Position numbers and translations under genes: made by a program
In this document: piece by piece, positions 1 through 64,000 of the stretch
Numbering within the stretch: the stretch's first letter is position 1
Layout: every line of letters begins with the position of its first letter
Assembly: GCA_049322915.1 (NCBI GenBank)
Contig: JBMOPW010000014.1
Coordinates: 1 to 64,000 of the forward strand
Source: Candidatus Zhuqueibacterota bacterium
GTDB taxonomy: Bacteria > Zhuqueibacterota > Zhuqueibacteria > Thermofontimicrobiales > Thermofontimicrobiaceae
Direction: 5' to 3'
Length of the DNA: 64,000 bases
The notes under the pieces: generated by a model
Database searches by the model: none
What the model was told of the DNA's origin: nothing
What the model saw: only the letters and a program-made list of their open reading frames with translations

Positions 1-139
1 AAAATTTAAGCCCAAATTGCAAAACGCTTGACTCTAATTTGCAGGCTTTTTATATTAACGCTAAACCACCTGTGCAGGTGGGGAATATGTTTGCCCCGCT
101 AGTGGGGAATATGATTGCCCTTGACATTATCTCAAAATT

Positions 140-510
140 TTGTATATATATTCTAAATATAATATAAAGAAAATAAAAAATAGTTATAGTTATAGTAGTG
201 TTGATAAGCTGATTAATTATGAAAATCTCTTTATATCTCATATAAAAATTTTATCATAGAAATATACTTGTCATGTGAATAACTTCTACTTTTTTGTTGA
301 CTCGTTGTTTACAATTTATTAATTCATTCACGAAGTATTTTGACTTTTAGAATTTGATTCGAAAACACGGTTTTATTCACTTCGGTTAATATAGATTTCG
401 ATAGATATGTGGGTAATTTGTGAATAGCTACGACTGATATATGTTTATGTAGAAAAATGTGGTTAACATCCTTTATTAATCGTTGGTAGATATAAAGGAT
501 GTTGATAAGG
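140..510. other. oriC: oriC sub-region downstream of dnaA (DnaA boxes plus AT-rich unwinding element)
   Basis: Non-coding and very AT-rich. DnaA-box-like 9-mers: TGTTGATAA 199-207 and 500-508, TGTGAATAA 274-282, TGTGGGTAA 408-416, TGTGAATAG 419-427, TGTGGTTAA 458-466. A/T tract at about 140-180. Confidence 0.8.
181..207. promoter_or_regulatory. DnaA-trio array adjacent to a DnaA box
   Basis: TAG TTA TAG TTA TAG TAG (181-198) directly abuts TGTTGATAA (199-207), as in the basal unwinding system described for Bacillus subtilis oriC. Confidence 0.7.
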
Positions 511-541
511 TGAGGATTTTCAGTTTTAATTTTTAGAGCTA

Positions 542-1909
542 TTAAAGACTGGCAATTTCAATTTTTCGTTCAAGGGTGGACAAATCTTCTTTAAAAGATT
601 TGTCCTGCCTTTTCATTTGATCGATTGTCTGAATTGCATGAACAACAGTGGAATGATCTCGACCACCAAAGTGTAATCCGATTGTCTTTAATGAATGGGA
701 TGTAATTTTTTTTGCCAAATACATGGAGACCTGCCGGGCCATGGCCACCTCTTTCTTTCTGTTTTTTGCTCGAATGAGGTCTTCTGGAATTAAATAATGC
801 TCGCACACAATACGTTGAATCTCTTCAATGCTGAGGTTGCGTTTCGAGCCAAGGCTGAGGTCCTTTAATACACTCTTCGCAAGCTCAATTGTGATATCTT
901 TTCCCTGGAGAGAAGACATAGCAAATAATCTGATAAGCGATCCTTCAAGCTCACGAATATTTGAAGTGATATTCGTGGCAAAAAGATGAATAATCTCCTG
1001 AGGAAGCGTGAGATTATTTTCCTCAGCTTTCTTCTGTAAAATGGCAATTCTGGTTTCAAGATCCGGTGGCTGAATATCAACAACCAAGCCCCATTGAAAT
1101 CGCGAGATAAGTCTTTCTTCCATTCCCTTAAGTTCTTTAGGTGGACGATCAGAAGTCAGCACTATTTGTTTTCCCTTTTGGTGAAGTGTATTAAATGTAT
1201 GGAAAAACTCTTCCTGTGTTCTTTCTTTATTCGTAAAAAACTGAATGTCATCAACAAGGAGGACATCGACATTTCTGTAATTATTACTAAATTCAGTTGT
1301 CTTGTTATTTTGAATGGAATCAATAAATTCAATAGTAAATTTTTCACTCGATACATATAAAACCCGTTTCACCAATCCTTCGGATTTGGCGTGGTTACCA
1401 ATCGCCTGAATCAGATGAGTTTTTCCTAATCCAACGCCTCCATAAATCACGAGAGGATTGAACGTTGTTTTACCTGGAGATTGTGAAACAGCAACAGAAG
1501 CTGCTCTAGCGAATTGATTATTATTACCTTCGACAAAATTTCCAAATGTATAACGAACACTCAACTGGCTTTCAAAATCCACGTTGGCATTCGAAGTGCT
1601 TTTTTGAGGTGGTATATTAATTATGTCCTCAGAACCATTAATTACCTCTGATTTGTTATTTACGACAATTGAATAAAGCAACTCCGCGTCATCCCCAATG
1701 ATTTTCTGGAGCGCCCGATTTATCAGTTCCTTGTAGTGAGTTTCTAAAAACTCATAAAAAAACTGACTCGGAATTTGAACGGTGAGTTTATTATTACTAA
1801 AGTTAATCGGTTTAATAGGCTTGAACCATGTAATAAAAGTTTGGTCGTTCAAATTTTCCTTGATGTTGGACAGAAAGTTCGTCCAGATGTCAACATATTT
1901 TGGTGTCAT
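542..1909 (-). CDS. dnaA: chromosomal replication initiator DnaA
   Basis: Walker A GGVGLGKT, LLVDDIQF, SNIRELEG, and C-terminal DNA-binding motif FGGRDHSTVVHA. Confidence 0.99.
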   Translation of the reverse strand: MTPKYVDIWTNFLSNIKENLNDQTFITWFKPIKPINFSNNKLTVQIPSQFFYEFLETHYKELINRALQKIIGDDAELLYSIVVNNKSEVINGSEDIINIPPQKSTSNANVDFESQLSVRYTFGNFVEGNNNQFARAASVAVSQSPGKTTFNPLVIYGGVGLGKTHLIQAIGNHAKSEGLVKRVLYVSSEKFTIEFIDSIQNNKTTEFSNNYRNVDVLLVDDIQFFTNKERTQEEFFHTFNTLHQKGKQIVLTSDRPPKELKGMEERLISRFQWGLVVDIQPPDLETRIAILQKKAEENNLTLPQEIIHLFATNITSNIRELEGSLIRLFAMSSLQGKDITIELAKSVLKDLSLGSKRNLSIEEIQRIVCEHYLIPEDLIRAKNRKKEVAMARQVSMYLAKKITSHSLKTIGLHFGGRDHSTVVHAIQTIDQMKRQDKSFKEDLSTLERKIEIASL

Positions 1910-1940
1910 TTTGGGATGCCTTAATGATTAGGATAGAAGA

Positions 1941-2188
1941 TTATCCACAAGTTATCAACAATAAATTTAATTTATGGATAATATAAAAATTCAATCTTTA
2001 ATTATTATTAAGTTAGAAAAATCGATTAGGAAAAGCATTAATTGGATTAATGAAATCAGTAAACGTAAATAATTTAATCACCTAATGAATTTAAAAACGC
2101 CAGATTAGATTGTCATTTATCGGATCAGTTTCAAAGAGGATGGTGGTTAATAAGTGCCCTGTTTATATATTTGTGTAAGTTATCAACA
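1941..2188. promoter_or_regulatory. DnaA-box cluster upstream of dnaA (autoregulation or second oriC sub-region)
   Basis: Perfect TTATCCACA at 1941-1949, TTATCAACA at 1952-1960 and 2180-2188, and TATGGATAA at 1973-1981, all within the AT-rich dnaA-rpmH spacer. Confidence 0.8.
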
Positions 2189-2411
2189 TTTTATAAAACA
2201 AGTTTGCTATATCGATTTAAATAAATTTATAAATTAAAATTCAAATGTCAAATGAAAAATTATCAGAAGTAAAAAATAGTTAAAAAAACTAAACAGTTTA
2301 CTTGATTAGATTTGATACTCAAAAATAATCATCCTAAAAATTCTGGCTGATTACAATAGTGCTGAATTAACCCATCAGGCAGAAATGCATTTTCTTAATC
2401 ATAAAAAAAAC

Positions 2412-2440
2412 TTGACTTTTATTTAAAATTTTAATACTTT
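2412..2440 (+). promoter_or_regulatory. sigma70-type promoter of the rpmH operon
   Basis: TTGACT-N17-TACTTT about 60 nt upstream of the rpmH ATG. Confidence 0.55.
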
Positions 2441-2502
2441 CATTGGTTTAATTTTTGATAGTTCAGATTATTTCGTTGTAAACAAATTATAAGGAATTTA
2501 GA

Positions 2503-2646
2503 ATGAAACGGACATTCCAACCTAGTCGAAGAAAACGAGCGAATAAGCATGGGTTTCGAGAAAGAATGAGCACGAAAAACGGGCGGCTGGTCTTAAAGAG
2601 AAGAAAGGCTAAAGGCAGAAAAAAATTGACCGTTAGTGATGAATAA
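2503..2646 (+). CDS. rpmH: 50S ribosomal protein L34 (47 aa; absent from the ORF track)
   Basis: Translated by hand: [55 protein letters not shown]; canonical position divergent from dnaA. Confidence 0.98.
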
Positions 2647-2663
2647 TCCTTGTCAACAATTTC

Positions 2664-3014
2664 ATGATCGTGAATAAAGAAAGCAATAACAAACTGTCAA
2701 AGAAAAATATTCTCAAAGGCAAGGAGAAATTTGACGCGATATTTAAGTTCGGAAAACTGATTTCTGGAAAAAATATCAATATTATTTTCTTAGATAGTGA
2801 AGTTGCTTTGATTGGCTTTGTCGTCTCAAGAAAAGTGAAAAATGCAATCCAAAGAAACTACTTTAAGAGGGTGTTGAGAGAAATATATAGGTTGAATAAA
2901 ATTCATTTTCCTGAGAATAAAGAGATGGTACTGATTGCGAAGGGTAAAGAGCAAAGTCTGGCTACTCTGCAGCAAGAGGTTCTAAACCTATTGAAAACAA
3001 ATTTCAATATATAG
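2664..3014 (+). CDS. rnpA: ribonuclease P protein component
   Basis: GFVVSRKVKNAIQRNYFKRVLREIYR (RNR-like motif); synteny after rpmH. Confidence 0.93.
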   Translation: MIVNKESNNKLSKKNILKGKEKFDAIFKFGKLISGKNINIIFLDSEVALIGFVVSRKVKNAIQRNYFKRVLREIYRLNKIHFPENKEMVLIAKGKEQSLATLQQEVLNLLKTNFNI

Positions 3015-3056
3015 TGTATTGCAGTATTTTTGCCTCAATATATAGAGTTGTTATCA

Positions 3057-3266
3057 ATGAAATATTTATTAATGGCAATTATTAAGTTTTACCAAAAGGC
3101 GATTTCGCCTTTTTTTTTACCATCATGTCGATTTATCCCAACATGCTCTGAATATTCATATCAGGCTATCAATAAATACGGTATATTTAAAGGTCTCGCC
3201 TTGGCGGTCTGGAGGATTTTACGGTGCAATCCGTTCAATAAAGGCGGAGATGACCCATTAGTTTAG
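3057..3266 (+). CDS. yidD: membrane protein insertion efficiency factor YidD
   Basis: CRFIPTCSEY and RILRCNPF...GGDDP motifs. ATG 3057 preferred over TTG 3030. Confidence 0.95.
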   Translation: MKYLLMAIIKFYQKAISPFFLPSCRFIPTCSEYSYQAINKYGIFKGLALAVWRILRCNPFNKGGDDPLV

Positions 3267-3289
3267 CTTTATTAACATAGGAATACATA

Positions 3290-5131
3290 ATGGATAAACG
3301 TACTATTATTGCTTTTGTTTTGATTGGCATTATACTACTCATCATGAGAACAGATTTATATCGCGATATTGTTATGCCTGATCAAAAAGTGATAACATCA
3401 GATTCTTTCCAAGATTCCACTAAAATAGATGTATCTTCGGAAGACTTGAATAAGCAACAAAAAGAAGTTGTGGGAGATCAGGACAAAACAGCCATTGTCA
3501 AGAGCAATTCGTTCGACAAGAGCAGACAGATCATTCTGTCATCAAAGAAAGATGTTGTGAAAGAAGATGTGGTTGTTGAAACAGACCTCTATTCGGCAAA
3601 GATCAATTCTCTTGGCGCAGTCGTTTCAAGTTGGGCGTTGAAAAACTATAAATATGATGGTGAAGAACAGGTTCAACTTATCAAGAACGAAGGGCATGGC
3701 AATCTGGGGTTGTATTTCATAATAGATGAGGACACACTTTTCACATATGATGCAGTGTTCGAACCGGATAAAAACAATATTTCATTCGACAATCAATCTG
3801 AAGACAGTGTGAAATTCTCCTTGGATCTGGGTGATGGTAGACAAATAATTAAAACGTACAAATTTTACAAAGATCAATATGTTGTCGATCTAACTGTAGA
3901 GATGAAGAAAATTCCTGTTGAATTTGATAATCATCAATACTTCATTGGATGGAAATCTGGGCTTAATTATACAGAATTGGATTACTCGAATTTAATCGAT
4001 AAAGAAGACATTGGAAATGCAAAGGCTTATATTTATCAAGGAGGAAGCAAAGAAGAATTATCACTTCCAAATAAACCAAATGAACAAAAGACCAGATCGG
4101 ATTTTAGTGGGGTTGTCGATTGGGCGGCGGTGAGGACAAAATATTTTGCGATGGTGATTTTGCCAGATAAGCAATTTGATATTGAGCCGATACTTTATGG
4201 AAGGACTTACTCAATTTATGATGATCCGAATTTAAAGGACAGAGTTGAGAAAGAGTACTCTGTAACACTTAAAACAAACATCCCCCCATCAAAACTTGAC
4301 AATGTCACCCACACGTTTCGAGTATATATTGGTCCATTAGATTACTCGATTATAAAAAATTATCATCCTACATTGGCGAAAATCATGGACTTCGGGATGT
4401 CCATCATTCGACCGTTCGCGAAGCTGGTATTATATTCTTTTCTTTTTATACACGATTTTATTCCTAATTATGGAATCGTTCTCATAGTATTCTCCATACT
4501 TATTAAGATACTTGTTTCACCGTTAACTCGGAAAAGCTTCGTCTCCATGCAAAAAATGCAATCGCTGCAGCCAAAAATGAATGAGTTGAAAGAGAAATAT
4601 GCAAAGGATCCAAAGCGTCTCAATACTGAAACGATGAAGTTATACAAAGAAGAAGGCATAAATCCTATGAGCGGTTGCTTGCCGACGTTGTTGCAACTAC
4701 CGCTATTGTGGGCAGTATTTATTATTTTTAGAAATACAATAGAATTACGGGGTGCAGAATTCGTGTGGTGGATTAATGATCTTTCTGCTCCTGATACGAT
4801 ATTTCAATTGCCCTTCTCAATACCATTTTATGGAAACCTGGTTAATATCCTACCCATCGTAATGGGGGTATCCATGTTTATTCAACAGAAAATGACCATG
4901 AAAGATCCTAAGCAGAAGGCAATGGTCTATTTTATGCCGATATTTTTTACTCTGCTTTTTAATACGTTTCCATCAGGTTTAAATTTGTACTATACATTAT
5001 TCAATTTCTTCACAATTCTGCAACAGAAGTTTACTCCTGAAAAAAAAATTGACACTGGATTTTCTGCGGCTCCAAAACAAGTTCAGGAGAGTAATAAAAA
5101 TATAAAAGGGAAGTCTCCCAAGAAAAAGTAG
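3290..5131 (+). CDS. yidC: membrane protein insertase YidC
   Basis: N-terminal TM, periplasmic domain, NPMSGCLPTLLQLPLL, WINDLSAPD and PSGLNLYY motifs. Confidence 0.98.
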   Translation: MDKRTIIAFVLIGIILLIMRTDLYRDIVMPDQKVITSDSFQDSTKIDVSSEDLNKQQKEVVGDQDKTAIVKSNSFDKSRQIILSSKKDVVKEDVVVETDLYSAKINSLGAVVSSWALKNYKYDGEEQVQLIKNEGHGNLGLYFIIDEDTLFTYDAVFEPDKNNISFDNQSEDSVKFSLDLGDGRQIIKTYKFYKDQYVVDLTVEMKKIPVEFDNHQYFIGWKSGLNYTELDYSNLIDKEDIGNAKAYIYQGGSKEELSLPNKPNEQKTRSDFSGVVDWAAVRTKYFAMVILPDKQFDIEPILYGRTYSIYDDPNLKDRVEKEYSVTLKTNIPPSKLDNVTHTFRVYIGPLDYSIIKNYHPTLAKIMDFGMSIIRPFAKLVLYSFLFIHDFIPNYGIVLIVFSILIKILVSPLTRKSFVSMQKMQSLQPKMNELKEKYAKDPKRLNTETMKLYKEEGINPMSGCLPTLLQLPLLWAVFIIFRNTIELRGAEFVWWINDLSAPDTIFQLPFSIPFYGNLVNILPIVMGVSMFIQQKMTMKDPKQKAMVYFMPIFFTLLFNTFPSGLNLYYTLFNFFTILQQKFTPEKKIDTGFSAAPKQVQESNKNIKGKSPKKK

Positions 5132-5159
5132 TCTACAACAAAGAGAATAAGAATTAATG

Positions 5160-5192
5160 AAAGCCCTATCGTATTTTTTGGTGGGGCTTTTT
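5160..5192 (+). terminator. intrinsic terminator after yidC
   Basis: AAAGCCCTATC...GGTGGGGCTTT stem (with G-U pairs) followed by a T tract. Confidence 0.6.
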
Positions 5193-5206
5193 ATCTGATA
5201 CGTAAA

Positions 5207-6592
5207 ATGAAATTAGTTCACGACAAAACCATTGCAGCAATTTCAACGCCGCCCGGCCAGGGGGGAATTGCAATAATTAGAATGAGCGGCCCGGACACAA
5301 TTTCTATCATAGATAAAATATTTGTGGGAAAAAAAAGGGCTGCTCAACTGGAGCCCTGGAAAGCAAATTTGGGCAAGATTTACGATGAGAAGGTCGTGGT
5401 TGATGAAGTTATCGTGACACTATTTAATGCTCCAAATTCTTATACCAGGGAAGATATGGCAGAAATTAACTGTCATGGGAGCACGTATGTATCAATAACA
5501 ATTCTTGAATTATTGATTAAACACGGTGCTAAGCTTGCAATGCCGGGTGAGTTTACCTTTCGAGCTTTCATGAATGGCCGATTGGATTTATCCCAGGCAG
5601 AGGCTATTGGCAGTTTGATACAAGCAAAAACAGCATCAAGTCTCCATGCATCAATGGCACAATTAGAAGGCAAGTTGTCTTCTAAAATCTCAGAAATTCG
5701 TTCTGAACTTGTAGACTTGTGCTCGCTGATAGAATTGGAATTAGATTTTGCAGAAGAAGATGTAGAGTTTGTAAGTCGAGAGGATTTCGTTCATTCATTA
5801 AATTTAGTCGAAGAGAAAATAATTGGACTAATACAAACCTATAAAATGGGGAGAATTGCCAGGGAAGGGATTCGGGTTGTTATCGCTGGCAAACCGAATG
5901 TCGGAAAATCAAGCCTTCTCAATCGAATTGCAAATGAAAATCGCGCCATTGTCAATGAAATGCCCGGAACGACCAGAGATGTGATTGAGGTGCAGATTGA
6001 TTTACATGGCATCCTCTATACAATTTCTGACACTGCAGGAATCAAGGCGACGGATAATCCCGTTGAAAATGAGGGGATATTTCGTGCGAAAAGGATGGTT
6101 GAAATTGCCGATATAATTCTTCATGTTTTTGATGGCTCAATAAAATTAGAAAAAGAAGACAGAGACATCATGGTTGCGCTGAAAACTTCACCCGAGAAGA
6201 AAATATTTCGTCTCATCAATAAAATTGATAAAGCGCAAAACATCGACAAGGAGATGTTGATCAATGATGACATTCCCGTGTTTGAAGTTTCTGCCCATAC
6301 GGGCGAGGGAATTGAGCGTGTGAAAGAGGCGTTGACTACCATTACCGTTGAAAACAATCACGATATTTTTAATGAAGAGATAATTGTTACCGAAATCCGC
6401 CATGTACAAAATCTGAAACGATCCCTGCAGAGCGTACAACAGGCGAAAAAGGATGCGATGTTGAATGTATCTTCAGAATTTATCTCGGTCTATTTGAGGG
6501 AAGCGCTGGAATATTTGGGTAAGATAATTGGAGTTGTGACCAGCGAGGACATTTTAAATAACATCTTCTCAAAATTTTGCATTGGCAAATAG
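5207..6592 (+). CDS. mnmE: tRNA modification GTPase MnmE (TrmE)
   Basis: GKPNVGKSS, GTTRD, DTAG, NKID motifs and C-terminal FSKFCIGK. Confidence 0.98.
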   Translation: MKLVHDKTIAAISTPPGQGGIAIIRMSGPDTISIIDKIFVGKKRAAQLEPWKANLGKIYDEKVVVDEVIVTLFNAPNSYTREDMAEINCHGSTYVSITILELLIKHGAKLAMPGEFTFRAFMNGRLDLSQAEAIGSLIQAKTASSLHASMAQLEGKLSSKISEIRSELVDLCSLIELELDFAEEDVEFVSREDFVHSLNLVEEKIIGLIQTYKMGRIAREGIRVVIAGKPNVGKSSLLNRIANENRAIVNEMPGTTRDVIEVQIDLHGILYTISDTAGIKATDNPVENEGIFRAKRMVEIADIILHVFDGSIKLEKEDRDIMVALKTSPEKKIFRLINKIDKAQNIDKEMLINDDIPVFEVSAHTGEGIERVKEALTTITVENNHDIFNEEIIVTEIRHVQNLKRSLQSVQQAKKDAMLNVSSEFISVYLREALEYLGKIIGVVTSEDILNNIFSKFCIGK

Positions 6593-6595
6593 CTT

Positions 6596-6611
6596 TGTTT
6601 CACGTGAAACA
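6596..6611. promoter_or_regulatory. parS: parS centromere site (perfect consensus)
   Basis: TGTTTCACGTGAAACA, extending to an 18-bp palindrome at 6595-6612, between mnmE and mnmG. Confidence 0.95.
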
Positions 6612-6626
6612 ATAACTGGATTTTTT

Positions 6627-8507
6627 ATGTCATATAAAAAAGAAATTTTTGATGTGATCGTTGTCGGCGGTGGCCATGCCGGTTGTGAAGCAGCGCTTGC
6701 AGCGGCGCGAATGGGTGCGAAAACAGCGCTGATCACAATGAATATTTCAACAGTGGCGCAGATGTCGTGTAATCCGGCTATTGGCGGATTAGCAAAAGGA
6801 CATTTAGTCCGGGAACTGGATGCGCTTGGTGGAGAAATGGCTAAAGTAACTGATGCTGAAGGAATTCAATTCCGAATGCTCAATACTTCCAAGGGGCCGG
6901 CCGTCTGGTCCCTCCGCGCTCAGGCTGATCGTCAGGCGTATACAGCGCACATGCGTCGTGTCTTGGAGCACCAGGATAATCTGGAATTGAAACAGACAGA
7001 GGTGACAGAGATTCTGGTTGAAATGCGCCGTTGCGTTGGGGTCAAGACAGTTATTGGAACCGAAATTTCTGCCAGAGCGGTCATCCTTACGAACGGTACT
7101 TTTTTGAATGGACTGATTCATATTGGTCTGTTTAGCTATTCCGCAGGCCGCGCAGGAGAGTTTGCTGCAACGGGATTAACGGAGAATTTGATGGGCCTTG
7201 GATTTACTGCTGGTCGATTGAAGACGGGAACACCCCCTCGAATCGATGGGCGGTCGATTGATTTCGCAAGCATGACTATTCAGCATGGCGATGAAAATCC
7301 AGTCCCATTCTCGTTCCATACAAAAGAGCTTGCTGTTGAACAAATGCCTTGTTACCTGACATCGACAAACTCAAGGACGCACGAAATCATAAAATCGGGT
7401 TTAGACCGATCTCCGATATTTACTGGTAAAATTGTGGGCATTGGCCCAAGGTATTGTCCGTCTATTGAAACGAAGCTTGTTCAGTTTTCAGATAAAATCT
7501 CTCATCAATTATATCTGGAACCGGAAGGGCGAAATACAACCGAGTATTATTTGAATGGATTTGCGACAAGCATTCCTGAGGACATTCAAGTCGATGCTGT
7601 GCATTCGATTCCAGGGTTGGAGCGTGCTAAAATTACTCGGCTGGGATATGCCATCGAGTATGATTTCTTCCCATCGAATCAGCTTTTTGCCACGCTGGAA
7701 ACAAAACTCATAGAGAATTTATATTTTGCAGGGCAAATTAATGGTACATCAGGTTACGAAGAGGCAGCCGTACAGGGTTTTATGGCTGCCGTAAATGCCG
7801 TTCAAAAGTTAAATAGTCAAGCACCAGTAGTTTTGAGTCGGTCGCAGGCATACATTGGTGTTCTCATTGATGATTTAATCACTCGGGAAGTCACTGAGCC
7901 GTATCGGATGTTCACCTCGCTGGCAGAATATCGATTGATGCTAAGGCAGGACAATGCGGATTTAAGACTGGGTGAAATTGGCTATCGCCTGGGATTGAAT
8001 CGTGCGGATTTTTTCTCGCGCATACAAATAAAAAAAGAGTTGATTGAAAAATTGATCCGCGAAATGAGAGCAACTAGGGTAGCGCCAGTCGATGTGAATT
8101 CGATTCTTTTGAGCAAGCAAACAGCGCAAATTTCAGAGAAGGAAAGTATAGCTCAACTCATAAAGCGCCCTGAAATTAAAATTAAAGACCTACTGAAATT
8201 CATCCATTTTGTTTCGAGCGAAATAGACGTCAATGGAAAGTTGATGCAAGAAGTGTTGGACCAGGTGGAGATAGAAATAAAATATGAAGGTTACCTCAGT
8301 CGACAGAATGAGCAGGTGAGTCGATATGAAAAAATGGAAAATCAATTGATACCAGGTAGTTTTGATTATGAAGGTATCGGAGCGTTGTCGCGGGAAGCGC
8401 GCGAAAAATTGATAAAGATAAAGCCGAGGTCAGTCGGTCAGGCATCAAGAATCGCCGGGGTATCGCCGTCGGATGTCGCTGTGCTTCTAATTCATCTAAA
8501 AAAATGA
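6627..8507 (+). CDS. mnmG: tRNA uridine 5-carboxymethylaminomethyl modification enzyme MnmG (GidA)
   Basis: VVGGGHAGCEAA, MSCNPAIGG, GPRYCPSIE and GQINGTSGYEEAA motifs. Start moved to ATG 6627 because the upstream extension is just translated parS (VSRET). Confidence 0.98.
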   Translation: MSYKKEIFDVIVVGGGHAGCEAALAAARMGAKTALITMNISTVAQMSCNPAIGGLAKGHLVRELDALGGEMAKVTDAEGIQFRMLNTSKGPAVWSLRAQADRQAYTAHMRRVLEHQDNLELKQTEVTEILVEMRRCVGVKTVIGTEISARAVILTNGTFLNGLIHIGLFSYSAGRAGEFAATGLTENLMGLGFTAGRLKTGTPPRIDGRSIDFASMTIQHGDENPVPFSFHTKELAVEQMPCYLTSTNSRTHEIIKSGLDRSPIFTGKIVGIGPRYCPSIETKLVQFSDKISHQLYLEPEGRNTTEYYLNGFATSIPEDIQVDAVHSIPGLERAKITRLGYAIEYDFFPSNQLFATLETKLIENLYFAGQINGTSGYEEAAVQGFMAAVNAVQKLNSQAPVVLSRSQAYIGVLIDDLITREVTEPYRMFTSLAEYRLMLRQDNADLRLGEIGYRLGLNRADFFSRIQIKKELIEKLIREMRATRVAPVDVNSILLSKQTAQISEKESIAQLIKRPEIKIKDLLKFIHFVSSEIDVNGKLMQEVLDQVEIEIKYEGYLSRQNEQVSRYEKMENQLIPGSFDYEGIGALSREAREKLIKIKPRSVGQASRIAGVSPSDVAVLLIHLKK

Positions 8508-9205
8508 GAGAATTGTTTCACGTGAAACAAACCAAATCGACAAAAATAGTGGACAAGCTGTCGCTCCTTAAAATAGCGTCTGCGAAGACTGGCCTCGATT
8601 GGTCATTAGAAGCGGATAGCCGATTTGTAAAATTCATCAAGCTTATTCACGAATGGAACGCTCGAACAAATCTTGTTTCCCGTTTGGATGAATCACATTT
8701 GATAGATAGACATATTATGGAATCAATCGCCGTCCTGTCTGCTGTCGATATTGCTTCTGGCTCGAAGGTCGTTGATGTCGGAAGTGGGGGTGGGTTTCCG
8801 GCTTTGCCAGTTGCCTTTATGCGTGAAGATATCACTTTTGTTCTTGTAGAGTCCAAGCGTTTGAAATCTTTATTCCTCAAAGAGGTCGTTCTGGCGCTTG
8901 CATTAAAAAATGTGCAGGTTATTAATGAGCGTATCGAACAATTGGATAAGTTGAAACAATGGAATTCATTTTTTAATTTTTGCTTTAGTCGTGCAGTTGC
9001 AGATGTGGATATTGTTTATGACTGGATTAAAAACATTTTAACACAAGATGGTCTGTATATTGCCTGGAAGGGTGGCGATGTACAAAATGAAATTGACACC
9101 TTTCACAAGCGATATCCGGAAATATTTTTAAAAAGAATTGAGATGGATGAGCGGTTTGTTGATAAAGAAAAGAAAAGGTGTTTTATTGTTGTTTTGAAAA
9201 AATGA
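8504..9205 (+). CDS. rsmG: 16S rRNA m7G527 methyltransferase RsmG (GidB)
   Basis: WNARTNLVS, DVGSGGGFP, LVES, SRAV and KG motifs. ATGA overlap with mnmG; start not certain. Confidence 0.93.
   Translation: MRELFHVKQTKSTKIVDKLSLLKIASAKTGLDWSLEADSRFVKFIKLIHEWNARTNLVSRLDESHLIDRHIMESIAVLSAVDIASGSKVVDVGSGGGFPALPVAFMREDITFVLVESKRLKSLFLKEVVLALALKNVQVINERIEQLDKLKQWNSFFNFCFSRAVADVDIVYDWIKNILTQDGLYIAWKGGDVQNEIDTFHKRYPEIFLKRIEMDERFVDKEKKRCFIVVLKK
8514..8529. promoter_or_regulatory. parS: parS centromere site (perfect consensus)
   Basis: TGTTTCACGTGAAACA at the mnmG/rsmG junction; it reads FHVKQ in the rsmG frame. Confidence 0.95.
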
Positions 9206-9219
9206 AATGGAGGAAAAAA

Positions 9220-10131
9220 GTGGTTGCGAATCTATTTGATGAATTAAAAAACCTAGTCACTGAAACAGTGAATCCTGAAACGCGGGAGATTGATTCAAAA
9301 CCTATTGAGGAAATTTTAAAGATAATAAATAATGAAGATAAAATAATTCCTCACATTATTGAAAAAGAAATACCCTATATTGCAAAGGCAGTTGAGATAG
9401 TTGTGTCTGCGTTCAGGGCAGGTGGGCGATTGATTTATATCGGTGCTGGGACAAGTGGCCGACTTGGGGTCTTGGACGCCTCGGAGTGTCCACCCACTTT
9501 CGGGACTGATCCTGAAATGGTTCAGGGTATTATCGCCGGAGGGTATGCTGCGCTGACTCGCGCTCAAGAGGGGGCCGAAGATAAAAAAGAGGCGGGCGCT
9601 AAAGATTTGATGGCCCTGAATTTTAATAAAAATGATGTGGCCTGTGGTATTGCTGCCAGCCGCAGAACGCCGTACGTGATTGGCGCCATCGAAAAAGCAA
9701 AAGAAGTTGGTGCAAGGACAATTTATATCACCTGCACCCCACGCGAAGAGATGAATTTAAATGTCGATGTTGCTATTTGTCCTGTCGTTGGACCCGAAGT
9801 TATCATGGGATCAACCCGGATGAAGGCCGGTACCGCACAAAAACTTGTTTTGAATATGATTACAACATCGTCAATGATTCGGCTTGGAAAGGTGTATGGA
9901 AATTTGATGGTCGATCTACAGATGACTTCGAAGAAGTTGGAAGAAAGATCCAAGCGAACTGTTATGTTGGTCACTGGCGTGGAATATGAACAAGCAGCGA
10001 AAGTGCTGGAAGCGGCTGATGGCCACGTAAAGACTGCTTTGATTATGATATTAAAAAATGTTGATAAAAAGAAAGCACAGGAACGATTACGCTTAGCGGA
10101 TGGTTTTGTGCGCACAGCCCTGGAAAATTAA
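9220..10131 (+). CDS. murQ: N-acetylmuramic acid 6-phosphate etherase
   Basis: GAGTSGRLGVLDASECPPTFG and GSTRMKAGTAQKLVLNMITT motifs. GTG 9220 follows a GGAGG RBS. Confidence 0.96.
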   Translation: MVANLFDELKNLVTETVNPETREIDSKPIEEILKIINNEDKIIPHIIEKEIPYIAKAVEIVVSAFRAGGRLIYIGAGTSGRLGVLDASECPPTFGTDPEMVQGIIAGGYAALTRAQEGAEDKKEAGAKDLMALNFNKNDVACGIAASRRTPYVIGAIEKAKEVGARTIYITCTPREEMNLNVDVAICPVVGPEVIMGSTRMKAGTAQKLVLNMITTSSMIRLGKVYGNLMVDLQMTSKKLEERSKRTVMLVTGVEYEQAAKVLEAADGHVKTALIMILKNVDKKKAQERLRLADGFVRTALEN

Positions 10132-10141
10132 TTTTAAAATT

Positions 10142-13100
10142 ATGGTCGCTGATGAAATAAAAGCTTTGATTTCTAAGTCTCCCATTTTAAATAGAGCATT
10201 GGAGCGGATTCAATCGGAAAGCCATTTAGAAATTAAAGGACTTGCAGGATCGCTCAAATCTTTTTTTTTAGTTTTAGTTCATGAACAAACCAGGTCACCG
10301 ATTGTCTTCATAACAGGAGAAAGCGAGCAGGAAGAGGTTGTCCGGGATGATTTGGAAGTGCTTTTCCAAAATAATAGCATTGTGCACATGCCAAAACTCT
10401 CGGATGTCGTCTCGAATAGCATGGGCCCTGATTCAATTAAAAAGGGTCAACTCCTGTTTTCATTGGAGCAATTGATTGAAGGGATGCCAAAAATTGTCAT
10501 CATCCCGGCCCGGAATTTACTTCGAAAGTTTCCTTCTCCGAAATGGATCAAACAGCAACGATTGGTTTTTCAGGTGGGCCAAGATTATGATTTCGATGAA
10601 TTGAAAGAAAATCTGATTGACTTAGGTTTTAACCGGGAATCACAGGTCGAAGACTGTGGCGAAATGAGTATTCGCGGCGGCATCGTAGATGTTTATCCTT
10701 TTTCAAGTGAATACCCGTATCGAATTGAGTTTTTCGGAAATACCATTGAATCGATTCGAATATTTGATCCTTCAACGCAACGCTCCATTGACAAGATTAT
10801 CAACCTTACCGTTTACCCTCAGCTTTCTGAAGATCATTCAAGTTCTGATGTCATTCCTTTCGTGCCATTGACAGAATATTTCAAGGCGGGGTATCTGTTT
10901 TTTCTTGATGAACCGGAATTAATAAAACGGGAATTTGAAGATTTTACCGCTCACCAATCCGTGCTTCAGAAAAAAAAAGCTGATACTGAAGAGGGCGCAG
11001 ATATCGTAAACTCGATTGTGACCTGGGAGCAATTCGCCGGGAAATTACATAATTACAAAACTATAGAGAACAATTCTTTTGCAGGTGGAAAAGAAAAGGA
11101 GTGCATTGATTTTCAATCAACGCCCCAGGAGCCGTTGAAAGGCAATATAAAAATGCTGAAGCAACAGCTCAATATCCACATGCAAAAAAAGGAAATGTCA
11201 GATCAAACAGGAAACGCGATTTATTTTCTTTGTGGCTCAGCAGATCAGGTTGAACGCATTTCAGATATATTTGAAGAGGAGCAGGTAACTTTAAGTAATA
11301 TAAATATCAAAGAGCTTGGAATAAATCAGGGGTTTGTTTTTAAAGATGTTAATCTGGCTATATTCACCGATAATCAATTTTATGGCAGACTCTTGCGGGG
11401 GAAGATTAGAAAGAGATCGCTTAAAGGATTAACATTAAAACAATTAAGCTCGCTTGTTCATGGCGATTATGTTGTCCATGTTGATCATGGAATTGGTCAA
11501 TATGTTGGTTTAAAAAAAATATCGGTTCAAAAAAATGAGAGGGAGTGTCTCAGTGTTACTTACCGGGACGGAGATATTTTGTACGTCCCGCTGGAGCGAA
11601 TGAATCGCATTCAAAAGTATTCAGCCAAAGAAGGCGTTGTGCCCGTGCTCAGCAAGCTTGGGAGTAAAGATTGGGACCGCCTTAAAGGCAAGACCAAAAA
11701 GCATATAAAGGAAACTGCGAATGAGTTGATTGCGCTTTATGCAAAACGGAAGGCGCAGCAAGGATTTAAATTTTCAAAAGATACATTATGGCAAAAGGAA
11801 CTGGAAGCTTCGTTTGAGTATGAAGATACTCCAGACCAAACTCGCGCTACAGAGGAGGTAAAAGTCGATATGGAAAATAGCTCGCCCATGGATCGACTGG
11901 TATGTGGTGATGTGGGGTATGGCAAAACAGAAGTCGCGCTGCGAGCTGCATTCAAGGCAGTTGAAAATGGAAAACAGGTAGCCGTCCTCGTTCCGACGAC
12001 TATTTTGGCGTTGCAACATTACACTTCGTTTAAAGAGCGACTAAAAAATTATCCAGTTAAAATTGAGATGATGTCCCGATTTCGGACGAATTCGGAGCAG
12101 AAAATTATTGTCGAATGGATGAAACAGGGTAAGGTCGACATCGTCATTGGGACTCATCGGTTGCTGTCCAATGATATTTTGTTTAAAAATTTGGGACTGC
12201 TCATCATCGATGAGGAACATCGCTTTGGAGTTCGGAATAAAGAAAAAATGAAACAACAGCAGGTCAATGTGGATGTGCTGAGCATGTCGGCAACTCCAAT
12301 ACCGAGAACGCTGAATATGGCTATGCTGGGCATCCGTGACATGTCTTTGATAACGACGCCTCCCCGAAACAGGCGTCCCATTCACACTGAAATTATACAA
12401 TTCGATAAGGCGGTCATTCGTTCTGCAATCTTGAAAGAAGTGGAGCGTGGCGGACAGGTTTTTTTTGTGCACAATAGAGTGCAATCCATCGATGCAGTCG
12501 CTGACATGGTGCGGCGATTGGTTCCCGAAGTGAGTGTTGCCGTGGCTCACGGTCAGATGGACGAATTGCAGTTGGAAAAGGTGATGTGGAATTTTGCGGC
12601 AGAGAAGTATCAATGTCTTGTTTCTACAATGATAATTGAATCTGGCTTGGATATTCCCAATGTAAATACGATGATCATCAATCGAGCGGACAGGTTTGGG
12701 CTGTCGCAGCTTTACCAGTTACGTGGTCGTGTCGGTAGATCCAATCAGTTGGCATTTGCCTATTTGCTGGTTCCTCCACTACATTATTTAAAGAAAGATG
12801 CTTTGAAACGGTTGCGCACGATTGAAGAGTTCACGGAACTGGGCGCGGGATTAAATATTGCCATGCGCGATCTGGAAATACGGGGCGCCGGTAATATCTT
12901 AGGCTCTGAACAGAGCGGTCATATTGTTGCTCTGGGTTATGAACTTTATTCGAAAATTATCAGCGAGGCTGTTGAAGAATTGAAATTGGAGCGAGAAGGA
13001 AAGCCGGCGCCATCGGTGGCAGAGGTAGAAGAGACCCGGATCGATTTTAATTACGATGCGTATATTCCTGACTCATTTATCGAGCAGTCGGAAATCAAGG

Positions 13101-13489
13101 TGAATATTTACCGTCGGTTGGCCGGTGAAATCAAATTGGAAGGTGTGCAGGAAATCCGTGCTGAACTCATCGATCGATTTGGGAAGCTACCCGATCCGGT
13201 AGTTTTCCTGTTATATTTTATTGATCTGAAAATTTTAGGAAATTTAATTGGCTTCAAATCCATAAAGATTTCAAAAAAAGCTATGACAGGATTTTTTCTT
13301 GATAGCGTCACTGCGCCAGACAGACGGGAACTTATGGAAAATAAGATATGTTCAATAATGGTCAAATCCGAGGGTGACTTTCACTTTTTTCAAAATGGAA
13401 AAAATGAATTAGGGATTCATGTGGATGTACCTGAGGATGGGACAAATCCTGTAGCGTATAGCATAAACTTCTTAAAAAGGCTGTTATAA
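10142..13489 (+). CDS. mfd: transcription-repair coupling factor Mfd
   Basis: UvrB-homology module, CarD-like domain (YVVHVDHGIG), CGDVGYGKTEVA, DEEHRFG, QLRGRVGRS and TRCF C-terminal domain. ATG 10142 preferred. Confidence 0.98.
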   Translation: MVADEIKALISKSPILNRALERIQSESHLEIKGLAGSLKSFFLVLVHEQTRSPIVFITGESEQEEVVRDDLEVLFQNNSIVHMPKLSDVVSNSMGPDSIKKGQLLFSLEQLIEGMPKIVIIPARNLLRKFPSPKWIKQQRLVFQVGQDYDFDELKENLIDLGFNRESQVEDCGEMSIRGGIVDVYPFSSEYPYRIEFFGNTIESIRIFDPSTQRSIDKIINLTVYPQLSEDHSSSDVIPFVPLTEYFKAGYLFFLDEPELIKREFEDFTAHQSVLQKKKADTEEGADIVNSIVTWEQFAGKLHNYKTIENNSFAGGKEKECIDFQSTPQEPLKGNIKMLKQQLNIHMQKKEMSDQTGNAIYFLCGSADQVERISDIFEEEQVTLSNINIKELGINQGFVFKDVNLAIFTDNQFYGRLLRGKIRKRSLKGLTLKQLSSLVHGDYVVHVDHGIGQYVGLKKISVQKNERECLSVTYRDGDILYVPLERMNRIQKYSAKEGVVPVLSKLGSKDWDRLKGKTKKHIKETANELIALYAKRKAQQGFKFSKDTLWQKELEASFEYEDTPDQTRATEEVKVDMENSSPMDRLVCGDVGYGKTEVALRAAFKAVENGKQVAVLVPTTILALQHYTSFKERLKNYPVKIEMMSRFRTNSEQKIIVEWMKQGKVDIVIGTHRLLSNDILFKNLGLLIIDEEHRFGVRNKEKMKQQQVNVDVLSMSATPIPRTLNMAMLGIRDMSLITTPPRNRRPIHTEIIQFDKAVIRSAILKEVERGGQVFFVHNRVQSIDAVADMVRRLVPEVSVAVAHGQMDELQLEKVMWNFAAEKYQCLVSTMIIESGLDIPNVNTMIINRADRFGLSQLYQLRGRVGRSNQLAFAYLLVPPLHYLKKDALKRLRTIEEFTELGAGLNIAMRDLEIRGAGNILGSEQSGHIVALGYELYSKIISEAVEELKLEREGKPAPSVAEVEETRIDFNYDAYIPDSFIEQSEIKVNIYRRLAGEIKLEGVQEIRAELIDRFGKLPDPVVFLLYFIDLKILGNLIGFKSIKISKKAMTGFFLDSVTAPDRRELMENKICSIMVKSEGDFHFFQNGKNELGIHVDVPEDGTNPVAYSINFLKRLL

Positions 13490-13552
13490 TTTTTAACTTG
13501 CCCTTTCGACAATAATCCATCAAGATGCAATACTGTGACTTCGGAGGTTGAA

Positions 13553-15310
13553 ATGAAATTGATGAGAGGACTCTTCACAGGTCTTTTTTTTCTCATTGTG
13601 GCGTTGATTGTTTTCTCGAATTGTAGTAAGGACAAATCCGCCATTTTGGCTCGAGTTGGCGGTAGAAAGATAATGCTCAAGGAGTTCGAAAAAGAATTTG
13701 GACGGGGAAAGAATACTGAAACGGCTCGGAAAGCGACCTATGATGAGAAGAAAGAGCATCTTAACCGAATGATCGAAAAGGAACTCAAGATCGTCGATGC
13801 ATACCAACAGGGTATGCATAAAGAGGAGAGAATTCTGGACCAGGTTCGGGATCGGGAGAATGGAATCGTGTTTCGAAAACTCATCGATATGGAAGTCACA
13901 GAGAATATTGTCCCGGAATCCGAAGTGAAGAGTTTTTATGAGAATGCAAGTAAAGAAATTAAAATTCGGCAAATCGTTGTAAAGTTTGATCCGAGCAAAG
14001 AGAGCCAAAAAGAGGAAGCATTAAAAAAAGCAAAGAAAATTGTAGACCGGCTAAAACAAAAAGAAGCCTTCTCAAAGATTGCAGAAGATGAATCGGATGA
14101 TATTAACACAGCCAAAAAAGGTGGTGATAAAGGCTACCTGAAATGGGGCGCACAGTCAGCGAATGACCCTGTGTATGTTGCCGCTTTCTCTTTGAAGACA
14201 GATGAAATTTCTGAGCCGATTGAGACGGCAAATGCTTATTACATTATCAAGGTCATCCATATTCGAAAATACCCGGCGCCGCCTTACGAACAGGAGCAGG
14301 AGCGAATTAAGCAGCGAATATATTCCTTGCGCCGAGCGGATATTGAAAAAGAGTACTATGTATATCTGGATGAACTGAGAAGAAAATACAAATTGAAGTT
14401 CGATGAAAAAAATATGGAATTGTTTGTAAAAAAAATTAATGAACCAAAACCAGAGAACGAGCCATCTAAAAAATATCAGCCCTTCGATAATTTTACAGAC
14501 AAGGAAAAGCAATTAGCACTCGCGGCATTTTCGAATCAGGATATTGATATCACTGTTCTGATAGATGAGTTGAAAAAGATACCAGCGCATCGGCTTCCCA
14601 GCATGAAAAGTATCCTCGAAGTACAAAATTTTTTGAACTCACGCATTGTGCCGGTTCGTTTGCTGGAGATGGAAGCCCGGGCAAAAAATGTCTATGCCAA
14701 CGCTGATGTAAAGCGGGATATCCTGAATTTTAAAGAAAACCTGATGATGAATTATGTTCAGAAAAAGCAGATATATGATCTGTTGAGTATCAACCCGGAT
14801 CTTGTTAAGAAATATTATGAAGAAAATAGAGATCAATTTATGAATCCGGAGCAGCGAGAGGTTCAGGAAATTTACGTGAAAGACGAAGCTGTGGCCAGGA
14901 GTATCGTTAACAAAGCTCGATCTGGCGCTAATTTTACATCATTGTTCAGAAGATACAATCAAAAAGATGCGATCAAGGAGAGTGATGGAAAATTGGGTTT
15001 CATTTCAGCCGGGCGTGGCGGAATTGGTAAACCCGCATTTGCTGTTGAAGTAGGTGGTGTGACCGACCCCATTAAACTCGGGGACGGGTATTCAATCATC
15101 AAAGTTCTCGGCAAAAAAGCGCCGGAGCCGAAAACATTCGAAGAGGCAGAAAATATCGCTTCTGCAAAAGTTCGACGGGATCAAATTACTGAACGCGAAT
15201 CTGTCTGGATTGCTGAACTTAAGAAGAAAATCGATGTCGTCATCTATGAGAAAAATCTTCAGGATGCGATGAAAAATTATATTGGTCCGGATATTCAGAC
15301 GCTCGATTAA
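13553..15310 (+). CDS. lipoprotein peptidyl-prolyl isomerase with two parvulin (PpiC) domains
   Basis: Lipobox-like VFSNC; parvulin motifs SDDINTAKKGGDKGY...ISEPIET and GKLGFI...VTDPIK; GGAGG RBS before ATG 13553. Confidence 0.85.
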   Translation: MKLMRGLFTGLFFLIVALIVFSNCSKDKSAILARVGGRKIMLKEFEKEFGRGKNTETARKATYDEKKEHLNRMIEKELKIVDAYQQGMHKEERILDQVRDRENGIVFRKLIDMEVTENIVPESEVKSFYENASKEIKIRQIVVKFDPSKESQKEEALKKAKKIVDRLKQKEAFSKIAEDESDDINTAKKGGDKGYLKWGAQSANDPVYVAAFSLKTDEISEPIETANAYYIIKVIHIRKYPAPPYEQEQERIKQRIYSLRRADIEKEYYVYLDELRRKYKLKFDEKNMELFVKKINEPKPENEPSKKYQPFDNFTDKEKQLALAAFSNQDIDITVLIDELKKIPAHRLPSMKSILEVQNFLNSRIVPVRLLEMEARAKNVYANADVKRDILNFKENLMMNYVQKKQIYDLLSINPDLVKKYYEENRDQFMNPEQREVQEIYVKDEAVARSIVNKARSGANFTSLFRRYNQKDAIKESDGKLGFISAGRGGIGKPAFAVEVGGVTDPIKLGDGYSIIKVLGKKAPEPKTFEEAENIASAKVRRDQITERESVWIAELKKKIDVVIYEKNLQDAMKNYIGPDIQTLD

Positions 15311-15356
15311 ACTCGTTATATTTTTATTGCTAACTTTACCCGAGGGAAATGTTTTA

Positions 15357-16241
15357 ATGATTTGTTTACATAGAATTTTCGTGTTCTCTGCGTTCCTTGC
15401 GTTGTTTGCCTGTGAAAAGTCGGATGAAAAACCCCAGGAGGTTCTTGTATCCGTTGGCAACGGGTATTTAACGCTTGAGAGAATTCAATCCGATATTCCT
15501 GTTTCCATCAAAAAACGGGTCACTCAAGAAAATGTCAACAATTACATTCAGCAGTGGATTGAGACAGAACTCGTTTATCAGGATGCTTTGAGTCAGGGAA
15601 TGCATGAGGATGCTGAACTTATCAATGCCATTGAGAAAGCGAAGAAGAATTATTTGGTGAGCAAGTACTTATCCAAATATCTTGATGAAAAAAGCATGGA
15701 ATTAGAGACAGAGGCGTTGGAGTACTATGAAGAGAATAAAGATAGTTATGTTTTTTCCGACGACATGGCAAAAGTGAATCACATTCTGGTCGATACCTAT
15801 CAGGCTGCAATAAACGCCAAGAATCAGATCGAAGCGGGTGAGGATTTCGAAAAAATTGCCAGAGATGTGTCGCTGGATTATTCAGAGAAAAAACGGATTA
15901 CGCTGGACTATTTTTCGAGGGAAGAAATTATTCCTGAAGTCGGCGCGCAGGCATTCAGTCTCAGTATTGGGTCCGTCTCAAGTCCGATCAAGTCTGATTT
16001 CGGTTACCATATTATTCAGGTAATTGACAGACAACGAAAGGGGAGTGTGATTGAATTTGAAGATGTCAAAGATCAGATCATATCCCGACTGCGGCTCATG
16101 AAAAAAAATGAGAGATACCGGGACCTCATTATCGAATTGAGAAATAAAATCAATATCAAAAAGAATGAAGAATTATTGCAGCACCTCTTTGTTGACTCGC
16201 TCTATACAAAAGAGACTAACTCAAGTGCAGTAAAAGAATAA
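15357..16241 (+). CDS. lipoprotein parvulin-type PPIase (PrsA-like foldase)
   Basis: Lipobox LFAC; HILV...FEKIARDVSLD...SPIKSDFGYHII. Confidence 0.85.
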   Translation: MICLHRIFVFSAFLALFACEKSDEKPQEVLVSVGNGYLTLERIQSDIPVSIKKRVTQENVNNYIQQWIETELVYQDALSQGMHEDAELINAIEKAKKNYLVSKYLSKYLDEKSMELETEALEYYEENKDSYVFSDDMAKVNHILVDTYQAAINAKNQIEAGEDFEKIARDVSLDYSEKKRITLDYFSREEIIPEVGAQAFSLSIGSVSSPIKSDFGYHIIQVIDRQRKGSVIEFEDVKDQIISRLRLMKKNERYRDLIIELRNKINIKKNEELLQHLFVDSLYTKETNSSAVKE

Positions 16242-16254
16242 CGTGGAGTTCATA

Positions 16255-17550
16255 ATGAAAAAACGAATGCTCATATTATGTTTTATAATAGTAGCTGCAA
16301 CACAGTCCTTCGCCCAGCAGATGCTGGATGAAATTGTTGCCGTTGTCGAGGATGAAATAATCCTCTCGTCTGAGCTGACTCAATATTCAATGAATCTGGC
16401 GTTTCAGTTGCGCATTGATCCGCGCAAGGACATGGTGAAATTCAGAGAGCTTCAGAAAGAGACGTTGAATAATTTGATCAATCAGAAAATATTGTTGGCA
16501 AAAGCAGAGGAAGATAGTATTGAGGTTGAAGAACGTCAGGTTGAAAGTGTCCTTGAGGAACAGATCAACCGGATGATAGAACAAACAGGCTCCGTGCAAA
16601 AACTTGAGGAGTATTTAGGGGCCCCGATCAGTAAGATCAAACGAAATTTTAAAGACGATGTCAGAAAGAATTTAAAAGTGGAGACATTGAGGAATAATAA
16701 ATTTCGAGAGATAAAAATAAATAGGCGTGAAGTTGAAGAATTCTATCGGACGATGCGTGACAGTCTTCCTGAGATAAAGGAGACCGTGGATATCAGCCAT
16801 ATTTTGATAGAAGTTAAGGCTGGAGAATCATCGGAGAAGGAAGCAAGAACGAGAATCGAAGAGCTTCTTGTTCGAATCAAAGCGGGAGAAAATTTTGAAG
16901 ACATCTGCCGACAATTTTCTGAAGATCCCGGCAGCAAAGAAAAGGGAGGAGAGATTGGTTTTATGCAAAGAGGCGAATTTGTGCCGGAATTTGAGGAAGT
17001 CGCTTTTAAGTTAGAGCCTGGTCAAATTTCTGATGTCATAAAATCACGATTTGGATTTCACATCATTCAATCGATTGAGCGCAGGGGGGACAAAATTAAT
17101 GTCCGTCATATTTTGATTCGGTTAGAACCGACGAATCAGGATGAACAGGAGGCGGGAAAAAAGATTTTTGAAATCAGAGCGATGTTGAATGATTCGACAG
17201 CCTCATTCGGGGAATTAGCCAATAAATTTTCTGATGATGAAGAAAGTAAAAATCAGGGTGGTCATCTGGGTTTATTCGAATTGGATAATCTGCAAGAGAA
17301 AGAATTCAAGGCGGCGATCGCCTCACTAAAACCAGGCGATAGCTCTGAGCCGTTCCAAACGAGATTCGGCTGGCATATTTTAAAACTTAATTCTCATGAT
17401 GAAGCGCGGCCGATTTCTGTGGAGAAGGATTGGGAGAAAATTGAAAACTGGGCATTGAATTTGAAAAGACAACGAGAGTTCGATAAATGGCTTGATCAGA
17501 TAAAGAAGGATGTTTATGTCCAGGTGAAAATTAACACTGATGAATTGTAG
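16255..17550 (+). CDS. surA: SurA-like periplasmic chaperone/PPIase
   Basis: Signal peptide, DEIVAVVEDEIILSSEL SurA N-domain, and two parvulin domains (SEDPGSKEKGGEIG, SDDEESKNQGGHLG). Confidence 0.85.
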   Translation: MKKRMLILCFIIVAATQSFAQQMLDEIVAVVEDEIILSSELTQYSMNLAFQLRIDPRKDMVKFRELQKETLNNLINQKILLAKAEEDSIEVEERQVESVLEEQINRMIEQTGSVQKLEEYLGAPISKIKRNFKDDVRKNLKVETLRNNKFREIKINRREVEEFYRTMRDSLPEIKETVDISHILIEVKAGESSEKEARTRIEELLVRIKAGENFEDICRQFSEDPGSKEKGGEIGFMQRGEFVPEFEEVAFKLEPGQISDVIKSRFGFHIIQSIERRGDKINVRHILIRLEPTNQDEQEAGKKIFEIRAMLNDSTASFGELANKFSDDEESKNQGGHLGLFELDNLQEKEFKAAIASLKPGDSSEPFQTRFGWHILKLNSHDEARPISVEKDWEKIENWALNLKRQREFDKWLDQIKKDVYVQVKINTDEL

Positions 17551-17569
17551 AACCGTGTTCTGTTTCCAT

Positions 17570-17609
17570 AAAAAACAGCGATTCGAAATTGAGGTCGCTG
17601 TTTTTTTTT
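17570..17609 (+). terminator. intrinsic (probably bidirectional) terminator after surA
   Basis: AAAAAACAGCGAT...GTCGCTGTTTTTTTTT. Confidence 0.8.
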
Positions 17610-17655
17610 ATTCATCTCAGAATATAGGTCGCAAAGTTTTAGTCTAAAAAAGTGC

Positions 17656-17684
17656 TTGACAATTAATCAAAAAAAAATTATAAT
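17656..17684 (+). promoter_or_regulatory. perfect-consensus sigma70 promoter
   Basis: TTGACA-N17-TATAAT. Confidence 0.8.
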
Positions 17685-17922
17685 TAAATCACTAACTGGT
17701 TGTTAAAAAAAAATTAATCGATACTGTTTGTAAACCCTATATTCTGAGTTAACAAAGTAGGCAATGAGTAAATCTATGAAAATTAGCTTCGCTCTTATGT
17801 ATTGAGCAGACTTTTTGGGGAAATAAAGGTTAGCTTATAATCTTTAATAAATTGTAGGTTAGGCAATTATTCTCAATCCTTAACACAGAATCTGGGTAAA
17901 CCTGATGGTCCGGGGAGGATTT

Positions 17923-18762
17923 ATGTCCTTTAAAAAAGCAACAGTGGTGTTTCTTTTGATGCTGCTGTTGATATCATTCTTCAGCTGCGAGGAAATTGAC
18001 AGCGAGCGACTTGATGAACGATTGGAAACTGTTGTGGAATTCAAGCCGATAAGGGAGCATACCGGGGACGAGGACATTAACATTGCGATTCAGCTTCGAT
18101 CGAATATTGGCCATCCCAGCGCACGATTGGTGTACAAAATAGATGGTGTTATTGGCGAACCAGTGAATTTATCGCCATTGGGAGAAGGCGTGTATGGATA
18201 CACGATCCCGGCACAGGATCGCGGAACGCGAATGAGTTACTATATCGAAGTGACAACGGCAACCGGCGCAAAAATGTACCTTCCTAAAAATGCACCTGAA
18301 AAAGAGAAATATTATACATTAACCTTCAAGGGAAAGGCAAATAGTTACTTTCTATTTCTTTATATCGTTTTGACGGTTGGGGCGATGCTGCTCTTCATCG
18401 CGGCCACCTGGTCTGCTTTGAAATTTTTCCAGAATCAGATCGAAGTGGATAGAGCGGTCTGGCTTAGTTTTGCAGCATACGTGCTGTTTTTCATCAGCAT
18501 TATTCCAATTGGTATCATTGTGGAATATCAGGTTGTGGGATCAATTTATCAGGGTTGGCCTTTTGGACACGATTTTTCTGATACCAAGACAATACTCCTT
18601 CTCATTTATTGGTTCGTCTGTCTTACCATGGTGAAAAATAAAATTGCTCAGAACGAAGAAAAAGATTTCATGGGTGATAGAGGTTTTGCTGCGCTTGTCA
18701 TGATCGGAGGAATTGTAACAGTCATCTTATCGCTTATTCAACATGATAATTTTTGGTTTTAA
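17923..18762 (+). CDS. hypothetical membrane protein: lipoprotein-type signal, Ig-like domain and four C-terminal TM helices
   Basis: GGAGG RBS; LLISFFSC lipobox; beta-rich domain (YGYTIPAQ...YYIEV); four hydrophobic segments. Confidence 0.75.
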   Translation: MSFKKATVVFLLMLLLISFFSCEEIDSERLDERLETVVEFKPIREHTGDEDINIAIQLRSNIGHPSARLVYKIDGVIGEPVNLSPLGEGVYGYTIPAQDRGTRMSYYIEVTTATGAKMYLPKNAPEKEKYYTLTFKGKANSYFLFLYIVLTVGAMLLFIAATWSALKFFQNQIEVDRAVWLSFAAYVLFFISIIPIGIIVEYQVVGSIYQGWPFGHDFSDTKTILLLIYWFVCLTMVKNKIAQNEEKDFMGDRGFAALVMIGGIVTVILSLIQHDNFWF

Positions 18763-18790
18763 TTTTAATCCGGATTTTCGAAAATAGATT

Positions 18791-18824
18791 GCCCGTTGTC
18801 GACTGACTAACGGGCTGTTTTTTT
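18791..18824 (+). terminator. intrinsic terminator
   Basis: GCCCGTT...AACGGGC followed by TGTTTTTTT. Confidence 0.7.
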
Positions 18825-18994
18825 ATAATCCTCCTGAAAACCATATTCGCGCAATTATGTCGAATTTGTAAATAGAAATCAGGAACAGAAAAATTTCTCG
18901 TCTCGTTAAATGAAACGACCTTCCTGAAATTGAAAATAAATTGAATGTCCTGCAACGGATTTTTTTTCAAGTAAGGAGGGGAGGTTTTGATAAA

Positions 18995-19732
18995 ATGGAT
19001 AGTCCGGCCGCCACTGTTATAAAATTGCTGGAGTCATCAGTGAACTATTTTATTTCAAAGAGGATCAAGAAATTTTTTTTGTTGGTTATTCTGCATGTAT
19101 TTCCTTTGTGCGGGTATAGCCAGACCGGCTCGATAAGCAGTGAATTTTCTATCGCCCGGCTGAAGTACAATGGCGGCGGTGACTGGTATAATGATCCATC
19201 GTGCATTCCAAATTTGCTGACATTTTTACGGCAGAATACCATGATAGCCGCTGGTGCTGATGAAAAACGCGTTGAGATATTGGACCAGGATTTGTTTACA
19301 AATTCAGTGCTTTTTATGACTGGCCACGGCAAAATTTCAATCGATGAACAGGAACGCGATCGACTCCGGAATTACCTGACTCACGGAGGATTCCTGTTTG
19401 CCGATGATGATTACGGGATGGACCAATATTTTCGGGCGATGATAAAGCAGGTTTTCCCGGACAAAGACTTTGTCGAATTGCCTTTTTCGCATCCAATTTA
19501 TCACAGCCACTTTCAATTTCCAAATGGTATCCCTAAAATTCACGAGCATGATGGGGGGCCACCCCATGGGTACGGAGTTTTTCACGAAGGCAGAATGGTG
19601 ATTTATTACACGTTCAACACCAATATTTCCGATGGCTGGGCCGACCCTGATGTTCACAAAGACCCTGAGAGCGTTCGATTAGAGGCGCTGAAAATGGGTG
19701 TGAATATAATCGTTTACGCGTTAACCAATTGA
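18995..19732 (+). CDS. DUF4159 domain protein (exported)
   Basis: RLKYNGGGDWY, FMTGHG, GGFLFADD, PKIHEHDG and DGW motifs. Start uncertain (ATG 18995 or GTG 19040). Confidence 0.8.
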   Translation: MDSPAATVIKLLESSVNYFISKRIKKFFLLVILHVFPLCGYSQTGSISSEFSIARLKYNGGGDWYNDPSCIPNLLTFLRQNTMIAAGADEKRVEILDQDLFTNSVLFMTGHGKISIDEQERDRLRNYLTHGGFLFADDDYGMDQYFRAMIKQVFPDKDFVELPFSHPIYHSHFQFPNGIPKIHEHDGGPPHGYGVFHEGRMVIYYTFNTNISDGWADPDVHKDPESVRLEALKMGVNIIVYALTN

Positions 19733-19736
19733 AGTT

Positions 19737-22700
19737 ATGGATCATTTCGAACAAATATATCAGTCTCTCATCCAAAGAATCGCTTCGGCACGCACGAGAC
19801 AAAAAACCGTCTCTATTACCTCTGGATTTTTTGTCTCGTCAGCGATCAGTTTGATCCTGGTGCTGTTGGCAATTTTGCTGGAACATACTTTTCGATTTCC
19901 TCCCAATCAGCGTATCGTTTTTGTTTTTGCGGTGAGCATCAGCATTTTCCTGCTATGGCTCGCTAACGTTGCGCACCCAATCCTGTCACTCCTTTTTCAG
20001 AAAAGAAAACCATCGGATGCCAATCTGGCTAAAAATATCGGCGACACTTTTCACGTCATCGGCGATCGGCTTGTAAATGCGATTCAGGTATTTCAATTGA
20101 AGTCCAGAGGAGAACTGGGGCTTTCCAATGATCTCATCAATCAGTCCATCCAGGATGTCCAGGGTGCAGCAAGTGAAATCGATTTTGCCGAAGCGATTTC
20201 TCCCGCGCCGATAAAAAGATCAGCCAGATACTTCAGCGCGGCAGCCATTCTGTTCGCTTTCTCCTTCATTATTTTTTACGGCGATTTTCATCAATCCGGC
20301 ATTCGGTTGATGAATCCAACGATTGATTTCAAATCATCTGCCGGATTCGAGATAGTTGTTGCGCCGGGAAATGTGCAAGTTCTGAAAAATGAGCCCATCG
20401 AACTCCTCGCCTGGGTGAAAGGCAATATTCCGGAAAAAATGACACTGGCTTTAAGGGGTGCCCATGAGGAACAGGTCATGAATCATGAACTCCGTCCCGA
20501 TGCCGAAAATCAATTTCGCTATCAAATCGATCATGTCCAGGATTCGACTGAATACTTCTTTGAAGAGGCGGACGTGCGTTCCTCGACATATTTAATTTCT
20601 GTCGTTGAATTGCCGCTTGTGCGTTATTTGCAAATTAAAGTCACTCCGCCGCGATATTCACAATTGCCGGAAAAGCTGATGGAAGAAAATCTGGGCGATA
20701 TAAATTGTCTGAAGGGTTCTCGGATCGAGTTAAGTCTTCATTCGAATAAAGCGTTGGCTAAGGCGTGGATCCAGTTCGATGACCAAACACAGGCTCAGCT
20801 CGATGTTCGCTCCAGTCGGGCAACCGGGATATTCACAGTGATTCACGATGGCAGCTACACCATTCAGCTGATCGACCAATTTGAGATGGCAAATAAAGAT
20901 CCGATTGAATATAGGATCTCGGTTATCGACGACATTTTTCCATCAGTTGTTATTTCTTCGCCGGGCCAGGATGTTGATATCACTGAGGAAATGATGCTGC
21001 CATTGACAATAGAAGCCGAAGATGATTTCGGATTTACCCGAATGAATTTAGCCTATCAACTGATCAAACAGGACGTGGTCAATTTCGATTCATCCGTGCA
21101 TTATGTTCCCATTCAATTCGATGCTCAGAGCCATGAAAAAATCGTACAGTCTTACAATTGGAATTTATCGTCCTTTCATCTTTTTCCCGGGGACATGGTC
21201 CGCTATTATGTTGAAGTTTATGATAATGACAACATTTCCGGCCCTAAAAAAGCAAAGAGCGCAACCTATACCGCGCGATTCCCCACGCTGGAAGAAATAT
21301 TCACAGAAGTGAATTCGGAACAGGCAGAGACGTACGAAGGATTCGAGGGCGTGTATGAGAAGAGCAAAGAATTGAAGCAGAACATCGATAAAATTGTCGA
21401 GCAGGTGAAACAAAATCCTGAGATGAAATGGGAAGAGAAAAAGCAGGTCGATGAACTTGTCGAGAAGCAGAAGCAACTGGAACAATCTCTGGAAGAGGTT
21501 CAGCAAAAGCTGGATCAGATGATTGAGCGGATGGAGCGCAATGATCTTTTAGGCATGGAGACCATGCAAAAATATCAGGAACTCCAGGAATTGATGAATG
21601 AACTTTTTTCGGATGAGCTAAAAGAAGCCATTAAAAAATTGCAGGAGGCTTCCAGGAATGTGAATCCGCAGGAACTGATGCAGGCCATTGAACAGTTGAA
21701 TTTTACTCAGGAAGATTTCTTACAGAATATTGGGAAGACCCTGAATATTCTGAAGCGATTGCAGATTGAACAGAAGCTGGACGAACTTGTCAAAACCGCT
21801 GAAAACTTATTGGAGAAACAGTCCCAGCTCAACAAGACCATGGAAGAAAATGCCACACATAAACAACGGCAGGATTTGGCACAAAGTCAGGAGGAAGTGG
21901 AGAATCAAACCGGGAAAATGTTGGAGGACATGAAACAGCTCAATGAAACCATGGAAGAATTTGAGGAGATGCCGGCCGACAAATTAGAGGCCGCGATGGA
22001 GCAGATGGACAGACAGGAACTGGTAAATAAAATGCAATCAGCTCGTTCCCAACTAAAGACGGGTAAAATGCAGGATGCTCGCAACAGCGGAAAGATGGCG
22101 CAGAATGCATTGGAGGAACTATCCGATTTGTTGAAGGCAGCGAAGAGCGACCTGATTGACGCTCAGAAGCAGCAAACGATGGCCGAATTGCAACGGTTAT
22201 CGCATGACATTTTATCTCTCTCAAAGCAGCAGGAGACGTTGCTGAATCAATCAAAGAATTTGAATCGAAATAGCCCGCAGATCAATGAGGCGGCGGAACG
22301 CCAGCAGAACTTGCTGAATGCGCTGTCCCGAACAACCAACAAAATGGCAAAATTGTCTCAGAAAACATTTTTCGTAACTCAAAAATTAGGTAGGGCAATG
22401 GGCCAATCCATGCGCCAGATGGAATCTGCGTTGTCCGATATGGAGCAAAGAAACATACCACAGGCAAATGGTGCACAGCAAAAATCCATGATGAGTCTCA
22501 ATGAAGCGATAAAAGAGACTATGAATTCCATGAACAACCTGGCCAATTCCAAGTCCTCCACCGGCTTTGATGAATTTATGGAACAGCTTTCACAGATGGC
22601 AGGCAAACAACAGGGCATCAACAATCAAACCATGCAACTGGGAATGGGACAACAGATGACGATGTCTCAACAGGCATTGATGGCCAGGCTTGCGGCAGAA

Positions 22701-23123
22701 CAGACAGCGCTTCAGCGATCTTTAGAACAGATGGCCTCCGAATTTGGGGAGCAATCGAATATTTTAGGTCGACTGGATCATTTGAGCAAGGAGATGGGCG
22801 AGGTGGTCAGGGATTTACAAAGCAAAAAGGTGAGTCAGGCCACCGTCAATCGTCAGCAGCAAATTTTGCAGCGACTCCTCGATGCCCAGCGGTCTGTTCG
22901 GAAACAGGACTACAGTCGAAAGAGAAAAGCCGAAACAGCCAGGCATTATTCGGTGCGCAGTCCAGGGGCAATGGATAAAAATCTCGGGGAGAAAAACATT
23001 CAATTGCAGCGTGATCTACTGAAAGCGCTGAAAGAAGGGTATTCGAAGGATTACCAGGAACTCATTCGTAAATATTTTGAAGCGTTAATGGAAGAGTCCT
23101 TGACCGATGAAAAAAACAAGTAA
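19737..23123 (+). CDS. DUF4175-like membrane protein with Ig domains and a long Q/M/E-rich coiled coil
   Basis: N-terminal TMs, DRLVNAIQ, AEDDFG, PGDMVRYYVEVYDND, coiled coil, and C-terminal YQELIRKYFEAL. Confidence 0.8.
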   Translation: MDHFEQIYQSLIQRIASARTRQKTVSITSGFFVSSAISLILVLLAILLEHTFRFPPNQRIVFVFAVSISIFLLWLANVAHPILSLLFQKRKPSDANLAKNIGDTFHVIGDRLVNAIQVFQLKSRGELGLSNDLINQSIQDVQGAASEIDFAEAISPAPIKRSARYFSAAAILFAFSFIIFYGDFHQSGIRLMNPTIDFKSSAGFEIVVAPGNVQVLKNEPIELLAWVKGNIPEKMTLALRGAHEEQVMNHELRPDAENQFRYQIDHVQDSTEYFFEEADVRSSTYLISVVELPLVRYLQIKVTPPRYSQLPEKLMEENLGDINCLKGSRIELSLHSNKALAKAWIQFDDQTQAQLDVRSSRATGIFTVIHDGSYTIQLIDQFEMANKDPIEYRISVIDDIFPSVVISSPGQDVDITEEMMLPLTIEAEDDFGFTRMNLAYQLIKQDVVNFDSSVHYVPIQFDAQSHEKIVQSYNWNLSSFHLFPGDMVRYYVEVYDNDNISGPKKAKSATYTARFPTLEEIFTEVNSEQAETYEGFEGVYEKSKELKQNIDKIVEQVKQNPEMKWEEKKQVDELVEKQKQLEQSLEEVQQKLDQMIERMERNDLLGMETMQKYQELQELMNELFSDELKEAIKKLQEASRNVNPQELMQAIEQLNFTQEDFLQNIGKTLNILKRLQIEQKLDELVKTAENLLEKQSQLNKTMEENATHKQRQDLAQSQEEVENQTGKMLEDMKQLNETMEEFEEMPADKLEAAMEQMDRQELVNKMQSARSQLKTGKMQDARNSGKMAQNALEELSDLLKAAKSDLIDAQKQQTMAELQRLSHDILSLSKQQETLLNQSKNLNRNSPQINEAAERQQNLLNALSRTTNKMAKLSQKTFFVTQKLGRAMGQSMRQMESALSDMEQRNIPQANGAQQKSMMSLNEAIKETMNSMNNLANSKSSTGFDEFMEQLSQMAGKQQGINNQTMQLGMGQQMTMSQQALMARLAAEQTALQRSLEQMASEFGEQSNILGRLDHLSKEMGEVVRDLQSKKVSQATVNRQQQILQRLLDAQRSVRKQDYSRKRKAETARHYSVRSPGAMDKNLGEKNIQLQRDLLKALKEGYSKDYQELIRKYFEALMEESLTDEKNK

Positions 23124-24966
23124 TTCGTTTATAATACTAGCGATCCTGCTGACCACAGGAGTCATCGCTCAACAAAATTCACAAGCTCCGTCCCGAAATG
23201 AGCGATTGCTGCAACTCGCCCGGAACTATGAACAGACATCTCAGTATGGGCGAGCCCTGGAAATATATGAACGATTGTGGAAAGAGGAACCGAAAAGTGT
23301 ACCGTACTACAACGGCGTCAAACAGAATTTATTGAGGCTGAAAAATTTCAGCCAGGCATTGTCCGTGGTCAATACCATGCTTTCGATTCAACCTGATTTT
23401 AGAATCGAGGCGGATCTGGGCGATGTGCTGTTCAATATGGGAGATAAAGAAAAAGCTATTTCGATCTGGAACGGCATACTTTCGAGGGATTCAAGCAATC
23501 GGTCCGTGTATCTGGTGATCGCTGCGGCGTTTATCAACAATCACATGTACGATGAGGCGATCAGCGTGTACGAAGAAGGGCGAATCAAATTGAACGATCC
23601 AAAACAGTTTTTGCTCGAGATTGCAAATCTGCATCGGGTCAGAATGGAGCACAAAGAAGCTGTTTTGCTCTACCTTGAATTTTTAAAATTCAATCCCAAT
23701 CAGTATACGTTTATCGAATATAACATCACCAGTTTCGCCAATGAGGAGGAGGTTGCCAGAGAAATTGAGGGCATTCTACTGGAACAACTGCGCAAAGATG
23801 AAAACAATCTGGATGTGAGAAATTTATTGGCAGCATTGTACATGCGTACGTCCAACTACTCCGCGGCCCTGGAGGAGTTCAGCCTGATCGATCAATACGT
23901 TTCTACTCGCCCGAAACAGGATTTGACTAAAGTGGGTGGGGAGCTATTTCAGTTCGCACAAAACGCATTCAATGACGGCGCCTACCAGCATGCAATCCAG
24001 GCGTACACCGTCCTGCTTTCCCGCTATCCCAATTCATCCCATGTGGCGAACGCCAAATTCGGGCTGGCCAATTCGTATGAAAAATTGCAGGATTATTCTC
24101 GCGCTGAAGCCGGGTATCTGGAGATTGTTCAGCAATTCGAGCGGTCCCCTTTTGCAAAACGAAGCTATTATCAACTGGGTCTCATTCAATTGCAGCATCG
24201 CTCGAATCCAATTGAAGCTGAAAAATATTTCCGCGAAGCGATAAAAGATCCGCCATTGAAACCGTACTCAGATGAGGCGTTGCTTCGCATCAGTGAGTGT
24301 TACATTCAGCAGGGCGATTTACAAAAGGCGAAATTGTGGAATCAGAAAATCTTGAATGAGCCGCGTTCTTCGGCAGAGGCGAAACAGACTGCCATATTTA
24401 TGCTGGGGCAGGCTGCTTATTGGAGCGGTGATTTCGAAATGGCATTGCAGGAATTTTCAAAAATTCAATCTCAACCGGGTCTGGCCTCTTCAGACCCTGC
24501 AGGAGTTTATGTCAATGATGTTCTGGAATGTGCGATGTTCATTGGAGAGCACAAGGACAATCCTGAGTTTTTAAAGCTGTTTGCAACAGCAGGTTTGTAT
24601 GATGAACAAAAAAATTATCAGCAATCGCGTTTATTGTACCAGCGAATCATTGAGAACGATCGTGCAAAAGCTCTTCACGATGATGCACTGATGAAGCTGG
24701 GCGATTTGGAATTGCTGGCGCAAAATTACACTCAGGCAATCAGTGCGTACCAGCAGCTCATCGATTCATTTCCAGAGAGTTATTATTGCGATGTGGCTCA
24801 GAAAAAAATTGGCGAAGTGTACGAATATGGACTGAAGAATTTAGACAGAGCACAGCAGTCCTACGAGCTGGTTCTGACCACATATCCCGACAGTATTTTT
24901 TTGGATGAAATCAGAGCCCGCATCAGAATACTGGACGAGAAAAAAATAAGGCCTGAAGAGAATTAA
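23107..24966 (+). CDS. exported tetratricopeptide-repeat protein
   Basis: Signal peptide followed by many TPR-like repeats (YPNS, FPES and YPDS caps). Confidence 0.85.
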   Translation: MKKTSNSFIILAILLTTGVIAQQNSQAPSRNERLLQLARNYEQTSQYGRALEIYERLWKEEPKSVPYYNGVKQNLLRLKNFSQALSVVNTMLSIQPDFRIEADLGDVLFNMGDKEKAISIWNGILSRDSSNRSVYLVIAAAFINNHMYDEAISVYEEGRIKLNDPKQFLLEIANLHRVRMEHKEAVLLYLEFLKFNPNQYTFIEYNITSFANEEEVAREIEGILLEQLRKDENNLDVRNLLAALYMRTSNYSAALEEFSLIDQYVSTRPKQDLTKVGGELFQFAQNAFNDGAYQHAIQAYTVLLSRYPNSSHVANAKFGLANSYEKLQDYSRAEAGYLEIVQQFERSPFAKRSYYQLGLIQLQHRSNPIEAEKYFREAIKDPPLKPYSDEALLRISECYIQQGDLQKAKLWNQKILNEPRSSAEAKQTAIFMLGQAAYWSGDFEMALQEFSKIQSQPGLASSDPAGVYVNDVLECAMFIGEHKDNPEFLKLFATAGLYDEQKNYQQSRLLYQRIIENDRAKALHDDALMKLGDLELLAQNYTQAISAYQQLIDSFPESYYCDVAQKKIGEVYEYGLKNLDRAQQSYELVLTTYPDSIFLDEIRARIRILDEKKIRPEEN

Positions 24967-25070
24967 CCCTACTACGTCACATAGATTTATTATCGTTGTA
25001 TATTGTATTTTTGATAGATGAAAAACTCAACATATTGTGATAAATTTACTAAATGACGTTGTAGGGTTAA
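24963..25070. repeat. 108-bp element bounded by 17-bp inverted repeats
   Basis: TTAACCCTACTACGTCA (24963-24979) versus TGACGTTGTAGGGTTAA (25054-25070), one mismatch. Confidence 0.7.
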
Positions 25071-25133
25071 CTAGATTTGAATTAAGGGAACAGGAACATT
25101 AAACTTCGGTGTTTTAAACGGTGAGGCGTAGCC

Positions 25134-26405
25134 ATGCGAGTTGTTCACTTCACTCTTCTAATCGTGACATGCATAATATTACAGGTCGATGCAAGTTTCT
25201 CACAGAAAATATTAGTCAACATGGATCTGAAACAGACAGATCATCTCAAAGCCTATGGTGTGGCGTTTTGGACTCTGGAGCAAGGAATCAATGTCGAATG
25301 GCTGCTGAATTATGAGGGGGGCTCATTTTTGATCGAATACAATTCAGCAGTGGAGCGGGAATTGAGAATACGCGGAGTGAGCTATTCGATCCTCTCCGGC
25401 GCTGAAACTGCCCAGGTCTATGCAATCATTGAGCAGAACAATATGGAGGTGGTGCTGCTTGAAAAAGCGCCGGCAGTTGCCATCTATCAATCTCCGCGCG
25501 AGACGAAGTGGGATGATGCCGTCGCGTTAGCCCTTGACTATGCGGAAATTTCTCACACGAAAATATGGGACAAGGAAGTGCTCAATGGCGAACTAGATAA
25601 ATTCGATTGGCTTCATCTTCATCACGAGGATTTTACCGGGCAATATGGAAAATTTTATCGCAGCTTCCGAAATGCGCCGTGGTACGTTGAAATGGTTAAA
25701 ATCAACGAAGACATGGCCCGGGAAATGGGGTACAAAAAAGTATCGCAATTGAAGCTGGCCGTCGCGAAGATGATTCATGATTATGTGATCAAAGGCGGGT
25801 TTTTATTCTCCATGTGTTCCGGCTCTGATACGTTCGATATTGCCTTGGCCGCACAGAACACTGATATTTGTGAAGCTATGTTCGATGGAGATCCGGCGGA
25901 TCCTGCCAGCCAGAGCAAGCTGGATTTTTCCGCGACATTTGCATTTATAAATTTTAATCTTATTAAAGATCCACTGATCTATGAATTTTCCGATATTGAC
26001 ATTCCATCGAGCGATAATCCGCTATTGCGGGTGCAGAACTCGGACTATTTTACGCTGTTCGATTTCTCGGCAAAATACGATCCTGTGCCAGCCATGCTCA
26101 CTCAAAATCATGTATCCGTGGTGAAAGGATTCATGGGACAGACTACCGGATTTAAAAAACAGTTGATCAAAAAATCAGTGATACTTTTGGCCGAGTCAGA
26201 GGGAACCGACCAGGTGAAGTATTTGCATGGAAATGCCGGGAGAGGAACGTTCACCTTCTTTGGCGGGCACGATCCGGAAGATTATCAGCATTTTGTCGGC
26301 GATCCACAGACGCAACTTTCCCTGCATAAAAACTCCCCGGGATACCGGCTCATCTTAAATAATATCCTGTTTCCGGCTGCCAAGAAAAAAGAGAGAAAAA
26401 CATGA
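25134..26405 (+). CDS. conserved exported FCB-type protein with a class-I glutamine-amidotransferase-like fold (often labelled 'asparagine synthetase B')
   Basis: QTDHLKAYG, WLLNYEGGSF, DWLHLHHEDFTGQYGKF, GGFLFSMCSG, GGHDPEDY and SPGYRLILNNILFPAA motifs; signal peptide. Confidence 0.7.
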   Translation: MRVVHFTLLIVTCIILQVDASFSQKILVNMDLKQTDHLKAYGVAFWTLEQGINVEWLLNYEGGSFLIEYNSAVERELRIRGVSYSILSGAETAQVYAIIEQNNMEVVLLEKAPAVAIYQSPRETKWDDAVALALDYAEISHTKIWDKEVLNGELDKFDWLHLHHEDFTGQYGKFYRSFRNAPWYVEMVKINEDMAREMGYKKVSQLKLAVAKMIHDYVIKGGFLFSMCSGSDTFDIALAAQNTDICEAMFDGDPADPASQSKLDFSATFAFINFNLIKDPLIYEFSDIDIPSSDNPLLRVQNSDYFTLFDFSAKYDPVPAMLTQNHVSVVKGFMGQTTGFKKQLIKKSVILLAESEGTDQVKYLHGNAGRGTFTFFGGHDPEDYQHFVGDPQTQLSLHKNSPGYRLILNNILFPAAKKKERKT

Positions 26406-26803
26406 TGGCTAAACTTTTCGAATATCCTGTTCCGACAAAATCGCGCACCGAATTTGTGAAGATAGACCATTTGATTCAAAAAGCCATTGCCGAAAGTGAG
26501 ATAAAAGATGGCATGTGCTACGTTGTGGTGCCGCATACCACCGCCGCGATCACCATAAACGAAGGCGCGGATCCCAGCGTGGTTCAGGATATGCTCAAGT
26601 CATTGAATCAGGTTATTCCTTTTCAGGATAATTACCATCACATGGAAGGAAATTCAGCCGCCCACATCAAGTCAAGCCTGTTGGGGTCCTCCCTTGCTAT
26701 CATTGTCGATGATGGCCGCGCCAAACTTGGCACGTGGCAATCTGTTTTCTTCTGTGAGTTCGACGGCCCCCGGCAGAGGAAAGTATGGATTAAAATCATT
26801 TGA
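26402..26803 (+). CDS. yjbQ: YjbQ/UPF0047 family protein
   Basis: PHTTAAITINE, GNSAAHIKSSL and LGTWQSVFFCEFDGPR motifs. Confidence 0.92.
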   Translation: MMAKLFEYPVPTKSRTEFVKIDHLIQKAIAESEIKDGMCYVVVPHTTAAITINEGADPSVVQDMLKSLNQVIPFQDNYHHMEGNSAAHIKSSLLGSSLAIIVDDGRAKLGTWQSVFFCEFDGPRQRKVWIKII

Positions 26804-27471
26804 TGGACAAAACGCTTTCAACAAAAGGGTTTTAGCATGTTGACGAGCAGCCGGCGCCGGAATTGAGTGTGACACCTTCTTTGTGAGGGTTGAGTTGGAA
26901 AGGATCCTGACTGATTGACTTTGCTGTATATCTCCCACATTTTTCTTATTGATAGAAGATGGCTGACCACATTCTCTAAACATCACTTGATTTAATGGAG
27001 CCAAGTCTGCAATTTTTGATCCGAGTTGGAATCGTCCCAAACCACCACGTGAAACGCTCTGGAGCCTGCCTAAATATCTCTTGTAAAAACAGAAAAAACT
27101 TAGTATCTTAATCAGTGTGAAACGTTTTTATGTTTCAGGAGAGTACAGGGTGCATTTCTTTAATACTAAAAAAGAAAAATTCTCCTCTGAATGATCCTAC
27201 TTTATTCAGATTTTATAGGGATTTATCTTCATTTATAACGGCATAATTTTTGTTACTGATTTTAGTGATAACAATTCGCTATTTTGACGGAGCAGTTTTT
27301 AGCCGAACATTTAAATAGGATAATTGTTCTGAAACAGACTTGAAGAATAGTAAATAATTATACTTATTTTGCGCTGCTACAAAATCCTGATTCTGCATCG
27401 AACCTGTCTTAGAAGTATGAGTTTCCATTATTTATCTGCAAGCAAAACAAGTTTTAGAAGGGTGACCCATA

Positions 27472-30400
27472 ATGACATCTATCAAAGGTGCGTTGCTCCT
27501 CATTTTATTGGGGCTTTCATTCAGTTCTATCTATGGGGGGGATATCACGTCGTTCACAGTAAGCCCGGCGGATAACAAGGCTGGTGAATCGAATATTTAC
27601 ACTTTTTCGTTTACGACATCGCTGACTGGCAATGGTACAGACGTCGGCATACCTGCAACAGGAAGAATTGCTATTACATTCCCGGCCGGATTTGATGTGT
27701 CAGAGATCGAATTAGCCCAATTCACAGGAAGCAGCCTCGGTGATTTTTCGTCCATTGTCATTGCTGGCAACGAAGTGACGCTCGTTAGAGATGGCACCGG
27801 AGCAGCAATTGCCGGCAATACCGCAGTTGGATTGAAAGTCGGTGTGATCGGAAATAATACGACGGCGAATATTTACTCCGTGAACATGGAAACGCAGCGC
27901 AGTGATGAGACTATTATCGATTCCGGTACGTCGTCGCAATTCACAGTTATTCACAATTCTCTGGCGTCCTTCAGTATTGATACGATCAACAATCAAATAG
28001 CAGGCGCCGGGTTTATCATTGTCATTTATGCTCGGGATGAATACGGCAACAGGGTGAATAGCTTTTCAAATACAGCGACTCTCACAGATTTGACAGGGAC
28101 GATTTCCCCCGGCGTTACGATGAGCTTCTCCACAGGGCGCTGGAGCGGTTCTGTCATGATAACAAAGGCGCATGCGGCAAATACCATCACCGTGACCTCA
28201 GAAAACAAGGCAGGCGTCTCCAACCAGTTCGTGGTGAATCCGGGGACGCTGCATCATTTTGTTTTCGAAATGATAACAAGTCCGCAAACCGCCGGATCGC
28301 CCATCACTCTTCAAATTATTGCTAAAGACAGTCACGAAAACACAGTGACGGGGTTTGCTGGATCAGCGACTCTTTCGGACAATACCAATACGATCAACCC
28401 GATTAGCACGGGTGCATTTTCAATGGGGCAGTGGAGCGGAACTGTTACTATCACGAAGAAACAAAAAGATGTCATTATCACGGCGGCTTACAACGGCGTA
28501 TCCGATCAGACAAATCCTTTCAATGTCAATGCTTCGACGGTCGACCATTTTCAAATTCAGACAATAACCCAGCAGACGGCCGGCACGCCGTTCCACCTCG
28601 AAATTTACGCGCGCGATGTGTACAATAACCAGGTCGATCAATTCACCGAGACGGTGGATATTTCTGATTTAACCGGGACGATCTCACCTGTCATCAGTGG
28701 CGAGTTTATCGGGGGCTACTGGGCTGGCAATGTCACAGTCACAGGTATCCGAACGAACAATATCATCACCGTGGAAAGAACCGCGAATGGAACACAGAGT
28801 GGCTCTTCCAATGGATTCAATGTCGTCCACAATAGCCTGGATCATTTCACAATTGATCCGATACCGACGTCGCAGACAGCCGGAAAATCATTCAATATTT
28901 CAATGTCGGCAAGGGATGCGTATAATAACGTCGTGTCAGGTTTCTCAGGCACGGCAAGTCTCAGCGACCTGACCGGCACCATCAGCCCTGCTATTTCCGG
29001 CAACTTCGACCATGGAACGTGGTCCGGAAATGTCACGATCACGCAGAGTCAGACGTCCGATAAAATTTCAGCAACCAGTGGTAGCAAAACCGGTTCTTCA
29101 AATACCTTCAATGTTAATCCTGAAGTGGTTCATCATTATCGCTTCGAAGCAGTGGATAGTCCGAAAAACGCCGGGCAGAATTTTACCATTACAATTACTG
29201 CGGAAGATATCTACAACAATCGTGTGACCACGTTCAATAATTCAGTCGATCTCAGCGACCCCACAGGCACAATCAATCCCGCTACCAGTGGAAATTTTAG
29301 TTCCGGGCAATGGACCGGCCAGGTGGCAATCACAGAAAGCCGGAGCGATATTACTATTGCAGCAAATCGGAATGGAATTGTCGGAGAGTCCAATACGTTC
29401 AACGTCAATCCTGCTTCGCTGCATCATTTTGTGATTGCGACCGTTGGCACAAAAGCTGCTGGCGTTCCATTCACCATTACTGTGACTGCTCAGGATATTT
29501 ACAACAATCGCGCCTCTGAATTCAGCGGCACCGTGTCCATTCAGGATATTTCCGGCAGCATTTCACCTGTGAGTAGCAGCGCATTTGATATGGGACAATG
29601 GAGCGGCGACGTCACTATCGTGCAGGTGACAACTAACGACAGAATCACTGTGACCAATCTCGCCGGCGCTGAAACGGGCAATTCGAATTATTTTGATATC
29701 GTCGCCGGCAATATCGACCATTTTGATGTCTCGTCGATTGTAAGCCCCAAGACAGCAGGGAGTTCATTCACGGTGACCGTTACCGCGAAAGACGCGAACG
29801 GCGCCACGGTGACGGATTATACCGGCACTGCAAATCTGAACGATTTGACCGGCACGCTTTCACCGAAGGTAACCACAAATTTCGAGGATGGTGAATGGAG
29901 TGGGTCATTGAGCATCACAAAAAGTTATGCCAACGATAAAATCACAGTGACCGGCGCAGGAAAATCCGGAAGCTCGAACGAATTCAATGTGCAGGCAAAC
30001 ACCCTGGATCATTTTACTTTCGGAACGATCACAAGTCCTAAAACCGCTGGTACGGGATTCATCATCTCCATTGAGGCCAGAGACATGTATGAAAACCTGG
30101 TGACTTCGTTTTCCAGCGCTGTTGGATTGAATGATGATACCGGGACTATTATGCCAAAAACAACAACCAATTTTTCAGGGGGACAATGGTCGGGAAGCGT
30201 CACGATTACCAGGGCGCAGAATGATATTGATATCACAGCGAATTATAATTCAGTGAACGGGACATCCAACAAATTCAACGTGCAGGCAGGCGCGCTGAAC
30301 CGTTTTGTGATAGATAATTTGAGCACCCAACAGGCGAATGAGGCATTCTCCATCATTGTAACCGCTCAGGACAATTTCGGAAATGTTGCCAAACAATTTA

Positions 30401-33400
30401 CAGGCAGGGTGAATATGTCCGATCTCACTGGCACATTGAGCCCGACGGAGAGCGGCCTTTTTAGCGATGGCCGATGGAGCGGCAGCGTCCTTATTCCTCA
30501 GGCATACGAAAATGATATCATCACTGTCGTGAATCAAGCCGGGAGCGAGACTGGCAGTTCCAATATGTTCGATGTGGTGTCCAGCAGTGTGGATAGATTT
30601 GTCATTGATTTTATTGGTCAACAGAAAGCCGGTCAGGCTTTCACGCTTTCGATTGAAGCGCAGGATAATGCTGGTAACATTGTGACCAGTTTCGCAGGGA
30701 CGGTTACAATAGCCGATCTCACCGGCGCCATCTCTCCAAAAACGAGTGGGAATTTCTCCAATGGCGAGTGGTCCGGGAATGTGACCATCACTCAGAGTCT
30801 TTCTGCGAACCAGATAACAGTCACGAGCTCAGGGAAGGCAGGTACTTCCAATAACTTCAATGTCACGCATACAGACCTGGATCATTTTGCTTTCGATCAG
30901 ATTGAAAGCCCAAAGACCGCTGGCCAGTCGTTTCAAATCGTGATTACTGCGGAAGACGTTTACAACAACCGCGTGACAAGCTACGCGAGCACCGTGAATC
31001 TGACAGATGACACAGGAACGCTGACGCCCCCGGCGAGCGGCGCGTTTTCAGGTGGTCAGTGGAGCGGGAATGTCACGATTACTGCCAGTGGGACCGACGT
31101 AGTCATCACAGCCAACGGAGGCGGCAAAGCCGGATACTCCAATGCGTTCAACATTAACCCGGCAAGTTTAAATCGATTTGTGCTGGAAACAATTACAACT
31201 CAGGCGGCAAATGGGCCATTCACAATTGGCATCACCGCTCAGGATAACTTCGGCAATACCGCGACGCAGTTCACGGGAAAAGTGAATATCTCAGATTTGA
31301 CGAGCACGATCAGCCCGACCGAAAGCGGTACTTTTGACGATGGTCGCTGGTATGGGAATGTTGTCATTACTCAGGCCATTGAAAATGATGTTATTTCAGT
31401 CGTCAATCAGGGTGGCAGCCAGAGCGGTACATCCAACAGCTTTGATGTCATTTCCAGCACAGTGGACAGGTTTGTGATTGGTTTGTTGGGCAATCAGATC
31501 GCAGGTAAAGGTTTTACATTGAGTATCGAAGCGCAAGATAATGCCGGGAATTTAGTGACCAACTTCAGCGGCACAGCCTCACTGTCCGATTTGACCGGCA
31601 GCATCAGTCCGGCAACAACGGGCAGTTTCAGCGGAGGCCGGTGGTCGGGAACAGTGCGAATCATCCATGCCATCACCGGAGATCAAATTACTGTGACCAG
31701 CGGCGGCAAGGCTGGCAATTCGAACAGCTTCAATGTCACGCACGATGTGTTGGACCATTTTACGTTTACACCAATCGGAAGTCCGCAGACAGCCGGCCAG
31801 GCGTTTCAAATTAAAATTGTTGCTGAAGATGTCTACGAGAATAAGGTGACTTCGTTTACGGGCGCGGTGAATTTATCAGATAACACCGGGACATTGACGC
31901 CCGGCGTGACAACCAACTTTTTCGGCGGAGAATGGCAGGATAATGTTCAAATCACGTCCAGCGGCTCGGATAATTTGATAACCGCTACCGGCGCCGGCAA
32001 AACAGGAACATCCAATGACTTTAACGTGAATGCGGCTGCTTTGAACCGCTTTGCGATTGAGACAATCACCACCCAGGCTGCCGGAGAGCCCTTCACCATC
32101 AGGTTGACGGCTCAGGACGCATTCCTTAATACTACGACGCAGTTCTCCGGCAAGGTGAACATCTCGGATGGGACAGGCACAGTGAGCCCCACAGCGAGCG
32201 GCAATTTCGAGGAAGGGCGCTGGAGCGGAAATGTCGTCGTCTCCCAGGCATTTGTGAATAATACGATTTCTGTTGTGAACCAGAGCGGAAGCCAGAACGG
32301 AATATCCAATTATTTCGATGTGATTTCCAGTTCTGTGGATCGGTTTGTCTTTAACACAATCAGCCAGCAGGTCGCCGGGGCCTCCTTCATCGTTTCAATT
32401 CAGGCATTGGATGCTGCCGGCAATGTTGTGACAAATTTCAACGGGACGGCGTCTCTATCCGATTTGACCGGGACAATCAGCCCAACGACGACGGCGAATT
32501 TCTCTTCCGGCGTGTGGAGCGGCAGCGTGACTATCACAAAGAGCAGAACCGCAAATCAAATCACCGTGACAAGCAGTGGCAAAGCCGGAAATTCCAACAA
32601 CTTTGATGTGATACCTGCGAGCCTTCATCATTTCACCATTGAAAACATACCCAGTCCGCAGGGGGCCGGAACGGCATTTCAGATCACCGTGTACGCGATG
32701 GATAGTTACGAAAACAGGGTGACGTCATTCAATACAAACGCATCTCTTTCGGATGGAACCGGGACGATCAGCCCAACGGTGACAGGCAATTTCTCCAGCG
32801 GTCGATGGATTGGAAACGTGACGATAACCAGGAGCCAGACCGATGTTACGATTACCGTCACGAGAGATACGAAAACCGGAGTGTCCAATATTTTTAACGT
32901 GTCGCCCGGCGCGTTGTCGCTGTTTCAAATCAGCAACATCAGTACCCAGGCAGCCGGAGAGCCTTTCTATATTACTGTCACGGCGCTTGATGCGAATTCC
33001 AATGTGGCCACTCATTTTTCCGGGACAGTGAACATTTCTGACCTGACAGGAACAGTTGCGCCGACCGTGAGCAATAATTTCGATGAGGGAAAATGGTCAG
33101 GTAATGTCACCATCAGTCAGGTAAGGACTGGCAACAGAATAACCGTGGTTAATTCCGGCGGCTCCCAGAGTGGACAGTCCAACACCTTTGATGTCATTTC
33201 CAGCGATGTTGATCAATTTCTAATTTCGACAATTACGAGCCCAAAAACCGCCGGGGTGCCTTTCGAAATCACGATCACAGCAGTTGATGCAGATAATAAC
33301 GTGGTGACCAGTTTTACAGGGACGGCTTCCCTGGCTGATCAGTCCGGCACAATTTTTCCAACCACAACAACGAATTTCTCGCAAGGGAGATGGACAGGGA

Positions 33401-36400
33401 ACATCACCCTGACAAAGTATTGGAACAACAACAATATCACCGTCACCAGCAGCGGCAAGGCCGGCATTTCCAACAACTTCACGGTTTTATACAATGCGCT
33501 GGATCATTATGAATTCGACACGATCACAAGTCCCCAGACTGCCGGAACGCCGTTCACGATAAAAATTACCGCAAAAGATTTTTATAATAATATCGTTTAC
33601 AATCATTCCACGCCGGTCACGCTGTCCGATAATTCCAATACGATCACTCCGACAGTTTCCGGAAATTTCAGCTCCGGCTCATGGAGTGGCGCGGTGACAT
33701 TGACCAAGCGACAGAATGATGTTCAAATCACGGCGACTGGCAGCGGGAAGACGAATCAATCCAACAAGTTCAATGTCAATTCAGCCGTGCTTCATCATTT
33801 TGTGCTGGATACCGTGACGACCCAGGCCGCTGGAGAACCGTTCCAGTTGACAGTGACCGCGATGGATAGCTATGCCAACATCGTCTCTACATTTGCCGGC
33901 ACCGTGGATATCTCGGATTTGACCGGTACGATCTCGCCGCAGCGGAGCGGTAGTTTTCTTTCAGGCAAATGGACCGGGAATGTCACGATCACGCTTGTGA
34001 GAATCAGCGACCGGATCACGGTCGTGCGCACAGGCGGCGCCGAATCCGGCAATTCAACCTATTTCGACGTCGTTTCCAGTGACGTGAGCGAATTCACGTT
34101 TGATGCAATCACCAGCCCGAAGACCGCTGGCCAGCCATTCACCGTTAGAATCACTGCCCGGGACGATGATAACAACGTGGTGAATACGTTCAATGGCTTG
34201 CTGACGTTGAACGATTTAACCGGGACTATTACACCCAAAACGACCGGCGCCTTCACCAATGGTATATGGAGCGGAGACGTAAAAATTACAAAGTCCTACA
34301 CGAACGATAAAATTGTCGCCACCGGGCTTGGCAAGTCCGGCGAATCGAACCTGTTCACGATGAATCCCGGCAGCCTTGATCATTTCATTTTCCAGAACAT
34401 AACCAGTCCTCAGCGCGCCGGCCAGAGTTTCGAAATAACGGTTATTGCTAAAGATTCTATGGAAAACACGGTGACCAATTTCGCCTATACTGCGAATCTG
34501 AGCGATAATACCGGGACCATTTCTCCCACGACCACAACCAACTTCACCAATGGGGCCTGGTCCGATTTTGTGCGAATCACAAAAAAACAAAATGATGTGT
34601 TCATCACGGCATCCCGCCTGAATGAAACAGGGACTTCGAACCTGTTCAATGTGAACGCCGGCAACCTCGCCTCGTTGAAAGTGATGGATGCCGCCGGAGG
34701 CAAGGGACAGGAAATTGGGGATAAAACCATTACCCTCGATGATAAAATCAGCATGTACGCCGCCGGTTTTGATAGCTTTGGAAATTACAGCCGGGATGTC
34801 TTCGCAAACTGGACAGCCTCCGGAACGCTCGACGCGCCGACGCCTGCTCAGGGTACCCACACGGTATTTGATCCGGTAGCGCCAGGTACTGCCGGTAAAA
34901 TTCGTGCGGACAGCACCGGACTACTTGCCGATTCGACCGGCAATATCTCGGTTGGCAGCATTGCCTATGTGAAAATTCGGACAGCGCCCAATGGCGTTGG
35001 CATCGAATTGGGCAATACGACGATTACAGCGGACGAAAACCTTGCGCTGTACTGCGCCGGTTACGATGCCGGCAACAATTATGTCGGAGACATGAGCGTC
35101 CAATGGTCTTCCAAGGGAACGTTAGTCCCGGCAGTTTTCGATACCGGCTCTGTGATAAATTTCATGCCGTCGAAAGCGCCGGCATCCGGTAAAATATATG
35201 CAGTTCATCCCACGGCAGCCGATGATTCCACTGGCACTATAGTGGTCAACCCCGGCGTACCGGTGGGAATCATCGTATTGACGCCAACGCCGGCAGTCAT
35301 TCCAGCTACCGGTACCAGCAGTTCGGTTGTGGTCTCGGATATCATTCGGGACGCTGAATTGAATGTCATTGCAAAAAATACGCAGTTCACGGTGACAGCC
35401 ACCCTGGGAACCCTCACAACGACCGATGTAAATCCCTTGTTGCCCAATATTCAGATAGCGGCCAATGATTCGGGAAAAATTCAGTTCACCCTTCAATCCA
35501 CAACTGCCGGCGGGACTGCCTATATCAGCGTGAGCAGCGTGAATGGCAGCGCGACCGGGAATACCACGGTGATGCTGAGTAATTTGAACATTGTCTCTGT
35601 CACCAGCACGTCTTTTTCTGTCTCCCAGGGACAAACGAGTGTGCCCGTCGATTTGGTTGTCGAGAATCTGAGCGCCAGCACAATTTCCAATTTGGCGTCG
35701 GGGTTGGTGTTCACGGGACCAGCGCCGCTATTCGAGAATCGCAACGCCGATTTCCCCAGCGTGATTCGAACCGATGGCATTACGTCCATTCCAAGCGGAG
35801 GAATTCGGACGCTGAAATTTCTCGTCACTGTCAGCGCAAATGCACGAACAGACTCTGTCACCATCGATGGCTGGATTTCCGGATTGATCAACAGCGTGGC
35901 CGTCAACGATACATTTGCACTGGCTCCGTGGAAATGGGTAGTGCAAACGCCACCCATTTTGAAGATTACCAGAATTTCCTCTCTGCTGACGGAAGTGAGC
36001 CAGGGCCGGACAGGTGTGAATGTCTCGATGACGGTGCTGAATCAGGGACAGGCAACGGCCAATGTCACGCTGGATACGTTGAGTTTCTGGTCCGTGAATT
36101 TATCAAAAAGCGTCACCGGGGAGTATCAAATTATTCCATCCATGACCAATCCCCAGACGATTCCAGGGACGAATGGGCGGGCGAAATTTGATTTCACTGT
36201 GAATATTGGCTCGGCAGCGACGCTGGGACAGGTGATTGTCAATGGCGAAATTCGCGGGACAGATGCCAACAGCGGCGCGCTGAAGACAGACAATTCGGCG
36301 GATACCACCCACGCGTGGGTGGTTCAAAATGCGCCGATTGTGGGCATCACTGGTTTTTATCCATCTCAACTGCAGGTGACTAAATCGCAGACTGTGCCGT

Positions 36401-39400
36401 GGTCGCTGACGATGATCGTTGCCAATAACGGCGGCACCGCAGTGAGACTGGACAGCGCCCGAACGTCGTTTCTGTTGGGCGGGACAGATGTTTCCGCAGA
36501 GTATACCGTCAGCAATCCCATTCGATTCGTGAAATCCGGGACAAATCTACTCGCTGGCGGGACAGTCGATACCCTGAAATACATCGTCACAAAAACCGGC
36601 GCCAGCGTTGGTCAGTTGACAATTCGGGGGATGATGTACCTCAGAGACATGGGAACTGGCAATCCGATCTCCGATGAAACCTACAGCGGTGTTTTGGTGC
36701 AGGAGCCGGCGCAGTTGAGAATTGTCACTATTTTACCCTCACAAACCAGCGTCACGCGAAACCAGGGGCAGGACTGGTTTGTGCGAGTCGTGCTGAATAA
36801 CGAAGGCGGTTCGGAAATTAGCATCGATACAAATGTCGCCAATACTTTTATCAGATTTAGCACCGGCAATGACTTTGTGATCAGGCAGCCTGATTCGTTG
36901 AGCAATGGTGGACTGTCCCTCGAAGCCGGAACTGTGGATACGCTCGTATTTACAATCGACGGCGCCGGCACGACTCCGGGGAATTGCATCATCTCGTCCC
37001 AGGTATGGGGATGGCAAACGACCAGCGGCGATTCAACGATTGCGACATTCACTCGCACTGCACCAATTCTGGTTCAGGAGCCGGCAAAGCTGCGCATTCT
37101 ATCGGTCGTGAGCAAAGCCCCCAATTTTCCAAATGTGAACAAAGCCCAGGTTTTCCCGGTTCATGTCACGCTGGAAAATAACGGCGATGATGAAGTCGCC
37201 AACGCGTACGCAAAACTGACATCCAGCGGCAATTCGATCGGGGATTCACTATCGCTTCATTTCCAGAATATCCCCGGCAATGGCGGAAAGAAAGAGCAAA
37301 TCCTGAGTATCAAGGCAGATAGCCTGGCAACGCAGCCGGAACTATTCCAGGTGGCCATCTCCCGCGCCTTTGCCCAGAATACCAACGAGCCGGCCGGCAT
37401 CACGCGCGAGTTGGCAGTTGATTCGACGGAGACCGTGATCATTCAAAATCCGGCGAGATTTCAGATCACGAAAACAGTGATGCCTGATTCAATTCTGGCG
37501 TCCCAGGTTGCATCTTGGAAAATAAAGCTGGTGGTGGCAAATAGTGGACAGGCGGGGACAGTACTGGAGATGCCTGGCGCGGATGATATTACGATCAAAG
37601 TGAATGATGTAATTCAGAGGGATTATTTCATTGAGCCGCCGACAGCCCTTCAGGGCGGCGGTCTGGAGTTGGCTGGCGGCAGCACGGACACGTTGATTTA
37701 TACCGTCTCCATCACCGGCAAGGAAGCCGGAAGCGCTGCGATGGAGGCGATTGTTCAATCCAATGATAAAAATGACCAGCATGTGCTCATCGCTCCGGGG
37801 AGATACGATTTTACAATTCGATCCTCGGCTGCGGTGCAGCTTTTCAAGACCGAGGCGATTTGCTTCAACTATGACGGAGAAAAAGGGCTGGTGAACCGGG
37901 GACAGGTTTTTCCCATTCGCGTGTCTGTGCAGAATCTGGGACGAAAATCGGTCCGCGATGTGATTGTCCAATTGACGACCAGCGGTAATTCGCACCTTGC
38001 GTCGAATCAATTGACGATCGACTCGATCAACTATAATGAAATTAAATATGCAGATTTTCAGATTACAGCCGACTCGGCGGCGGTCAATCTGAATGAATTA
38101 TTCACATCAGAGGTGCTTTCGGCCATCGAATACGACACAGGATTCCCTGCTGTCATAGACAACAGCGGTGATAGCCGGGCGCGCATTGCGATACATGATT
38201 CTGCCAGGCTTCAGATGAGCGCCTGGACGGAGACAGGGGATTCGGTCTACACAATCAGCCAGCAATTCACAGTGAATGTACAGGTGGCCAATCTGGGTGA
38301 ATTGCCCGCAGGTGTCGATGAATCCGGGCTGATTGGACTGTTCGTTCCTGAGAGTTATCGGATCATTGTCGGAGAAGATACTCTTGAAAATAATCATGTC
38401 CTCTCGTTTTTGCCGGGCGAAATACAGCAGTTCTCAATCCTGACGCCGGAGGTGGCGTCCGGACCTGACTCGCTGTTTGTTTCCCTTTTAAATACTCCCC
38501 GTGATAAAAACATCAACCAGCGGGCGCAAGTGGCGCGCGGGCAGGATACCATCCTGGTTCGAACCGAAGCATCGAATATATTGTACTCCACCTCAGTCGT
38601 GGCGCCGGACGGTGCATTGGACAAAATCGTTTCCACGCATCAATTGTTCAGAATTCAATCATCCATTCGGTTCTCAGGCAACCTGACGAATGTGGAGGCG
38701 ATTCTGAAATTGCCGGATGATATTGGCCAGCCGCAATACAGTTTTCAATTTCACAGCGGGCTCAGGGATACTGTTAAAGACATCGCGTCCCACCAGCCGG
38801 TACTGTGGGACATTGTTGCGCCGGACGCGCGCGATGAGCAATTCCGAAATTTTGAAGTGACAATCAGCGCAACGGAGAAGGGCAATCCGGTTCGGTTGTT
38901 ATTTCGGGATTCGGTGAATGTGAAAGCGGTGAATCGGGCGCGACTCAATTTGAATGCTGAAATTACATCCCCGGAAGGCGCCCGCGAGGGACGCCTGACG
39001 GTGGGGCAGAATTTTGAAATTAAGGCTACGGTTAGCAACATGGGGGATGCGGCGACTTTCGGTCAGGGCTTCCTGAAAATGAATTTGGGCTCTGCCGGAT
39101 TTGACTTTGCCGACACTTCAGAAACACACGTGAAACCGTTTGCCATTGATACAGCCGTGGTCTGGAATTTGAAAGCGCCGGCCGAGGTGACATCGCTCTC
39201 GTACATCACGGTTGTTTATGAAGACAAGCCGAACGATGAAAATACTGGCATGGATGCATGGACCAATGAAAAAGATGCCGCTTCGATCAGCGTGGAAACC
39301 GTGGAAGCGGGCGATCTGAGTCTGGAGATTTTCATCCAGGGACCTGAGGGCGCAAAGGACAGCGTTCTCTCCAGCTATCAGGAATTTGTCATCGGCGCGA

Positions 39401-40845
39401 CCGTGACTTCCGATGGTGTGAAAGACATCAAAGCGAATATGCAATTGCCGAACACATTCCTGTTTGCAACGGATGTCAAGCCAACCCAATCTGTGGAACA
39501 GGGCGAAACAATTCAATGGCGCGTTATTGCAGCGCCCGATTCGATGTCCCATGCCACGCTCAAGGTCACCTGCTGGGGCGATGATGAAAATGATGCGACG
39601 ATCCGCGTGGACGCCGCGCCGGTACAGATTGCCTTCAAGGTGGTGCGCCGATTTGAAGCTGTCGTCGACGCCAGAATCATTTCTCCACCGGAGGCGACTG
39701 ATAATGCCGTATCAGTAAATCAGGAATTCTTCATTCAGGCAGCGCTGCAGAATATCGGACAGGCCCCGGCAGTCGGGACTTGCACCTTCGAATTGTCGCT
39801 GCCGGAAGGCTACGTCGCCCTGAATCCTTTGGCTCAAACAGTTCAACCCACTGAAAACGTATTGTGGAAAGTGAAAGCCCCGGCAACGGCGCTGCTTGCA
39901 AAATCCATCGAGGTGAGAGTGCCGCCAAACCAGGGACCGGAAGACAACAACGCCGGAAAAGAAATTCATTTCTGGCTTGAAAAACGCGGCGACAATATTT
40001 CGATTATCACCAATCAGAAGACCGTTGTCGTGTCCAAACTGCCGAACCGTACTCCGAACGCGATCGTCAAAGGACAGCGAAATGTATCCATGCTGGGCCT
40101 GAGGATATTCAATCGCAGGGAGGATGAATATTCCAATAAGATTGTGTTGACCGGTCTTGAAGTGCGTTTGAAAAATAGACTGGGACAACCGATTGATCAG
40201 CCAGGCCATGCTCTATCCAGAATCGCGGTGACCAGCTACAGTGATGCGGGCAAGGTGTATGGCAGCGTCACTGATTTCGCTGCCAGTAGCCTCATCCCAA
40301 TTTATCTGGCCCTGCCGGATACAATTTATCCGGATGAGGCGGATTCTATCGACCTGGTCATTGATATCGCCCAGTCGGCGAGCGCCACAGATATAATGCT
40401 CAGCCTGGAAGCAGATTCGTCCATTTTAATTCTTGAGGCCAACACCCTGAATCAGCCGCAACTGACGGATTTGAGCGGGCAGACCGGCGCTGCGCTGGAA
40501 TTGGAGTCGGATTTCGCCGTCGTGCTTGGAGATAATTTGAAACAAACCTTCATGAATTATCCGAATCCGTTCGGAAGCCCGGATAGAAAGACCACGACCA
40601 TCACGTATTATCTGAAGGAAGACACCGATGTCGATATCAAGATCTACACACTGATTGGGGAACTGGTGTGGTCGCGATCATACAGGGCCGGCGAGAGGCA
40701 GGCTCGACAGGGAATTCATGACGGCGATGTGATCTGGGACGGGACGAATGACAGAGGCTACAAAGTATTGAATGGCGTGTATGTTATCTATTTCAAATCA
40801 GCGAAGGGCGAAACAGCAATGACAAAGGCGGCTGTTATAAAATAG
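27472..40845 (+). CDS. giant (4457 aa) secreted Ig-like repeat surface protein with FlgD-Ig/T9SS-type C-terminal sorting domain
   Basis: Signal peptide; 23 repeats of about 97 aa; further CARDB-like repeats; C-terminal NYPNPF...IKIYTLIGELV...WDGTNDRGYKVLNGVY. Confidence 0.9.
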   Translation: MTSIKGALLLILLGLSFSSIYGGDITSFTVSPADNKAGESNIYTFSFTTSLTGNGTDVGIPATGRIAITFPAGFDVSEIELAQFTGSSLGDFSSIVIAGNEVTLVRDGTGAAIAGNTAVGLKVGVIGNNTTANIYSVNMETQRSDETIIDSGTSSQFTVIHNSLASFSIDTINNQIAGAGFIIVIYARDEYGNRVNSFSNTATLTDLTGTISPGVTMSFSTGRWSGSVMITKAHAANTITVTSENKAGVSNQFVVNPGTLHHFVFEMITSPQTAGSPITLQIIAKDSHENTVTGFAGSATLSDNTNTINPISTGAFSMGQWSGTVTITKKQKDVIITAAYNGVSDQTNPFNVNASTVDHFQIQTITQQTAGTPFHLEIYARDVYNNQVDQFTETVDISDLTGTISPVISGEFIGGYWAGNVTVTGIRTNNIITVERTANGTQSGSSNGFNVVHNSLDHFTIDPIPTSQTAGKSFNISMSARDAYNNVVSGFSGTASLSDLTGTISPAISGNFDHGTWSGNVTITQSQTSDKISATSGSKTGSSNTFNVNPEVVHHYRFEAVDSPKNAGQNFTITITAEDIYNNRVTTFNNSVDLSDPTGTINPATSGNFSSGQWTGQVAITESRSDITIAANRNGIVGESNTFNVNPASLHHFVIATVGTKAAGVPFTITVTAQDIYNNRASEFSGTVSIQDISGSISPVSSSAFDMGQWSGDVTIVQVTTNDRITVTNLAGAETGNSNYFDIVAGNIDHFDVSSIVSPKTAGSSFTVTVTAKDANGATVTDYTGTANLNDLTGTLSPKVTTNFEDGEWSGSLSITKSYANDKITVTGAGKSGSSNEFNVQANTLDHFTFGTITSPKTAGTGFIISIEARDMYENLVTSFSSAVGLNDDTGTIMPKTTTNFSGGQWSGSVTITRAQNDIDITANYNSVNGTSNKFNVQAGALNRFVIDNLSTQQANEAFSIIVTAQDNFGNVAKQFTGRVNMSDLTGTLSPTESGLFSDGRWSGSVLIPQAYENDIITVVNQAGSETGSSNMFDVVSSSVDRFVIDFIGQQKAGQAFTLSIEAQDNAGNIVTSFAGTVTIADLTGAISPKTSGNFSNGEWSGNVTITQSLSANQITVTSSGKAGTSNNFNVTHTDLDHFAFDQIESPKTAGQSFQIVITAEDVYNNRVTSYASTVNLTDDTGTLTPPASGAFSGGQWSGNVTITASGTDVVITANGGGKAGYSNAFNINPASLNRFVLETITTQAANGPFTIGITAQDNFGNTATQFTGKVNISDLTSTISPTESGTFDDGRWYGNVVITQAIENDVISVVNQGGSQSGTSNSFDVISSTVDRFVIGLLGNQIAGKGFTLSIEAQDNAGNLVTNFSGTASLSDLTGSISPATTGSFSGGRWSGTVRIIHAITGDQITVTSGGKAGNSNSFNVTHDVLDHFTFTPIGSPQTAGQAFQIKIVAEDVYENKVTSFTGAVNLSDNTGTLTPGVTTNFFGGEWQDNVQITSSGSDNLITATGAGKTGTSNDFNVNAAALNRFAIETITTQAAGEPFTIRLTAQDAFLNTTTQFSGKVNISDGTGTVSPTASGNFEEGRWSGNVVVSQAFVNNTISVVNQSGSQNGISNYFDVISSSVDRFVFNTISQQVAGASFIVSIQALDAAGNVVTNFNGTASLSDLTGTISPTTTANFSSGVWSGSVTITKSRTANQITVTSSGKAGNSNNFDVIPASLHHFTIENIPSPQGAGTAFQITVYAMDSYENRVTSFNTNASLSDGTGTISPTVTGNFSSGRWIGNVTITRSQTDVTITVTRDTKTGVSNIFNVSPGALSLFQISNISTQAAGEPFYITVTALDANSNVATHFSGTVNISDLTGTVAPTVSNNFDEGKWSGNVTISQVRTGNRITVVNSGGSQSGQSNTFDVISSDVDQFLISTITSPKTAGVPFEITITAVDADNNVVTSFTGTASLADQSGTIFPTTTTNFSQGRWTGNITLTKYWNNNNITVTSSGKAGISNNFTVLYNALDHYEFDTITSPQTAGTPFTIKITAKDFYNNIVYNHSTPVTLSDNSNTITPTVSGNFSSGSWSGAVTLTKRQNDVQITATGSGKTNQSNKFNVNSAVLHHFVLDTVTTQAAGEPFQLTVTAMDSYANIVSTFAGTVDISDLTGTISPQRSGSFLSGKWTGNVTITLVRISDRITVVRTGGAESGNSTYFDVVSSDVSEFTFDAITSPKTAGQPFTVRITARDDDNNVVNTFNGLLTLNDLTGTITPKTTGAFTNGIWSGDVKITKSYTNDKIVATGLGKSGESNLFTMNPGSLDHFIFQNITSPQRAGQSFEITVIAKDSMENTVTNFAYTANLSDNTGTISPTTTTNFTNGAWSDFVRITKKQNDVFITASRLNETGTSNLFNVNAGNLASLKVMDAAGGKGQEIGDKTITLDDKISMYAAGFDSFGNYSRDVFANWTASGTLDAPTPAQGTHTVFDPVAPGTAGKIRADSTGLLADSTGNISVGSIAYVKIRTAPNGVGIELGNTTITADENLALYCAGYDAGNNYVGDMSVQWSSKGTLVPAVFDTGSVINFMPSKAPASGKIYAVHPTAADDSTGTIVVNPGVPVGIIVLTPTPAVIPATGTSSSVVVSDIIRDAELNVIAKNTQFTVTATLGTLTTTDVNPLLPNIQIAANDSGKIQFTLQSTTAGGTAYISVSSVNGSATGNTTVMLSNLNIVSVTSTSFSVSQGQTSVPVDLVVENLSASTISNLASGLVFTGPAPLFENRNADFPSVIRTDGITSIPSGGIRTLKFLVTVSANARTDSVTIDGWISGLINSVAVNDTFALAPWKWVVQTPPILKITRISSLLTEVSQGRTGVNVSMTVLNQGQATANVTLDTLSFWSVNLSKSVTGEYQIIPSMTNPQTIPGTNGRAKFDFTVNIGSAATLGQVIVNGEIRGTDANSGALKTDNSADTTHAWVVQNAPIVGITGFYPSQLQVTKSQTVPWSLTMIVANNGGTAVRLDSARTSFLLGGTDVSAEYTVSNPIRFVKSGTNLLAGGTVDTLKYIVTKTGASVGQLTIRGMMYLRDMGTGNPISDETYSGVLVQEPAQLRIVTILPSQTSVTRNQGQDWFVRVVLNNEGGSEISIDTNVANTFIRFSTGNDFVIRQPDSLSNGGLSLEAGTVDTLVFTIDGAGTTPGNCIISSQVWGWQTTSGDSTIATFTRTAPILVQEPAKLRILSVVSKAPNFPNVNKAQVFPVHVTLENNGDDEVANAYAKLTSSGNSIGDSLSLHFQNIPGNGGKKEQILSIKADSLATQPELFQVAISRAFAQNTNEPAGITRELAVDSTETVIIQNPARFQITKTVMPDSILASQVASWKIKLVVANSGQAGTVLEMPGADDITIKVNDVIQRDYFIEPPTALQGGGLELAGGSTDTLIYTVSITGKEAGSAAMEAIVQSNDKNDQHVLIAPGRYDFTIRSSAAVQLFKTEAICFNYDGEKGLVNRGQVFPIRVSVQNLGRKSVRDVIVQLTTSGNSHLASNQLTIDSINYNEIKYADFQITADSAAVNLNELFTSEVLSAIEYDTGFPAVIDNSGDSRARIAIHDSARLQMSAWTETGDSVYTISQQFTVNVQVANLGELPAGVDESGLIGLFVPESYRIIVGEDTLENNHVLSFLPGEIQQFSILTPEVASGPDSLFVSLLNTPRDKNINQRAQVARGQDTILVRTEASNILYSTSVVAPDGALDKIVSTHQLFRIQSSIRFSGNLTNVEAILKLPDDIGQPQYSFQFHSGLRDTVKDIASHQPVLWDIVAPDARDEQFRNFEVTISATEKGNPVRLLFRDSVNVKAVNRARLNLNAEITSPEGAREGRLTVGQNFEIKATVSNMGDAATFGQGFLKMNLGSAGFDFADTSETHVKPFAIDTAVVWNLKAPAEVTSLSYITVVYEDKPNDENTGMDAWTNEKDAASISVETVEAGDLSLEIFIQGPEGAKDSVLSSYQEFVIGATVTSDGVKDIKANMQLPNTFLFATDVKPTQSVEQGETIQWRVIAAPDSMSHATLKVTCWGDDENDATIRVDAAPVQIAFKVVRRFEAVVDARIISPPEATDNAVSVNQEFFIQAALQNIGQAPAVGTCTFELSLPEGYVALNPLAQTVQPTENVLWKVKAPATALLAKSIEVRVPPNQGPEDNNAGKEIHFWLEKRGDNISIITNQKTVVVSKLPNRTPNAIVKGQRNVSMLGLRIFNRREDEYSNKIVLTGLEVRLKNRLGQPIDQPGHALSRIAVTSYSDAGKVYGSVTDFAASSLIPIYLALPDTIYPDEADSIDLVIDIAQSASATDIMLSLEADSSILILEANTLNQPQLTDLSGQTGAALELESDFAVVLGDNLKQTFMNYPNPFGSPDRKTTTITYYLKEDTDVDIKIYTLIGELVWSRSYRAGERQARQGIHDGDVIWDGTNDRGYKVLNGVYVIYFKSAKGETAMTKAAVIK
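27952..34659 (+). repeat. 23 tandem Ig-like repeats of about 97 aa (about 291 nt), arranged as (ABC)x7 + AB
   Basis: Consensus HFxxxxIxxxxTAGxxFxIxIxAxDxxxNxVxxFxGTxxLSDxTGTISPxxxxxFxxGxWSGxVxIT...GxSNxFxV, counted by hand. Confidence 0.9.
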
Positions 40846-40966
40846 TCAGAAGCGACAATGCCGGTGATTTTCAGCGCATAAAGCGGGGCTTCACTTGTTG
40901 GAGCGATGGCCTGATAGAACCTGTCATTGTTATTTATGGACTGAAATAGGCTCTGCGCCGAATCAT

Positions 40967-41000
40967 GAAAAGACTCAACATAACAATGTTGGGTCTTTTC
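40967..41000 (+). terminator. terminator-like hairpin after the giant gene
   Basis: GAAAAGACTCAACAT-AACA-ATGTTGGGTCTTTTC. Confidence 0.7.
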
Positions 41001-41145
41001 TCGTTAATCCCTCAATGGATGAGAAATGAAGTGGAATAAATTCTAATTTTCTGTGAAGAAAATAAAACATCTGAGTAAAAAGAAACTTACTGATTTTATT
41101 CAGGGTATAATATCAAAACAATAATTATCAATCTGACTGACTCTT

Positions 41146-43278
41146 ATGACTTTTCTCAATAGCGCCATTCTCTTCGGCCTGCTTGCTGGGGCAATTCCAA
41201 TCATCATTCACCTCATCACCCGACAGAAGGCGAAAAAGATACCGTTCAGCAGTTTGAAATTTCTGCTGGAACTCAAAAATCAGCAGATTAAAAAATTGAA
41301 GCTACGACAAATACTCCTGCTGATACTGCGGACGTTGATTGTGCTTTTACTGGTGCTTGCCTTTGCACGACCCACGGTGCAGGGAAATTTCTCGTTGTCC
41401 CGGCATGCATCCGCCAAAACTTCCTCCGTCATCATTCTGGATAATAGCCTCAGTATGGGAATTGAATCCAACGGTCAGTTGCTATTGGAACAGGCGAAAC
41501 AGCGAATATTGGAATTGCGCGATTCGTTCAGGAATGGCGATGAAATTTTCGGACTGCTTGCGGTGAACGGTGCGCCAGAAATTTTTGAAGGCCCCCGCTA
41601 TAATTTTGACATGGCAGCGCGGCTCATCAGCAAGGTCAGAGTGAGCTATAAAACGACGGACATTGTGAGCGCGATCGCCCGGGCGAAAGAGATTCTATCG
41701 ACAGTCAGGGATATTAATAAAGAAATTTACCTGGTGACGGATTTGCAGCGGGTTGGATTTGAATCGGGCAAGGAAATGGCTTCAGCGCTGTTCGAAGATA
41801 ACTCCATCAAACTTTTTATTATTCCCGTTCGCGGCGACAATGTCAATAATCTGGTCATTGAAGATGTGAAGCCGGAGGATCAGATTATCGAGAAGGGAAA
41901 TGTCTTCGAACTTGAAGCGCACATTCGGAACGCTGGCGAGAATGCCGAACGGAATCGGCTTGTTCAGATTTTCATTGCCGGAAAAAGATCGGGCCAGGCA
42001 ACGGTGACTGTTCAGCCCGGCGAGAGTCGCACGGTAAAATTCAGGGTGATTCCGCAACAAGTCGGACTCATCACCGGCTCGATATTGATTGAAGATGACG
42101 ATCTGTTACTGGACAATCGCCGCTTTTTCACGTTCTATGTTCCGGCGGAAAGCAATGTGCTGCTGGTGAGCCGGAATGAGCAGGATGCCTATTACCTGGG
42201 TCTGGCGCTGAATCCGGGCTCGCTCAATTCTTCGGTGATCCGAGTGGAAACGCTTCGGCCGGATCAGATTGAATTCGGTACGCTGAATAAATTCCAGGTA
42301 GTGGTTTTGGCAAACGTCCCCCGAATTGAGAATGCACTGCTTTCGTCTCTCAAAAATTACGTCGATAACGGCGGCGGTCTCATCCTTTTCCTGGGCGATG
42401 AAGTCGATTTGAAAAATTACAATGCAACCCTTCACGAGCAGCTATCGCTCCCTCTGTTTTCGGAGACCATCGGAGAACGGGGCAATACCCGCGACTATTT
42501 GACACTTGGAAAAATTGATTTCAGCCATCCCATTTTCGCCGGGGTTTTTGAAAATTCCCGTCATGAAATCGATTCGCCATCGTTTTATTTTCTGGCCAGG
42601 TCGAACACGCAATCGAATCACGACCGAATCATCGATTTTTCCAATGGCGAACCGCTCCTGGTTGAAACGCAATCCGGCGCAGGGCGCATTTTACTATTCA
42701 CAACGTCGGTCGACCCGGACTGGTCAGACCTCTATCTCAAAGGGATGTTTGTCCCAGTCTTGAATCGATGCGTGGCGTATTTGACCGGGCATGCGAGCAA
42801 GTCCCAGCAGAATTATTTGGTGGATGAAAAGGTGGCTCTGACGGTCGATGGTGTTGAGGATATTTCGCGGTTTCAGATAAAAAAACCGGATGCCTCGTTC
42901 ATCAAAGTGATGCCGCAAATCGGCGATGGAAATTATAGGATTGTATTTGAAGAAACCGATATTGCCGGGATTTACTCGCTGATTTCCGGAGAAGAAACCG
43001 TCACAGAATGGGCTGTCAATTCGAATGCGGCGGAATCAGATATCACTCCTGTGGAAACAGATGAGCTTCTCCGCATTGTCGGAGGTGCAAAGCCATTCAT
43101 GATCGAAAAGGATGCTTCATTGGCTGGAATCATTACTGCCTCGCGCTTCGGGAAGGAATTGTGGAAGTATCTCGTTGGATTGATTTTGATTCTGATGATC
43201 CTGGAAATGCTGATTGCGCGGGAGCGAGGCGTTACATCATCTGAAAGTAATGTGGAGCGATTTGAAAGAACAAGATAA
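41146..43278 (+). CDS. BatA N-terminal / vWA domain membrane protein (with CARDB-like and GATase-like domains)
   Basis: PIIIHL...FSSLKFL...LAFARP; vWA MIDAS DNSLSM and TDLQ; C-terminal ESDI and ELWKYL TM. Confidence 0.85.
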   Translation: MTFLNSAILFGLLAGAIPIIIHLITRQKAKKIPFSSLKFLLELKNQQIKKLKLRQILLLILRTLIVLLLVLAFARPTVQGNFSLSRHASAKTSSVIILDNSLSMGIESNGQLLLEQAKQRILELRDSFRNGDEIFGLLAVNGAPEIFEGPRYNFDMAARLISKVRVSYKTTDIVSAIARAKEILSTVRDINKEIYLVTDLQRVGFESGKEMASALFEDNSIKLFIIPVRGDNVNNLVIEDVKPEDQIIEKGNVFELEAHIRNAGENAERNRLVQIFIAGKRSGQATVTVQPGESRTVKFRVIPQQVGLITGSILIEDDDLLLDNRRFFTFYVPAESNVLLVSRNEQDAYYLGLALNPGSLNSSVIRVETLRPDQIEFGTLNKFQVVVLANVPRIENALLSSLKNYVDNGGGLILFLGDEVDLKNYNATLHEQLSLPLFSETIGERGNTRDYLTLGKIDFSHPIFAGVFENSRHEIDSPSFYFLARSNTQSNHDRIIDFSNGEPLLVETQSGAGRILLFTTSVDPDWSDLYLKGMFVPVLNRCVAYLTGHASKSQQNYLVDEKVALTVDGVEDISRFQIKKPDASFIKVMPQIGDGNYRIVFEETDIAGIYSLISGEETVTEWAVNSNAAESDITPVETDELLRIVGGAKPFMIEKDASLAGIITASRFGKELWKYLVGLILILMILEMLIARERGVTSSESNVERFERTR

Positions 43279-44602
43279 AGAACGCGCCATTGTCGTTGGC
43301 ATGGTCCTGGGAAAACAGGACAGGGAACTGGTCGAAGAGTACCTGGATGAACTGGCGCTTCTGGCCGATACAGCAGGCGCGGAGGTAGTTGTCCGCGTGG
43401 TTCAGGAACGGAATGTCATCGATCCGGCGACATTTATCGGCAAGGGCAAGGCCGAGGAATTAGCGGCGCTGGTTTCGGACTATTCGTGCGATGTCATCAT
43501 TTTCGATGACGATCTATCGCCGGCTCAGATGAAGAACCTGGAGGCGATCTGCGACATAAAAGTACTGGATCGCAGCGGAATTATACTGGACATTTTTTCA
43601 CGGCGCGCGAAGACCCGGGAAGCAAAAACCCAGGTCGAACTGGCGCAATTGCAGTACCTTTTACCGCGGCTCACACGAAGATGGACGCATCTGTCCCGGC
43701 AAACAAGCGGCGCAGGCATTGGATTGCGCGGTCCCGGGGAAACCCAGCTTGAAGTGGACCGTCGGCTCATTAGAAAGCGGATTACCCACCTCTCCCGGGA
43801 TTTGGAGAAAATTGGCAAACAGCGATCCAACAGACGCCGAAGACGAAAAGACCTGTTCAATGTGGCATTGTTCGGCTACACCAATGTCGGCAAGTCCACG
43901 CTGATGAATGCCCTCACCACCGCTGATGTGTTTGTGGAAGATCGGCTGTTCGCAACCCTGGATCCCACGGTTCGCATTTTAAATCATGGTGGTACCCATA
44001 AAATCCTGCTGATTGATACGGTTGGTTTTGTGAGAAAATTACCTCATGATCTGGTGGCGTCATTTAAAAGTACACTGGAAGAGACAATTGACGCCGATCT
44101 GCTCGTCCACGTCATCGATGCCAGTCATAAACATTTTCGTGACCAGATGGAAGTGATCAACGGCGTCATCAGGGATTTGCACATCGAAGACCGGCCAATG
44201 ATACCTGTTTTCAATAAAATTGATCTGGTCGAAGATAAAAATCTGCTGGGCGAGTTGAAAGCTGAATTTGAAAAAGGCCATTTCGTGTCCGCCAGGCGCG
44301 GCATGTTCATTGAGGATTTGAAAAAAGAAATCATCCGTATCGCGCGCGAACAAAGCCTCACAGTCAAATTCCGGGTCGACCCATCGAAGCAGCATCAAAT
44401 CAGTTCGATTTATAGCTGGACAAAGGTATTGTCGTGGGAAATTAACGACGGTTTTATCGAAATTGAAATTCAATTCCCGGCGAACTTGAAAAATCGATAC
44501 GATCAGCTCATTGAGCATGGGATTATTGTTGAAATGAACGCAACCCCGGTCAACCAGCCCGAAACAACGGCCGGCGAACTTTCCGATGCTCTAAATTCAT
44601 AA
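43250..44602 (+). CDS. hflX: ribosome-splitting GTPase HflX
   Basis: RGPGETQLEVDRR, GYTNVGKST, LFATLDPT, DTVGF and NKID motifs. Start uncertain (43250 or 43262). Confidence 0.96.
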   Translation: MWSDLKEQDKERAIVVGMVLGKQDRELVEEYLDELALLADTAGAEVVVRVVQERNVIDPATFIGKGKAEELAALVSDYSCDVIIFDDDLSPAQMKNLEAICDIKVLDRSGIILDIFSRRAKTREAKTQVELAQLQYLLPRLTRRWTHLSRQTSGAGIGLRGPGETQLEVDRRLIRKRITHLSRDLEKIGKQRSNRRRRRKDLFNVALFGYTNVGKSTLMNALTTADVFVEDRLFATLDPTVRILNHGGTHKILLIDTVGFVRKLPHDLVASFKSTLEETIDADLLVHVIDASHKHFRDQMEVINGVIRDLHIEDRPMIPVFNKIDLVEDKNLLGELKAEFEKGHFVSARRGMFIEDLKKEIIRIAREQSLTVKFRVDPSKQHQISSIYSWTKVLSWEINDGFIEIEIQFPANLKNRYDQLIEHGIIVEMNATPVNQPETTAGELSDALNS

Positions 44603-44617
44603 GAAAATCAATTCTCT

Positions 44618-45982
44618 ATGGCTTTAAAAATTCTAATTATCGACGACGATTTTAATATCGGCCGGGCTCTGGCCGGTTTTCTGGAAGATTTCCAGCATCA
44701 TGTAAAAATGACGCATGATGGAATTTCCGGTCTTCAGACCGCTCTGGAAGAATATTTTGATTTGATTTTTCTGGATGTCAAAATGCCGGGGAAAGACGGC
44801 ATGCAGGTGCTGGAGAGCCTGAAAAAGTCAAAGCCGGATCAGACTGTCATTATGATCAGCGGCCAGGCCGACCTGGAAACCGCAGTGCGGGCGACGAAAT
44901 TGGGGGCATATAATTTTTTAGAGAAGCCATTGAATCCGGACAAGGTGGTGCTGGAAGTTAAAAATGTAGAGAAACACCAGCAAATGGCGCGGGAAGTGTC
45001 CAGCTTGAAAAAGATGGTGGACATGGAATATCAAATGGTGGGCAATTCCCCTGCCCTGGAGAAGCTGCGTCAGCAAATAGAACGGGCAGCGCCATCAGAC
45101 GGACGGATTCTCATCTTTGGAGAAAATGGCACCGGCAAGGAACTCGTTGCCCGCGAAATCCATGCGAAGAGCCGCCGCAGAACTGAGGCGTTCATCAAAG
45201 TGAATTGCGCGGCCATTCCGCGGGAACTCATCGAAAGCGAATTATTCGGCTATGAAAAAGGCGCGTTCACCGGCGCCGTGAAGCGAAAAAGCGGAATGTT
45301 TGAGGAAGCGAACAAGGGCACGCTGCTTCTGGATGAGGTAGGCGATTTGTCCCTGGAATCCCAGGCCAAACTACTGCGCGTGCTCCAGGAAAATGAATTT
45401 ATGCGCGTTGGTGGAACGACTCCCATAAAATTCGATATTCGAATTATCTCGGCTACGAACAAGGATTTGCGCCAGGAAATTGATCAGGGGCATTTTCGCG
45501 AAGATCTGTTCTTTCGGCTGAACGTGATTCCGATAATCGCGCCTGCGCTGCGCGAGCGGAAAAGCGACATCCCCATTTTAGCGCGCCACTTTTTATCCGC
45601 GTATTGTTTGAGGAATGGCAAAAAGCAAATAGAAATTTCTGAGCAGGTGCTGGAACCCATGCTAAACTACCACTGGCCTGGCAATATTCGCGAGTTGAGA
45701 AACTACATGGAGCGCCTGGTGATCATGGCGGAGAATGATCGAATTGATTATGCCGATGTTGTTGCGGTGTTTCCTGAGTCCGGGCTGAGAGAGACGCAGC
45801 CGGAACCGATGCCGGATGACCATAAAATTCCGCTGAGAGAGCGTCTGGAAAATTTTGAAAAGCAGCTTCTCACTCACGAATTCAGACTCGCCGGAGGAAA
45901 TGTGTCCCGTATGGCTGCAACCCTGCAAACCGACCGACCAAATCTTCATCGGAAATTGAAAAAGTATGGAATCAAGGCGTAG
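44618..45982 (+). CDS. sigma54-dependent NtrC/NtrX-family response regulator
   Basis: REC domain (IIDDD, LDVKMP, FLEKP); AAA+ domain with GENGTGKE, ESELFG, GAFTGA, LDEV and WPGNIREL; Fis-type HTH. Confidence 0.93.
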   Translation: MALKILIIDDDFNIGRALAGFLEDFQHHVKMTHDGISGLQTALEEYFDLIFLDVKMPGKDGMQVLESLKKSKPDQTVIMISGQADLETAVRATKLGAYNFLEKPLNPDKVVLEVKNVEKHQQMAREVSSLKKMVDMEYQMVGNSPALEKLRQQIERAAPSDGRILIFGENGTGKELVAREIHAKSRRRTEAFIKVNCAAIPRELIESELFGYEKGAFTGAVKRKSGMFEEANKGTLLLDEVGDLSLESQAKLLRVLQENEFMRVGGTTPIKFDIRIISATNKDLRQEIDQGHFREDLFFRLNVIPIIAPALRERKSDIPILARHFLSAYCLRNGKKQIEISEQVLEPMLNYHWPGNIRELRNYMERLVIMAENDRIDYADVVAVFPESGLRETQPEPMPDDHKIPLRERLENFEKQLLTHEFRLAGGNVSRMAATLQTDRPNLHRKLKKYGIKA

Positions 45983-46190
45983 TTCAGAAGCGCGACTCAG
46001 CCATGCTGTGGTTGATTTCAGGTGAGACAGCTTTGCTTTTTTGTCCATCGCGATCATTTCTGTTATAAAATGCAGTGAGCTTTTTTTGGAAAATATTGTA
46101 TCGAGCAGCGCGTCGTTATCCGTCGAATAAAGATGTCATCTCGGCTGAACGGATGGATTATCGCGGGAACAAGTCATTAAAAAAGAATGG

Positions 46191-47885
46191 ATGATCATGA
46201 AAAAGACGAATCAGGGCTGGCCTATTTTACTTGCTTTATTGCTGATACTGAGTACGCTTCCCGGCCAGGAGCCGGAAAAAGATGCTCGAATTACAGGCAC
46301 TAATATTCATTATGAACAAGGCGATTGGGTCAGCTATTCAATGACGCGGTTGGTGCGCTCGCTGGCAGTTGGGCGGGAATATGTCTATTTCGGTACGACA
46401 GGCGGAGTGACTCGTTATAACTATTTTTCCAATCGATGGGATGAACCCTGGACGGTGAGCAACGGTCTGGCAGATAATTTCATCATCACGGTAGCGTTTG
46501 ACATGAATACCGATTACTTTTGGTGCTCGACCCGGCAGGGCATAAGCCTCTACCGGTCGACGTTTCAGCGCTGGGAAAATATTTTCAAAGACGATCTTGG
46601 TCTGTCACCTGACGATGAGATCGCATCCATTGGATTCGATGCCTATCATGTGTGGTTGGAAACGATGAATGGGACAGTATTCAAAGGAGCGAATCAACAA
46701 ACTGCCTTTGAGCGAGTAGCCATTTCCGATGTGCCATTCAATACAATCGAGTGGTTTGGCCGCCGCGTCACTGATTTGAGTGATCTCCCGCTGCTGACCA
46801 TGAGCGGTGGTAACTTCTTTGATCAGGATGGATATGTCAGGGATTATCGGCTGAACAAATACGATGTCACTTGCTTTCATCGGGATCGATGGAATACGTA
46901 CTGGGTGGGTTCCTGGGGTGCCGGCGCCGGCAAAGCGGATGCCCGCATCGAATTGCTCGAGATGATGCCGTTCGGCTTGTTCTGCGAGAATGTCACCGCT
47001 GCAAAAATGGATGACGAGTACCAGATTTGGATGGGCGGGCATGGTTACCGGGAAGAGGAGAGCGGCATTACCAGGTGGGATAGTGAGAATAACGAGTGGG
47101 TTTATTTTCAATCGCGATTTATAGGTGACTTGAAAAGCGACCAGGTTTCTGCCATCGCTCTGGATAAGCCGTACGTTTGGTTTGCGACGGATTATGGCGT
47201 GGCTTATTTTAATTGTGATGAAAATGAGTGGCGGACATTTGATGTCGGGAATGGTCTCGCAGATAACATCGTCTACGATGTGGAGACAGATGGAGAAATC
47301 GTATGGATTGCCACGGCGAAAGGCGTCTCGCAGTTAATCAAAGCGAATATGGGTCAGAAGGAATTCCGAATTACCGATTTCGTCCCGCAGGATATTCGCC
47401 GGATGGCTGCCTACGATATCGCCCTCATGACGAATCTGCTATGGATCGGCACCGAGTTTGGATTGTACGTGTACGATTTACAGGCGAAGACCGGCGGTTT
47501 TGAAAACGAGTCGGATGGCCCGCAGAATAACGAAGTCACCGTGGTGGAATGTTTTCAGGATAAAGAGGTATGGGTTGGTTTCCGCGATGGAATTCAGGTC
47601 TTTGATGTTACTTCTCAACAATGGCTGGGATCGCCGGAAAGACAATTATTCGATAGCCGGGAGATCAATTTCATAAAAGCGGATGAATTTTCCGTCTGGG
47701 TGGCAACGAATTCCGGCGCGCTCCGCTATGATCGCGATAGGAAACGATGGATCGAATTTACAATCCTGGACGGGCTTATCAGCAATTGCGTCAACTGCAT
47801 CATGCTGGATGGCGATTACGTCTGGTTCGGCACGGATGCAGGGCTGACAAAATTCTACTGGAACGATCCCAATCGGATCGATTGA
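46191..47885 (+). CDS. exported beta-propeller protein (two-component regulator propeller-like repeats)
   Basis: Signal peptide; repeated NGLADN...WFATDYGV / WIATAKGV / WFGTDAGL blades; no kinase domain. Confidence 0.75.
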   Translation: MIMKKTNQGWPILLALLLILSTLPGQEPEKDARITGTNIHYEQGDWVSYSMTRLVRSLAVGREYVYFGTTGGVTRYNYFSNRWDEPWTVSNGLADNFIITVAFDMNTDYFWCSTRQGISLYRSTFQRWENIFKDDLGLSPDDEIASIGFDAYHVWLETMNGTVFKGANQQTAFERVAISDVPFNTIEWFGRRVTDLSDLPLLTMSGGNFFDQDGYVRDYRLNKYDVTCFHRDRWNTYWVGSWGAGAGKADARIELLEMMPFGLFCENVTAAKMDDEYQIWMGGHGYREEESGITRWDSENNEWVYFQSRFIGDLKSDQVSAIALDKPYVWFATDYGVAYFNCDENEWRTFDVGNGLADNIVYDVETDGEIVWIATAKGVSQLIKANMGQKEFRITDFVPQDIRRMAAYDIALMTNLLWIGTEFGLYVYDLQAKTGGFENESDGPQNNEVTVVECFQDKEVWVGFRDGIQVFDVTSQQWLGSPERQLFDSREINFIKADEFSVWVATNSGALRYDRDRKRWIEFTILDGLISNCVNCIMLDGDYVWFGTDAGLTKFYWNDPNRID

Positions 47886-47909
47886 TAATGGCGGGATTCC
47901 CGTCTGAAA

Positions 47910-48557
47910 TTACTGAGTTGTCTTCTTCCCCAGAGGTACCTTATTTTCTTTGCCTTGCAAAATTCTTTGTATGTTGCTGCGGTGAGTGAATACAATGAGC
48001 AATGCAATGAAGATAGCAAAATATAATAACTCCGATGACGTGGTATAGTTGAACCATTTCTGCATGATGAGCAGCACAAGAGGTAACGAAATCGCTGCGG
48101 ACATGGAGCTGACTGAGACCATTCGAACTGTGAATAATACAATTAAAAAGATGCCCAGGCAGATGAGTCCGGCGACAGGATAAAGTGCGAAGAGCATTCC
48201 TGCGGCAGTTCCAACTCCCTTCCCTCCTTTGAAACCGGCGAAGATCGTCCAGATGTGCCCGAAAATCGAGGCAACCCCCGCAATAATCTGGATGAGGTGA
48301 GGGCTCATTGCCACTTCATCTATTCGGATTTGAGAAATGAGCAGCGTCGCCAGGACGCCTTTACCAACGTCAACAATCATCACAATGGAACCCAATTTCC
48401 AACCCAGCACGCGAATTGCATTGGTCGCTCCGGCGTTTCTGCTGCCATGATCCCGAATATCGATGCCGCGAAATAGTTTGGAGACGATGATGCTCGTCGG
48501 AATGGAGCCTGCCAGATAGCTCAATATCAGGACAACGAAAATAGAAATCATGTTCAC
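47910..48557 (-). CDS. plsY: acyl-phosphate:glycerol-3-phosphate acyltransferase PlsY
   Basis: YLAGSIP, GSRNAGATN, GHIWTIFAGFKGGKGV and HRSNIQRI motifs. Confidence 0.95.
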   Translation of the reverse strand: MNMISIFVVLILSYLAGSIPTSIIVSKLFRGIDIRDHGSRNAGATNAIRVLGWKLGSIVMIVDVGKGVLATLLISQIRIDEVAMSPHLIQIIAGVASIFGHIWTIFAGFKGGKGVGTAAGMLFALYPVAGLICLGIFLIVLFTVRMVSVSSMSAAISLPLVLLIMQKWFNYTTSSELLYFAIFIALLIVFTHRSNIQRILQGKENKVPLGKKTTQ

Positions 48558-48599
48558 TCCCTCAAATTTCGGTTCAAACCACAGCCTGCCGAATGCCGG

Positions 48600-50432
48600 T
48601 TAATCATTATAACCTACAAATGCGATACCTGCAGTCCCCGGTCCGGCATGCACACCTAACGCCGGCGCGGCTTCCACAATGGGAATCATTTCGGTCAGAT
48701 TGAATCGTTTGGTCAACTGCCTCGCGTACCATTCGGCTTTTTTCAATGCATTGGCATGGGCAATGATGAATTTCACGCGTTTGTATTTCCGGGCTTCAAT
48801 GGATATTTGATTCAGCGTCTTTTTCATGGCGTTTTTATGTCCAATGGCTTTGAACGCAAGAAAAACCCGGCCTTCCTGGTTCAGCGAGATAGTCGGTTTT
48901 AATCTTAGCAAGTTACCGATGAATCCCTTCTTTTTGCTGAGACGCCCGCCCTTGACGACGTACTTCAGCGAGGCGAGGGTGATGAGGATATGAAGATTCT
49001 CGACAGCCTTATTCACGCGTTCGACGACCTTGTCTAAGGCTAAATTTTCTTTGATTGCTTCGGCTGCTTCCATGACAACAAGGCCCAGTGCAGCGGAAAT
49101 ATTTTTTCCATCGATGCACACAATTTTTTTATGTTCAAATGACTTCGCCACCCGCTCGATAACCTGCAGGGTGCCACTGGACGCCCGAGGCAGATGAATG
49201 GAAATGAGAGATTTGTATTTCGTTAAAGCCGTTTGAAATACTCTCTGAACATCCGCTGTCGCAGGCTGAGACGTTGTTGGATGAAACTCGGAAGTGACAA
49301 GCTTGTCGTAAAATTCCATCGGGCTGATATCCACCTTATCGAGATAGGTCTTGGGCCCAAAGATAATCTTCAGTGGGATAATGTGGATATTATTTTCCTG
49401 GATGAACTGATAGGGAAGATCGCAGGAAGAATCAGTCACAATGCCGATTTCGCCAAGCTCTGTTTCTGCTAAGACATGCTGGTGCTGCTGAATCATGTCG
49501 TCGATTTTTTGGTGGGACAGGCTGCCGAAAGAGGATGCAATTTTGAAAACCGCCTCCGGTGAATTTGTATGCATATGAATTCTCACCCGCTCCGCCGATC
49601 CGGCCACAATGAGAGAATCTCCCAGGGGCAGAAGCTGTTCCCGAAGCGACGAATGACTGATCTCTTCGCCCTGAATCATGCATTCCGTGCAAAACCGGAA
49701 TGTGATGTCCATGTTCAGTGCAGCCCCGGCGTATCCTGTCGGACTGGCAGGCTCTATTTTTGACTGATGCAGGATTTGCTTGATTCGCCCTTTGTCAATA
49801 AAATTAACAATTCCCTCCAGCATATTGACAAATCCCTGGGCGCCGGCATCCACAACGCCGGCCTTGCGCAGCACCTCCAACTTCTTCGGTGTATCTGCCA
49901 GAGACTGTCTGGCGGTCTGCAGACCGTTCTTCAGAAGCTCGACAAAATCCTCGGTTCGTTTGGAGGCTTTTTCAATATAATTCGCCCAATCACTAATCAC
50001 TGTTAAAATCGTACCCTCCCGCGGTTCTGAAAGCGCATTATGGGCGCTCAACCGCGCATGCTTTACCGCTTCGGCGAAGGCCGCTGTGGACAGCCGCAAT
50101 TTGCCCTTGACGGCGGTGGAAAAACCATGAAAAAATTGAGCCAGAATGGCGCCCGAGTTTCCCTGCGCGCCCATGAGCGCGGATTCCGCCAGCACAGAAC
50201 TGATGTGGGAGACGGACTTGTCAGACACCTGTGACAGATTCGATGAAATATGGTCCATGGTGTGGGCCATGTTTGTCCCGGTATCACCATCCGGGACTGG
50301 AAAGACATTTATCTTGTTGAGATGATCTTTATTTCGGGATACGATTTTCGAGCTTGCGAGAATTGCATTTCTGAGTCGCTTGCCATCAAGGTATTTGATT
50401 TTTCTGAAGGACATGTTCTTCATTGTGCTCAT
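48600..50432 (-). CDS. DAK2 (FakA-like) - DegV (FakB-like) fusion, putative single-chain fatty acid kinase
   Basis: LNKINVFPVPDGDTGTNM, GAQGNSGAILAQFF, VVDAGAQG and FCTE...HMHT, followed by DegV motifs IVTDSSCDL, TTSQP, SSGT, KGGRL and GVHAGPG. Confidence 0.9.
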   Translation of the reverse strand: MSTMKNMSFRKIKYLDGKRLRNAILASSKIVSRNKDHLNKINVFPVPDGDTGTNMAHTMDHISSNLSQVSDKSVSHISSVLAESALMGAQGNSGAILAQFFHGFSTAVKGKLRLSTAAFAEAVKHARLSAHNALSEPREGTILTVISDWANYIEKASKRTEDFVELLKNGLQTARQSLADTPKKLEVLRKAGVVDAGAQGFVNMLEGIVNFIDKGRIKQILHQSKIEPASPTGYAGAALNMDITFRFCTECMIQGEEISHSSLREQLLPLGDSLIVAGSAERVRIHMHTNSPEAVFKIASSFGSLSHQKIDDMIQQHQHVLAETELGEIGIVTDSSCDLPYQFIQENNIHIIPLKIIFGPKTYLDKVDISPMEFYDKLVTSEFHPTTSQPATADVQRVFQTALTKYKSLISIHLPRASSGTLQVIERVAKSFEHKKIVCIDGKNISAALGLVVMEAAEAIKENLALDKVVERVNKAVENLHILITLASLKYVVKGGRLSKKKGFIGNLLRLKPTISLNQEGRVFLAFKAIGHKNAMKKTLNQISIEARKYKRVKFIIAHANALKKAEWYARQLTKRFNLTEMIPIVEAAPALGVHAGPGTAGIAFVGYND

Positions 50433-50454
50433 TCGAATTTTCCATAATAGTTGA

Positions 50455-51165
50455 TTAACGATGGGTGTCTATTAAATTCTGAATCTTGTTTTTGACAAAG
50501 TCGCGAAGCTCAGCCGGTGTTTTGTCTTTATAAAAAGCATACGGAATCACATCCCCGAAAACGAACTTCATTTGTCCCGGTTGAACGAGCCAGTGGGTGA
50601 CGCGCTTAATTTGAAAAGCGCCGACCATGGCCGTTGGGACGATGTCCGATTTGGCATTCAGCGAGAGGATAAATGGACCTTTCATGAACGGGAGGAGTTG
50701 GTCATTTTTTGTGCGATGCCCTTCGGGAAGAATGATGATTGACGTGCCACTACGAATGGCATTCTCAGCTAGACTCAGGCTTTTTATCGCGCTGCGCGTA
50801 TTCGTCTGGCTGATAGGAATGTTGCCAAACCGACGGATGACCGGACCCCAGACTGGCCACGCAAAGTGGGCGTCTAATTCGACGCCGCGGGCAAAATTTG
50901 GAATATAACCATAAAGCACAAACACGTCGAAAATGTTGACGTGATTGGCCATGAAGATATAGGTTTTTTCGCGATCAAGTTTTTCAGCGCCAAGGATCCT
51001 CACGTCAATGAAGAAAGATTTCAAAAAAAGGCGGCATGCAAGCTTTGCAAATCGGTCATACTGACGAGGCTTGAAAAGATAGGAACAGGTTATGACCGAA
51101 ACGCCCAGCAGCAGAAAACTGATCGATCCGATGATATACAGGAAAATCGAAATTATATATTTCAT
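50455..51165 (-). CDS. plsC: 1-acyl-sn-glycerol-3-phosphate acyltransferase (PlsC family)
   Basis: NHVNIFD (NHxxxxD), LPEGHRT and PFMKGPF motifs. Confidence 0.88.
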   Translation of the reverse strand: MKYIISIFLYIIGSISFLLLGVSVITCSYLFKPRQYDRFAKLACRLFLKSFFIDVRILGAEKLDREKTYIFMANHVNIFDVFVLYGYIPNFARGVELDAHFAWPVWGPVIRRFGNIPISQTNTRSAIKSLSLAENAIRSGTSIIILPEGHRTKNDQLLPFMKGPFILSLNAKSDIVPTAMVGAFQIKRVTHWLVQPGQMKFVFGDVIPYAFYKDKTPAELRDFVKNKIQNLIDTHR

Positions 51166-51219
51166 ACCTGAATAGTAGGCATATCAATGACAAACACAGC
51201 GTTAGAAAAGCTGAAAGTC

Positions 51220-51248
51220 AATATATAGAAATATTGCAATAATGTCAA
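51220..51248 (-). promoter_or_regulatory. sigma70 promoter of the plsC-fakAB-plsY operon
   Basis: Minus strand TTGACA-N17-TATATT about 55 nt upstream of plsC. Confidence 0.65.
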
Positions 51249-51327
51249 GAAAAAAAATGGCTGTAGGACAGTCGTGCGGTCTGGCTTGTAAAAAATGAAA
51301 TTGGCATAAGGAAATAGCTGGCCCACA

Positions 51328-53940
51328 TCACTGAAAGAAGATCGGTGCAAAGCCCGTGAAATTCCGGTCGAAAGAAGCTTTCGGGCGGGAGAGATTTTCA
51401 AAAAGCAACGACGCTGAATAGCTGTAGGAAATGAGATAGTCAGACATCAGAAAGGAAAGCGTCCGATAGTCTTCAGTCTGCGGCGCTGGCGGCTGAGCTA
51501 ACAATGTCTCAAAGGGAAGATAACCCAACAGGCCATCCGGGATAATAATGAGGCGATGGCCGTACAGGTATGATTTTACGGGCGAGATTAAACAACAATA
51601 AAGCGTATGAGCGGCTATGCTGTAATCAGTAAAACTTTGTTGCAGTAATCCACTTCGCATTCGGTCCATTGATGCGGTGAAGCTATCATCGATGGAAATT
51701 GACCGTATTTCGAATGTAGTTTTGGTGATTGTAAAAATGAACAGCGTGCTATCGCTGAGGTAATACTCGATGATTCCTGTGTCTGAATCCAGTATCTTGT
51801 CCTGAATTTGTTTTGCGGTGGCGTTGGCGGTTTGATATGTTAAATTGTAATAGGCAGGGTAGTTCAGTTCGAAGGTATTGACAAGGCTTTCATAGTTTCG
51901 TTTTAACTGAAATAGCCTGTTTTGCAGTGACCTCACTCTTTCGCTATCTGCATCGGTTCCCTTTTGTGTTTCATCAAACAGGAGCTTGTCCGTGAATGAA
52001 AGATCGATTTTCAACTGTCGTTCAGTGTCCAGAAGGCTATCCGGGATGCCGGCGAATTTCCTGGCGTTGGATTCGATGAGCGCCTGATGCAGCGCGCCGG
52101 ACTTACTTTTCTCGGCAAAGGAGAATGCAACTTCTTTCAAGTCGTGCGCATGGGTGATGGTGTACAGCTCAAACACACTGGTAATTGCCTGACCGTAGAT
52201 GGAATGCATTTTTTCGCCCAGGAATAATTTCAAATTCTCTGATTTATAGCCGGTTCGAATGTGTTCAATGAGATCGGAAATTAAGGTGTACGTTACAACG
52301 GATGCCTCCAGATTTTCGATATGACTTCTGTCGTCCAAATATAATTCATTGAACAGCTCCGCTTTTCGGGTCAGGATATCCAGCAGTCTGGTCTCCTCGT
52401 TGAGCTGTGTGAGAGGAGGATTGACATAAACATTGTCGGAATCGAACCCTGGAAAAAGCGCGTGCAAGGCGCGTTGCAAACAGGATAGCGCTTTCCTGAT
52501 CCGATGTTGTCGGTGATAGACTTCAGCGATTTGCTGATACGCTTCTGCAATGAGCGGATGATTGTTGCCCCAGATACGTTGACTCAGGCTCACGGACTTA
52601 TTGAGATAATGAAGCGCTATGTTAAAATCGCCCAGATCTGTATAGAGAATTCCCATATTGTTGTAAATAATTGCCATGAGTGAATGCTGCTGTGTTGAAA
52701 GCTGCCTGGCCATGGAGAGCGCCTGCCTGTAATACTCAATCGCCCGATTAAAATCCTTTTTCAGCGAATAAATATTTGCAATGTTGAGCTGGCAGCGGAC
52801 AATATCCGGGTGAACCCGTTGCTCCATGCGCAGTTGCACGTTAAGGGATTGCTGGTAGTAATGAAGCGCCTCATCGTACATCTCCTTGTTTTTAGAGATT
52901 ATTCCCAGGTTGTTGTACAACGATGCAATTATCGGATGGGTGTCGCTAATCGTCACCATCACCAGCGATAACGATTTCTGAAAGTAAGCCTGCGCGTCTT
53001 CGAGGTTGCCTTTTCGGAGCCAGATAGTACCCAGATTCAGGTAATTTCCAGCCAGCGATGGGTGATTGCTGCCAAGTCTGTTCTGCACAATGCGGATGGA
53101 TTTTTCATAGCACTCAATGGCGCGGTCATAATCCCCTTTGGTGAAATGAAGCACGCCTAGGTTGAGGTAGCTGTTGGATACGTCCGGGTGGTTCTCCCCG
53201 ACTGCCTCCAGCCGGATGGCAAGTCCCTTTTGATAATAGGCCATCGCATTCTCGAAATCCTCTCTGGCAAGTGCGAGAATACCTAAATTGACATAACTGT
53301 CAGCGACCAAAGGGTGCGTCTGTTCATAGACTTTTTTTCGGATGGCTAATGCATCTTCATAAAATTCAGCAGCCTTGTCATACTGACCATAAAAATAGTT
53401 GACAATGCCCAGTCCGTGATAGCTATTCGCCAATTCTTCATCGTGGGCAGAATCGGTTTTTTTCAGTAGGCAAATTGCCTCGTGAAAAGCGCTTTCAGCC
53501 GCGGCTAAATCACCGCGCTTCTGAAAAATTATGCCGCGGGCGTTGAGGATTTTTACAGCCGGAATTTCATTCGTCGAAGTGAAAAGGGCGAGAATATGGG
53601 ATGCGCTGTCCACCTGGCTTTTTGCATCTTCATAGCGGCCCGATTTCACGAAGTTTGTGCTCTTGCCGCAGAGGCAATCGATTGCTTTTTCCCATTGCTC
53701 CTCTCGGATAAGTTGGTATAAAGCCAGATCATAATAATAATTAGAACTGTCGTAGAAGGCGGCGGTATGCAGCTTAGCCGCTCGCTGTAAACATTCAACC
53801 GCGGTAATCACGTCAACCCGGGTCTGATGCGACTGAAGCATCGGTACGTTTCTTTGATTTTTTATAGAATAGACGAGTCCACTGGCAAGAATGACGGTGA
53901 GCAAAATAGCAGTATATTTCCTGTAGTGTGGCTTTTTCAT
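51328..53940 (-). CDS. membrane-anchored TPR protein carrying only the N-terminal, non-catalytic part of a CHAT domain
   Basis: N-terminal TM; about 9-10 42-aa TPRs (HPxxAxSYxNLG); AFSFAEKSKS, IIEYY, LIIIPDGLLGYLPFETL and ISYSYSAS motifs; ends at FTGFAPIFFQ with no His/Cys dyad. Confidence 0.88.
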   Translation of the reverse strand: MKKPHYRKYTAILLTVILASGLVYSIKNQRNVPMLQSHQTRVDVITAVECLQRAAKLHTAAFYDSSNYYYDLALYQLIREEQWEKAIDCLCGKSTNFVKSGRYEDAKSQVDSASHILALFTSTNEIPAVKILNARGIIFQKRGDLAAAESAFHEAICLLKKTDSAHDEELANSYHGLGIVNYFYGQYDKAAEFYEDALAIRKKVYEQTHPLVADSYVNLGILALAREDFENAMAYYQKGLAIRLEAVGENHPDVSNSYLNLGVLHFTKGDYDRAIECYEKSIRIVQNRLGSNHPSLAGNYLNLGTIWLRKGNLEDAQAYFQKSLSLVMVTISDTHPIIASLYNNLGIISKNKEMYDEALHYYQQSLNVQLRMEQRVHPDIVRCQLNIANIYSLKKDFNRAIEYYRQALSMARQLSTQQHSLMAIIYNNMGILYTDLGDFNIALHYLNKSVSLSQRIWGNNHPLIAEAYQQIAEVYHRQHRIRKALSCLQRALHALFPGFDSDNVYVNPPLTQLNEETRLLDILTRKAELFNELYLDDRSHIENLEASVVTYTLISDLIEHIRTGYKSENLKLFLGEKMHSIYGQAITSVFELYTITHAHDLKEVAFSFAEKSKSGALHQALIESNARKFAGIPDSLLDTERQLKIDLSFTDKLLFDETQKGTDADSERVRSLQNRLFQLKRNYESLVNTFELNYPAYYNLTYQTANATAKQIQDKILDSDTGIIEYYLSDSTLFIFTITKTTFEIRSISIDDSFTASMDRMRSGLLQQSFTDYSIAAHTLYCCLISPVKSYLYGHRLIIIPDGLLGYLPFETLLAQPPAPQTEDYRTLSFLMSDYLISYSYSASLLFENLSRPKASFDRNFTGFAPIFFQ

Positions 53941-53941
53941 A

Positions 53942-54751
53942 TCATTCCACTGTGTGCGTGCGAAATTTTTTGATCAGCAGGAAGGCTGAAATGATGATGA
54001 GGACAATGGCTGGAATAATCCATTGCCAGTGATGACGCGCTGTACTGAGTTCCAGGGGAGATGTATCGCCGGTCAGGACAAAGCCAGCCCAGTAGTAGGG
54101 CGCTGATTTGATCTCTCCGGCATGGCGAAGATAGTTCAGTTTTGCGGTGCGAAGAGCAGCATCTTTGCTGGAACCCCGAATGAGTTCGGCATAGAAATCG
54201 GCCATGATGTGAGAAGTTGATTTGTCATCGACCGGCCACAAGCTCATCGCGATGCTCGGGCACCCTGCGTACATGAAGCTTCGCGCCAGGCTCATGATGC
54301 CTTCTCCCTGGACAAGTTTGCCGCTGCCGGTGTTGCATGCGCTTAAAACAGCCAAATGCGCGTTGAGTTCCAGATTGTAAAGCTCATAAGCGAACAGCTT
54401 ACCGTCCTCGGATAATGTGTCTTTCGGCGAGAAGGCTAAATAGCTGTACATCGGTTGAAGTTCATTGATAATCGTATGCGTTGCGAGATGGAGGATGCGC
54501 GACTTCGGGGCGTATTTCTTAAAATTCGCTTCGGTGGCCTGACGGCGCAGGAATACGTCTCCGCGAAGCAGATTGTCGATATTGCTCACCTCTTGTTCTG
54601 TCCAGGTCAAATCGTGAAGAGTTGCCTGGAGAGGCTCGGACAAAGGTTGATGAAAGGAGAGTTGCTCCTGAGCGAATAGCGAGTAATTTCCGGCAAAGAT
54701 CATTGCCAGAGCCAGCGCGAGCAGGCGCGTGTTAATCATTGGCATTTGCAC
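53942..54751 (-). CDS. exported catalytic C-terminal half of a CHAT (caspase-like) protease with C-terminal TM anchor
   Basis: Signal peptide (SLFA/Q); TEQEV, ATEANFK, LHLATH (His), VLSACNTG (Cys), SLWPVDD and PYYWAGF motifs; TM WIIPAIVLIIISAFLLI-KK. Confidence 0.9.
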   Translation of the reverse strand: MQMPMINTRLLALALAMIFAGNYSLFAQEQLSFHQPLSEPLQATLHDLTWTEQEVSNIDNLLRGDVFLRRQATEANFKKYAPKSRILHLATHTIINELQPMYSYLAFSPKDTLSEDGKLFAYELYNLELNAHLAVLSACNTGSGKLVQGEGIMSLARSFMYAGCPSIAMSLWPVDDKSTSHIMADFYAELIRGSSKDAALRTAKLNYLRHAGEIKSAPYYWAGFVLTGDTSPLELSTARHHWQWIIPAIVLIIISAFLLIKKFRTHTVE

Positions 54752-54888
54752 ACGAAGTAATGAAAATTCATAAGTGGGTCATTTCAGAAAAATGCTCACC
54801 GCGAGTCGATCTTGCGGCATCTGGAAGGAAACTGAATGTTAAACGCCCTGAAAAATTGAATTGTTTCTCACCCGAATGATGGTCCCGG

Positions 54889-55662
54889 CTATCGCTTTGT
54901 AAGGAGGTTCAAAATTTGTTCGCTCTGCTTTCTGTATTTGCTTGCCGCAGATACTGATTGAAATACCGCCATTGCCTCTGGAATTCGTTCCAGCCTTACC
55001 AGCGCCAGCCCCTGGTACCATTGCGCAGGATCGCGGTAGGGAGAACTGTGGGTTTTCATAATAGCCTCGAAGTGAGGAAGCGCCAGTTGTGGTGTGTCGT
55101 TGATTAGCTGGCACATCCCGGCATAAAAATGGGCGCCGGCGTTTCCTGGCTCGTGCGCTAATAGCTGATCCAATAATTGCTGGCAGGCGGCAATCTGATC
55201 TTTTTCATAGTTCAACATCGCCTGCAAGAAGAGACCCTGACTGGACTCTCCCCTGACGATCGGCGTGATATTCGGGTAAGCCTCGAAAAACTGATTGAAA
55301 ATTCGTTGGTGTGTCTGGTTTGTTTTTAGCAGAAGAAAAGAAGTCGCCAGAGCAACGATAACAAGCGCTGCCATTCCGTACCGCAGCATTGGGTTGCGCC
55401 AGCCTGATTTGGTGCGGCTGAGCCGTTGAGAGACCGAAGTCTGGAGGGCAGCTATGGCAGTGCGGAACTGTAACTCCCCGGCGCTTTTCTGAAATCCCTC
55501 GATGGCATCAGCGCAAAATGGGCAGTGGCGGATATGCAAGTCAATTTTCTCTTTCTGCTCAGGCCGAATGTTGTGTCTTGAATATGAAATGAGTTCATTC
55601 AGCGACAGACAATCCCCAACCGTGGACGCTTTGTCCTCGCAAGTAACATTTTTTTCATTCAT
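54889..55662 (-). CDS. zinc-finger (ZAS) transmembrane anti-sigma factor with periplasmic TPR domain
   Basis: CLS...HIRHCPFC (HxxxCxxC), one TM, then TPR-like repeats (AHFYAGM, AQWYQGLA); overlaps the ECF stop codon by 8 nt. Confidence 0.85.
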   Translation of the reverse strand: MNEKNVTCEDKASTVGDCLSLNELISYSRHNIRPEQKEKIDLHIRHCPFCADAIEGFQKSAGELQFRTAIAALQTSVSQRLSRTKSGWRNPMLRYGMAALVIVALATSFLLLKTNQTHQRIFNQFFEAYPNITPIVRGESSQGLFLQAMLNYEKDQIAACQQLLDQLLAHEPGNAGAHFYAGMCQLINDTPQLALPHFEAIMKTHSSPYRDPAQWYQGLALVRLERIPEAMAVFQSVSAASKYRKQSEQILNLLTKR

Positions 55663-56254
55663 CTTTTCGGAATTCCCTATCTTGAAGTAAAATATTCTTT
55701 AGGTTCCGCCTTCCATTCTGGATATGACTCTTCACTTTCCCGACCTCAAATCCGGTCGTGTCAGCGATATCCCTGTATGATTTCTTTTCGAAATAAAAAA
55801 GCAAGAGGCATTGGCGCTGCGCTTCAGTCAGTTGATTTAATGCGGCATGTACTTTCGATTCGATATCGCTTTGACCACTATTAAGAGTATCAAAGTCTTC
55901 AAATTCCATAAAAATATTTTTAAATTTTTCAGTTTTTTTCTGCTGAATATTTTCCTTCGTTTTATTTTTTCGAAGGTTATAGAGGCAAAAATTTTTTGTA
56001 ATTGAATACAACCAGCTACTAAAATTGGTCACCGGTTGTATTTTCAGCTTGGTCATGACTTTTTCGAAGATTTCCAGAACCGCATCCTTGCTGTCTTCCT
56101 CATTCCCGAAATATTTCAGGCAGGCGCCATAAACAAGGTGACAATAGCGCTGAAACAGCTCTTCAAAAGCAGCAATATCGCCGTGATCCCTGAACATCTG
56201 AACCAGTTCACGATCAGTTTTTTTCGTCATGAAATTTTTAAAATAGAATCGCAC
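55655..56254 (-). CDS. ECF RNA polymerase sigma factor
   Basis: Region 2 (AFEELFQRY...DSKDAVLEIF...FSSWLYSITKN) and region 4 (SYRDIADTTG...VKSHIQNGRRNLK). Confidence 0.95.
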   Translation of the reverse strand: MRFYFKNFMTKKTDRELVQMFRDHGDIAAFEELFQRYCHLVYGACLKYFGNEEDSKDAVLEIFEKVMTKLKIQPVTNFSSWLYSITKNFCLYNLRKNKTKENIQQKKTEKFKNIFMEFEDFDTLNSGQSDIESKVHAALNQLTEAQRQCLLLFYFEKKSYRDIADTTGFEVGKVKSHIQNGRRNLKNILLQDREFRKDE

Positions 56255-56447
56255 TGATTGTTCTCCGTTTTCGCTGGCGCATGAATTTAGTATAATAAAA
56301 AATTAGTCTCGATGCAAGATTTAAAAATAAATTTATGGAAAATCACTTTATCTTGCATCTATATAATGCATCCTAATTTTTAGCGAACAACCGTCTATAA
56401 AATAAATAGTACGGTATCAGTTCGAAATAAACTGACGGAGGAGAACC

Positions 56448-59400
56448 ATGTCACAAAAATGCTTTCATTTTTTGCTGGCAGCCTGTCTGCTGTTCCCGAT
56501 AGATGGCTACGGATTTGATAAGCAGGCGAAAACAAAAGCATCATCCACGCTGATAAAGCGTGATTCAGCCGTGATTGACGCCAACCAAATTTCAATGGTG
56601 GTGATGAACAATGGTACATTTGGCCGCGATCCGATGTCAGGAAGCGGAGCATTTTTCTTTCCAAAAGGAACGGATAAAAAATTACTCTATACGGCAGGAA
56701 TAGAAATCGCCGGAAAAGTGAACGGAGACATTCGAACTGCCTGCGCAAATTATAATGTCGAATTTCAGCCAGGAAAAATTTTATCGACCGGAGTGGCAGA
56801 CGATCCTGATTTGGAGAAATATCGAATTTACAAAATCAAACCGGGCGATTCCGCAGATCCGGCAAGTCCGAATTATAACATCGATTATGCCGAGTGGCCT
56901 GTCGAGGATGGCGCGCCGGTGGACGCGTCGGGAAGTCCGCTTATCCTCGGCGACCAGACGATGTGGCTCGTCATGAATGATGCAAATGAAAGCCTTCACT
57001 CCGGCTGCTATAACACAGAGCCGTTCAACCTTGAATTGCAGTTGCTGGTCTGGGCGTTCGACGATGAATCGACTGCAATGGGTAAAACTGTTTTTATGCA
57101 ATACACGCTGATCAATAAAAGCCAGAATTCTATCGAAGATGCCTATGTCGGGATTTGGTCTGACGCAGATGTGGGCGACTCCTTTGATGACGCCCTTGCC
57201 TGCGATACCACGCTGGATTTGACCTATGCCTACAATGGAGATGATAGCGATATGATGTACGGGACTGATATCCCGGCTGTTGGGATATGTTTGCTGCAAG
57301 GCCCTGCTGTGCCTTCCATCGGCGAAACAGCATTTCAATTTTTGCATATTCCAGTTTTGAACGCGCGGAATTTAAACATGACCTCAACCAGCGTCTATTA
57401 CTGAGCGCACGAACGATTCAGGGATCCTGAATATACGAGTCGCGGTGCGATTCAATTGTATGGCAATTTTGAAGGATTGGATTTTTTAGGCGATCCAACA
57501 GTCGATTTGTCTACTGGAGAGAATTCTCCTTTTATGAACAGCGGGAATCCTGTTTTTAATACCGGCTGGCTGCAGGACCTCTATATGAAGCCGTGCGATT
57601 TATATTTCCTGCAGGGCAGCGGTCCATTCTCACTCGCGCCTTTGGATACGCAGCGCGTTGTTTACGCAATCATTGTTGGTCATGGAGAAACACGACTGGA
57701 GAGCGTACTGGAATTGAAGCGCAATACAAATTTTATCAGGGATGTCTTTCGCAATGAATTTCAGATGAAAGCCTGGACAGAAACCGAGGTGCGCGTACCC
57801 TCCCAATCCAGGATGGAAATGGCGATTCGGTCAAAGGTGGAAACTGAGGTTGGTACTCAGTCCATTCAGGCGGATTTGCTCACGTACAGCGATTCCCTCG
57901 TCCGAACCATTGATCTGTACGACGATGGGACCCATGGCGATGCTCTAGCCAGCGATTATATTTTTAGCCATGCGCTGACGCTTGATGCGTTGCACCAGGC
58001 GCTTTACATCAACCTTCGAATCAAAGCCGTAAGCGGGAAAGAATATTCTTTCTTGCACGCTGCTGAAGACATCGCTGCGATTTATCCCGATGTTTTTATC
58101 TCTGAAATTGATGTGGCTGCGGATCATTTGAACAATGATGGAAAAATCAACCCCGGCGAGAATGTCCGATTATGCTTCCAGATTAAAAATGAACTGCCTT
58201 TTCCCATCACGTCATTGAATGTGCTGGTGCTACTGGATACGGCTCTTGTACAGGGCAATCCGGAGCATTTCTTTTTTAAGAATGTCGGGATGAATGAATT
58301 TGCGGAGATGGACTATGATCCAAATGACGAGTCGAGCTTTTATGAATTGGATGTCTCTCCGAATTTCCTGGCAGAAAATCCGTCAAATGACAGGATTGAT
58401 TTGAATGTCAAGTTCTATGTCAATGAACATCATATCTGGGATCAGAAATTCACCGTCTCATTGTCGGTTCAACCGCTGGAGCATATTCCCAATCTGGTAA
58501 TCCCTGCCCATATTTCCGGCTATAGCAGCGCCACGTTTGAAATCAGCGTCATCGATCCTGATCAGCTTACCGGGCATACCTATGCAATTACTGTGAGTGA
58601 TTCCATCAATGAGAACGGCGATCCGGGCTTCAATCTCATCGATCAAACATTGGGAGATACTTTGCTCAAACGTCACGAATTGCCGGACACCTATGCCTAC
58701 AATATTCCTATCACAGATGGATTTAAAGTGACCAGAGCCGTTCTGCCCGAAGTAGAACTCAGCGGGCATTTCGAGTCTTATTCCGGAGATGATTTGCGGC
58801 CATTTTATGGGATTAGCTACGACGCCAGTCTGTCGCCATCGATGGTGACATTCGGCGACGCGATCCCTGAACATTATTGCCCGGTGGAAATCGAATTCAC
58901 CAATCGCGTTGATTCCAGCGGTGTGGTTGGCGCTCTGCTTGGCCAGAGTGGATTTCAGCACACGGTATCTCCGCTGCACGGCATAGTCGGATTTTTCCCC
59001 TGTGGAATCAATGTCTGGAAAATTGTCAATAATCAAAGAGCCGGACGGTTGAACATCATCTTCCAGGAAGAATCGCCGTCGCTGCCAGCCTACGATGAAA
59101 CCTGGACTCCCGGCGAATGGCTTTATATCATGGCCAGCAATTACGATGCAACCGGGCAATTGTATCTGGGATTGACGGAAATTCCAATGGGCAGTCTGCT
59201 TTATAAAATGAATCTTTCTTTGAGAAGAGCGGAAAGCGCCGCCGGCATCGGGGATAAATTATATTTTGAACGTTGCTTTCTACCCACAGTTGACGATATG
59301 TGGTTATTCTCTCCCACAAACATTCTGGATGATGGGAATCGGCTTCCGACGCGATTTGAGTTGTACCAGAATTACCCCAATCCATTCAATCCCACGACCA

Positions 59401-59627
59401 CAATTCGATTTTCGATTCCGAAGCAATCACAGGTCAGTTTGAGAGTTTACAACATCCTGGGACAGGAGGTCGCGGACCTGTTCAATCGTATTGCTGGGCC
59501 CGGCGACTATGCTGTGAACTGGAATGGAAAAGATCGGTTCGGGCGGTCAGTTGTTTCAGGTATTTATTTTGCCAGATTTGAGACAAGTGCCGGGACGAGG
59601 TTGATAAAAATGGCGTTGATTCGATAG
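56448..59627 (+). CDS. secreted protein with T9SS/FlgD-type C-terminal domain; single 1059-codon frame interrupted by an in-frame TGA at 57402-57404 (recoded or pseudogene)
   Basis: ORFs 56448-57404 and 57456-59627 are in the same frame with only TGA between them. Homology to 59654-62875 runs across the stop. Signal peptide, GGAGGAG RBS, choice-of-anchor-X-like LYDDGTHGD, and C-terminal QNYPNPFNP. Confidence 0.8.
57402..57449 (+). other. in-frame UGA plus candidate bacterial SECIS element
   Basis: TGA, 11 nt, then ATTCAGG-GAT-CCTGAAT (57416-57432); lower stem CGCAC (57406-57410) with GTGCG (57445-57449). Confidence 0.45.
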
Positions 59628-59653
59628 TTATAAAAAATCAAGGGAGAGAAAAA

Positions 59654-62600
59654 GTGAAATACAAAATATTTCTTCTGATATTAGCCTTTCATTCATTTGT
59701 TTTCTCGGAAGAAAATAAAATCAATTCGCTGAAGAAACCTGCGGTCTACTCCTCCAAATATTTTGACGTCAACAGAATTGTCTGTTCGGTGCATAACGAC
59801 GGCATTATTGCCAGGCACCCCATCAGCGGGAACAGCGATTTTAAATTTGACGACGATTACCTGGTTTACACCTCCGGCCTGTGGCTGGCCGCCAAAGTGA
59901 ACGGCGCAGTCAGGGCTTCGGCGGCAGATTTCAACACGGACTGGATTGGCGGCGCCATCGATGAATTTGGGAATCCGTTCGGCAAGGAAGACTCCACGTT
60001 CCGCGTTTACAAAATTTCCCGCGGGGATAATGCGGCCACAAACCCGGATTACGCGCAGTGGCCGTCGCAGTTGGGAGCGCCAACCGATGCCCAGGGCAAT
60101 CCGCTGATCTTGGGCGATCAAACACTGTGGTGCAGTTTCACGGATGCGTTCGTCGATGAAAGGATTTGGTACAATATCTGTCCACCGTTAGGCGCAGAGG
60201 TTCATTTAATGGTTTGGGGCTGGAACGAAGTTGATAACGCAATTTTTGTTCGATATGAAATTATCAATAAAAGCGCTGCAATATGGGAAGATACATACTT
60301 TGGTATGTATTCGGATCCTGATGTGGGTGACGCCAACAACGATTTAACCGGGAGCGACAGCACGTTGAGCCTTGTTTACTGTTACGATAATGAAAAGACC
60401 AATTATTATAATAGTAATTATTCTGTGGGGTATGTTTTGTTGGAATCCCCACTAATTCCTTCGACGGGCGATACAGCATTCACCTGGTGGGGCAGAAGAT
60501 TTGATTTTCAAAATGCGCCAATTTACGCGCCGCGCATAGAAAAACACGATTCATATGGATGGGGAGAGGTTAGTTATACATCGAGTGAAACCGCTACCCA
60601 AATTTACAATCGGCTGCAATGTTTGAGTTACAAGGGAGAGCCTGCCATTAATCCAGTAACAAATCTACCGACAAAATGGACTTATTCGGGCGAACCTGTC
60701 ACAGAGACTGGCTGGATCGATAATATTTATCCTCCACGGGACAGGCGAATGATGCTGTCCACAGGGCCGGTCACACTGGCTCCGGGCGATACAGCCGCAA
60801 TCACACTGGCGATTATGGCGGTTCAGCGCAACAAAACAATGGATACGATCGTGGATGTGAAGAGCAATGCTGGGGCGGCGCTGGAGGCCTTTCAAAATGG
60901 CGCCGGCTTATATTCGGAAAAAAAATATGCACCGCCTGGTCAGCAGGGGCTGCTCGTACCAATTCGATTGCTGAATTTTCGGGAATTAGAGAAGCTGGAA
61001 TTTACAATTCGTTGGGAAAAGGAAAAACTGATTTTTCGTGACATCGAACCGGTCAATCGAGCGAAGAATTTTTCTGTGAACTCGGATCAGATCAACCCAG
61101 GAACGACGCGCGTTGAATTGGTGAATCCTGTCTCGGAAGCACTTTCTGTCGGAAATGGAGAGATATTTCAAATCGAATTTGATGTTGCCGTGAATGGGGA
61201 AAGCGAGTTGGTTGATTTTCGAATTAGCAACACGAGCGCAATGGACATCGATGGAAATTTACTAAATCTGAAATCAATCACTAACACAATCGAGATTGAG
61301 CAAATGCATCCGCCGCCGCGGTTGTACACGCCGCCCAATGGTCACTATCTGGATGGAATGAATGTTCAATTCTCCTGGTCGCGAGCCGGAAAAGATAGTG
61401 AAAACTTCACGTACCTGAAATTCGAAAATGATACATGGTCAAAAGTGACAGTTTTTGATACGACCCTGACCATGCCCATGAGGGAATTTGTTTTCAATTC
61501 GAACAGGCCGGATCCAATTGGCTGGTATGTGGCAGTGATGGACTATTCCGAGCCTCTGCTGTCTGTGGAAAAATATTATTTCAGCGTCCCTTCTGTTGAG
61601 GAGTTGAGTTTTGCGCGCCAAATAGTGGAATGCGATATTTCAGATACGACCATTGCCTGGCCGAGAGTGGAAAAATTAGCCATTCAGCTTCCCTACTTTT
61701 ATCTCATCAAGGCGATAGATTTAGGAACGGAGCGTTATGAGCTAACCGTACTTCGACTTTCTCAAAATAATTTCCAACTGGTGAATAAGCAGGATCTGTC
61801 TCCGTTTCTTTTTGATGGGCAATTGATCGTTTCGGGAGACAGGGCATTTTCGTATTATAACAGCCTCATTTACATGTATACCATCAACCAAAATCAGCAA
61901 TTCGTTTTTGATAAATATGCGACCGTGGATTCTCCCATCGGTGTTCTTTTGAAAAATGAAGAGTATTTTTACATTCTCTCGAAGGAAAATTCAGCGCCTA
62001 ACATATTAATCTATAAAGTGAATGAATGGGGAGACCTGGTAAAACTGAGTGAAATTTCCCTGGCTGGCTGGTCCGATGAAACAAGAGAGAGCTCGGGAGA
62101 AGCCATTCGCCTGAAAGACGGGCGGTTGTTTGTGGCCTACGGCGACTGGGGAATTTTCGATGTGTCCGATCCGGGTGCGCCACAGTTATTGGTGCGGTGC
62201 GATATTCCTGATGAGGCAGCGTCCATTGACTACGAAGATGGCAAGGTATATGTCGGTGGTGATAATTACTGGTTGGGTATTTATGACATAACTTCATCTG
62301 AAAATCCGCTGCTTGTTTATAGCGAAACGGTCGAGGATTCGTGGAATGATTGGGCCAAACATCTATCTGTTTATGAAGGAAAGGTATACCTGCATGACCG
62401 ATGGAGAATGCAGGTTTGCCATTATGAACCGGGCAGGGGATTCGTCATCGATGGAATTTTCAATCAGCGCGAATTAGTAAAAATGTTTCAGGATCGAATC
62501 TATGTTATCGACTGGCGATGGGATTGGCAAACGACAATCAGCATCTATGAAAACAGTTTTGTTTCTCGGTGTAATTCGAAGGAAAATGGGGATGCAGTGA

Positions 62601-62875
62601 AGTTCAATTTGGTACAAAACTACCCCAATCCATTCAACGACCGAACGCAAATACATTTTGATGTAGAGAGAACCGCCCAGGTCGCAGTGACGATTTACAA
62701 CATTCATGGCCAAAAAGTAAAAACGTTGCTTGCCGAAGTGAAAGCAGCCGGCAGCCATAGACTGGAATGGGATGGGAAAAATGATGCCGGGCGAACAGTC
62801 GCATCCGGGGTGTATCTGTGCGAGTTGCGCGCCAGTGATCGTTCCAGCATAAAAAAAATATTGCTTTTAAAATGA
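59654..62875 (+). CDS. secreted paralog of the upstream gene with cohesin-like and LVIVD-like propeller regions and T9SS/FlgD-type C-terminal domain
   Basis: Shared N-domain (YKISRGD...NPDYAQWP...GAP...PLILGDQTLW, SDPDVGD); FDVSDPGAP repeats; QNYPNPFN...WDGKNDAGRTVASGVY. Confidence 0.85.
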   Translation: MKYKIFLLILAFHSFVFSEENKINSLKKPAVYSSKYFDVNRIVCSVHNDGIIARHPISGNSDFKFDDDYLVYTSGLWLAAKVNGAVRASAADFNTDWIGGAIDEFGNPFGKEDSTFRVYKISRGDNAATNPDYAQWPSQLGAPTDAQGNPLILGDQTLWCSFTDAFVDERIWYNICPPLGAEVHLMVWGWNEVDNAIFVRYEIINKSAAIWEDTYFGMYSDPDVGDANNDLTGSDSTLSLVYCYDNEKTNYYNSNYSVGYVLLESPLIPSTGDTAFTWWGRRFDFQNAPIYAPRIEKHDSYGWGEVSYTSSETATQIYNRLQCLSYKGEPAINPVTNLPTKWTYSGEPVTETGWIDNIYPPRDRRMMLSTGPVTLAPGDTAAITLAIMAVQRNKTMDTIVDVKSNAGAALEAFQNGAGLYSEKKYAPPGQQGLLVPIRLLNFRELEKLEFTIRWEKEKLIFRDIEPVNRAKNFSVNSDQINPGTTRVELVNPVSEALSVGNGEIFQIEFDVAVNGESELVDFRISNTSAMDIDGNLLNLKSITNTIEIEQMHPPPRLYTPPNGHYLDGMNVQFSWSRAGKDSENFTYLKFENDTWSKVTVFDTTLTMPMREFVFNSNRPDPIGWYVAVMDYSEPLLSVEKYYFSVPSVEELSFARQIVECDISDTTIAWPRVEKLAIQLPYFYLIKAIDLGTERYELTVLRLSQNNFQLVNKQDLSPFLFDGQLIVSGDRAFSYYNSLIYMYTINQNQQFVFDKYATVDSPIGVLLKNEEYFYILSKENSAPNILIYKVNEWGDLVKLSEISLAGWSDETRESSGEAIRLKDGRLFVAYGDWGIFDVSDPGAPQLLVRCDIPDEAASIDYEDGKVYVGGDNYWLGIYDITSSENPLLVYSETVEDSWNDWAKHLSVYEGKVYLHDRWRMQVCHYEPGRGFVIDGIFNQRELVKMFQDRIYVIDWRWDWQTTISIYENSFVSRCNSKENGDAVKFNLVQNYPNPFNDRTQIHFDVERTAQVAVTIYNIHGQKVKTLLAEVKAAGSHRLEWDGKNDAGRTVASGVYLCELRASDRSSIKKILLLK

Positions 62876-62918
62876 TTGTTTGTCATATTGCTGCCGGGAA
62901 CTGAATTTGAGGCGCGAT

Positions 62919-63944
62919 ATGATTCACATAGATGGTTCTTTTGGCGAGGGCGGCGGACAAATTTTACGGACATCGCTCAGTTTATCGCTATTGACTGGCA
63001 GATCATTCGAGATAAAAAATATTCGGGCGAATCGCAAACGGTCCGGACTGATGGCTCAACACCTGAGCAGCGTGGAAGCGGCGCGGTTGATAGGCAAAGG
63101 AACTGTGCGCGGCGCCAGTTTGAATTCGACGCATCTAGTTTTTGAGCCGGGGGCAGTGCAGCCAGGCAGCTATTCCATCGATATTCCCACGGCTGGTGCG
63201 ACAACTCTCGTTTTGCAAACGATCTATCTGCCGCTTGCGTATGGCCGATCAGAATCGCGCGTGACGATCGCGGGCGGCACACACGTTCCGTGGAGTCCGT
63301 GTTTTCATTATCTGAAATATCAATGGCTGCCTGCAATGGAGAAGATCGGTCTTAAAATGAACCTGGAAATGGATCGCGCCGGATTTTTTCCTGAAGGTCA
63401 GGGCGCAATTCGGGCATCCATATTTCCGGTGGACAAAATACGCGGACTGGAATTGACAGAGCGACGAGGGCCGGTGCGGGTTATCGGAATTTCTGCTGTG
63501 GCAAATCTGAATCGCAATGTGGCAGAGCGTCAAAAACAGCAGGCGCTGAAGAGGCTGAAATCCGCCGGATTCGATGCTGAAATCGAAATCGAGAGCATGC
63601 CATCGAAGTTCAAAAATACAATGTGTCTGATTCAGCCCAGGTTTGAACAGTGCAGCGGATGTTTTACAGCGCTTGGCGCCATCGGCAAACGGGCCGAGAA
63701 AGTGGCTGATGAGTCGGTGGCCGTGGCGTTGGAATATCTTCGCGGGAATGGTTGTGTGGATAAATACCTGGCCGATCAACTCATTCTGCCGTTATGTTTC
63801 GGCTCAGGAAAATCGACCTTCACGACGCCGCAGATCACGGAACATCTGCGGACGAATATCGCCATCATAAAGAAATTTCTTGAGATTGAAATTCGTCTCG
63901 AAAATGATGGCGACCAAAATACTCGCATTATTATCCAGAAATGA
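62919..63944 (+). CDS. rtcA: RNA 3'-terminal phosphate cyclase
   Basis: IDGSFGEGGGQILRT, IRANR, GGTHVPWSP, YLADQL and active-site TEHLRTN motifs. ATG 62919 follows GAGG. Confidence 0.95.
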   Translation: MIHIDGSFGEGGGQILRTSLSLSLLTGRSFEIKNIRANRKRSGLMAQHLSSVEAARLIGKGTVRGASLNSTHLVFEPGAVQPGSYSIDIPTAGATTLVLQTIYLPLAYGRSESRVTIAGGTHVPWSPCFHYLKYQWLPAMEKIGLKMNLEMDRAGFFPEGQGAIRASIFPVDKIRGLELTERRGPVRVIGISAVANLNRNVAERQKQQALKRLKSAGFDAEIEIESMPSKFKNTMCLIQPRFEQCSGCFTALGAIGKRAEKVADESVAVALEYLRGNGCVDKYLADQLILPLCFGSGKSTFTTPQITEHLRTNIAIIKKFLEIEIRLENDGDQNTRIIIQK

Positions 63945-64000
63945 CTATGCCTTCAATACCAGGATCAGGCTATCGTTAGCGTCCAATTGTAACGTCTGTC

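Follow-up and report, generated by a model that had tools for sequence, protein, structure and literature searches.

The window analysed here is a 64,000-nucleotide stretch of DNA from Candidatus Zhuqueibacterota bacterium (GCA_049322915.1, JBMOPW010000014.1:1-64000). On its minus strand lies an operon that begins with an ECF sigma factor gene, followed by genes for an anti-sigma factor, a 269-aa protein with a His/Cys dyad, and an 870-aa tetratricopeptide repeat (TPR) protein, the last two of which each encode part of a CHAT protease domain (Table 1). The neighbours between 50455 and 59627 are the sigma factor, anti-sigma, acyltransferase, and T9SS cargo genes. No defence island was seen beside the locus, the PADLOC matches there being to generic TPRs only.

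Table 1. Features of the split CHAT locus, in window coordinates.
Feature	Residues	Nucleotides	Strand	Basis
ECF sigma factor gene (199 aa), first gene of the operon		55655..56254	minus	Pfam, NCBIfam
Anti-sigma factor gene (257 aa)		54889..55662	minus	Direct reading, six-sequence alignment
Promoter-like motif GAAAC-N17-CGTTTAA (weak, genus-specific)		54839..54867	minus	Lies in the 137-nt spacer before the catalytic-half gene
CHAT C-half gene (269 aa)		54751..53942	minus	ORF reading
Signal peptide-like segment, ending SLFA before QE	1-27	54751..54671	minus	Hydropathy and direct reading
His88 (LHLATH)	88	54490..54488	minus	Sequence reading
His92 (LHLATH)	92	54478..54476	minus	Sequence reading
Cys139 (SACNTG)	139	54337..54335	minus	Sequence reading
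C-terminal TM helix of the catalytic half	244-263	54022..53963	minus	Hydropathy
TPR and CHAT N-part gene (870 aa)		53940..51328	minus	ORF reading
Basic N-terminus and signal-anchor helix	about 10-26	53913..53863	minus	Hydropathy
TPR array, then helical linker (870-aa protein)	about 100-500		minus	
CHAT N-part, ending FTGFAPIFFQ	776-870	51615..51331	minus	Pfam and reading

Residues 42-229 of the 269-aa protein correspond to positions 97-289 of the 289-position Pfam profile PF12770 (E 4.3e-50, 171.2 bits, cut-off 24), and residues 776-849 of the 870-aa protein to positions 3-69 of the same profile (E 1e-5, 25.6 bits, cut-off 24). On the profile the matched stretches adjoin each other without overlap, and they are encoded in reversed order, with the C-part gene upstream and the N-part gene downstream. 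The junction reads TGA-T-ATG, a 1-nt spacer, with the downstream gene in another frame. A contiguous single-chain CHAT domain in N-to-C order is thus not what the locus encodes: there are two chains in reversed order, an order that the fused relatives described below also have. The original prediction of a CHAT domain divided into complementary halves, the first ending the TPR protein and the second carrying the His/Cys dyad and a C-terminal TM helix, with an export or anchor signal of its own on each half, is borne out in these respects. The whole genome holds one orphan CHAT C-part and one orphan CHAT N-part, both at this locus; the other six of its eight CHAT matches fall in five ORFs with a whole or nearly whole CHAT in the normal order.

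The topology of both halves was assigned from hydropathy and the positive-inside rule. The C-terminal TM helix of the catalytic half is followed by a basic tail (KKFRTHTVE) that is cytoplasmic by the predicted topology. In a protein collection record (P0001), the catalytic half begins at the ATG at 54739 and is therefore 265 aa long. His88/His92 and Cys139 are invariant in alignment A2, and the dyad motifs are kept in 58/58 permuted rows, so the permuted CHAT protease is predicted to be active. No NCBIfam family was found for the 269-aa protein, and a profile of the catalytic half had 0 matches to PDB sequences at E ≤ 0.01. The 870-aa protein matches Pfam TPR_12 at E 2e-85. Across 17 sequences, seven residues of its CHAT N-part do not vary (P801, G806, F810, E811, G863, P866, and F869), and the chains of its permuted relatives all end within a few residues of GFAPxxF.

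The predicted complex of the two halves scored ipSAE values of 0.82, 0.81, and 0.84, compared with 0.00 for the best control; 116 of 157 solved complexes reach the ipSAE mark, as do 2 of 215 mismatches, and the score of this complex may be helped by likeness to solved CHAT folds. The partner pLDDT was at least 75, the runs shared at least 89% of contacts, and the modelled interface comprises about 250 contacts. Residues 836-841 of the TPR half pair as a strand with 225-231 of the catalytic half, and 862-866 with 86-89. The models support the completion of one fold by the two halves, and provide the heterodimer interface that the original prediction had proposed to look for. In an AF2 model of G010, a fused relative, both CHAT parts are confident; a Foldseek search of that model against the PDB returned TPR proteins only and was silent on the CHAT part. 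Since the profile search of PDB sequences was empty and the fold search found TPR proteins only, the tie to solved CHAT folds runs through Pfam alone. Modelled by itself with AF2, the 269-aa protein reached a pLDDT of 50.5, too poor for a fold search. This conflicts with the ESM Atlas model of the 265-aa protein alone (pTM 0.70, pLDDT 0.72), and the notion that the catalytic half cannot fold alone was therefore dropped.

The two-gene arrangement recurs in relatives. A sister species (G001) has intact genes for 262-aa and 850-aa proteins in the same operon, 38 nt apart and in another relative frame, with the catalytic residues kept; the catalytic halves are 61% identical and the TPR halves 53% identical over 807 aa. 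Programmed frameshifting to a fused protein was rejected, as the window genome (G000) and G001 differ in spacer (1 versus 38 nt) and frame and share no slippery context. The L213 locus has an adjacent split pair with a 1-nt spacer, and in L071, a Bacteroidota MAG, the halves are convergent on opposite strands. Two further half pairs are matched by contigs that are equally long (P0002/P0242 and P0006/P0244). The partner half was found wherever flanking DNA suffices, namely in these two pairs, G000, G001, L071, and L213. The contig scans of genomes and metagenomes covered the best 80 of at least 587 matches each, mostly canonical genes, and provide examples rather than a census. Some split rows lie on short contigs and are possibly cut fused genes; one such row (P0023) was removed. 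Among the clusters with a signal peptide and CHAT C-part, 12/37 have no TM helix and are predicted to be soluble in the periplasm. A search with the tail of the 870-aa protein found six tail-only proteins among 115 new rows, the completeness of two (P0249 and P0289) being doubtful.

Permuted forms also exist as single chains, in G010 (1125 aa), G005 (1132 aa), G011, G060, L069 (the same as G077), L145, and L146; such fused permuted proteins make up 16 of the 120 best rows of a protein search. Their layout is signal peptide, CHAT C-part, TM helix, basic loop, TM helix, TPR, and CHAT N-part; two hydrophobic segments and a loop bearing Lys or Arg with neither Asp nor Glu were found in 21/21 fused forms. 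Part-specific HMMs place the CHAT C-part before the tail in the fused permuted proteins and after it in the canonical ones. Relatives thus occur in both orders, as in circular permutants, by HMM order, the shared fold being a modelled one. In the permuted proteins, the break follows the third CHAT strand and lies in the loop between GFAPxxF and L-x-W-x-E-x-E. Reversed order is the hallmark of the whole permuted clade, single chains with a TM hairpin included, and is not special to this locus. The same split and order, which the original prediction had proposed to look for in related genomes, was found in G001 and L213, with fused permuted chains in addition.

The tree of the CHAT C-part holds 57 permuted rows and 40 canonical ones, the canonical set being hand-picked (44 of more than 200 available). 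A single branch parts the two groups (UFBoot 100, SH-aLRT 98) and is present in 100% of 200 bootstrap trees. As judged from these sequences, the permuted clade is of one origin. Its sister group consists of canonical proteins that begin with a signal peptide and have a TM helix at the C-terminus. The split clade of the window comprises six clusters at 90% identity, with support of 100/95. Because G001 keeps both genes intact and six clusters belong to the split clade, the two-gene split is supported as an evolved and conserved state and not a local break, in agreement with the original prediction of an evolved two-subunit protease. The Fitch root state of the permuted clade is split, followed by three fusions, with weak support (55-86) at the deep nodes behind this order; a split ancestral to the fused forms is mildly favoured. 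Tandem arrays of canonical genes were found at 14 loci.

The 199-aa sigma factor matches Pfam Sigma70_r2 (E 1.2e-10) and Sigma70_r4_2 (E 6.2e-14), and scores 89 bits with NCBIfam sigma70-ECF, for which the cut-off is 42.9. An ECF sigma gene is found at the equivalent position in G001, G010, G005, L071, and L213. The anti-sigma factor was read directly (HIRHCPFCADAIEG; MLRYGMAALVIVALATSFLLL) and consists of an N-terminal ZAS-like H-x3-C-x2-C, one TM helix, a juxtamembrane motif, and TPR; in the six-sequence alignment, the conserved juxtamembrane motif is Y-P-N-(I/T)-x-P-(I/L)-x-R-G. It matches TPR_16 weakly (E 1.9e-6) and the NCBIfam family 'anti-sigma factor' below its cut-off (E 3.5e-4). An HMM of this anti-sigma family finds a match directly before the permuted CHAT gene in L069, L145, and L044, but before only 3 of 85 assessable canonical CHAT genes. 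Sigma and anti-sigma genes together lie directly upstream of the permuted CHAT gene at 9/10 assessable loci (G000, G001, G010, G005, G060, L069, L071, L145, and L213), the pair being absent upstream in G011.

The promoter-like block before the protease genes is conserved between G000 and G001. GAAAC-N17-CGTTTAA, which we take to resemble ECF-type promoters, has one exact match in the 64-kb window, and two with one mismatch against 0.54 expected. At the other permuted loci, the genes directly adjoin one another and the motif is absent. As a regulon marker, GAAAC-N17-CGTWTAA was rejected, since it occurs only before the G000 and G001 protease genes and at two unrelated loci. The motif would agree with a protease that is controlled by the sigma factor no less than with one that triggers it.

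We consider it likely that the pair encodes, in two-gene form, a circularly permuted TPR-CHAT (caspase-fold) cysteine protease that is anchored in the inner membrane and faces the periplasm. The canonical ancestor type runs signal peptide, TPR, CHAT, C-terminal TM; in the permuted order, the His/Cys part and the old C-terminal TM come first with their own signal peptide, and the TPRs and first three CHAT strands second, behind a signal anchor. Tandem copies of a canonical gene probably lost complementary parts, with later fusion in some lineages. Both halves would be exported and, once in the periplasm, would jointly form a single beta-sheet, 1:1 and constitutively; the 1-nt spacer points to 1:1 synthesis and probable translational coupling. 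The TPRs would control the active site in the manner of other TPR-CHAT proteases. Since nearly all permuted loci have the protease behind an ECF sigma and a single-pass ZAS anti-sigma, the predicted substrate is most likely the periplasmic part of the anti-sigma factor. The conserved YPNTxPLxRG just outside the membrane is a candidate cut site, at which a site-1-like cut could be followed by intramembrane proteolysis and release of the sigma factor. We put forward more tentatively, and with clearly less confidence than the two-gene permuted protease itself, the combined proposal that the permutation ran through a two-gene stage (tandem copies, complementary loss, and three re-fusions) and that the heterodimer is a dedicated site-1 protease that cuts the anti-sigma factor at YPNTxPLxRG and releases the ECF sigma.

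An error in the assembly, or a chimera, could in principle have created the junction, as the genome was assembled in metagenome fashion, in 45 contigs, and no independent sequencing run bridges 53942/53940 (the small-share runs X2-X4 contain short pieces only, and no RNA run with the locus is listed). We give this almost no weight, because the arrangement recurs in G001, L213, and the P0002/P0242 contig, the GC content is even across the region, and an independent assembler returned an identical stretch (0 differences over 53300-54950 in a Logan contig of 14,159 nt at depth 84, from a run that is a possible source of the genome). Slightly more attention is due to a recent break, by which a fused permuted gene on the way to decay would have acquired a stop or frameshift in its cytoplasmic loop. 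Fused permuted genes exist in sister genera, and the window junction falls exactly in the inter-TM loop with the frame shifted by one base. The original argument that a simple frameshift cannot explain the arrangement therefore holds against the canonical order and fails against the fused permuted relatives, in which a stop or frameshift in the loop could give the split. Such a break is nevertheless very improbable, as the G001 split persists at its level of divergence with a different spacer and frame and with intact ORFs and catalytic residues, the split clade is well supported, each half has its own start codon, and by parsimony the clade is split at its root.

Other alternatives accept the split and question the assembly. 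The 269-aa protein might be a self-sufficient minimal protease, the N-part on the TPR protein being vestigial, as the fairly confident Atlas model of the 265-aa protein and the numerous short signal-peptide and CHAT-C proteins, most with no partner gene seen, would allow. We judge this improbable given the strong conservation of the N-part and the chain end fixed at GFAPxxF, the presence of the partner wherever flanking DNA suffices, and a complex model that passes its controls; the poor AF2 model of the catalytic half alone also speaks against self-sufficiency, but it conflicts with the Atlas model, and neither decides. Somewhat less improbable, though still unlikely, is that the anchored halves remain separate, and the protease without activity, before the binding of a ligand to the TPRs joins them. 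Separate genes and anchors are consistent with signal-gated assembly, as are the opposite strands of the L071 halves, which would be expressed separately, and the CHAT-C clusters that have no TM helix and would be soluble in the periplasm. We disfavour it, since at least three fusions have joined the halves through a very short hairpin loop, a permanent tether that is evidently tolerated; in addition, the modelled interface closely extends one beta-sheet over its many contacts, as is typical of obligate and not of conditional association, and the 1-nt spacer suggests coupled, equimolar synthesis.

The proposed permuted protease can be set beside several known proteins. The sister group of the permuted clade, canonical proteins of the layout signal peptide-TPR-CHAT-TM from Bacteroidota and their relatives (among them the loci L067 of Prolixibacter, L078 of Splendidivirga, and L072 of Catalinimonas), share its domains, export signal, and C-terminal TM helix, with CHAT C-parts 44-53% identical, but are single chains in N-to-C order and rarely follow the anti-sigma family (3/85). 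Csx29, of the type III-E CRISPR craspase, is likewise a CHAT protease under TPR control, with a sigma/anti-sigma-like pair at the end of its pathway; it is a cytoplasmic single chain of canonical order, bound to Cas7-11. The latter traits are absent here, where both halves have export or anchor signals and Cas7-11 is not among the neighbours between 50455 and 59627, and the comparison drawn in the original prediction shrinks to a remote analogy. In the caspase p20/p10 pair, a caspase-fold active site is likewise built from two polypeptides, which arise when a single precursor is cleaved behind the Cys-bearing strand; here there are separate genes, and the break precedes the His-bearing strand. 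A precedent for natural circular permutation in a thiol peptidase is provided by the circularly permuted transglutaminase-like peptidases (PMC8195603); they differ in fold, are each encoded by one unsplit gene, and lack the hairpin in the membrane.

Among studied systems, DdvA of Myxococcus xanthus comes nearest, an anti-sigma factor with a periplasmic TPR-CHAT that is proposed to cleave itself (PMC11506125). The CHAT is proposed there to make the site-1 cut that starts intramembrane proteolysis, CHAT-dependent cleavage being only a proposal for DdvA as well (PMC11506125). Shared with DdvA/DdvS are the ECF sigma factor with a single-pass ZAS-type anti-sigma and a periplasmic TPR-CHAT with a His-Cys dyad (PMC11506125); at our locus, the ECF sigma gene lies beside that of a single-pass anti-sigma with an N-terminal HxxxCxxC, for which zinc binding is predicted. 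The TPR-CHAT of DdvA is the C-terminal part of the anti-sigma factor, in canonical order (PMC11506125), whereas the window anti-sigma is 257 aa long with a short TPR part, and the TPR-CHAT resides in two further genes, each with a membrane anchor, as a separate, permuted protease. From gene order and analogy, we infer that the pair may be a separate-protein analogue of DdvA/DdvS. In the openly accessible literature searched, extracytoplasmic function was linked to the CHAT domain for DdvA/DdvS and craspase, and no description of a permuted or split CHAT was found; the rearranged family is apparently undescribed so far.

Its members are currently annotated as 'CHAT domain-containing protein' or 'tetratricopeptide repeat protein', and the catalytic halves are easily mistaken for fragments. 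The family represents a natural circular permutation with the break inside the catalytic domain, and the canonical, two-gene, and re-fused forms are all extant, so that the route of permutation through duplication, complementary loss, and fusion is open to study on real sequences. A naturally split caspase-fold protease also lends itself to studying the requirements of a CHAT domain for folding and action. With protease and anti-sigma factor as separate proteins, the idea developed for DdvA, that CHAT makes the site-1 cut, becomes testable with enzyme and substrate apart.

The last two of four consecutive genes in the window encode the parts of a CHAT protease domain in reverse order. The 269-aa protein (the catalytic half) aligns through residues 42-229 to positions 97-289 of the 289-position Pfam CHAT profile (E 4.3e-50), and the 870-aa protein (the TPR half) aligns through residues 776-849 to positions 3-69 (E 1e-5, 25.6 bits with a cut-off of 24), its remainder being TPR according to Pfam; the original prediction had expected such complementary coverage. 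The catalytic half begins with a signal-peptide-like segment (...NYSLFA/QE...), possesses His88/His92 and Cys139, and terminates in a hydrophobic helix followed by a basic tail. The TPR half starts with MKKPHYRKY and a single hydrophobic helix and ends at FTGFAPIFFQ. The ORFs are in different frames, separated by one base (TGA-T-ATG), and wherever it could be checked the earlier description of the locus (gene order, gap, signals, His and Cys residues) was right. This pair comprises the sole orphan CHAT C-part and the sole orphan N-part of the genome (45 contigs, 6.25 Mb), the other six of eight CHAT matches being found in five ORFs with the domain in normal order. All results on the permuted protease, whether split between two genes or fused in one chain, are computational. 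On the same contig beyond the window, a pair of CHAT matches lies in a 2829-aa open frame (noted also for loci L001 and L007). Most relatives searched have frames of 2750-2880 aa with this match, and the product appears to be a giant, conserved double-CHAT protein.

Coordinates of the permuted protease genes, their neighbours and related features
Feature	Position	Strand	Description
ECF sigma factor	56254..55655	minus	199 aa, first of four consecutive genes
Anti-sigma factor	55662..54889	minus	257 aa, second of four consecutive genes
Anti-sigma juxtamembrane motif	about 55270-55310	minus	anti-sigma aa about 121-134
GAAAC-N17-CGTTTAA promoter-like motif	54839-54867	minus	137-nt spacer, anti-sigma to catalytic-half gene
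Catalytic-half ORF	54751..53942	minus	269 aa
TPR-half ORF	53940..51328	minus	870 aa
Gene without family	56448-57404	plus	318 aa, divergent from sigma operon
Gene with T9SS C-terminal sorting domain	57456-59627	plus	723 aa, divergent from sigma operon
Open frame with two CHAT matches	G000:C14:93461-96670		2829 aa
L071 catalytic half	L071:5956-6741	plus	
L071 TPR half	L071:7073-9532	minus	819 aa, TM-TPR-CHAT N-part, end ...GFSPSNFK
L213 catalytic half	L213:3387-4139		TM-less

The split could be a recent break of one gene, or the halves could be joined by programmed frameshifting. The sister species (G001), whose genome is the only other one of the genus, has the same split in the same order, as the search of related genomes had been intended to reveal, in an operon of sigma factor, anti-sigma factor, 262-aa catalytic half, 38-nt spacer and 850-aa TPR half. 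Neither half-ORF is interrupted there and the catalytic residues are retained; compared with the window, the catalytic half is 61% identical (251 aa aligned) and the TPR half 53% identical (807 aa aligned). The divergently transcribed neighbour genes are also present. Spacer length and relative frame are not the same in the two species, which argues against both a recent break and programmed frameshifting.

The reversal is a trait of the family. Three further genera of this family have single proteins as their best relatives, with the CHAT parts likewise reversed: 1125 aa in G010, 1132 aa in G005, and in G011 a gene interrupted at a contig end, with the remainder on another contig. The fused chains comprise a signal peptide, the CHAT C-part with His and Cys (residues 33-225 in G010 by Pfam), a hydrophobic helix, a short basic loop, another hydrophobic helix, the TPR array, a helical linker and the CHAT N-part, terminating at GFAPVxF. 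H83, H87 and C135 are invariant in an end-to-end alignment of sixteen fused proteins. All 21 fused forms examined have two hydrophobic segments and a loop with K/R and without D/E, which by the positive-inside rule predicts a membrane hairpin with a cytoplasmic loop, so that the TPRs and the two parts of CHAT would face outward. The boundary between the two genes of the window coincides exactly with this hairpin loop.

Among 167 species genomes of the phylum, with the four best candidates scored per genome (unpublished genomes G158 and G162 being counted in these tallies only), the permuted form was found in seven: split in the window's genome (G000) and G001, and fused in G010, G005, G011, G060 and G077, the last containing the L069 contig. 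With the queries used, the other nine genomes of the window's family had canonical genes only and no permuted form. In the protein collection, the 120 best rows for the G010 query were 16 fused permuted, 102 canonical and 2 cut. Among the 120 best short relatives of the 269-aa protein, 37 clusters have an M start, a signal-peptide-like segment and the CHAT C-part only, with a C-terminal helix in 25 and none in 12; 13 of the 37 come from contigs 6.9-367 kb long and are therefore not cut by contig ends. A further 38 rows have the C-part without such a start, many resembling pieces of canonical genes, and 45 are short proteins with both parts in canonical order, probably cut canonical genes. A query with the tail of the 870-aa protein recovered the TPR-half partner of G001, together with P0242 (partner of P0002) and P0244 (partner of P0006), each pair on equal-sized contigs.

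The matches listed from two DNA scans are mostly canonical Bacteroidota genes; among them, L069, L145 and L146 are fused permuted, and L213 is an adjacent split, also with a 1-nt spacer, whose catalytic half has no TM. TM-less catalytic halves (P0011, P0012, P0014-P0017, P0022, P0025, P0028, P0031, P0032, P0047 and that of L213) are mostly about 237-250 aa, with a signal peptide and no C-terminal TM scored, and would be predicted soluble periplasmic subunits. That the halves are independent genes is clearest at L071, a further locus from these scans in an uncultured Bacteroidota MAG, where sigma factor, anti-sigma factor and catalytic half are on one strand and the TPR-half gene is opposite and convergent, so the halves must work as separate proteins.

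A phylogenetic tree was constructed from 191 columns of the CHAT C-part, including split proteins (36 C-part-only clusters, the window and L071), fused proteins (16 clusters, G005, G011, G060 and L069) and 44 hand-picked canonical relatives, among them the most similar from the DNA scan. In a quick tree of 102 rows, one branch sets all permuted rows apart (SH-aLRT 95). A careful tree of 97 rows, leaving out the long-branch canonical L001, L002, L004 and L028 and the likely cut fused gene P0023, separates 57 permuted from 40 canonical rows by a single branch (UFBoot 100, SH-aLRT 98), present in 100% of 200 bootstrap trees. Within the permuted clade, Fitch parsimony reconstructs a split state at the root and a fusion on three occasions: in L069, in P0140 with G060, and in a 17-row clade including G010, G005 and G011. 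That last clade has the window's split group of 7 rows as its sister (86/91). Deep nodes of the clade have support of only 55-86, so a split that came first, with fusions later, is our preference rather than a result.

The sister canonical proteins, of Prolixibacter and relatives, have an N-terminal signal peptide, a C-terminal TM and a basic tail. Canonical signal peptide-TPR-CHAT-TM genes often form arrays of two or three copies in Bacteroidota genomes, and among the matches listed they are head-to-tail at no fewer than 14 loci (L041, L045, L046, L054, L084, L093, L096, L103, L112, L116, L133, L142, L156 and L178). Such arrays are the raw material required by a route of duplication and complementary loss. 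We infer that the first tandem copy may have dropped everything between signal peptide and CHAT C-part, and the second its CHAT C-part and TM, which would yield the window-type pair with an export signal on each product; if the stop separating the genes were then lost, the hairpin proteins would result.

The interface between the halves that the original prediction anticipated is recovered in complex modeling. With TPR-protein residues 500-870 and catalytic-half residues 29-238, each with a separate alignment, ipSAE was 0.82, 0.81 and 0.84, versus 0.00 for the best of three controls. Among solved complexes 116 of 157 attained the mark of the two halves, compared with 2 of 215 mismatched pairs. 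Partner pLDDT is at least 75, and at least 89% of contacts are common to the runs. The contacts of lowest error join strand 836-841 to 225-231 and strand 862-866 to 86-89, the latter pairing just ahead of His88, so that in the model one sheet continues across both chains. The prediction supports binding of the two halves to each other, and may owe part of its score to resemblance with solved CHAT folds. An AF2 model of the fused G010 protein (pLDDT 78.7, pTM 0.58) has both CHAT parts confident, and its PDB fold matches are dominated by TPR proteins. Ligand-induced assembly of the halves, as first suggested, is less likely, because a few-residue loop has tethered them three times in evolution by the Fitch reconstruction; association is probably constitutive, and by analogy with other TPR-CHAT proteases control probably resides in the TPRs and the substrate.

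Sigma and anti-sigma genes are directly upstream of the permuted protease at 9 of 10 assessable loci (G000, G001, G010, G005, G060, L069, L071, L145 and L213); L146, with no upstream DNA, is outside the ten. An anti-sigma family HMM trained on six of the permuted loci matched L069, L145 and L044 beyond the training set, while only 3 of the 85 canonical CHAT genes that could be assessed have a match upstream. The anti-sigma factor has an H-x3-C-x2-C motif and a single TM; its best-conserved outer stretch, (F/Y)xxxYPN(I/T)xP(I/L)xRG, is ~15 residues beyond the membrane, before a TPR, and is retained in 6/6 aligned homologs from three distant lineages, making it a candidate cleavage or docking site. 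GAAAC-N17-CGTTTAA, which presumably resembles ECF-type promoters, is conserved in G001, has a single exact match within the 64-kb window and is absent at the other permuted loci. Standing ahead of the protease genes in this genus, it would place the protease among the outputs of the sigma factor; that fits with feedback and is no proof of a trigger role. The divergent 318-aa and 723-aa genes are likewise candidates for sigma output. They accompany the permuted protease in G001, at 81% and 70% identity, and in G010, at 57% and 39%, and metagenome locus L145 has a weaker match to the pair.

The one studied parallel is Myxococcus DdvA, a ZAS anti-sigma factor with its own periplasmic TPR-CHAT domain, proposed to cut its own juxtamembrane linker and lead to RseP-dependent DdvS release (PMC11506125). 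In DdvA the TPR-CHAT is within the anti-sigma factor itself, whereas in the window the protease consists of proteins separate from it. The literature searched, covering few subscription journals, yielded no account of a CHAT domain that is permuted or split; CHAT, TPR, ECF sigma/anti-sigma factors and the DdvA idea are already known, and what appears new is the architecture. From the upstream sigma/anti-sigma genes and the DdvA parallel, and with the promoter-like motif and the lack of such a pair upstream in G011 weighing against or complicating the idea, we propose that the heterodimeric protease would cut the neighboring anti-sigma factor.

Follow-up and report, generated by a model that had tools for sequence, protein, structure and literature searches.

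A stretch of 64,000 nucleotides, referred to below as the window, contains four minus-strand genes encoding an ECF sigma factor, an anti-sigma factor and the two parts of a CHAT-domain protease, which diverge from a pair of genes for secreted proteins across a spacer of 193 bp (56255-56447; Table 1). An earlier note, made from the sequence, had described the sigma, anti-sigma and CHAT genes as co-oriented and divergent from two secreted paralogues over this spacer, and all of the open reading frames were found where it had placed them. As the same layout recurs in another genome of the same genus (G001), with proteins 40-80% identical to those of the window, it is not an accident of assembly. 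Next to the module are genes for T9SS cargo and housekeeping genes, and housekeeping genes also form the flanks.

The note had also regarded the module as independent of CRISPR, and within this window that holds: no tandem repeats or repeat array were found, the flanks are housekeeping genes and cas1 sits on a different contig. Pfam and PADLOC scans revealed neither Cas7-11 (gRAMP) nor Csx30 in the locus or elsewhere in the 64-kb window; generic TPR was the only family matched by PADLOC, with no anti-phage defence island. As for topology, the earlier assignment of the protease parts and the C-terminal domain of the anti-sigma factor to the periplasmic side agrees with our reading by eye of signal-peptide-like or hydrophobic segments and the positive charges that flank them, and this placement should be taken as predicted.

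Table 1. Genes and sequence elements of the locus (coordinates are those of the window)
Feature	Coordinates	Strand	Remarks
ECF sigma factor gene	55655..56254	-	199 aa from GTG 56254
CHCC zinc-type single-pass anti-sigma gene (predicted topology)	54889..55662	-	8-nt overlap with sigma gene
CHAT C-part polypeptide	53942..54751	-	CHAT profile 97-289
TPR + CHAT N-part polypeptide	51328..53940	-	7 TPR_12 stretches and CHAT profile 3-69
Candidate ECF-type promoter ATGGAA-N14-GCATC	56335..56359	+	points into secreted-protein operon
Second conserved element TTGCAT-N17-TATACT	56289..56317	-	sigma strand
First T9SS cargo gene, ~1059 residues, in-frame TGA	56448..59627	+	N-domain of no assigned family
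TGA in frame, probably a selenocysteine codon, within YY-U-[AG]-H	57402..57404	+	conserved alignment column
SECIS-like hairpin, 7-bp stem, 3-nt loop	57416..57432	+	begins 11 nt past TGA
Paralogous T9SS cargo gene, 1073 aa, Trp at Sec position	59654..62875	+	26 nt 3' of first cargo gene

The sigma factor matched Pfam Sigma70_r2 (41.4 bits) and r4_2 (51.8 bits) as well as the NCBIfam model sigma70-ECF (89 bits; cut-off, 42.9). The presence of sigma-70 regions 2 and 4 only, together with the ECF superfamily match, identifies it as an ECF sigma factor. Orthologues of 44-70% identity are present in six genomes (G001, G005, G010, G016, G115 and G120), and because they align from residue 9, the true start may be the ATG at 56230 rather than the GTG. 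The closest solved structures are ECF factors of the AlgU/RpoE/SigE/SigW type; no DdvS chain appeared among the structural matches at E below 1e-5, indicating no special closeness to DdvS.

As judged from its sequence, the anti-sigma factor is composed of a cytoplasmic CHCC zinc-type domain, a transmembrane (TM) helix, a juxtamembrane motif and about three periplasmic TPRs, in this order. It carries an H-x3-C-x2-C element, and residues C18, H43, C47 and C50 are invariant in all ten orthologues. There is one hydrophobic span with the TPRs on its C-terminal side, and the chain ends at residue 257. All Pfam single-TPR matches fell under their gathering scores; a profile built from the ten anti-sigma orthologues matched TPR structures. 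The juxtamembrane motif has the form YFEPYPNTxPLxR[SG]-like, in which F126, P130, N131, P134 and R137 are invariant (10 of 10 sequences). The juxtamembrane pattern hydrophobic-hydrophobic-R-[GS] is not specific to CHAT loci, as it is also present in CHAT-less sigma/anti-sigma pairs of G016 and G013. In G016 (a genome 74% complete, in which no close CHAT was found) the closest sigma/anti-sigma pair is 47% and 29% identical to that of the window and is followed by genes for a regulator of the LacI type and for a TonB-dependent receptor; in G013 a related pair is followed by an S8 peptidase gene.

The protease is encoded by two adjoining genes, the start codon of the second lying 1 nt past the stop of the first. 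The first product, the C-part polypeptide, matched the CHAT profile (PF12770) at 171.2 bits; it has a signal peptide, the catalytic His (HLATH) and Cys (SACNTG) and a C-terminal TM anchor followed by KKFR. The second, the N-part polypeptide, begins with a signal-anchor TM segment and continues through the TPR stretches and a helical region to the CHAT N-part at its extreme C-terminus (residues 776-849; 25.6 bits, cut-off 24), ending in GFAPIFFQ. Both catalytic residues are conserved in all 14 alignment rows that hold the catalytic part. By sequence, the best solved relative of this part is DdvA (8rot_B, residues 839-977; E 7.7e-7), and Csx29 chains are the second-best solved matches (E about 2e-4).

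The two CHAT proteins of the window align end to end with single proteins of 1125 and 1132 aa encoded in G010 and G005, in which the order is C-part, TM, TM, TPR, N-part. In all four fused relatives (single proteins of 1004-1132 aa), the first 340 residues match the CHAT profile from position 82-101 to 289 and the last ~320 residues match it from 2-7 to 65-73, each over the Pfam cut-off. The segments are not colinear with the profile: the C-part comes first in the four fused relatives, and the window has the segments on two chains. Besides the split genes, at least ten further proteins have the permuted order in a single intact ORF. In the window's genus and in a second clade the gene has been cut within the cytoplasmic loop, so that the CHAT domain would be made as two separately anchored polypeptides; the same two genes are present in G001, and loci L059, L060 and L061 are cut at the same loop. 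The "split CHAT" of the earlier note is right as to the two polypeptides; a simple split is not what the end-to-end alignments and the profile order indicate, which is a circular permutation plus a fission. For a single catalytic domain to arise, the two parts would have to come together in the periplasm.

Division of a caspase-fold domain ahead of the catalytic His is unusual, and the match of the N-part to the profile is weak, as might be expected if the two genes were decaying remnants of a rearranged TPR-CHAT gene from which active protease is no longer made. However, two genomes whose copies differ at 40-48% of residues both have the two ORFs intact, and comparison with G001 gave pN values of 0.26 for the C-part and 0.31 for the N-part against saturated pS values (0.77 and 0.75, respectively). 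The survival of the same order as an intact ORF in other proteins, the invariant catalytic dyad and the export or anchor signal that each half has of its own also argue against decay, which we already consider very unlikely.

Among the canonical relatives, 31 of 34 have a TM anchor at the end of the protein, and tandem arrays are present at four loci. In gene organization, the locus family shows a textbook route to permutation by duplication, in which C-terminally anchored TPR-CHAT genes may have undergone tandem duplication and deletion. Literature searches turned up no paper on a CHAT or caspase-fold domain that is circularly permuted or divided in nature. Engineered "reversed" caspases have the small subunit before the large one, with the break at the subunit junction, after the catalytic Cys. 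The domain of the window resembles them in being a caspase fold with its segments in swapped order, its activity being predicted; unlike these artificial proteins, it has a natural break that lies before the catalytic His (near positions 70-96 of the CHAT profile), and the old termini are joined by a membrane hairpin.

Conservation of the module was assessed in a survey of 80 CHAT loci, nine of them permuted, with the window counted separately. A sigma match was present upstream of the permuted CHAT, on the same strand and at a distance of 32-1019 nt, at every one of the nine; of the 71 canonical TPR-CHAT loci, nine have a sigma match within 3 kb. An anti-sigma orthologue was found at all ten permuted loci including the window, and at each of the nine the sigma/anti-sigma pair stands immediately upstream of the CHAT. 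The co-conservation for which the earlier note had suggested a gene-neighbourhood survey is borne out for sigma, anti-sigma and permuted CHAT, which occur together at 9/9 loci besides the window, although these loci are relatives and the counts overstate their independence. The same survey did not bear out the divergent secreted genes as a conserved part of the module: genes of the same family were found only in G000, G001 and G010, and other genes occupy the position elsewhere. In G115, for example, the orthologous module adjoins three mini-ORFs and a C39-ABC/HlyD exporter. The sigma/anti-sigma pair is the sole constant partner of the permuted CHAT, and the adjoining output genes vary. As the triad persists beside unrelated divergent genes, a role tied to the cargo is counted against.

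In the window, the divergent genes encode paralogous proteins, with 37% identity between the N-domains over 288 aa and 38% between the C-terminal tails. The C-terminal sorting domain of type A T9SS cargo is present in both (TIGR04183, at 35.5 and 35.7 bits against a cut-off of 23), and T9SS machinery is present in the genome, which contains two PorU matches (868.7 and 818.5 bits). The earlier note's two secreted genes thus stand as paralogous T9SS cargo; the first, which the ORF list divides in two (56448-57404 and 57456-59627) at a single in-frame TGA, is most probably one gene. The TGA might nevertheless be a true stop, the two ORFs being separate genes or a pseudogene. The downstream hairpin, present 8-11 nt past the TGA in six of the eight TGA forms, is short, with nothing remarkable about its stability in the window (z = -1.51; only -0.07 to -2.33 across forms), the RNAalifold consensus over the orthologues is weak (-0.99 kcal/mol, 1 compensatory pair), and the TGA forms of G008 and G013 have a mere 5-bp stem with an 18-nt loop. 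Against a true stop, homology is continuous across the TGA, which occupies the same alignment column in eight orthologues from seven genomes and is replaced by a true Cys codon in four others; the remaining states of this column are Asn in two forms and the Trp of the window's paralogue. All four Cys forms lack the hairpin. The first cargo gene gave a dN/dS of 0.16 downstream of the TGA (0.19 upstream), and the TGA is retained on a short contig from another study, at low depth. Furthermore, the genome contains the full Sec machinery, with tRNA-Sec (63 bits; ARAGORN anticodon TCA), SelB (364.6 bits), SelA (561.6 bits) and SelD (408.4 bits), SelD itself having an in-frame TGA. These comparisons indicate that the TGA is very probably a selenocysteine codon, and we regard a true stop as improbable.

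The gene has features in common with in-ORF SECIS selenoproteins of the E. coli fdhF type, namely an in-frame UGA, a putative hairpin ~11 nt 3' of it, Cys homologues and SelA/SelB/SelD/tRNA-Sec. It differs in that the product is a large T9SS cargo protein and in that the putative Sec lies outside any recognisable redox motif, with no nearby Cys. The first cargo gene adds a large family of T9SS-secreted proteins to the candidate selenoproteins, and it is one that gene callers cut in two.

The spacer contains the only exact match in the window to ATGGAA-N14-GCATC. An identical motif, with the same spacing and orientation (away from the sigma gene), is present at nine of the ten permuted loci, window included, L045 being the only permuted locus where it was not found. 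G115 has three copies, and after each of them come an RBS, a mini-ORF and a hairpin; the direction of the motif is fixed by these copies, which precede the three mini-ORFs. The motif is absent 5' of the selenoprotein orthologues that lack the sigma module. Within the single window its occurrence is not significant (2 matches at <=1 mismatch versus 2.48 expected). It is a conserved, ECF-like candidate promoter that faces the divergent genes, and we infer that this sigma factor recognises it. No copy points at the sigma operon, and autoregulation, which is usual for ECF sigma factors, was not seen. Elements like TTGCAT-N17-TATACT on the sigma strand are also present in G001, G010, G005 and L060; this element matches three of the six positions of the E. 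coli -35 consensus, is absent from the consensus-scan list, and is possibly a housekeeping-type promoter of the sigma operon.

We propose, with a probability of roughly 0.5, that the locus encodes a sigma switch that works across the envelope, of the same kind as DdvA/DdvS but built from separate proteins. The ECF sigma factor would be held at the membrane by the CHCC zinc-type anti-sigma factor. The operon would also supply a periplasmic, membrane-anchored TPR-CHAT consisting of a signal peptide, the C-part with its His/Cys dyad, a TM segment, a cytoplasmic loop, a second TM segment, the TPR array and the N-part. A periplasmic signal read by the TPR parts would activate the assembled CHAT, which, by analogy, would clip the anti-sigma factor close to its invariant juxtamembrane Arg. 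The RseP homologue of the genome (343.6 bits) would next cut the TM helix of the anti-sigma factor, and the freed sigma factor would transcribe from ATGGAA-N14-GCATC into the operon of the two large paralogues secreted by the T9SS, of which the first is probably a selenoprotein.

The closest parallel, DdvA/DdvS of Myxococcus xanthus (PDB 8rot, 8rw5), likewise has an ECF sigma factor, a single-pass anti-sigma factor whose cytoplasmic domain is of the CHCC zinc type, a TPR-CHAT that has a His-Cys dyad and is periplasmic, and an available RseP-type site-2 protease. In DdvA, however, the TPR-CHAT is fused to the anti-sigma factor; that of the window is a separate, permuted and membrane-anchored protein encoded as two polypeptides, and the anti-sigma factor appears to retain only about three TPRs. 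The output also differs, being T9SS cargo here and a CBASS/CRISPR island in the case of DdvA. The passages of PMC11506125 that deal with DdvA describe a CHCC-ZAS anti-sigma factor with a periplasmic TPR-CHAT, removal of which domain yields an RseP substrate, and present self-cleavage by the CHAT as a proposal only.

The proposed logic of a periplasmic site-1 cut, an RseP site-2 cut and sigma release is that of RseA/DegS/RseP, with the difference that here the sigma operon itself encodes the candidate site-1 protease, a cysteine protease of the caspase fold in place of a PDZ serine protease. The type III-E Craspase (Cas7-11/Csx29 TPR-CHAT, Csx30, RpoE) works in the cytoplasm, where guide RNA and target RNA activate it, and has as its substrate Csx30, a soluble protein that binds the sigma factor. 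It shares with the window a TPR-CHAT protease genetically tied to an ECF-like sigma factor; as the module of the window is predicted to face the periplasm and no cas gene is present in the window, this analogy is looser than that with DdvA. ECF54 of Actinobacteria is a further group noted for adjoining CHAT-domain proteins, CHAT/subtilase proteins being mentioned in its genetic context (excerpt of PMC8999054); unlike the module of the window, which has a canonical ZAS anti-sigma factor and lies in an FCB-type, T9SS-bearing lineage, it is described as having no anti-sigma factor (excerpt of PMC7826278).

It is possible, though less likely in our view, that the CHAT protease is co-expressed with the sigma pair without cutting the anti-sigma factor. 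It could process or sense another periplasmic target (such as peptides that are exported, secreted cargo or a protein from an invader) or bind the anti-sigma TPRs as a co-sensor, and sigma release would then depend on another protease (DegS- or Prc-like) or on no proteolysis at all. The anti-sigma factors with the same juxtamembrane motif that have no adjacent CHAT (G016) or stand next to the S8 peptidase (G013) are consistent with such a role, as is the mini-ORF and exporter set of G115, from which an exported peptide could be the protease's substrate or ligand; in the portions of the literature cited here, cleavage of an anti-sigma factor by CHAT has so far been demonstrated in no system. 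On the other hand, the sigma/anti-sigma pair is the only partner kept at the permuted loci while the output genes change, and DdvA, being a fusion, shows that one polypeptide can combine the two functions. In an unlikely extension of the sigma-switch proposal, the protein would be a natural split enzyme, arisen by tandem duplication and deletion, whose caspase-like domain exists only once the two anchored polypeptides, or in fused relatives the hairpin-joined chain ends, meet in the periplasm, so that assembly driven by a TPR ligand gates the anti-sigma factor's destruction. If this is true, transcription would be governed by a caspase-type switch under the control of proximity.

CHAT-driven site-1 cleavage could not be tested in DdvA, the one relative studied, since there a single chain serves as protease, substrate and sensor and its signal is not known. 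The module of the window puts protease, substrate and sensor on separate genes and makes the question directly testable. The protease comes as two pieces, which lend themselves to separate expression and mutation and to mixing, and the candidate promoter can serve as the read-out. The module may thus be a handy natural system for asking whether caspase-like proteases turn sigma factors on.

The locus comprises four co-oriented minus-strand ORFs, which a 193-bp spacer separates from two divergent cargo genes. The genes for the ECF sigma factor and the anti-sigma factor overlap by 8 nt, and the gene encoding the TPR array and the N-part of the CHAT domain starts 1 nt past the stop codon of the gene encoding the C-part. 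The earlier note had described the locus correctly with respect to its ORFs, the spacer and the paralogous secreted proteins. The gap between the anti-sigma and CHAT C-part genes (54752-54888) is 137 nt long, as against 143 nt in the same-genus genome G001 and 40 nt or an overlap in relatives with a fused CHAT protein; it possibly contains an internal promoter, and it has no copy of the ATGGAA-N14-GCATC motif discussed below. Elsewhere in the window, a 4457-aa ORF (27472-40845, plus strand) matched no Pfam family at E ≤ 1e-5. A PADLOC scan matched generic TPR models alone, and Rfam gave zero matches within the window.

Coordinates of the module genes and the divergent cargo genes in the window, and of the mini-ORFs in genome G115
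Feature	Coordinates	Strand	Remarks
ECF sigma	55655-56254	-	Sigma70_r2 + r4_2; NCBIfam sigma70-ECF 89 bits (cut-off 42.9)
Anti-sigma	54889-55662	-	H-x3-C-x2-C, single hydrophobic span, C-terminal TPRs
CHAT C-part gene, 269 aa	53942-54751	-	CHAT profile positions 97-289, 171.2 bits
TPR + CHAT N-part gene, 870 aa	51328-53940	-	7 TPR_12 stretches; CHAT positions 3-69 at extreme C-terminus, 25.6 bits (cut-off 24)
First cargo gene	56448-57404 + 57456-59627	+	one frame, TGA between; homologous to paralogue on either side
Second cargo gene	59654-62875	+	paralogue of first
Three paralogous mini-ORFs	L125 (G115:C75) 7300-8010	-	shared MKVKTN[VI]KAG start, variable Cys-containing tails; own motif copy and hairpin each

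The order of the CHAT genes is odd, with the catalytic C-part encoded upstream of the TPR/N-part gene. Alignment of the two window proteins with their best matches from other genera, a 1125-aa protein of G010 and a 1132-aa protein of G005, settled the relationship. These fused proteins consist of a signal peptide, the CHAT C-part, a TM segment, a short basic loop, a second TM segment, the TPR array and the CHAT N-part, and end in GFAPVNF. In Pfam searches of fused proteins, the first 340 aa matched CHAT positions 82-101 to 289 (165-186 bits, 4/4) and the last ~320 aa matched positions 2-7 to 65-73 (26.7-34.2 bits, 4/4). The earlier note had called this a 'split CHAT'; the parts do reside on two polypeptides in the window but, judged from the alignments, what lies beneath is not a mere split but a circular permutation. 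The N-half profile had zero matches among PDB sequences, and we found no report of a permuted CHAT in the literature searched.

In the window and in G001, the permuted protein is interrupted in the cytoplasmic loop that joins the two TM helices, and the members of a second split group (CHAT loci L059, L060 and L061) are cut at the same loop. In the C-part polypeptide, a sequence resembling a signal peptide opens the chain and a TM segment with KKFR after it lies at the C-terminal end; the N-part polypeptide begins with MKKPHYRK followed by a TM segment. A manual reading under the positive-inside rule predicts a periplasmic location for the TPRs and both CHAT parts. The CHAT halves of the home genome and G001 share 60% and 52% identity, with pN of 0.26 and 0.31 and a saturated pS of ~0.75, and the HLATH and SACNTG sequences are kept in 14/14 alignment rows covering the catalytic part; the split is thus maintained and not a product of decay. 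A sequencing or assembly artefact was rejected because 5 genomes have the splits and 7 have the in-frame TGA of the first cargo gene; the DNA contigs of a second run leave the split junction at 53940 without cover. A frameshift fusion of two CHAT genes was likewise rejected, as the same loop carries a 38-nt gap in G001 and an overlap in L059. In a quick tree built from 45 CHAT C-parts, the two split groups were separate (support 99 and 100), the second being nested with fused forms. This tree needs two changes of state between split and fused; a single change is possible.

When the fused protein was searched against 1.84 billion representatives, it retrieved 197,555 relatives at E ≤ 0.001. Among the best 150 of these, about ten were colinear with the permuted order, end to end (P0003, P0004, P0005 and P0007) or in part (P0009, P0018, P0015 and P0010), and the rest were canonical, with the N-part before the C-part; P0082 represents a form with the N-half only. 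One scan of genome contigs gave 9 permuted loci among the best 80 of 522 relatives. Canonical relatives (TPR, N-part, C-part) have a hydrophobic segment within their last 60 residues in 31 of 34 cases, as counted manually from the table, and tandem CHAT arrays occur in 4 loci. We infer that the gene was duplicated in tandem and that the first copy then lost its front and the second its back, which would yield exactly the order C-part, TM, TM, TPR, N-part. If this was the origin, the two-gene form was possibly the first product. In G115, an orthologous sigma/anti-sigma pair precedes a canonical, unpermuted TPR-CHAT of 1048 aa, which suggests that the permutation arose within an operon already linked to the sigma factor. 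Outside the window, the home genome has another CHAT domain (G000:C14:95852-96670) inside an open frame of ~2829 aa, and similar frames of ~2750-2880 aa are present across the relatives searched.

The co-conservation that the earlier note had proposed to survey was borne out by the neighbourhoods of the permuted loci. All nine of these, among the best 80 of 522 relatives, have a co-directional sigma match 32-1019 nt upstream, and the protein encoded between sigma and CHAT aligns as an anti-sigma factor in 10/10 loci including the window. A sigma match lies within 3 kb in 9 of 71 canonical loci, a lower bound since the sigma profile was built from nine sigmas of this kind. In the anti-sigma factors, C18, H43, C47 and C50 are invariant and constitute a CHCC site, as in DdvA; this site is followed by a TM segment, invariant juxtamembrane residues (F126, P130, N131, P134 and R137) and about three TPRs. 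The sigma/anti-sigma/CHAT module is rare and patchy, as sigma orthologues at E ≤ 1e-30 were found across the class in just 7 of 125 genomes (a count that includes G120, a genome flagged as unpublished) and 6 of 71 genera.

Of the known systems, DdvA/DdvS comes closest. The DdvA study (PMC11506125) describes DdvA as a single-pass CHCC-ZAS anti-sigma factor with a TPR-CHAT periplasmic domain, which becomes an RseP substrate when this domain is missing; that CHAT clips its own linker is presented there as the authors' proposal, without proof. Among solved structures, the catalytic part of the window protein matched DdvA best (8rot_B residues 839-977, E 7.7e-7), with Csx29 chains next (E ~2e-4), and the genome encodes an RseP homologue (343.6 bits). 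On account of the DdvA parallel, this match and the RseP homologue, we rate as the best single explanation, with a probability of about 0.5, that the assembled periplasmic CHAT would act as the site-1 protease of the adjoining anti-sigma factor. The main rival, which we consider somewhat less likely, is that CHAT acts upon, or serves to sense, other molecules, for instance exported peptides, the cargo or foreign proteins. Two genomes argue against strict coupling of the pair to CHAT: in G016 (74% complete), the genes that come after the orthologous sigma/anti-sigma pair encode a LacI-type regulator and a TonB-dependent receptor, and a close CHAT was not found in this assembly; in G013, a more distant pair precedes an S8 peptidase. 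Both of these anti-sigma factors keep the hydrophobic-hydrophobic-R-[GS] motif after the TM segment. In the literature searched, the DdvA study alone brings together a CHAT domain, the periplasm and a sigma factor. For ECF54 of Actinobacteria, CHAT neighbours are noted in PMC8999054 and an anti-sigma factor is described as lacking in PMC7826278; the module of the window differs in having one.

The spacers of the home genome, G001 and G010 have in common the sequence ATGGAA-N14-GCATC, located on the same strand as the divergent genes, with the 14 middle bases varying. We take this motif to resemble ECF promoters with a GGAA-type -35 element. It recurs with identical spacing and orientation in 8/9 other permuted loci, being absent from L045. 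The sole exact copy in the 64-kb window lies at 56335-56359, and the motif is not significant in the window alone (2 matches at ≤1 mismatch vs 2.48 expected); its weight therefore comes from conservation across loci. Its direction was settled by G115, where three copies point away from sigma, each with a ribosome-binding site, a mini-ORF of 18-20 codons and a hairpin beginning ~100 nt further on. Downstream of the mini-ORFs are genes for a C39-peptidase protein, HlyD and a C39-ABC exporter, and together they would form a peptide-export unit controlled by the orthologous sigma (locus L125). In genomes without the sigma module, orthologues of the first cargo gene lack the motif in their upstream region, so that it belongs to the sigma factor and not to the cargo gene. 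We infer that the sigma factor of the module reads ATGGAA-N14-GCATC. No copy points at the sigma operon; another conserved sequence, TTGCAT-N17-TATA(C/A)T, is found on the sigma strand in the home genome, G001, G010 and G005. A scan for consensus promoters and terminators gave none above shuffles (25 vs 18.7 and 14 vs 12.8). The extra motif matches in G010 yielded no regulon: two lie within coding regions, one lies at a contig end and another precedes, by ~300 nt, a 1014-aa ORF without a Pfam match. In L059, L060 and L061, the divergent strand ~20-330 nt upstream of the sigma gene has the motif and, ~190 nt later, a GC-rich hairpin with a T-run. The interval between them lacks a long ORF and may harbour a tiny ORF or yield a short transcript.

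The first cargo gene probably encodes a selenoprotein. Across 8 orthologues from 7 genomes (G000, G001, G008, G013, G004, G037, G005 and one G010 copy), the in-frame TGA (57402-57404 in the window) falls in one alignment column; elsewhere the column holds a true Cys codon in 4 orthologues, Asn in 2 and Trp in the window paralogue. The home genome has tRNA-Sec (63 bits; ARAGORN anticodon TCA), SelA, SelB and two SelD, one SelD match (G000:C2:57472-58398, outside the window) carrying a TGA within its frame, like Sec-type SelD. A 5-7-bp hairpin follows the TGA by 8-11 nt in 6/8 TGA forms and 0/4 Cys forms, with modest z-scores (-0.07 to -2.33 vs +0.20 to -0.61 for the Cys forms), and RNAalifold gave a weak consensus for the 8 TGA forms. 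Purifying selection acts on the sequence downstream of the TGA (dN/dS 0.16), and a 241-nt contig from a separate study has the TGA site unchanged at a depth of 2.7. An alternative genetic code was rejected, as TGA terminates the CHAT C-part gene. The candidate family has the motif YY-U-[AG]-H and Cys-containing homologues in the same class; gene callers would cut 56448-59627 in two at the conserved TGA.

The N-domains of the two cargo proteins are 37% identical over 288 aa; that of the first protein matches no Pfam or NCBIfam family and gave only unnamed 'hypothetical protein' clusters in the ESM Atlas. A T9SS type A sorting domain scores over the cut-off at both ends of the cargo set, and the home genome has two PorU matches and many further sorting-domain ORFs. 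Beside the module in G010 (L014, G010:C16, ~1-9330, minus strand), four cargo paralogues lie in a row (C16:73841, 70771, 67477 and 64406), with the TGA in the first only. This divergent family accompanies the module in the home genome, G001 and G010 only; the output is a different, rhamnogalacturonan-lyase-like T9SS cargo in L045, unrelated genes in L068, and peptides with their exporter in G115. As the divergent genes differ in this way between loci, the output is plastic and the conserved unit is the sigma/anti-sigma/CHAT triad.

Follow-up and report, generated by a model that had tools for sequence, protein, structure and literature searches.

The window analysed here, a stretch of 64,000 nucleotides of contig JBMOPW010000014.1 from a Candidatus Zhuqueibacterota bacterium, contains a TGA codon between two long open reading frames. 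Does this TGA end a gene, or does it encode selenocysteine (Sec) within a longer one? The initial annotation had proposed that the two frames are one, with Sec at codon 319 of a secreted protein resembling type IX secretion system (T9SS) cargo. The open reading frames listed in the locus were 56448-57404 (318 aa), 57456-59627 (723 aa), and 59654-62875 (1073 aa). Reading through the TGA joined the first two, as claimed, into a 1059-aa frame interrupted only at that codon, designated U319, in the local context YYUAHERF. In the public annotation, the locus is split into proteins of 318 aa (P0124) and 697 aa (P0067). The features of the gene and its neighbour are as follows:

56448..59627, plus strand: complete candidate selenoprotein gene, 1059 codons and a terminal stop, with one internal UGA
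57402..57404, plus strand: UGA, candidate Sec codon U319, in a column shared with TGA orthologs, occupied by Cys in others, and at which public fragments stop
59654..62875, plus strand: adjacent paralog of 1073 aa, with neither Sec/Cys at the site nor the partner Cys

The read-through protein aligned with the adjacent paralog at 32% identity (457 columns, E 9e-65), without a break at the stop, in agreement with the proposed homology on both sides. The same alignment confirmed the caveat that the paralog lacks Cys at the aligned site. Other neighbouring genes encode ECF sigma factor, TPR, CHAT, acyltransferase, FakA-like, and RtcA proteins, and provided no functional clue.

We examined the U319 column in orthologs. 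Eight of the 41 genomes searched (G000 counted in) had an ortholog, full-length or long, that contained exactly one TGA, always in the same column. When metagenome contigs were added, there were 13 distinct TGA orthologs, 52-83% identical. Cys was found at the column in orthologs of 5 genomes, in 8 intact database homologs, and also in L104, L175, and L176, and none of the aligned orthologs had Trp. The column thus held TGA or Cys, and not Trp, in orthologs. An open reading frame with one TGA at C44:176681 was rejected as a Sec site, as it is non-coding sequence lying upstream, at the margin of the match. In public databases, 43 of the 44 best matches to the upstream frame (53-100% identity) ended exactly at the column, after YY or FY. 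Among the 120 matches listed of 582-1854 aa, none exceeded 60% identity, whereas the fragments reached 80%, so the Sec forms were found here only as split gene calls. The conservation of the in-frame TGA is far beyond chance.

In the phylogenetic tree, a Sec/Cys clade (38 rows) split from the Asn paralogs with support of 100/100. Sec (13 rows) was accounted for by 5 changes and Cys (14 rows) by 3 changes, so the Sec and Cys forms are interleaved in the tree. The wider family had Asn, Gly, or deletions at the column, and Sec/Cys was also lost in close homologs, indicating that Sec is not essential to the fold.

The genome was then searched for selA, selB, selC, and selD. It contained selA (561.6 bits), selB (364.6 bits), two copies of selD, one of which has its own in-frame TGA, and a tRNA-Sec with anticodon TCA (63 bits), which was also detected as tRNA-SeC by ARAGORN. 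All of the machinery scored above curated cut-offs, and the genome has other Sec-type genes, fdhA-like and Prx. The selA gene was present in all 8 genomes with the TGA form. It was also present in 130 of the 167 genomes of the phylum, a count that takes in the unpublished genomes G158 and G162, and its co-occurrence with TGA forms therefore discriminates weakly.

Bacterial SECIS elements are stem-loops just 3' of the UGA, whose apical loop carries a G close to its start. In the window, the following elements were found downstream of the TGA:

57416..57432, plus strand: SECIS-like stem-loop of 7 bp with loop GAU, beginning 11 nt past the UGA
57406..57449, plus strand: possible lower stem around the hairpin, CGCAC (57406-57410) pairing with GTGCG (57445-57449), seen in the minimum free energy (MFE) fold

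The arms ATTCAGG (57416-57422) and CCTGAAT (57426-57432) enclose the loop GAT (57423-57425), after a spacer at 57405-57415. The 17-nt hairpin at 11 nt, its G-initial loop, and the CGCAC/GTGCG extension were all present as first described, and the weight placed on them was too heavy. The MFE of the region 57395-57470 was -18.4 kcal/mol (z = -1.06), a stability matched by 26 of 200 shuffled sequences. The hairpin itself (-6.0 kcal/mol) was not unusual given the protein sequence (synonymous-shuffle p = 0.31). When the MFE of 48 nt was compared with synonymous shuffles, p was 0.059 for the window gene and 0.059-0.54 across 8 TGA genes, none being significant; a positional stem-loop statistic was therefore used instead. 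A strict motif (7 Watson-Crick pairs, a loop of 3-5 nt whose first or second base is G, and a spacer of 8-14) followed 234 of the 264,392 TGA triplets genome-wide. It followed only one of the 827 TGAs with at least 100 open codons on each side, the one at 57402-57404, and 0.73 were expected by chance, so the hairpin alone cannot support the claim. Rfam gave 0 matches at E <= 10 in the region 57350-57520. The SECIS elements of the selD and fdhA-like genes of this genome have a spacer of 12 or 14, a stem of 8 or 9 bp, and a triloop GGA or GGC; the window hairpin resembles them in architecture but is shorter and weaker. These results indicate that the window hairpin by itself supports Sec only weakly.

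We next compared the hairpins of the orthologs. A single stem-loop was found in 13/13 TGA orthologs, beginning 7-11 nt past the TGA, with energies of -4.5 to -9.8 kcal/mol. The hairpins were of at least 3 different constructions, with the 3' arm formed from non-homologous codons, and G was in the first two loop positions in only 9/13. Synonymous-shuffle p values combined by Fisher's method were 0.0015 for the 8 TGA genes and 0.024 when each hairpin class was represented by a single gene; 18 non-TGA homologs gave 0.78. The stem-loop statistic differed between TGA and non-TGA forms (Mann-Whitney p = 0.02). Between G000 and L094, codons +4 to +10 were the same at 6/6 identical residues, compared with 63/138 elsewhere. 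Similar energies were reached in 3 of 8 distinct non-TGA clade members, as long irregular folds. Statistical support for SECIS-like stem-loops is moderate. The fdhF gene of E. coli is the paradigm of bacterial genes decoded by SelB and SECIS. Like fdhF and the selD, fdhA-like, and Prx genes of this genome, the present gene has an in-frame UGA followed at about 11-14 nt by a stem-loop with a small G-initial loop, has Cys homologs, and lies in a genome with selA, selB, selD, and tRNA-Sec, although the protein family is unrelated.

To describe the read-through protein, domains were assigned from profiles and AF2 models:

56448..56510, plus strand: probable signal peptide, about aa 1-21, a hydrophobic N-terminus with a putative end
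56556..57767, plus strand: N-terminal domain, aa 37-440, galactose-mutarotase-like beta-supersandwich (AF2 and VIA-align), holding U319 and C383
57594..57596, plus strand: codon of Cys383 in a PCD motif, probable selenenylsulfide partner of U319 from co-occurrence
57810..59372, plus strand: middle region, aa 455-975, all-beta Ig/MG-like sandwiches (AF2 pLDDT 90.1)
59373..59609, plus strand: T9SS type A C-terminal sorting domain, aa 976-1054 (TIGR04183, 35.5 bits, cut-off 23)

At the N-terminus, the model had a helix (3-14) followed by a low-confidence linker (19-35). The N-domain was modelled with pLDDT 91.8 and pTM 0.87, and U319 was placed directly after the strand 313-318. In VIA-align, the best matches of this domain were 9ju0 (Z 19.1, 251 aa, 3.2 Å), 1ulv (Z 18.1), and 1lf6 (Z 17.9). 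The matches at Z 19.1, 18.3, 18.1, and 17.9 were N-domains of carbohydrate enzymes, and aldose 1-epimerases followed at Z ~13. Foldseek gave low TM scores (0.34-0.38) for the domain. A galactose-mutarotase-like supersandwich is nevertheless clear in the predicted structure. GH15 glucodextranase and glucoamylase (1ulv, 1lf6), dextran dextrinase (9ju0), and GH94/GH65 phosphorylases share this fold (Z 17.9-19.1 over 231-251 residues at 2.9-3.2 Å). Identity to their N-domains was at most 10%, and their (alpha/alpha)6 catalytic domain is absent here, as the protein past the N-domain consists of beta structure. We know of no selenoprotein among GH15, dextran dextrinase, or GH94/GH65 proteins. Pfam and NCBIfam had no match in aa 1-950, a PDB sequence profile matched the C-terminal tail only, and ESM Atlas, searched with the natural Cys homolog P0012, returned unnamed clusters only. 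The model of the middle region matched MG/HAP2-type domains (Z ~9, model residues 91-224), and no catalytic domain was recognised in aa 455-975, of which aa 681-958 were barely covered by the test. The sorting domain matched the C-terminal domains of PorU (Z 11.0) and PorZ (Z 9.8). Of the T9SS machinery, the genome encodes SprA (712.8 bits) and two homologs of PorU, which score 868.7 and 818.5 bits against a cut-off of 420. From these matches, the protein is a predicted T9SS cargo.

Other readings of the TGA were weighed against Sec. The locus could be a pseudogene, or the TGA could have arisen in sequencing or assembly; the initial annotation had cautioned of a mutation or a sequencing error. 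TGY or TGG becomes TGA by one base, and the adjacent paralog is intact. However, the TGA recurs in the 13 distinct orthologs down to 52% identity and at the end of the 43/44 public fragments, and both halves are conserved as protein. Read depth was ~84 in the probable source run, and a contig from an independent study, spanning 57202-57442, had 4 differences, none of them in the TGA or the hairpin. Reads of run X3 spanned only 57151-57301, short of the TGA. The chance of a pseudogene or error is negligible, and this reading appears effectively refuted by the comparison of sequences. Alternatively, UGA might be read as Trp, Gly, or Cys through a suppressor tRNA or an altered code. Read-through would then also yield the full-length homolog, and the aligned Cys would fit UGA = Cys. 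However, TGA is the commonest stop of the genome, closing 1345 of the 3056 frames that stay open for 300 codons or more, and between two long open frames it was no likelier than TAA or TAG (825 TGA, 677 TAA, 274 TAG), which upholds the earlier view that UGA is not globally reassigned. The tRNA-Sec was the only specialised UGA decoder among those looked for, no ortholog has Trp, and a standard amino acid would leave the hairpins unexplained. We consider such decoding extremely unlikely.

The conserved UGA might instead be a real programmed stop, giving a secreted 318-aa N-terminal fragment and a separate, internally started C-terminal protein, or a site of regulated read-through without Sec. 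A functional stop would be conserved too, gene callers give two proteins (318 aa and 697 aa), and the TTG at 57456 could start the second frame. Against this, the stop falls inside a single folded domain (aa 37-440) that is continuous in all intact homologs, and the annotated restart of the 697-aa protein is also inside it. The 17 codons from TGA to TTG are in frame and protein-conserved in the aligned orthologs, some orthologs have Cys at the column, the downstream piece has no signal peptide, and the upstream piece has no T9SS tail. A programmed stop is thus very unlikely. In our assessment, the TGA at 57402-57404 almost certainly encodes Sec. The Sec machinery, the TGA and Cys orthologs, the hairpins in all TGA orthologs, and the TIGR04183 tail support the original proposal of Sec at codon 319 of a secreted T9SS-like protein.

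A Cys in the sequence KPCDLY had been suggested as a partner of Sec. This residue is C383, 64 residues from U319. Among 258 unique homologs, its column (column 184) was the one whose Cys content followed the Sec/Cys column best, with phi 0.74 compared with 0.38 for the second-best column. Both sites were occupied in 25 homologs, only U/C in 9, only Cys383 in 6, and neither in 218. One lineage decayed stepwise, from Ser with C383 kept, to Arg or Gly, to a loop deletion with Gly or His. Two TGA forms without C383 had a Cys at the R325 position instead. These results suggest that U319 and C383 may be in physical contact and act as a pair.

Taken together, the locus very probably holds one gene with a SelB/SECIS-decoded U319, exported by T9SS, with a supersandwich domain in which U319 is paired with Cys383. 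SelB and Sec-tRNA(Sec), recruited by the stem-loop 11 nt downstream, would decode the UGA as Sec. Both SelB binding and the insertion of selenium at U319 are predicted from sequence. The 1059-aa product would be exported first through its signal peptide and then by type IX secretion via the C-terminal sorting domain, and U319 would pair with Cys383, most likely as a selenenylsulfide. As for the role of the pair, there is about an even chance that it is a redox-active Sec with a resolving Cys. A structural cross-link is a tentative option, and metal binding or another role is rather unlikely. One possible, though doubtful, form of the cross-link is a selenenylsulfide staple in which a non-catalytic Sec would stabilise a domain of glycan-binding type outside the cell, in anoxic, reducing habitats where a normal disulfide would not survive. 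The Cys-Cys and double-loss forms would then be lineages with a relaxed need. To our knowledge, no bacterial selenoprotein has an established structural role for Sec.

The family was compared with a catalogue of 119 selenoprotein families and subfamilies in a 2026 review (PMC13188914, Table 1) and with NCBIfam release 20.0. It was not among the 119 families of Table 1, no selenoprotein model of NCBIfam release 20.0 matched it, the T9SS tail being the only match, and in the literature on secreted bacterial selenoproteins, on Sec in proteins with type IX secretion or a sorting domain, and on selenoproteins of KSB1 or Calditrichota nothing was found on this family. The predicted U319 protein is a selenoprotein family outside Table 1 of PMC13188914 and the NCBIfam models. 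The review already lists a TonB-dependent receptor, an MtrB/PioB-type outer-membrane barrel, substrate-binding proteins, and a selenobacteriocin (PMC13188914). The suggestion of a class new among selenoproteins therefore stands for this family and does not extend to exported selenoproteins in general, several of which are listed. Most known selenoproteins have a UxxC/CxxU motif and a thioredoxin fold (PMC13188914). Neither is present here: the N-domain is folded as a beta-supersandwich, and 64 residues separate U319 from the co-varying Cys. The outer-membrane barrel selenoprotein reported from Desulfosarcina is also a large, beta-rich, non-thioredoxin protein of the cell envelope, with one computationally predicted Sec and both TGA and Cys homologs. 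It has a local CxxU, in contrast to the distant partner Cys of the T9SS-cargo supersandwich protein.

The finding also concerns annotation. This codon truncates at least 43 distinct protein clusters in public databases, a systematic error, and no read-through form was found on record among matches of more than 60% identity. The N-domain belongs to a very large family, with 5634 representative clusters at E <= 1e-3, for which neither Pfam nor NCBIfam has a model. Naturally occurring Sec, Cys, and loss variants form a comparison set for the contribution of Sec. Large, surface-exported by T9SS, and non-thioredoxin, with a probable Sec-Cys pair 64 residues apart in a domain of carbohydrate-enzyme type, the family is unlike the usual selenoproteins and may widen the supposed use of selenium in bacteria past cytoplasmic redox enzymes.

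The studied gene (56448-59627, + strand) contains the following features, read from the sequence:

57402-57404, + strand: in-frame TGA
57416-57432, + strand: hairpin with a perfect 7-bp stem and the loop GAT, after an 11-nt spacer from the TGA
57406-57410 and 57445-57449, + strand: possible outer stem, CGCAC pairing with GTGCG

ORFs 56448-57404 and 57456-59627 share one frame, and their read-through translation has 1059 residues with U at position 319. When this protein was aligned with the adjacent 1073-aa paralog, the alignment crossed the stop with 32% identity over 457 columns. The TGA, its 11-nt spacing, the hairpin, the single frame, and the paralog homology described in the initial annotation were all present in the window. 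By itself, the window hairpin was barely above chance. The 76-nt fold around the UGA had z = -1.06, and the hairpin alone gave p = 0.31 in a positional single-stem-loop statistic. Genome-wide, the strict hairpin motif was found downstream of 234 of 264,392 TGA triplets; only one of the 827 TGAs flanked on each side by 100 or more open codons had it, the TGA at 57402-57404, against a chance expectation of 0.73.

Unlike the hairpin alone, the sequence comparison is decisive for the Sec reading. Orthologs with a single TGA were found in 8 of the 41 genomes searched, including the window genome, and all eight TGAs occupied one common column, right after YY (the Sec column). Addition of metagenome and genome contigs gave 13 distinct TGA orthologs with 52-83% identity. 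Cys was found at this column in the orthologs of G021, G026, G031, G032, and G102, and in eight intact homologs with YYC (49-55% identity); the next paralog clade has Asn. The best 44 protein-collection matches to the upstream 318-aa ORF (53-100% identical) each represented a separate 90% cluster, and 43 of them stopped at YY or FY, immediately before the Sec column. None of the 120 matches of 582-1854 aa exceeded 60% identity, so Sec forms were found only as split calls. In a tree of 45 rows, the Sec/Cys clade was separated from the Asn paralogs (support 100/100), and the two forms were interleaved within it (Sec, 13 rows and 5 changes; Cys, 14 rows and 3 changes). The TGA at 57402-57404 was present in the probable source run at a depth of ~84, and a contig from another study spanning 57202-57442 had four differences that left the TGA and hairpin untouched.

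Other family members were also observed. About five paralogs lie in tandem in one genome (G010:C16:61500-76500), among them a TGA form (YY*GYPRF) and a form with Ser that keeps both other cysteines; contig C64 of this genome carries a deletion form as well. A member on G024:C236 (around locus 1603-2088) has one in-frame TGA elsewhere (FAGFA*GRF), which could be a pseudogene mark or a second Sec site.

We then compared the hairpins. All 13 TGA orthologs had a single stem-loop starting 7-11 nt past the TGA (-4.5 to -9.8 kcal/mol), with G within the first two loop bases in nine. The stems were of at least three kinds: ATTCAGG/CCTGAAT arms, with a variant (L098) lacking the inner pairs and lengthened outward; GCGGTT(C)/(G)AACCGC arms; and GCGGTAT…ATAACCGC arms around a long loop, the 3' arm coming from codons five positions later. 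In Cys forms with similar residues (RF.QP), the codons there were non-pairing. The 48-nt minimum free energy against synonymous-codon shuffles was not significant in any of eight TGA genes. With the stem-loop statistic, the synonymous-shuffle p values combined by Fisher's method were 0.0015 for 8 TGA genes and 0.024 when each hairpin class was represented by one gene; the value for 18 non-TGA homologs was 0.78. The hairpin statistic differed between TGA and non-TGA genes (Mann-Whitney, p = 0.02), and similar energies were seen in 3 of 8 distinct non-TGA clade genes, though as long irregular folds. Between the window gene and the ortholog at L094, all six residues shared at codons +4 to +10 were codon-identical, compared with 63 of 138 elsewhere. 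The SECIS elements of this genome's own selD and fdhA-like genes share the layout of the window hairpin, with spacers of 12 or 14 nt, stems of 8 or 9 bp, and the triloops GGA or GGC.

The window genome spans 6.25 Mb in 45 contigs and carries selA, selB, two selD, and tRNA-Sec with anticodon TCA. One selD, on C2, has its own in-frame TGA; the Fdh-alpha-like and peroxiredoxin genes each have one at the classical site. The second selD (G000:C14:562220-563146, outside the window) has no stop; the open frame around it runs to 736 aa and points to a fusion protein. All eight TGA-form genomes have selA, but so do 130 of the phylum's 167 genomes, with the unpublished G158 and G162 counted in. TGA was the commonest stop, ending 1345 of the 3056 open frames that reach 300 codons or more, and was no likelier than TAA or TAG between two long open frames. 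Therefore, the code is not reassigned, in agreement with the initial annotation.

That annotation had also proposed the Cys in KPCDLY, C383, as a partner. Of the 258 unique query-anchored homologs, 34 carried a stop or Cys in the Sec column, and C383 was the column whose Cys content best tracked it (phi 0.74; runner-up 0.38), with 25 homologs having both, 9 the first only, 6 the second only, and 218 neither. One lineage showed stepwise decay, from Ser with C383 retained (P0018) to Arg/Gly (P0004) and then loop deletion with Gly or His. Two TGA forms that lack C383 (L101 and L144, the latter distant) have Cys at the R325 position instead. These results suggest that U319 and C383 form a Sec-Cys couple. 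In the AF2 model, strand 313-318 leads into U319, and C383 lies ahead of strand 385-396, with pLDDT at 94 or above in both regions; the pair would have a redox-active or structural role.

The only domain recognised by sequence was a C-terminal T9SS type A sorting domain (TIGR04183, 35.5 bits; cut-off 23), and the genome encodes two PorU homologs and SprA, which bears out the proposed T9SS-like cargo. Full-length PorU sortase genes form a tandem pair at G000:C7:386485-394032 (868.7 and 818.5 bits). A PorU/C25-like T9SS-tailed ORF flagged with one TGA (G000:C44:176573-179545) was rejected as a Sec site because this TGA lies, with three others, in non-coding DNA ahead of the gene start. Divergently upstream of the studied gene, 51328-56254 (- strand) contains an ECF sigma-70 factor, a TPR protein, and two CHAT-domain ORFs, one of 870 aa with long TPR arrays; the CHAT domain is apparently divided between 51328-53940 and 53942-54751 (- strand).

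Residues 1-470 were modelled by AF2 with pLDDT 91.8 and pTM 0.87, and residues 37-440 are predicted to be a galactose-mutarotase-like supersandwich. This N-domain matched dextran dextrinase 9ju0 (Z 19.1, 251 aa aligned, 3.2 A), GH15 N-domains (Z 18.1 and 17.9), and aldose 1-epimerases (Z ~13); Foldseek agreed weakly. The model of residues 455-1059 was all-beta (pLDDT 90.1) with MG/Ig-like sandwiches, its last domain resembling the PorU CTD (Z 11.0) and PorZ CTD (Z 9.8). No catalytic domain was recognised there, in a comparison that barely covered residues 681-958. With 5634 representatives at E <= 1e-3 and 900 at E <= 1e-30, the family of this N-domain is very large; it has no Pfam or NCBIfam model and is spread over FCB-group phyla according to record titles, the nearest homologs being named KSB1 or Calditrichaeota/Calditrichota.

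No T9SS cargo or mutarotase-like protein is among the 119 selenoprotein families and subfamilies in Table 1 of PMC13188914. The claim of a class new among selenoproteins thus held for this family, but not for exported proteins at large, as the table contains a TonB-dependent receptor, an MtrB/PioB-type barrel, ExtKL, substrate-binding proteins, and selenobacteriocin. Such a family was not mentioned in the passages compared from deep-Sep (PMC12013277), BSepDB (PMC13326102), or the KSB1 paper (PMC9012183), and nothing on it was found in the literature searched. L144, a metagenome contig, encodes a distant paralog (35% identity) with TGA at the Sec column (locus position 1522, KYT*YHPDWCNP), a weak downstream hairpin, no Cys at the C383 column, and a Cys six residues past the stop. 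P0217, P0226, P0227, and P0262 (~40% identical, 289-335 aa) end with YY or YI at the Sec-column place; therefore, the recoded site may reach other subfamilies. The window UGA is very probably a genuine Sec codon of a new selenoprotein family with the ordinary bacterial decoding mechanism.
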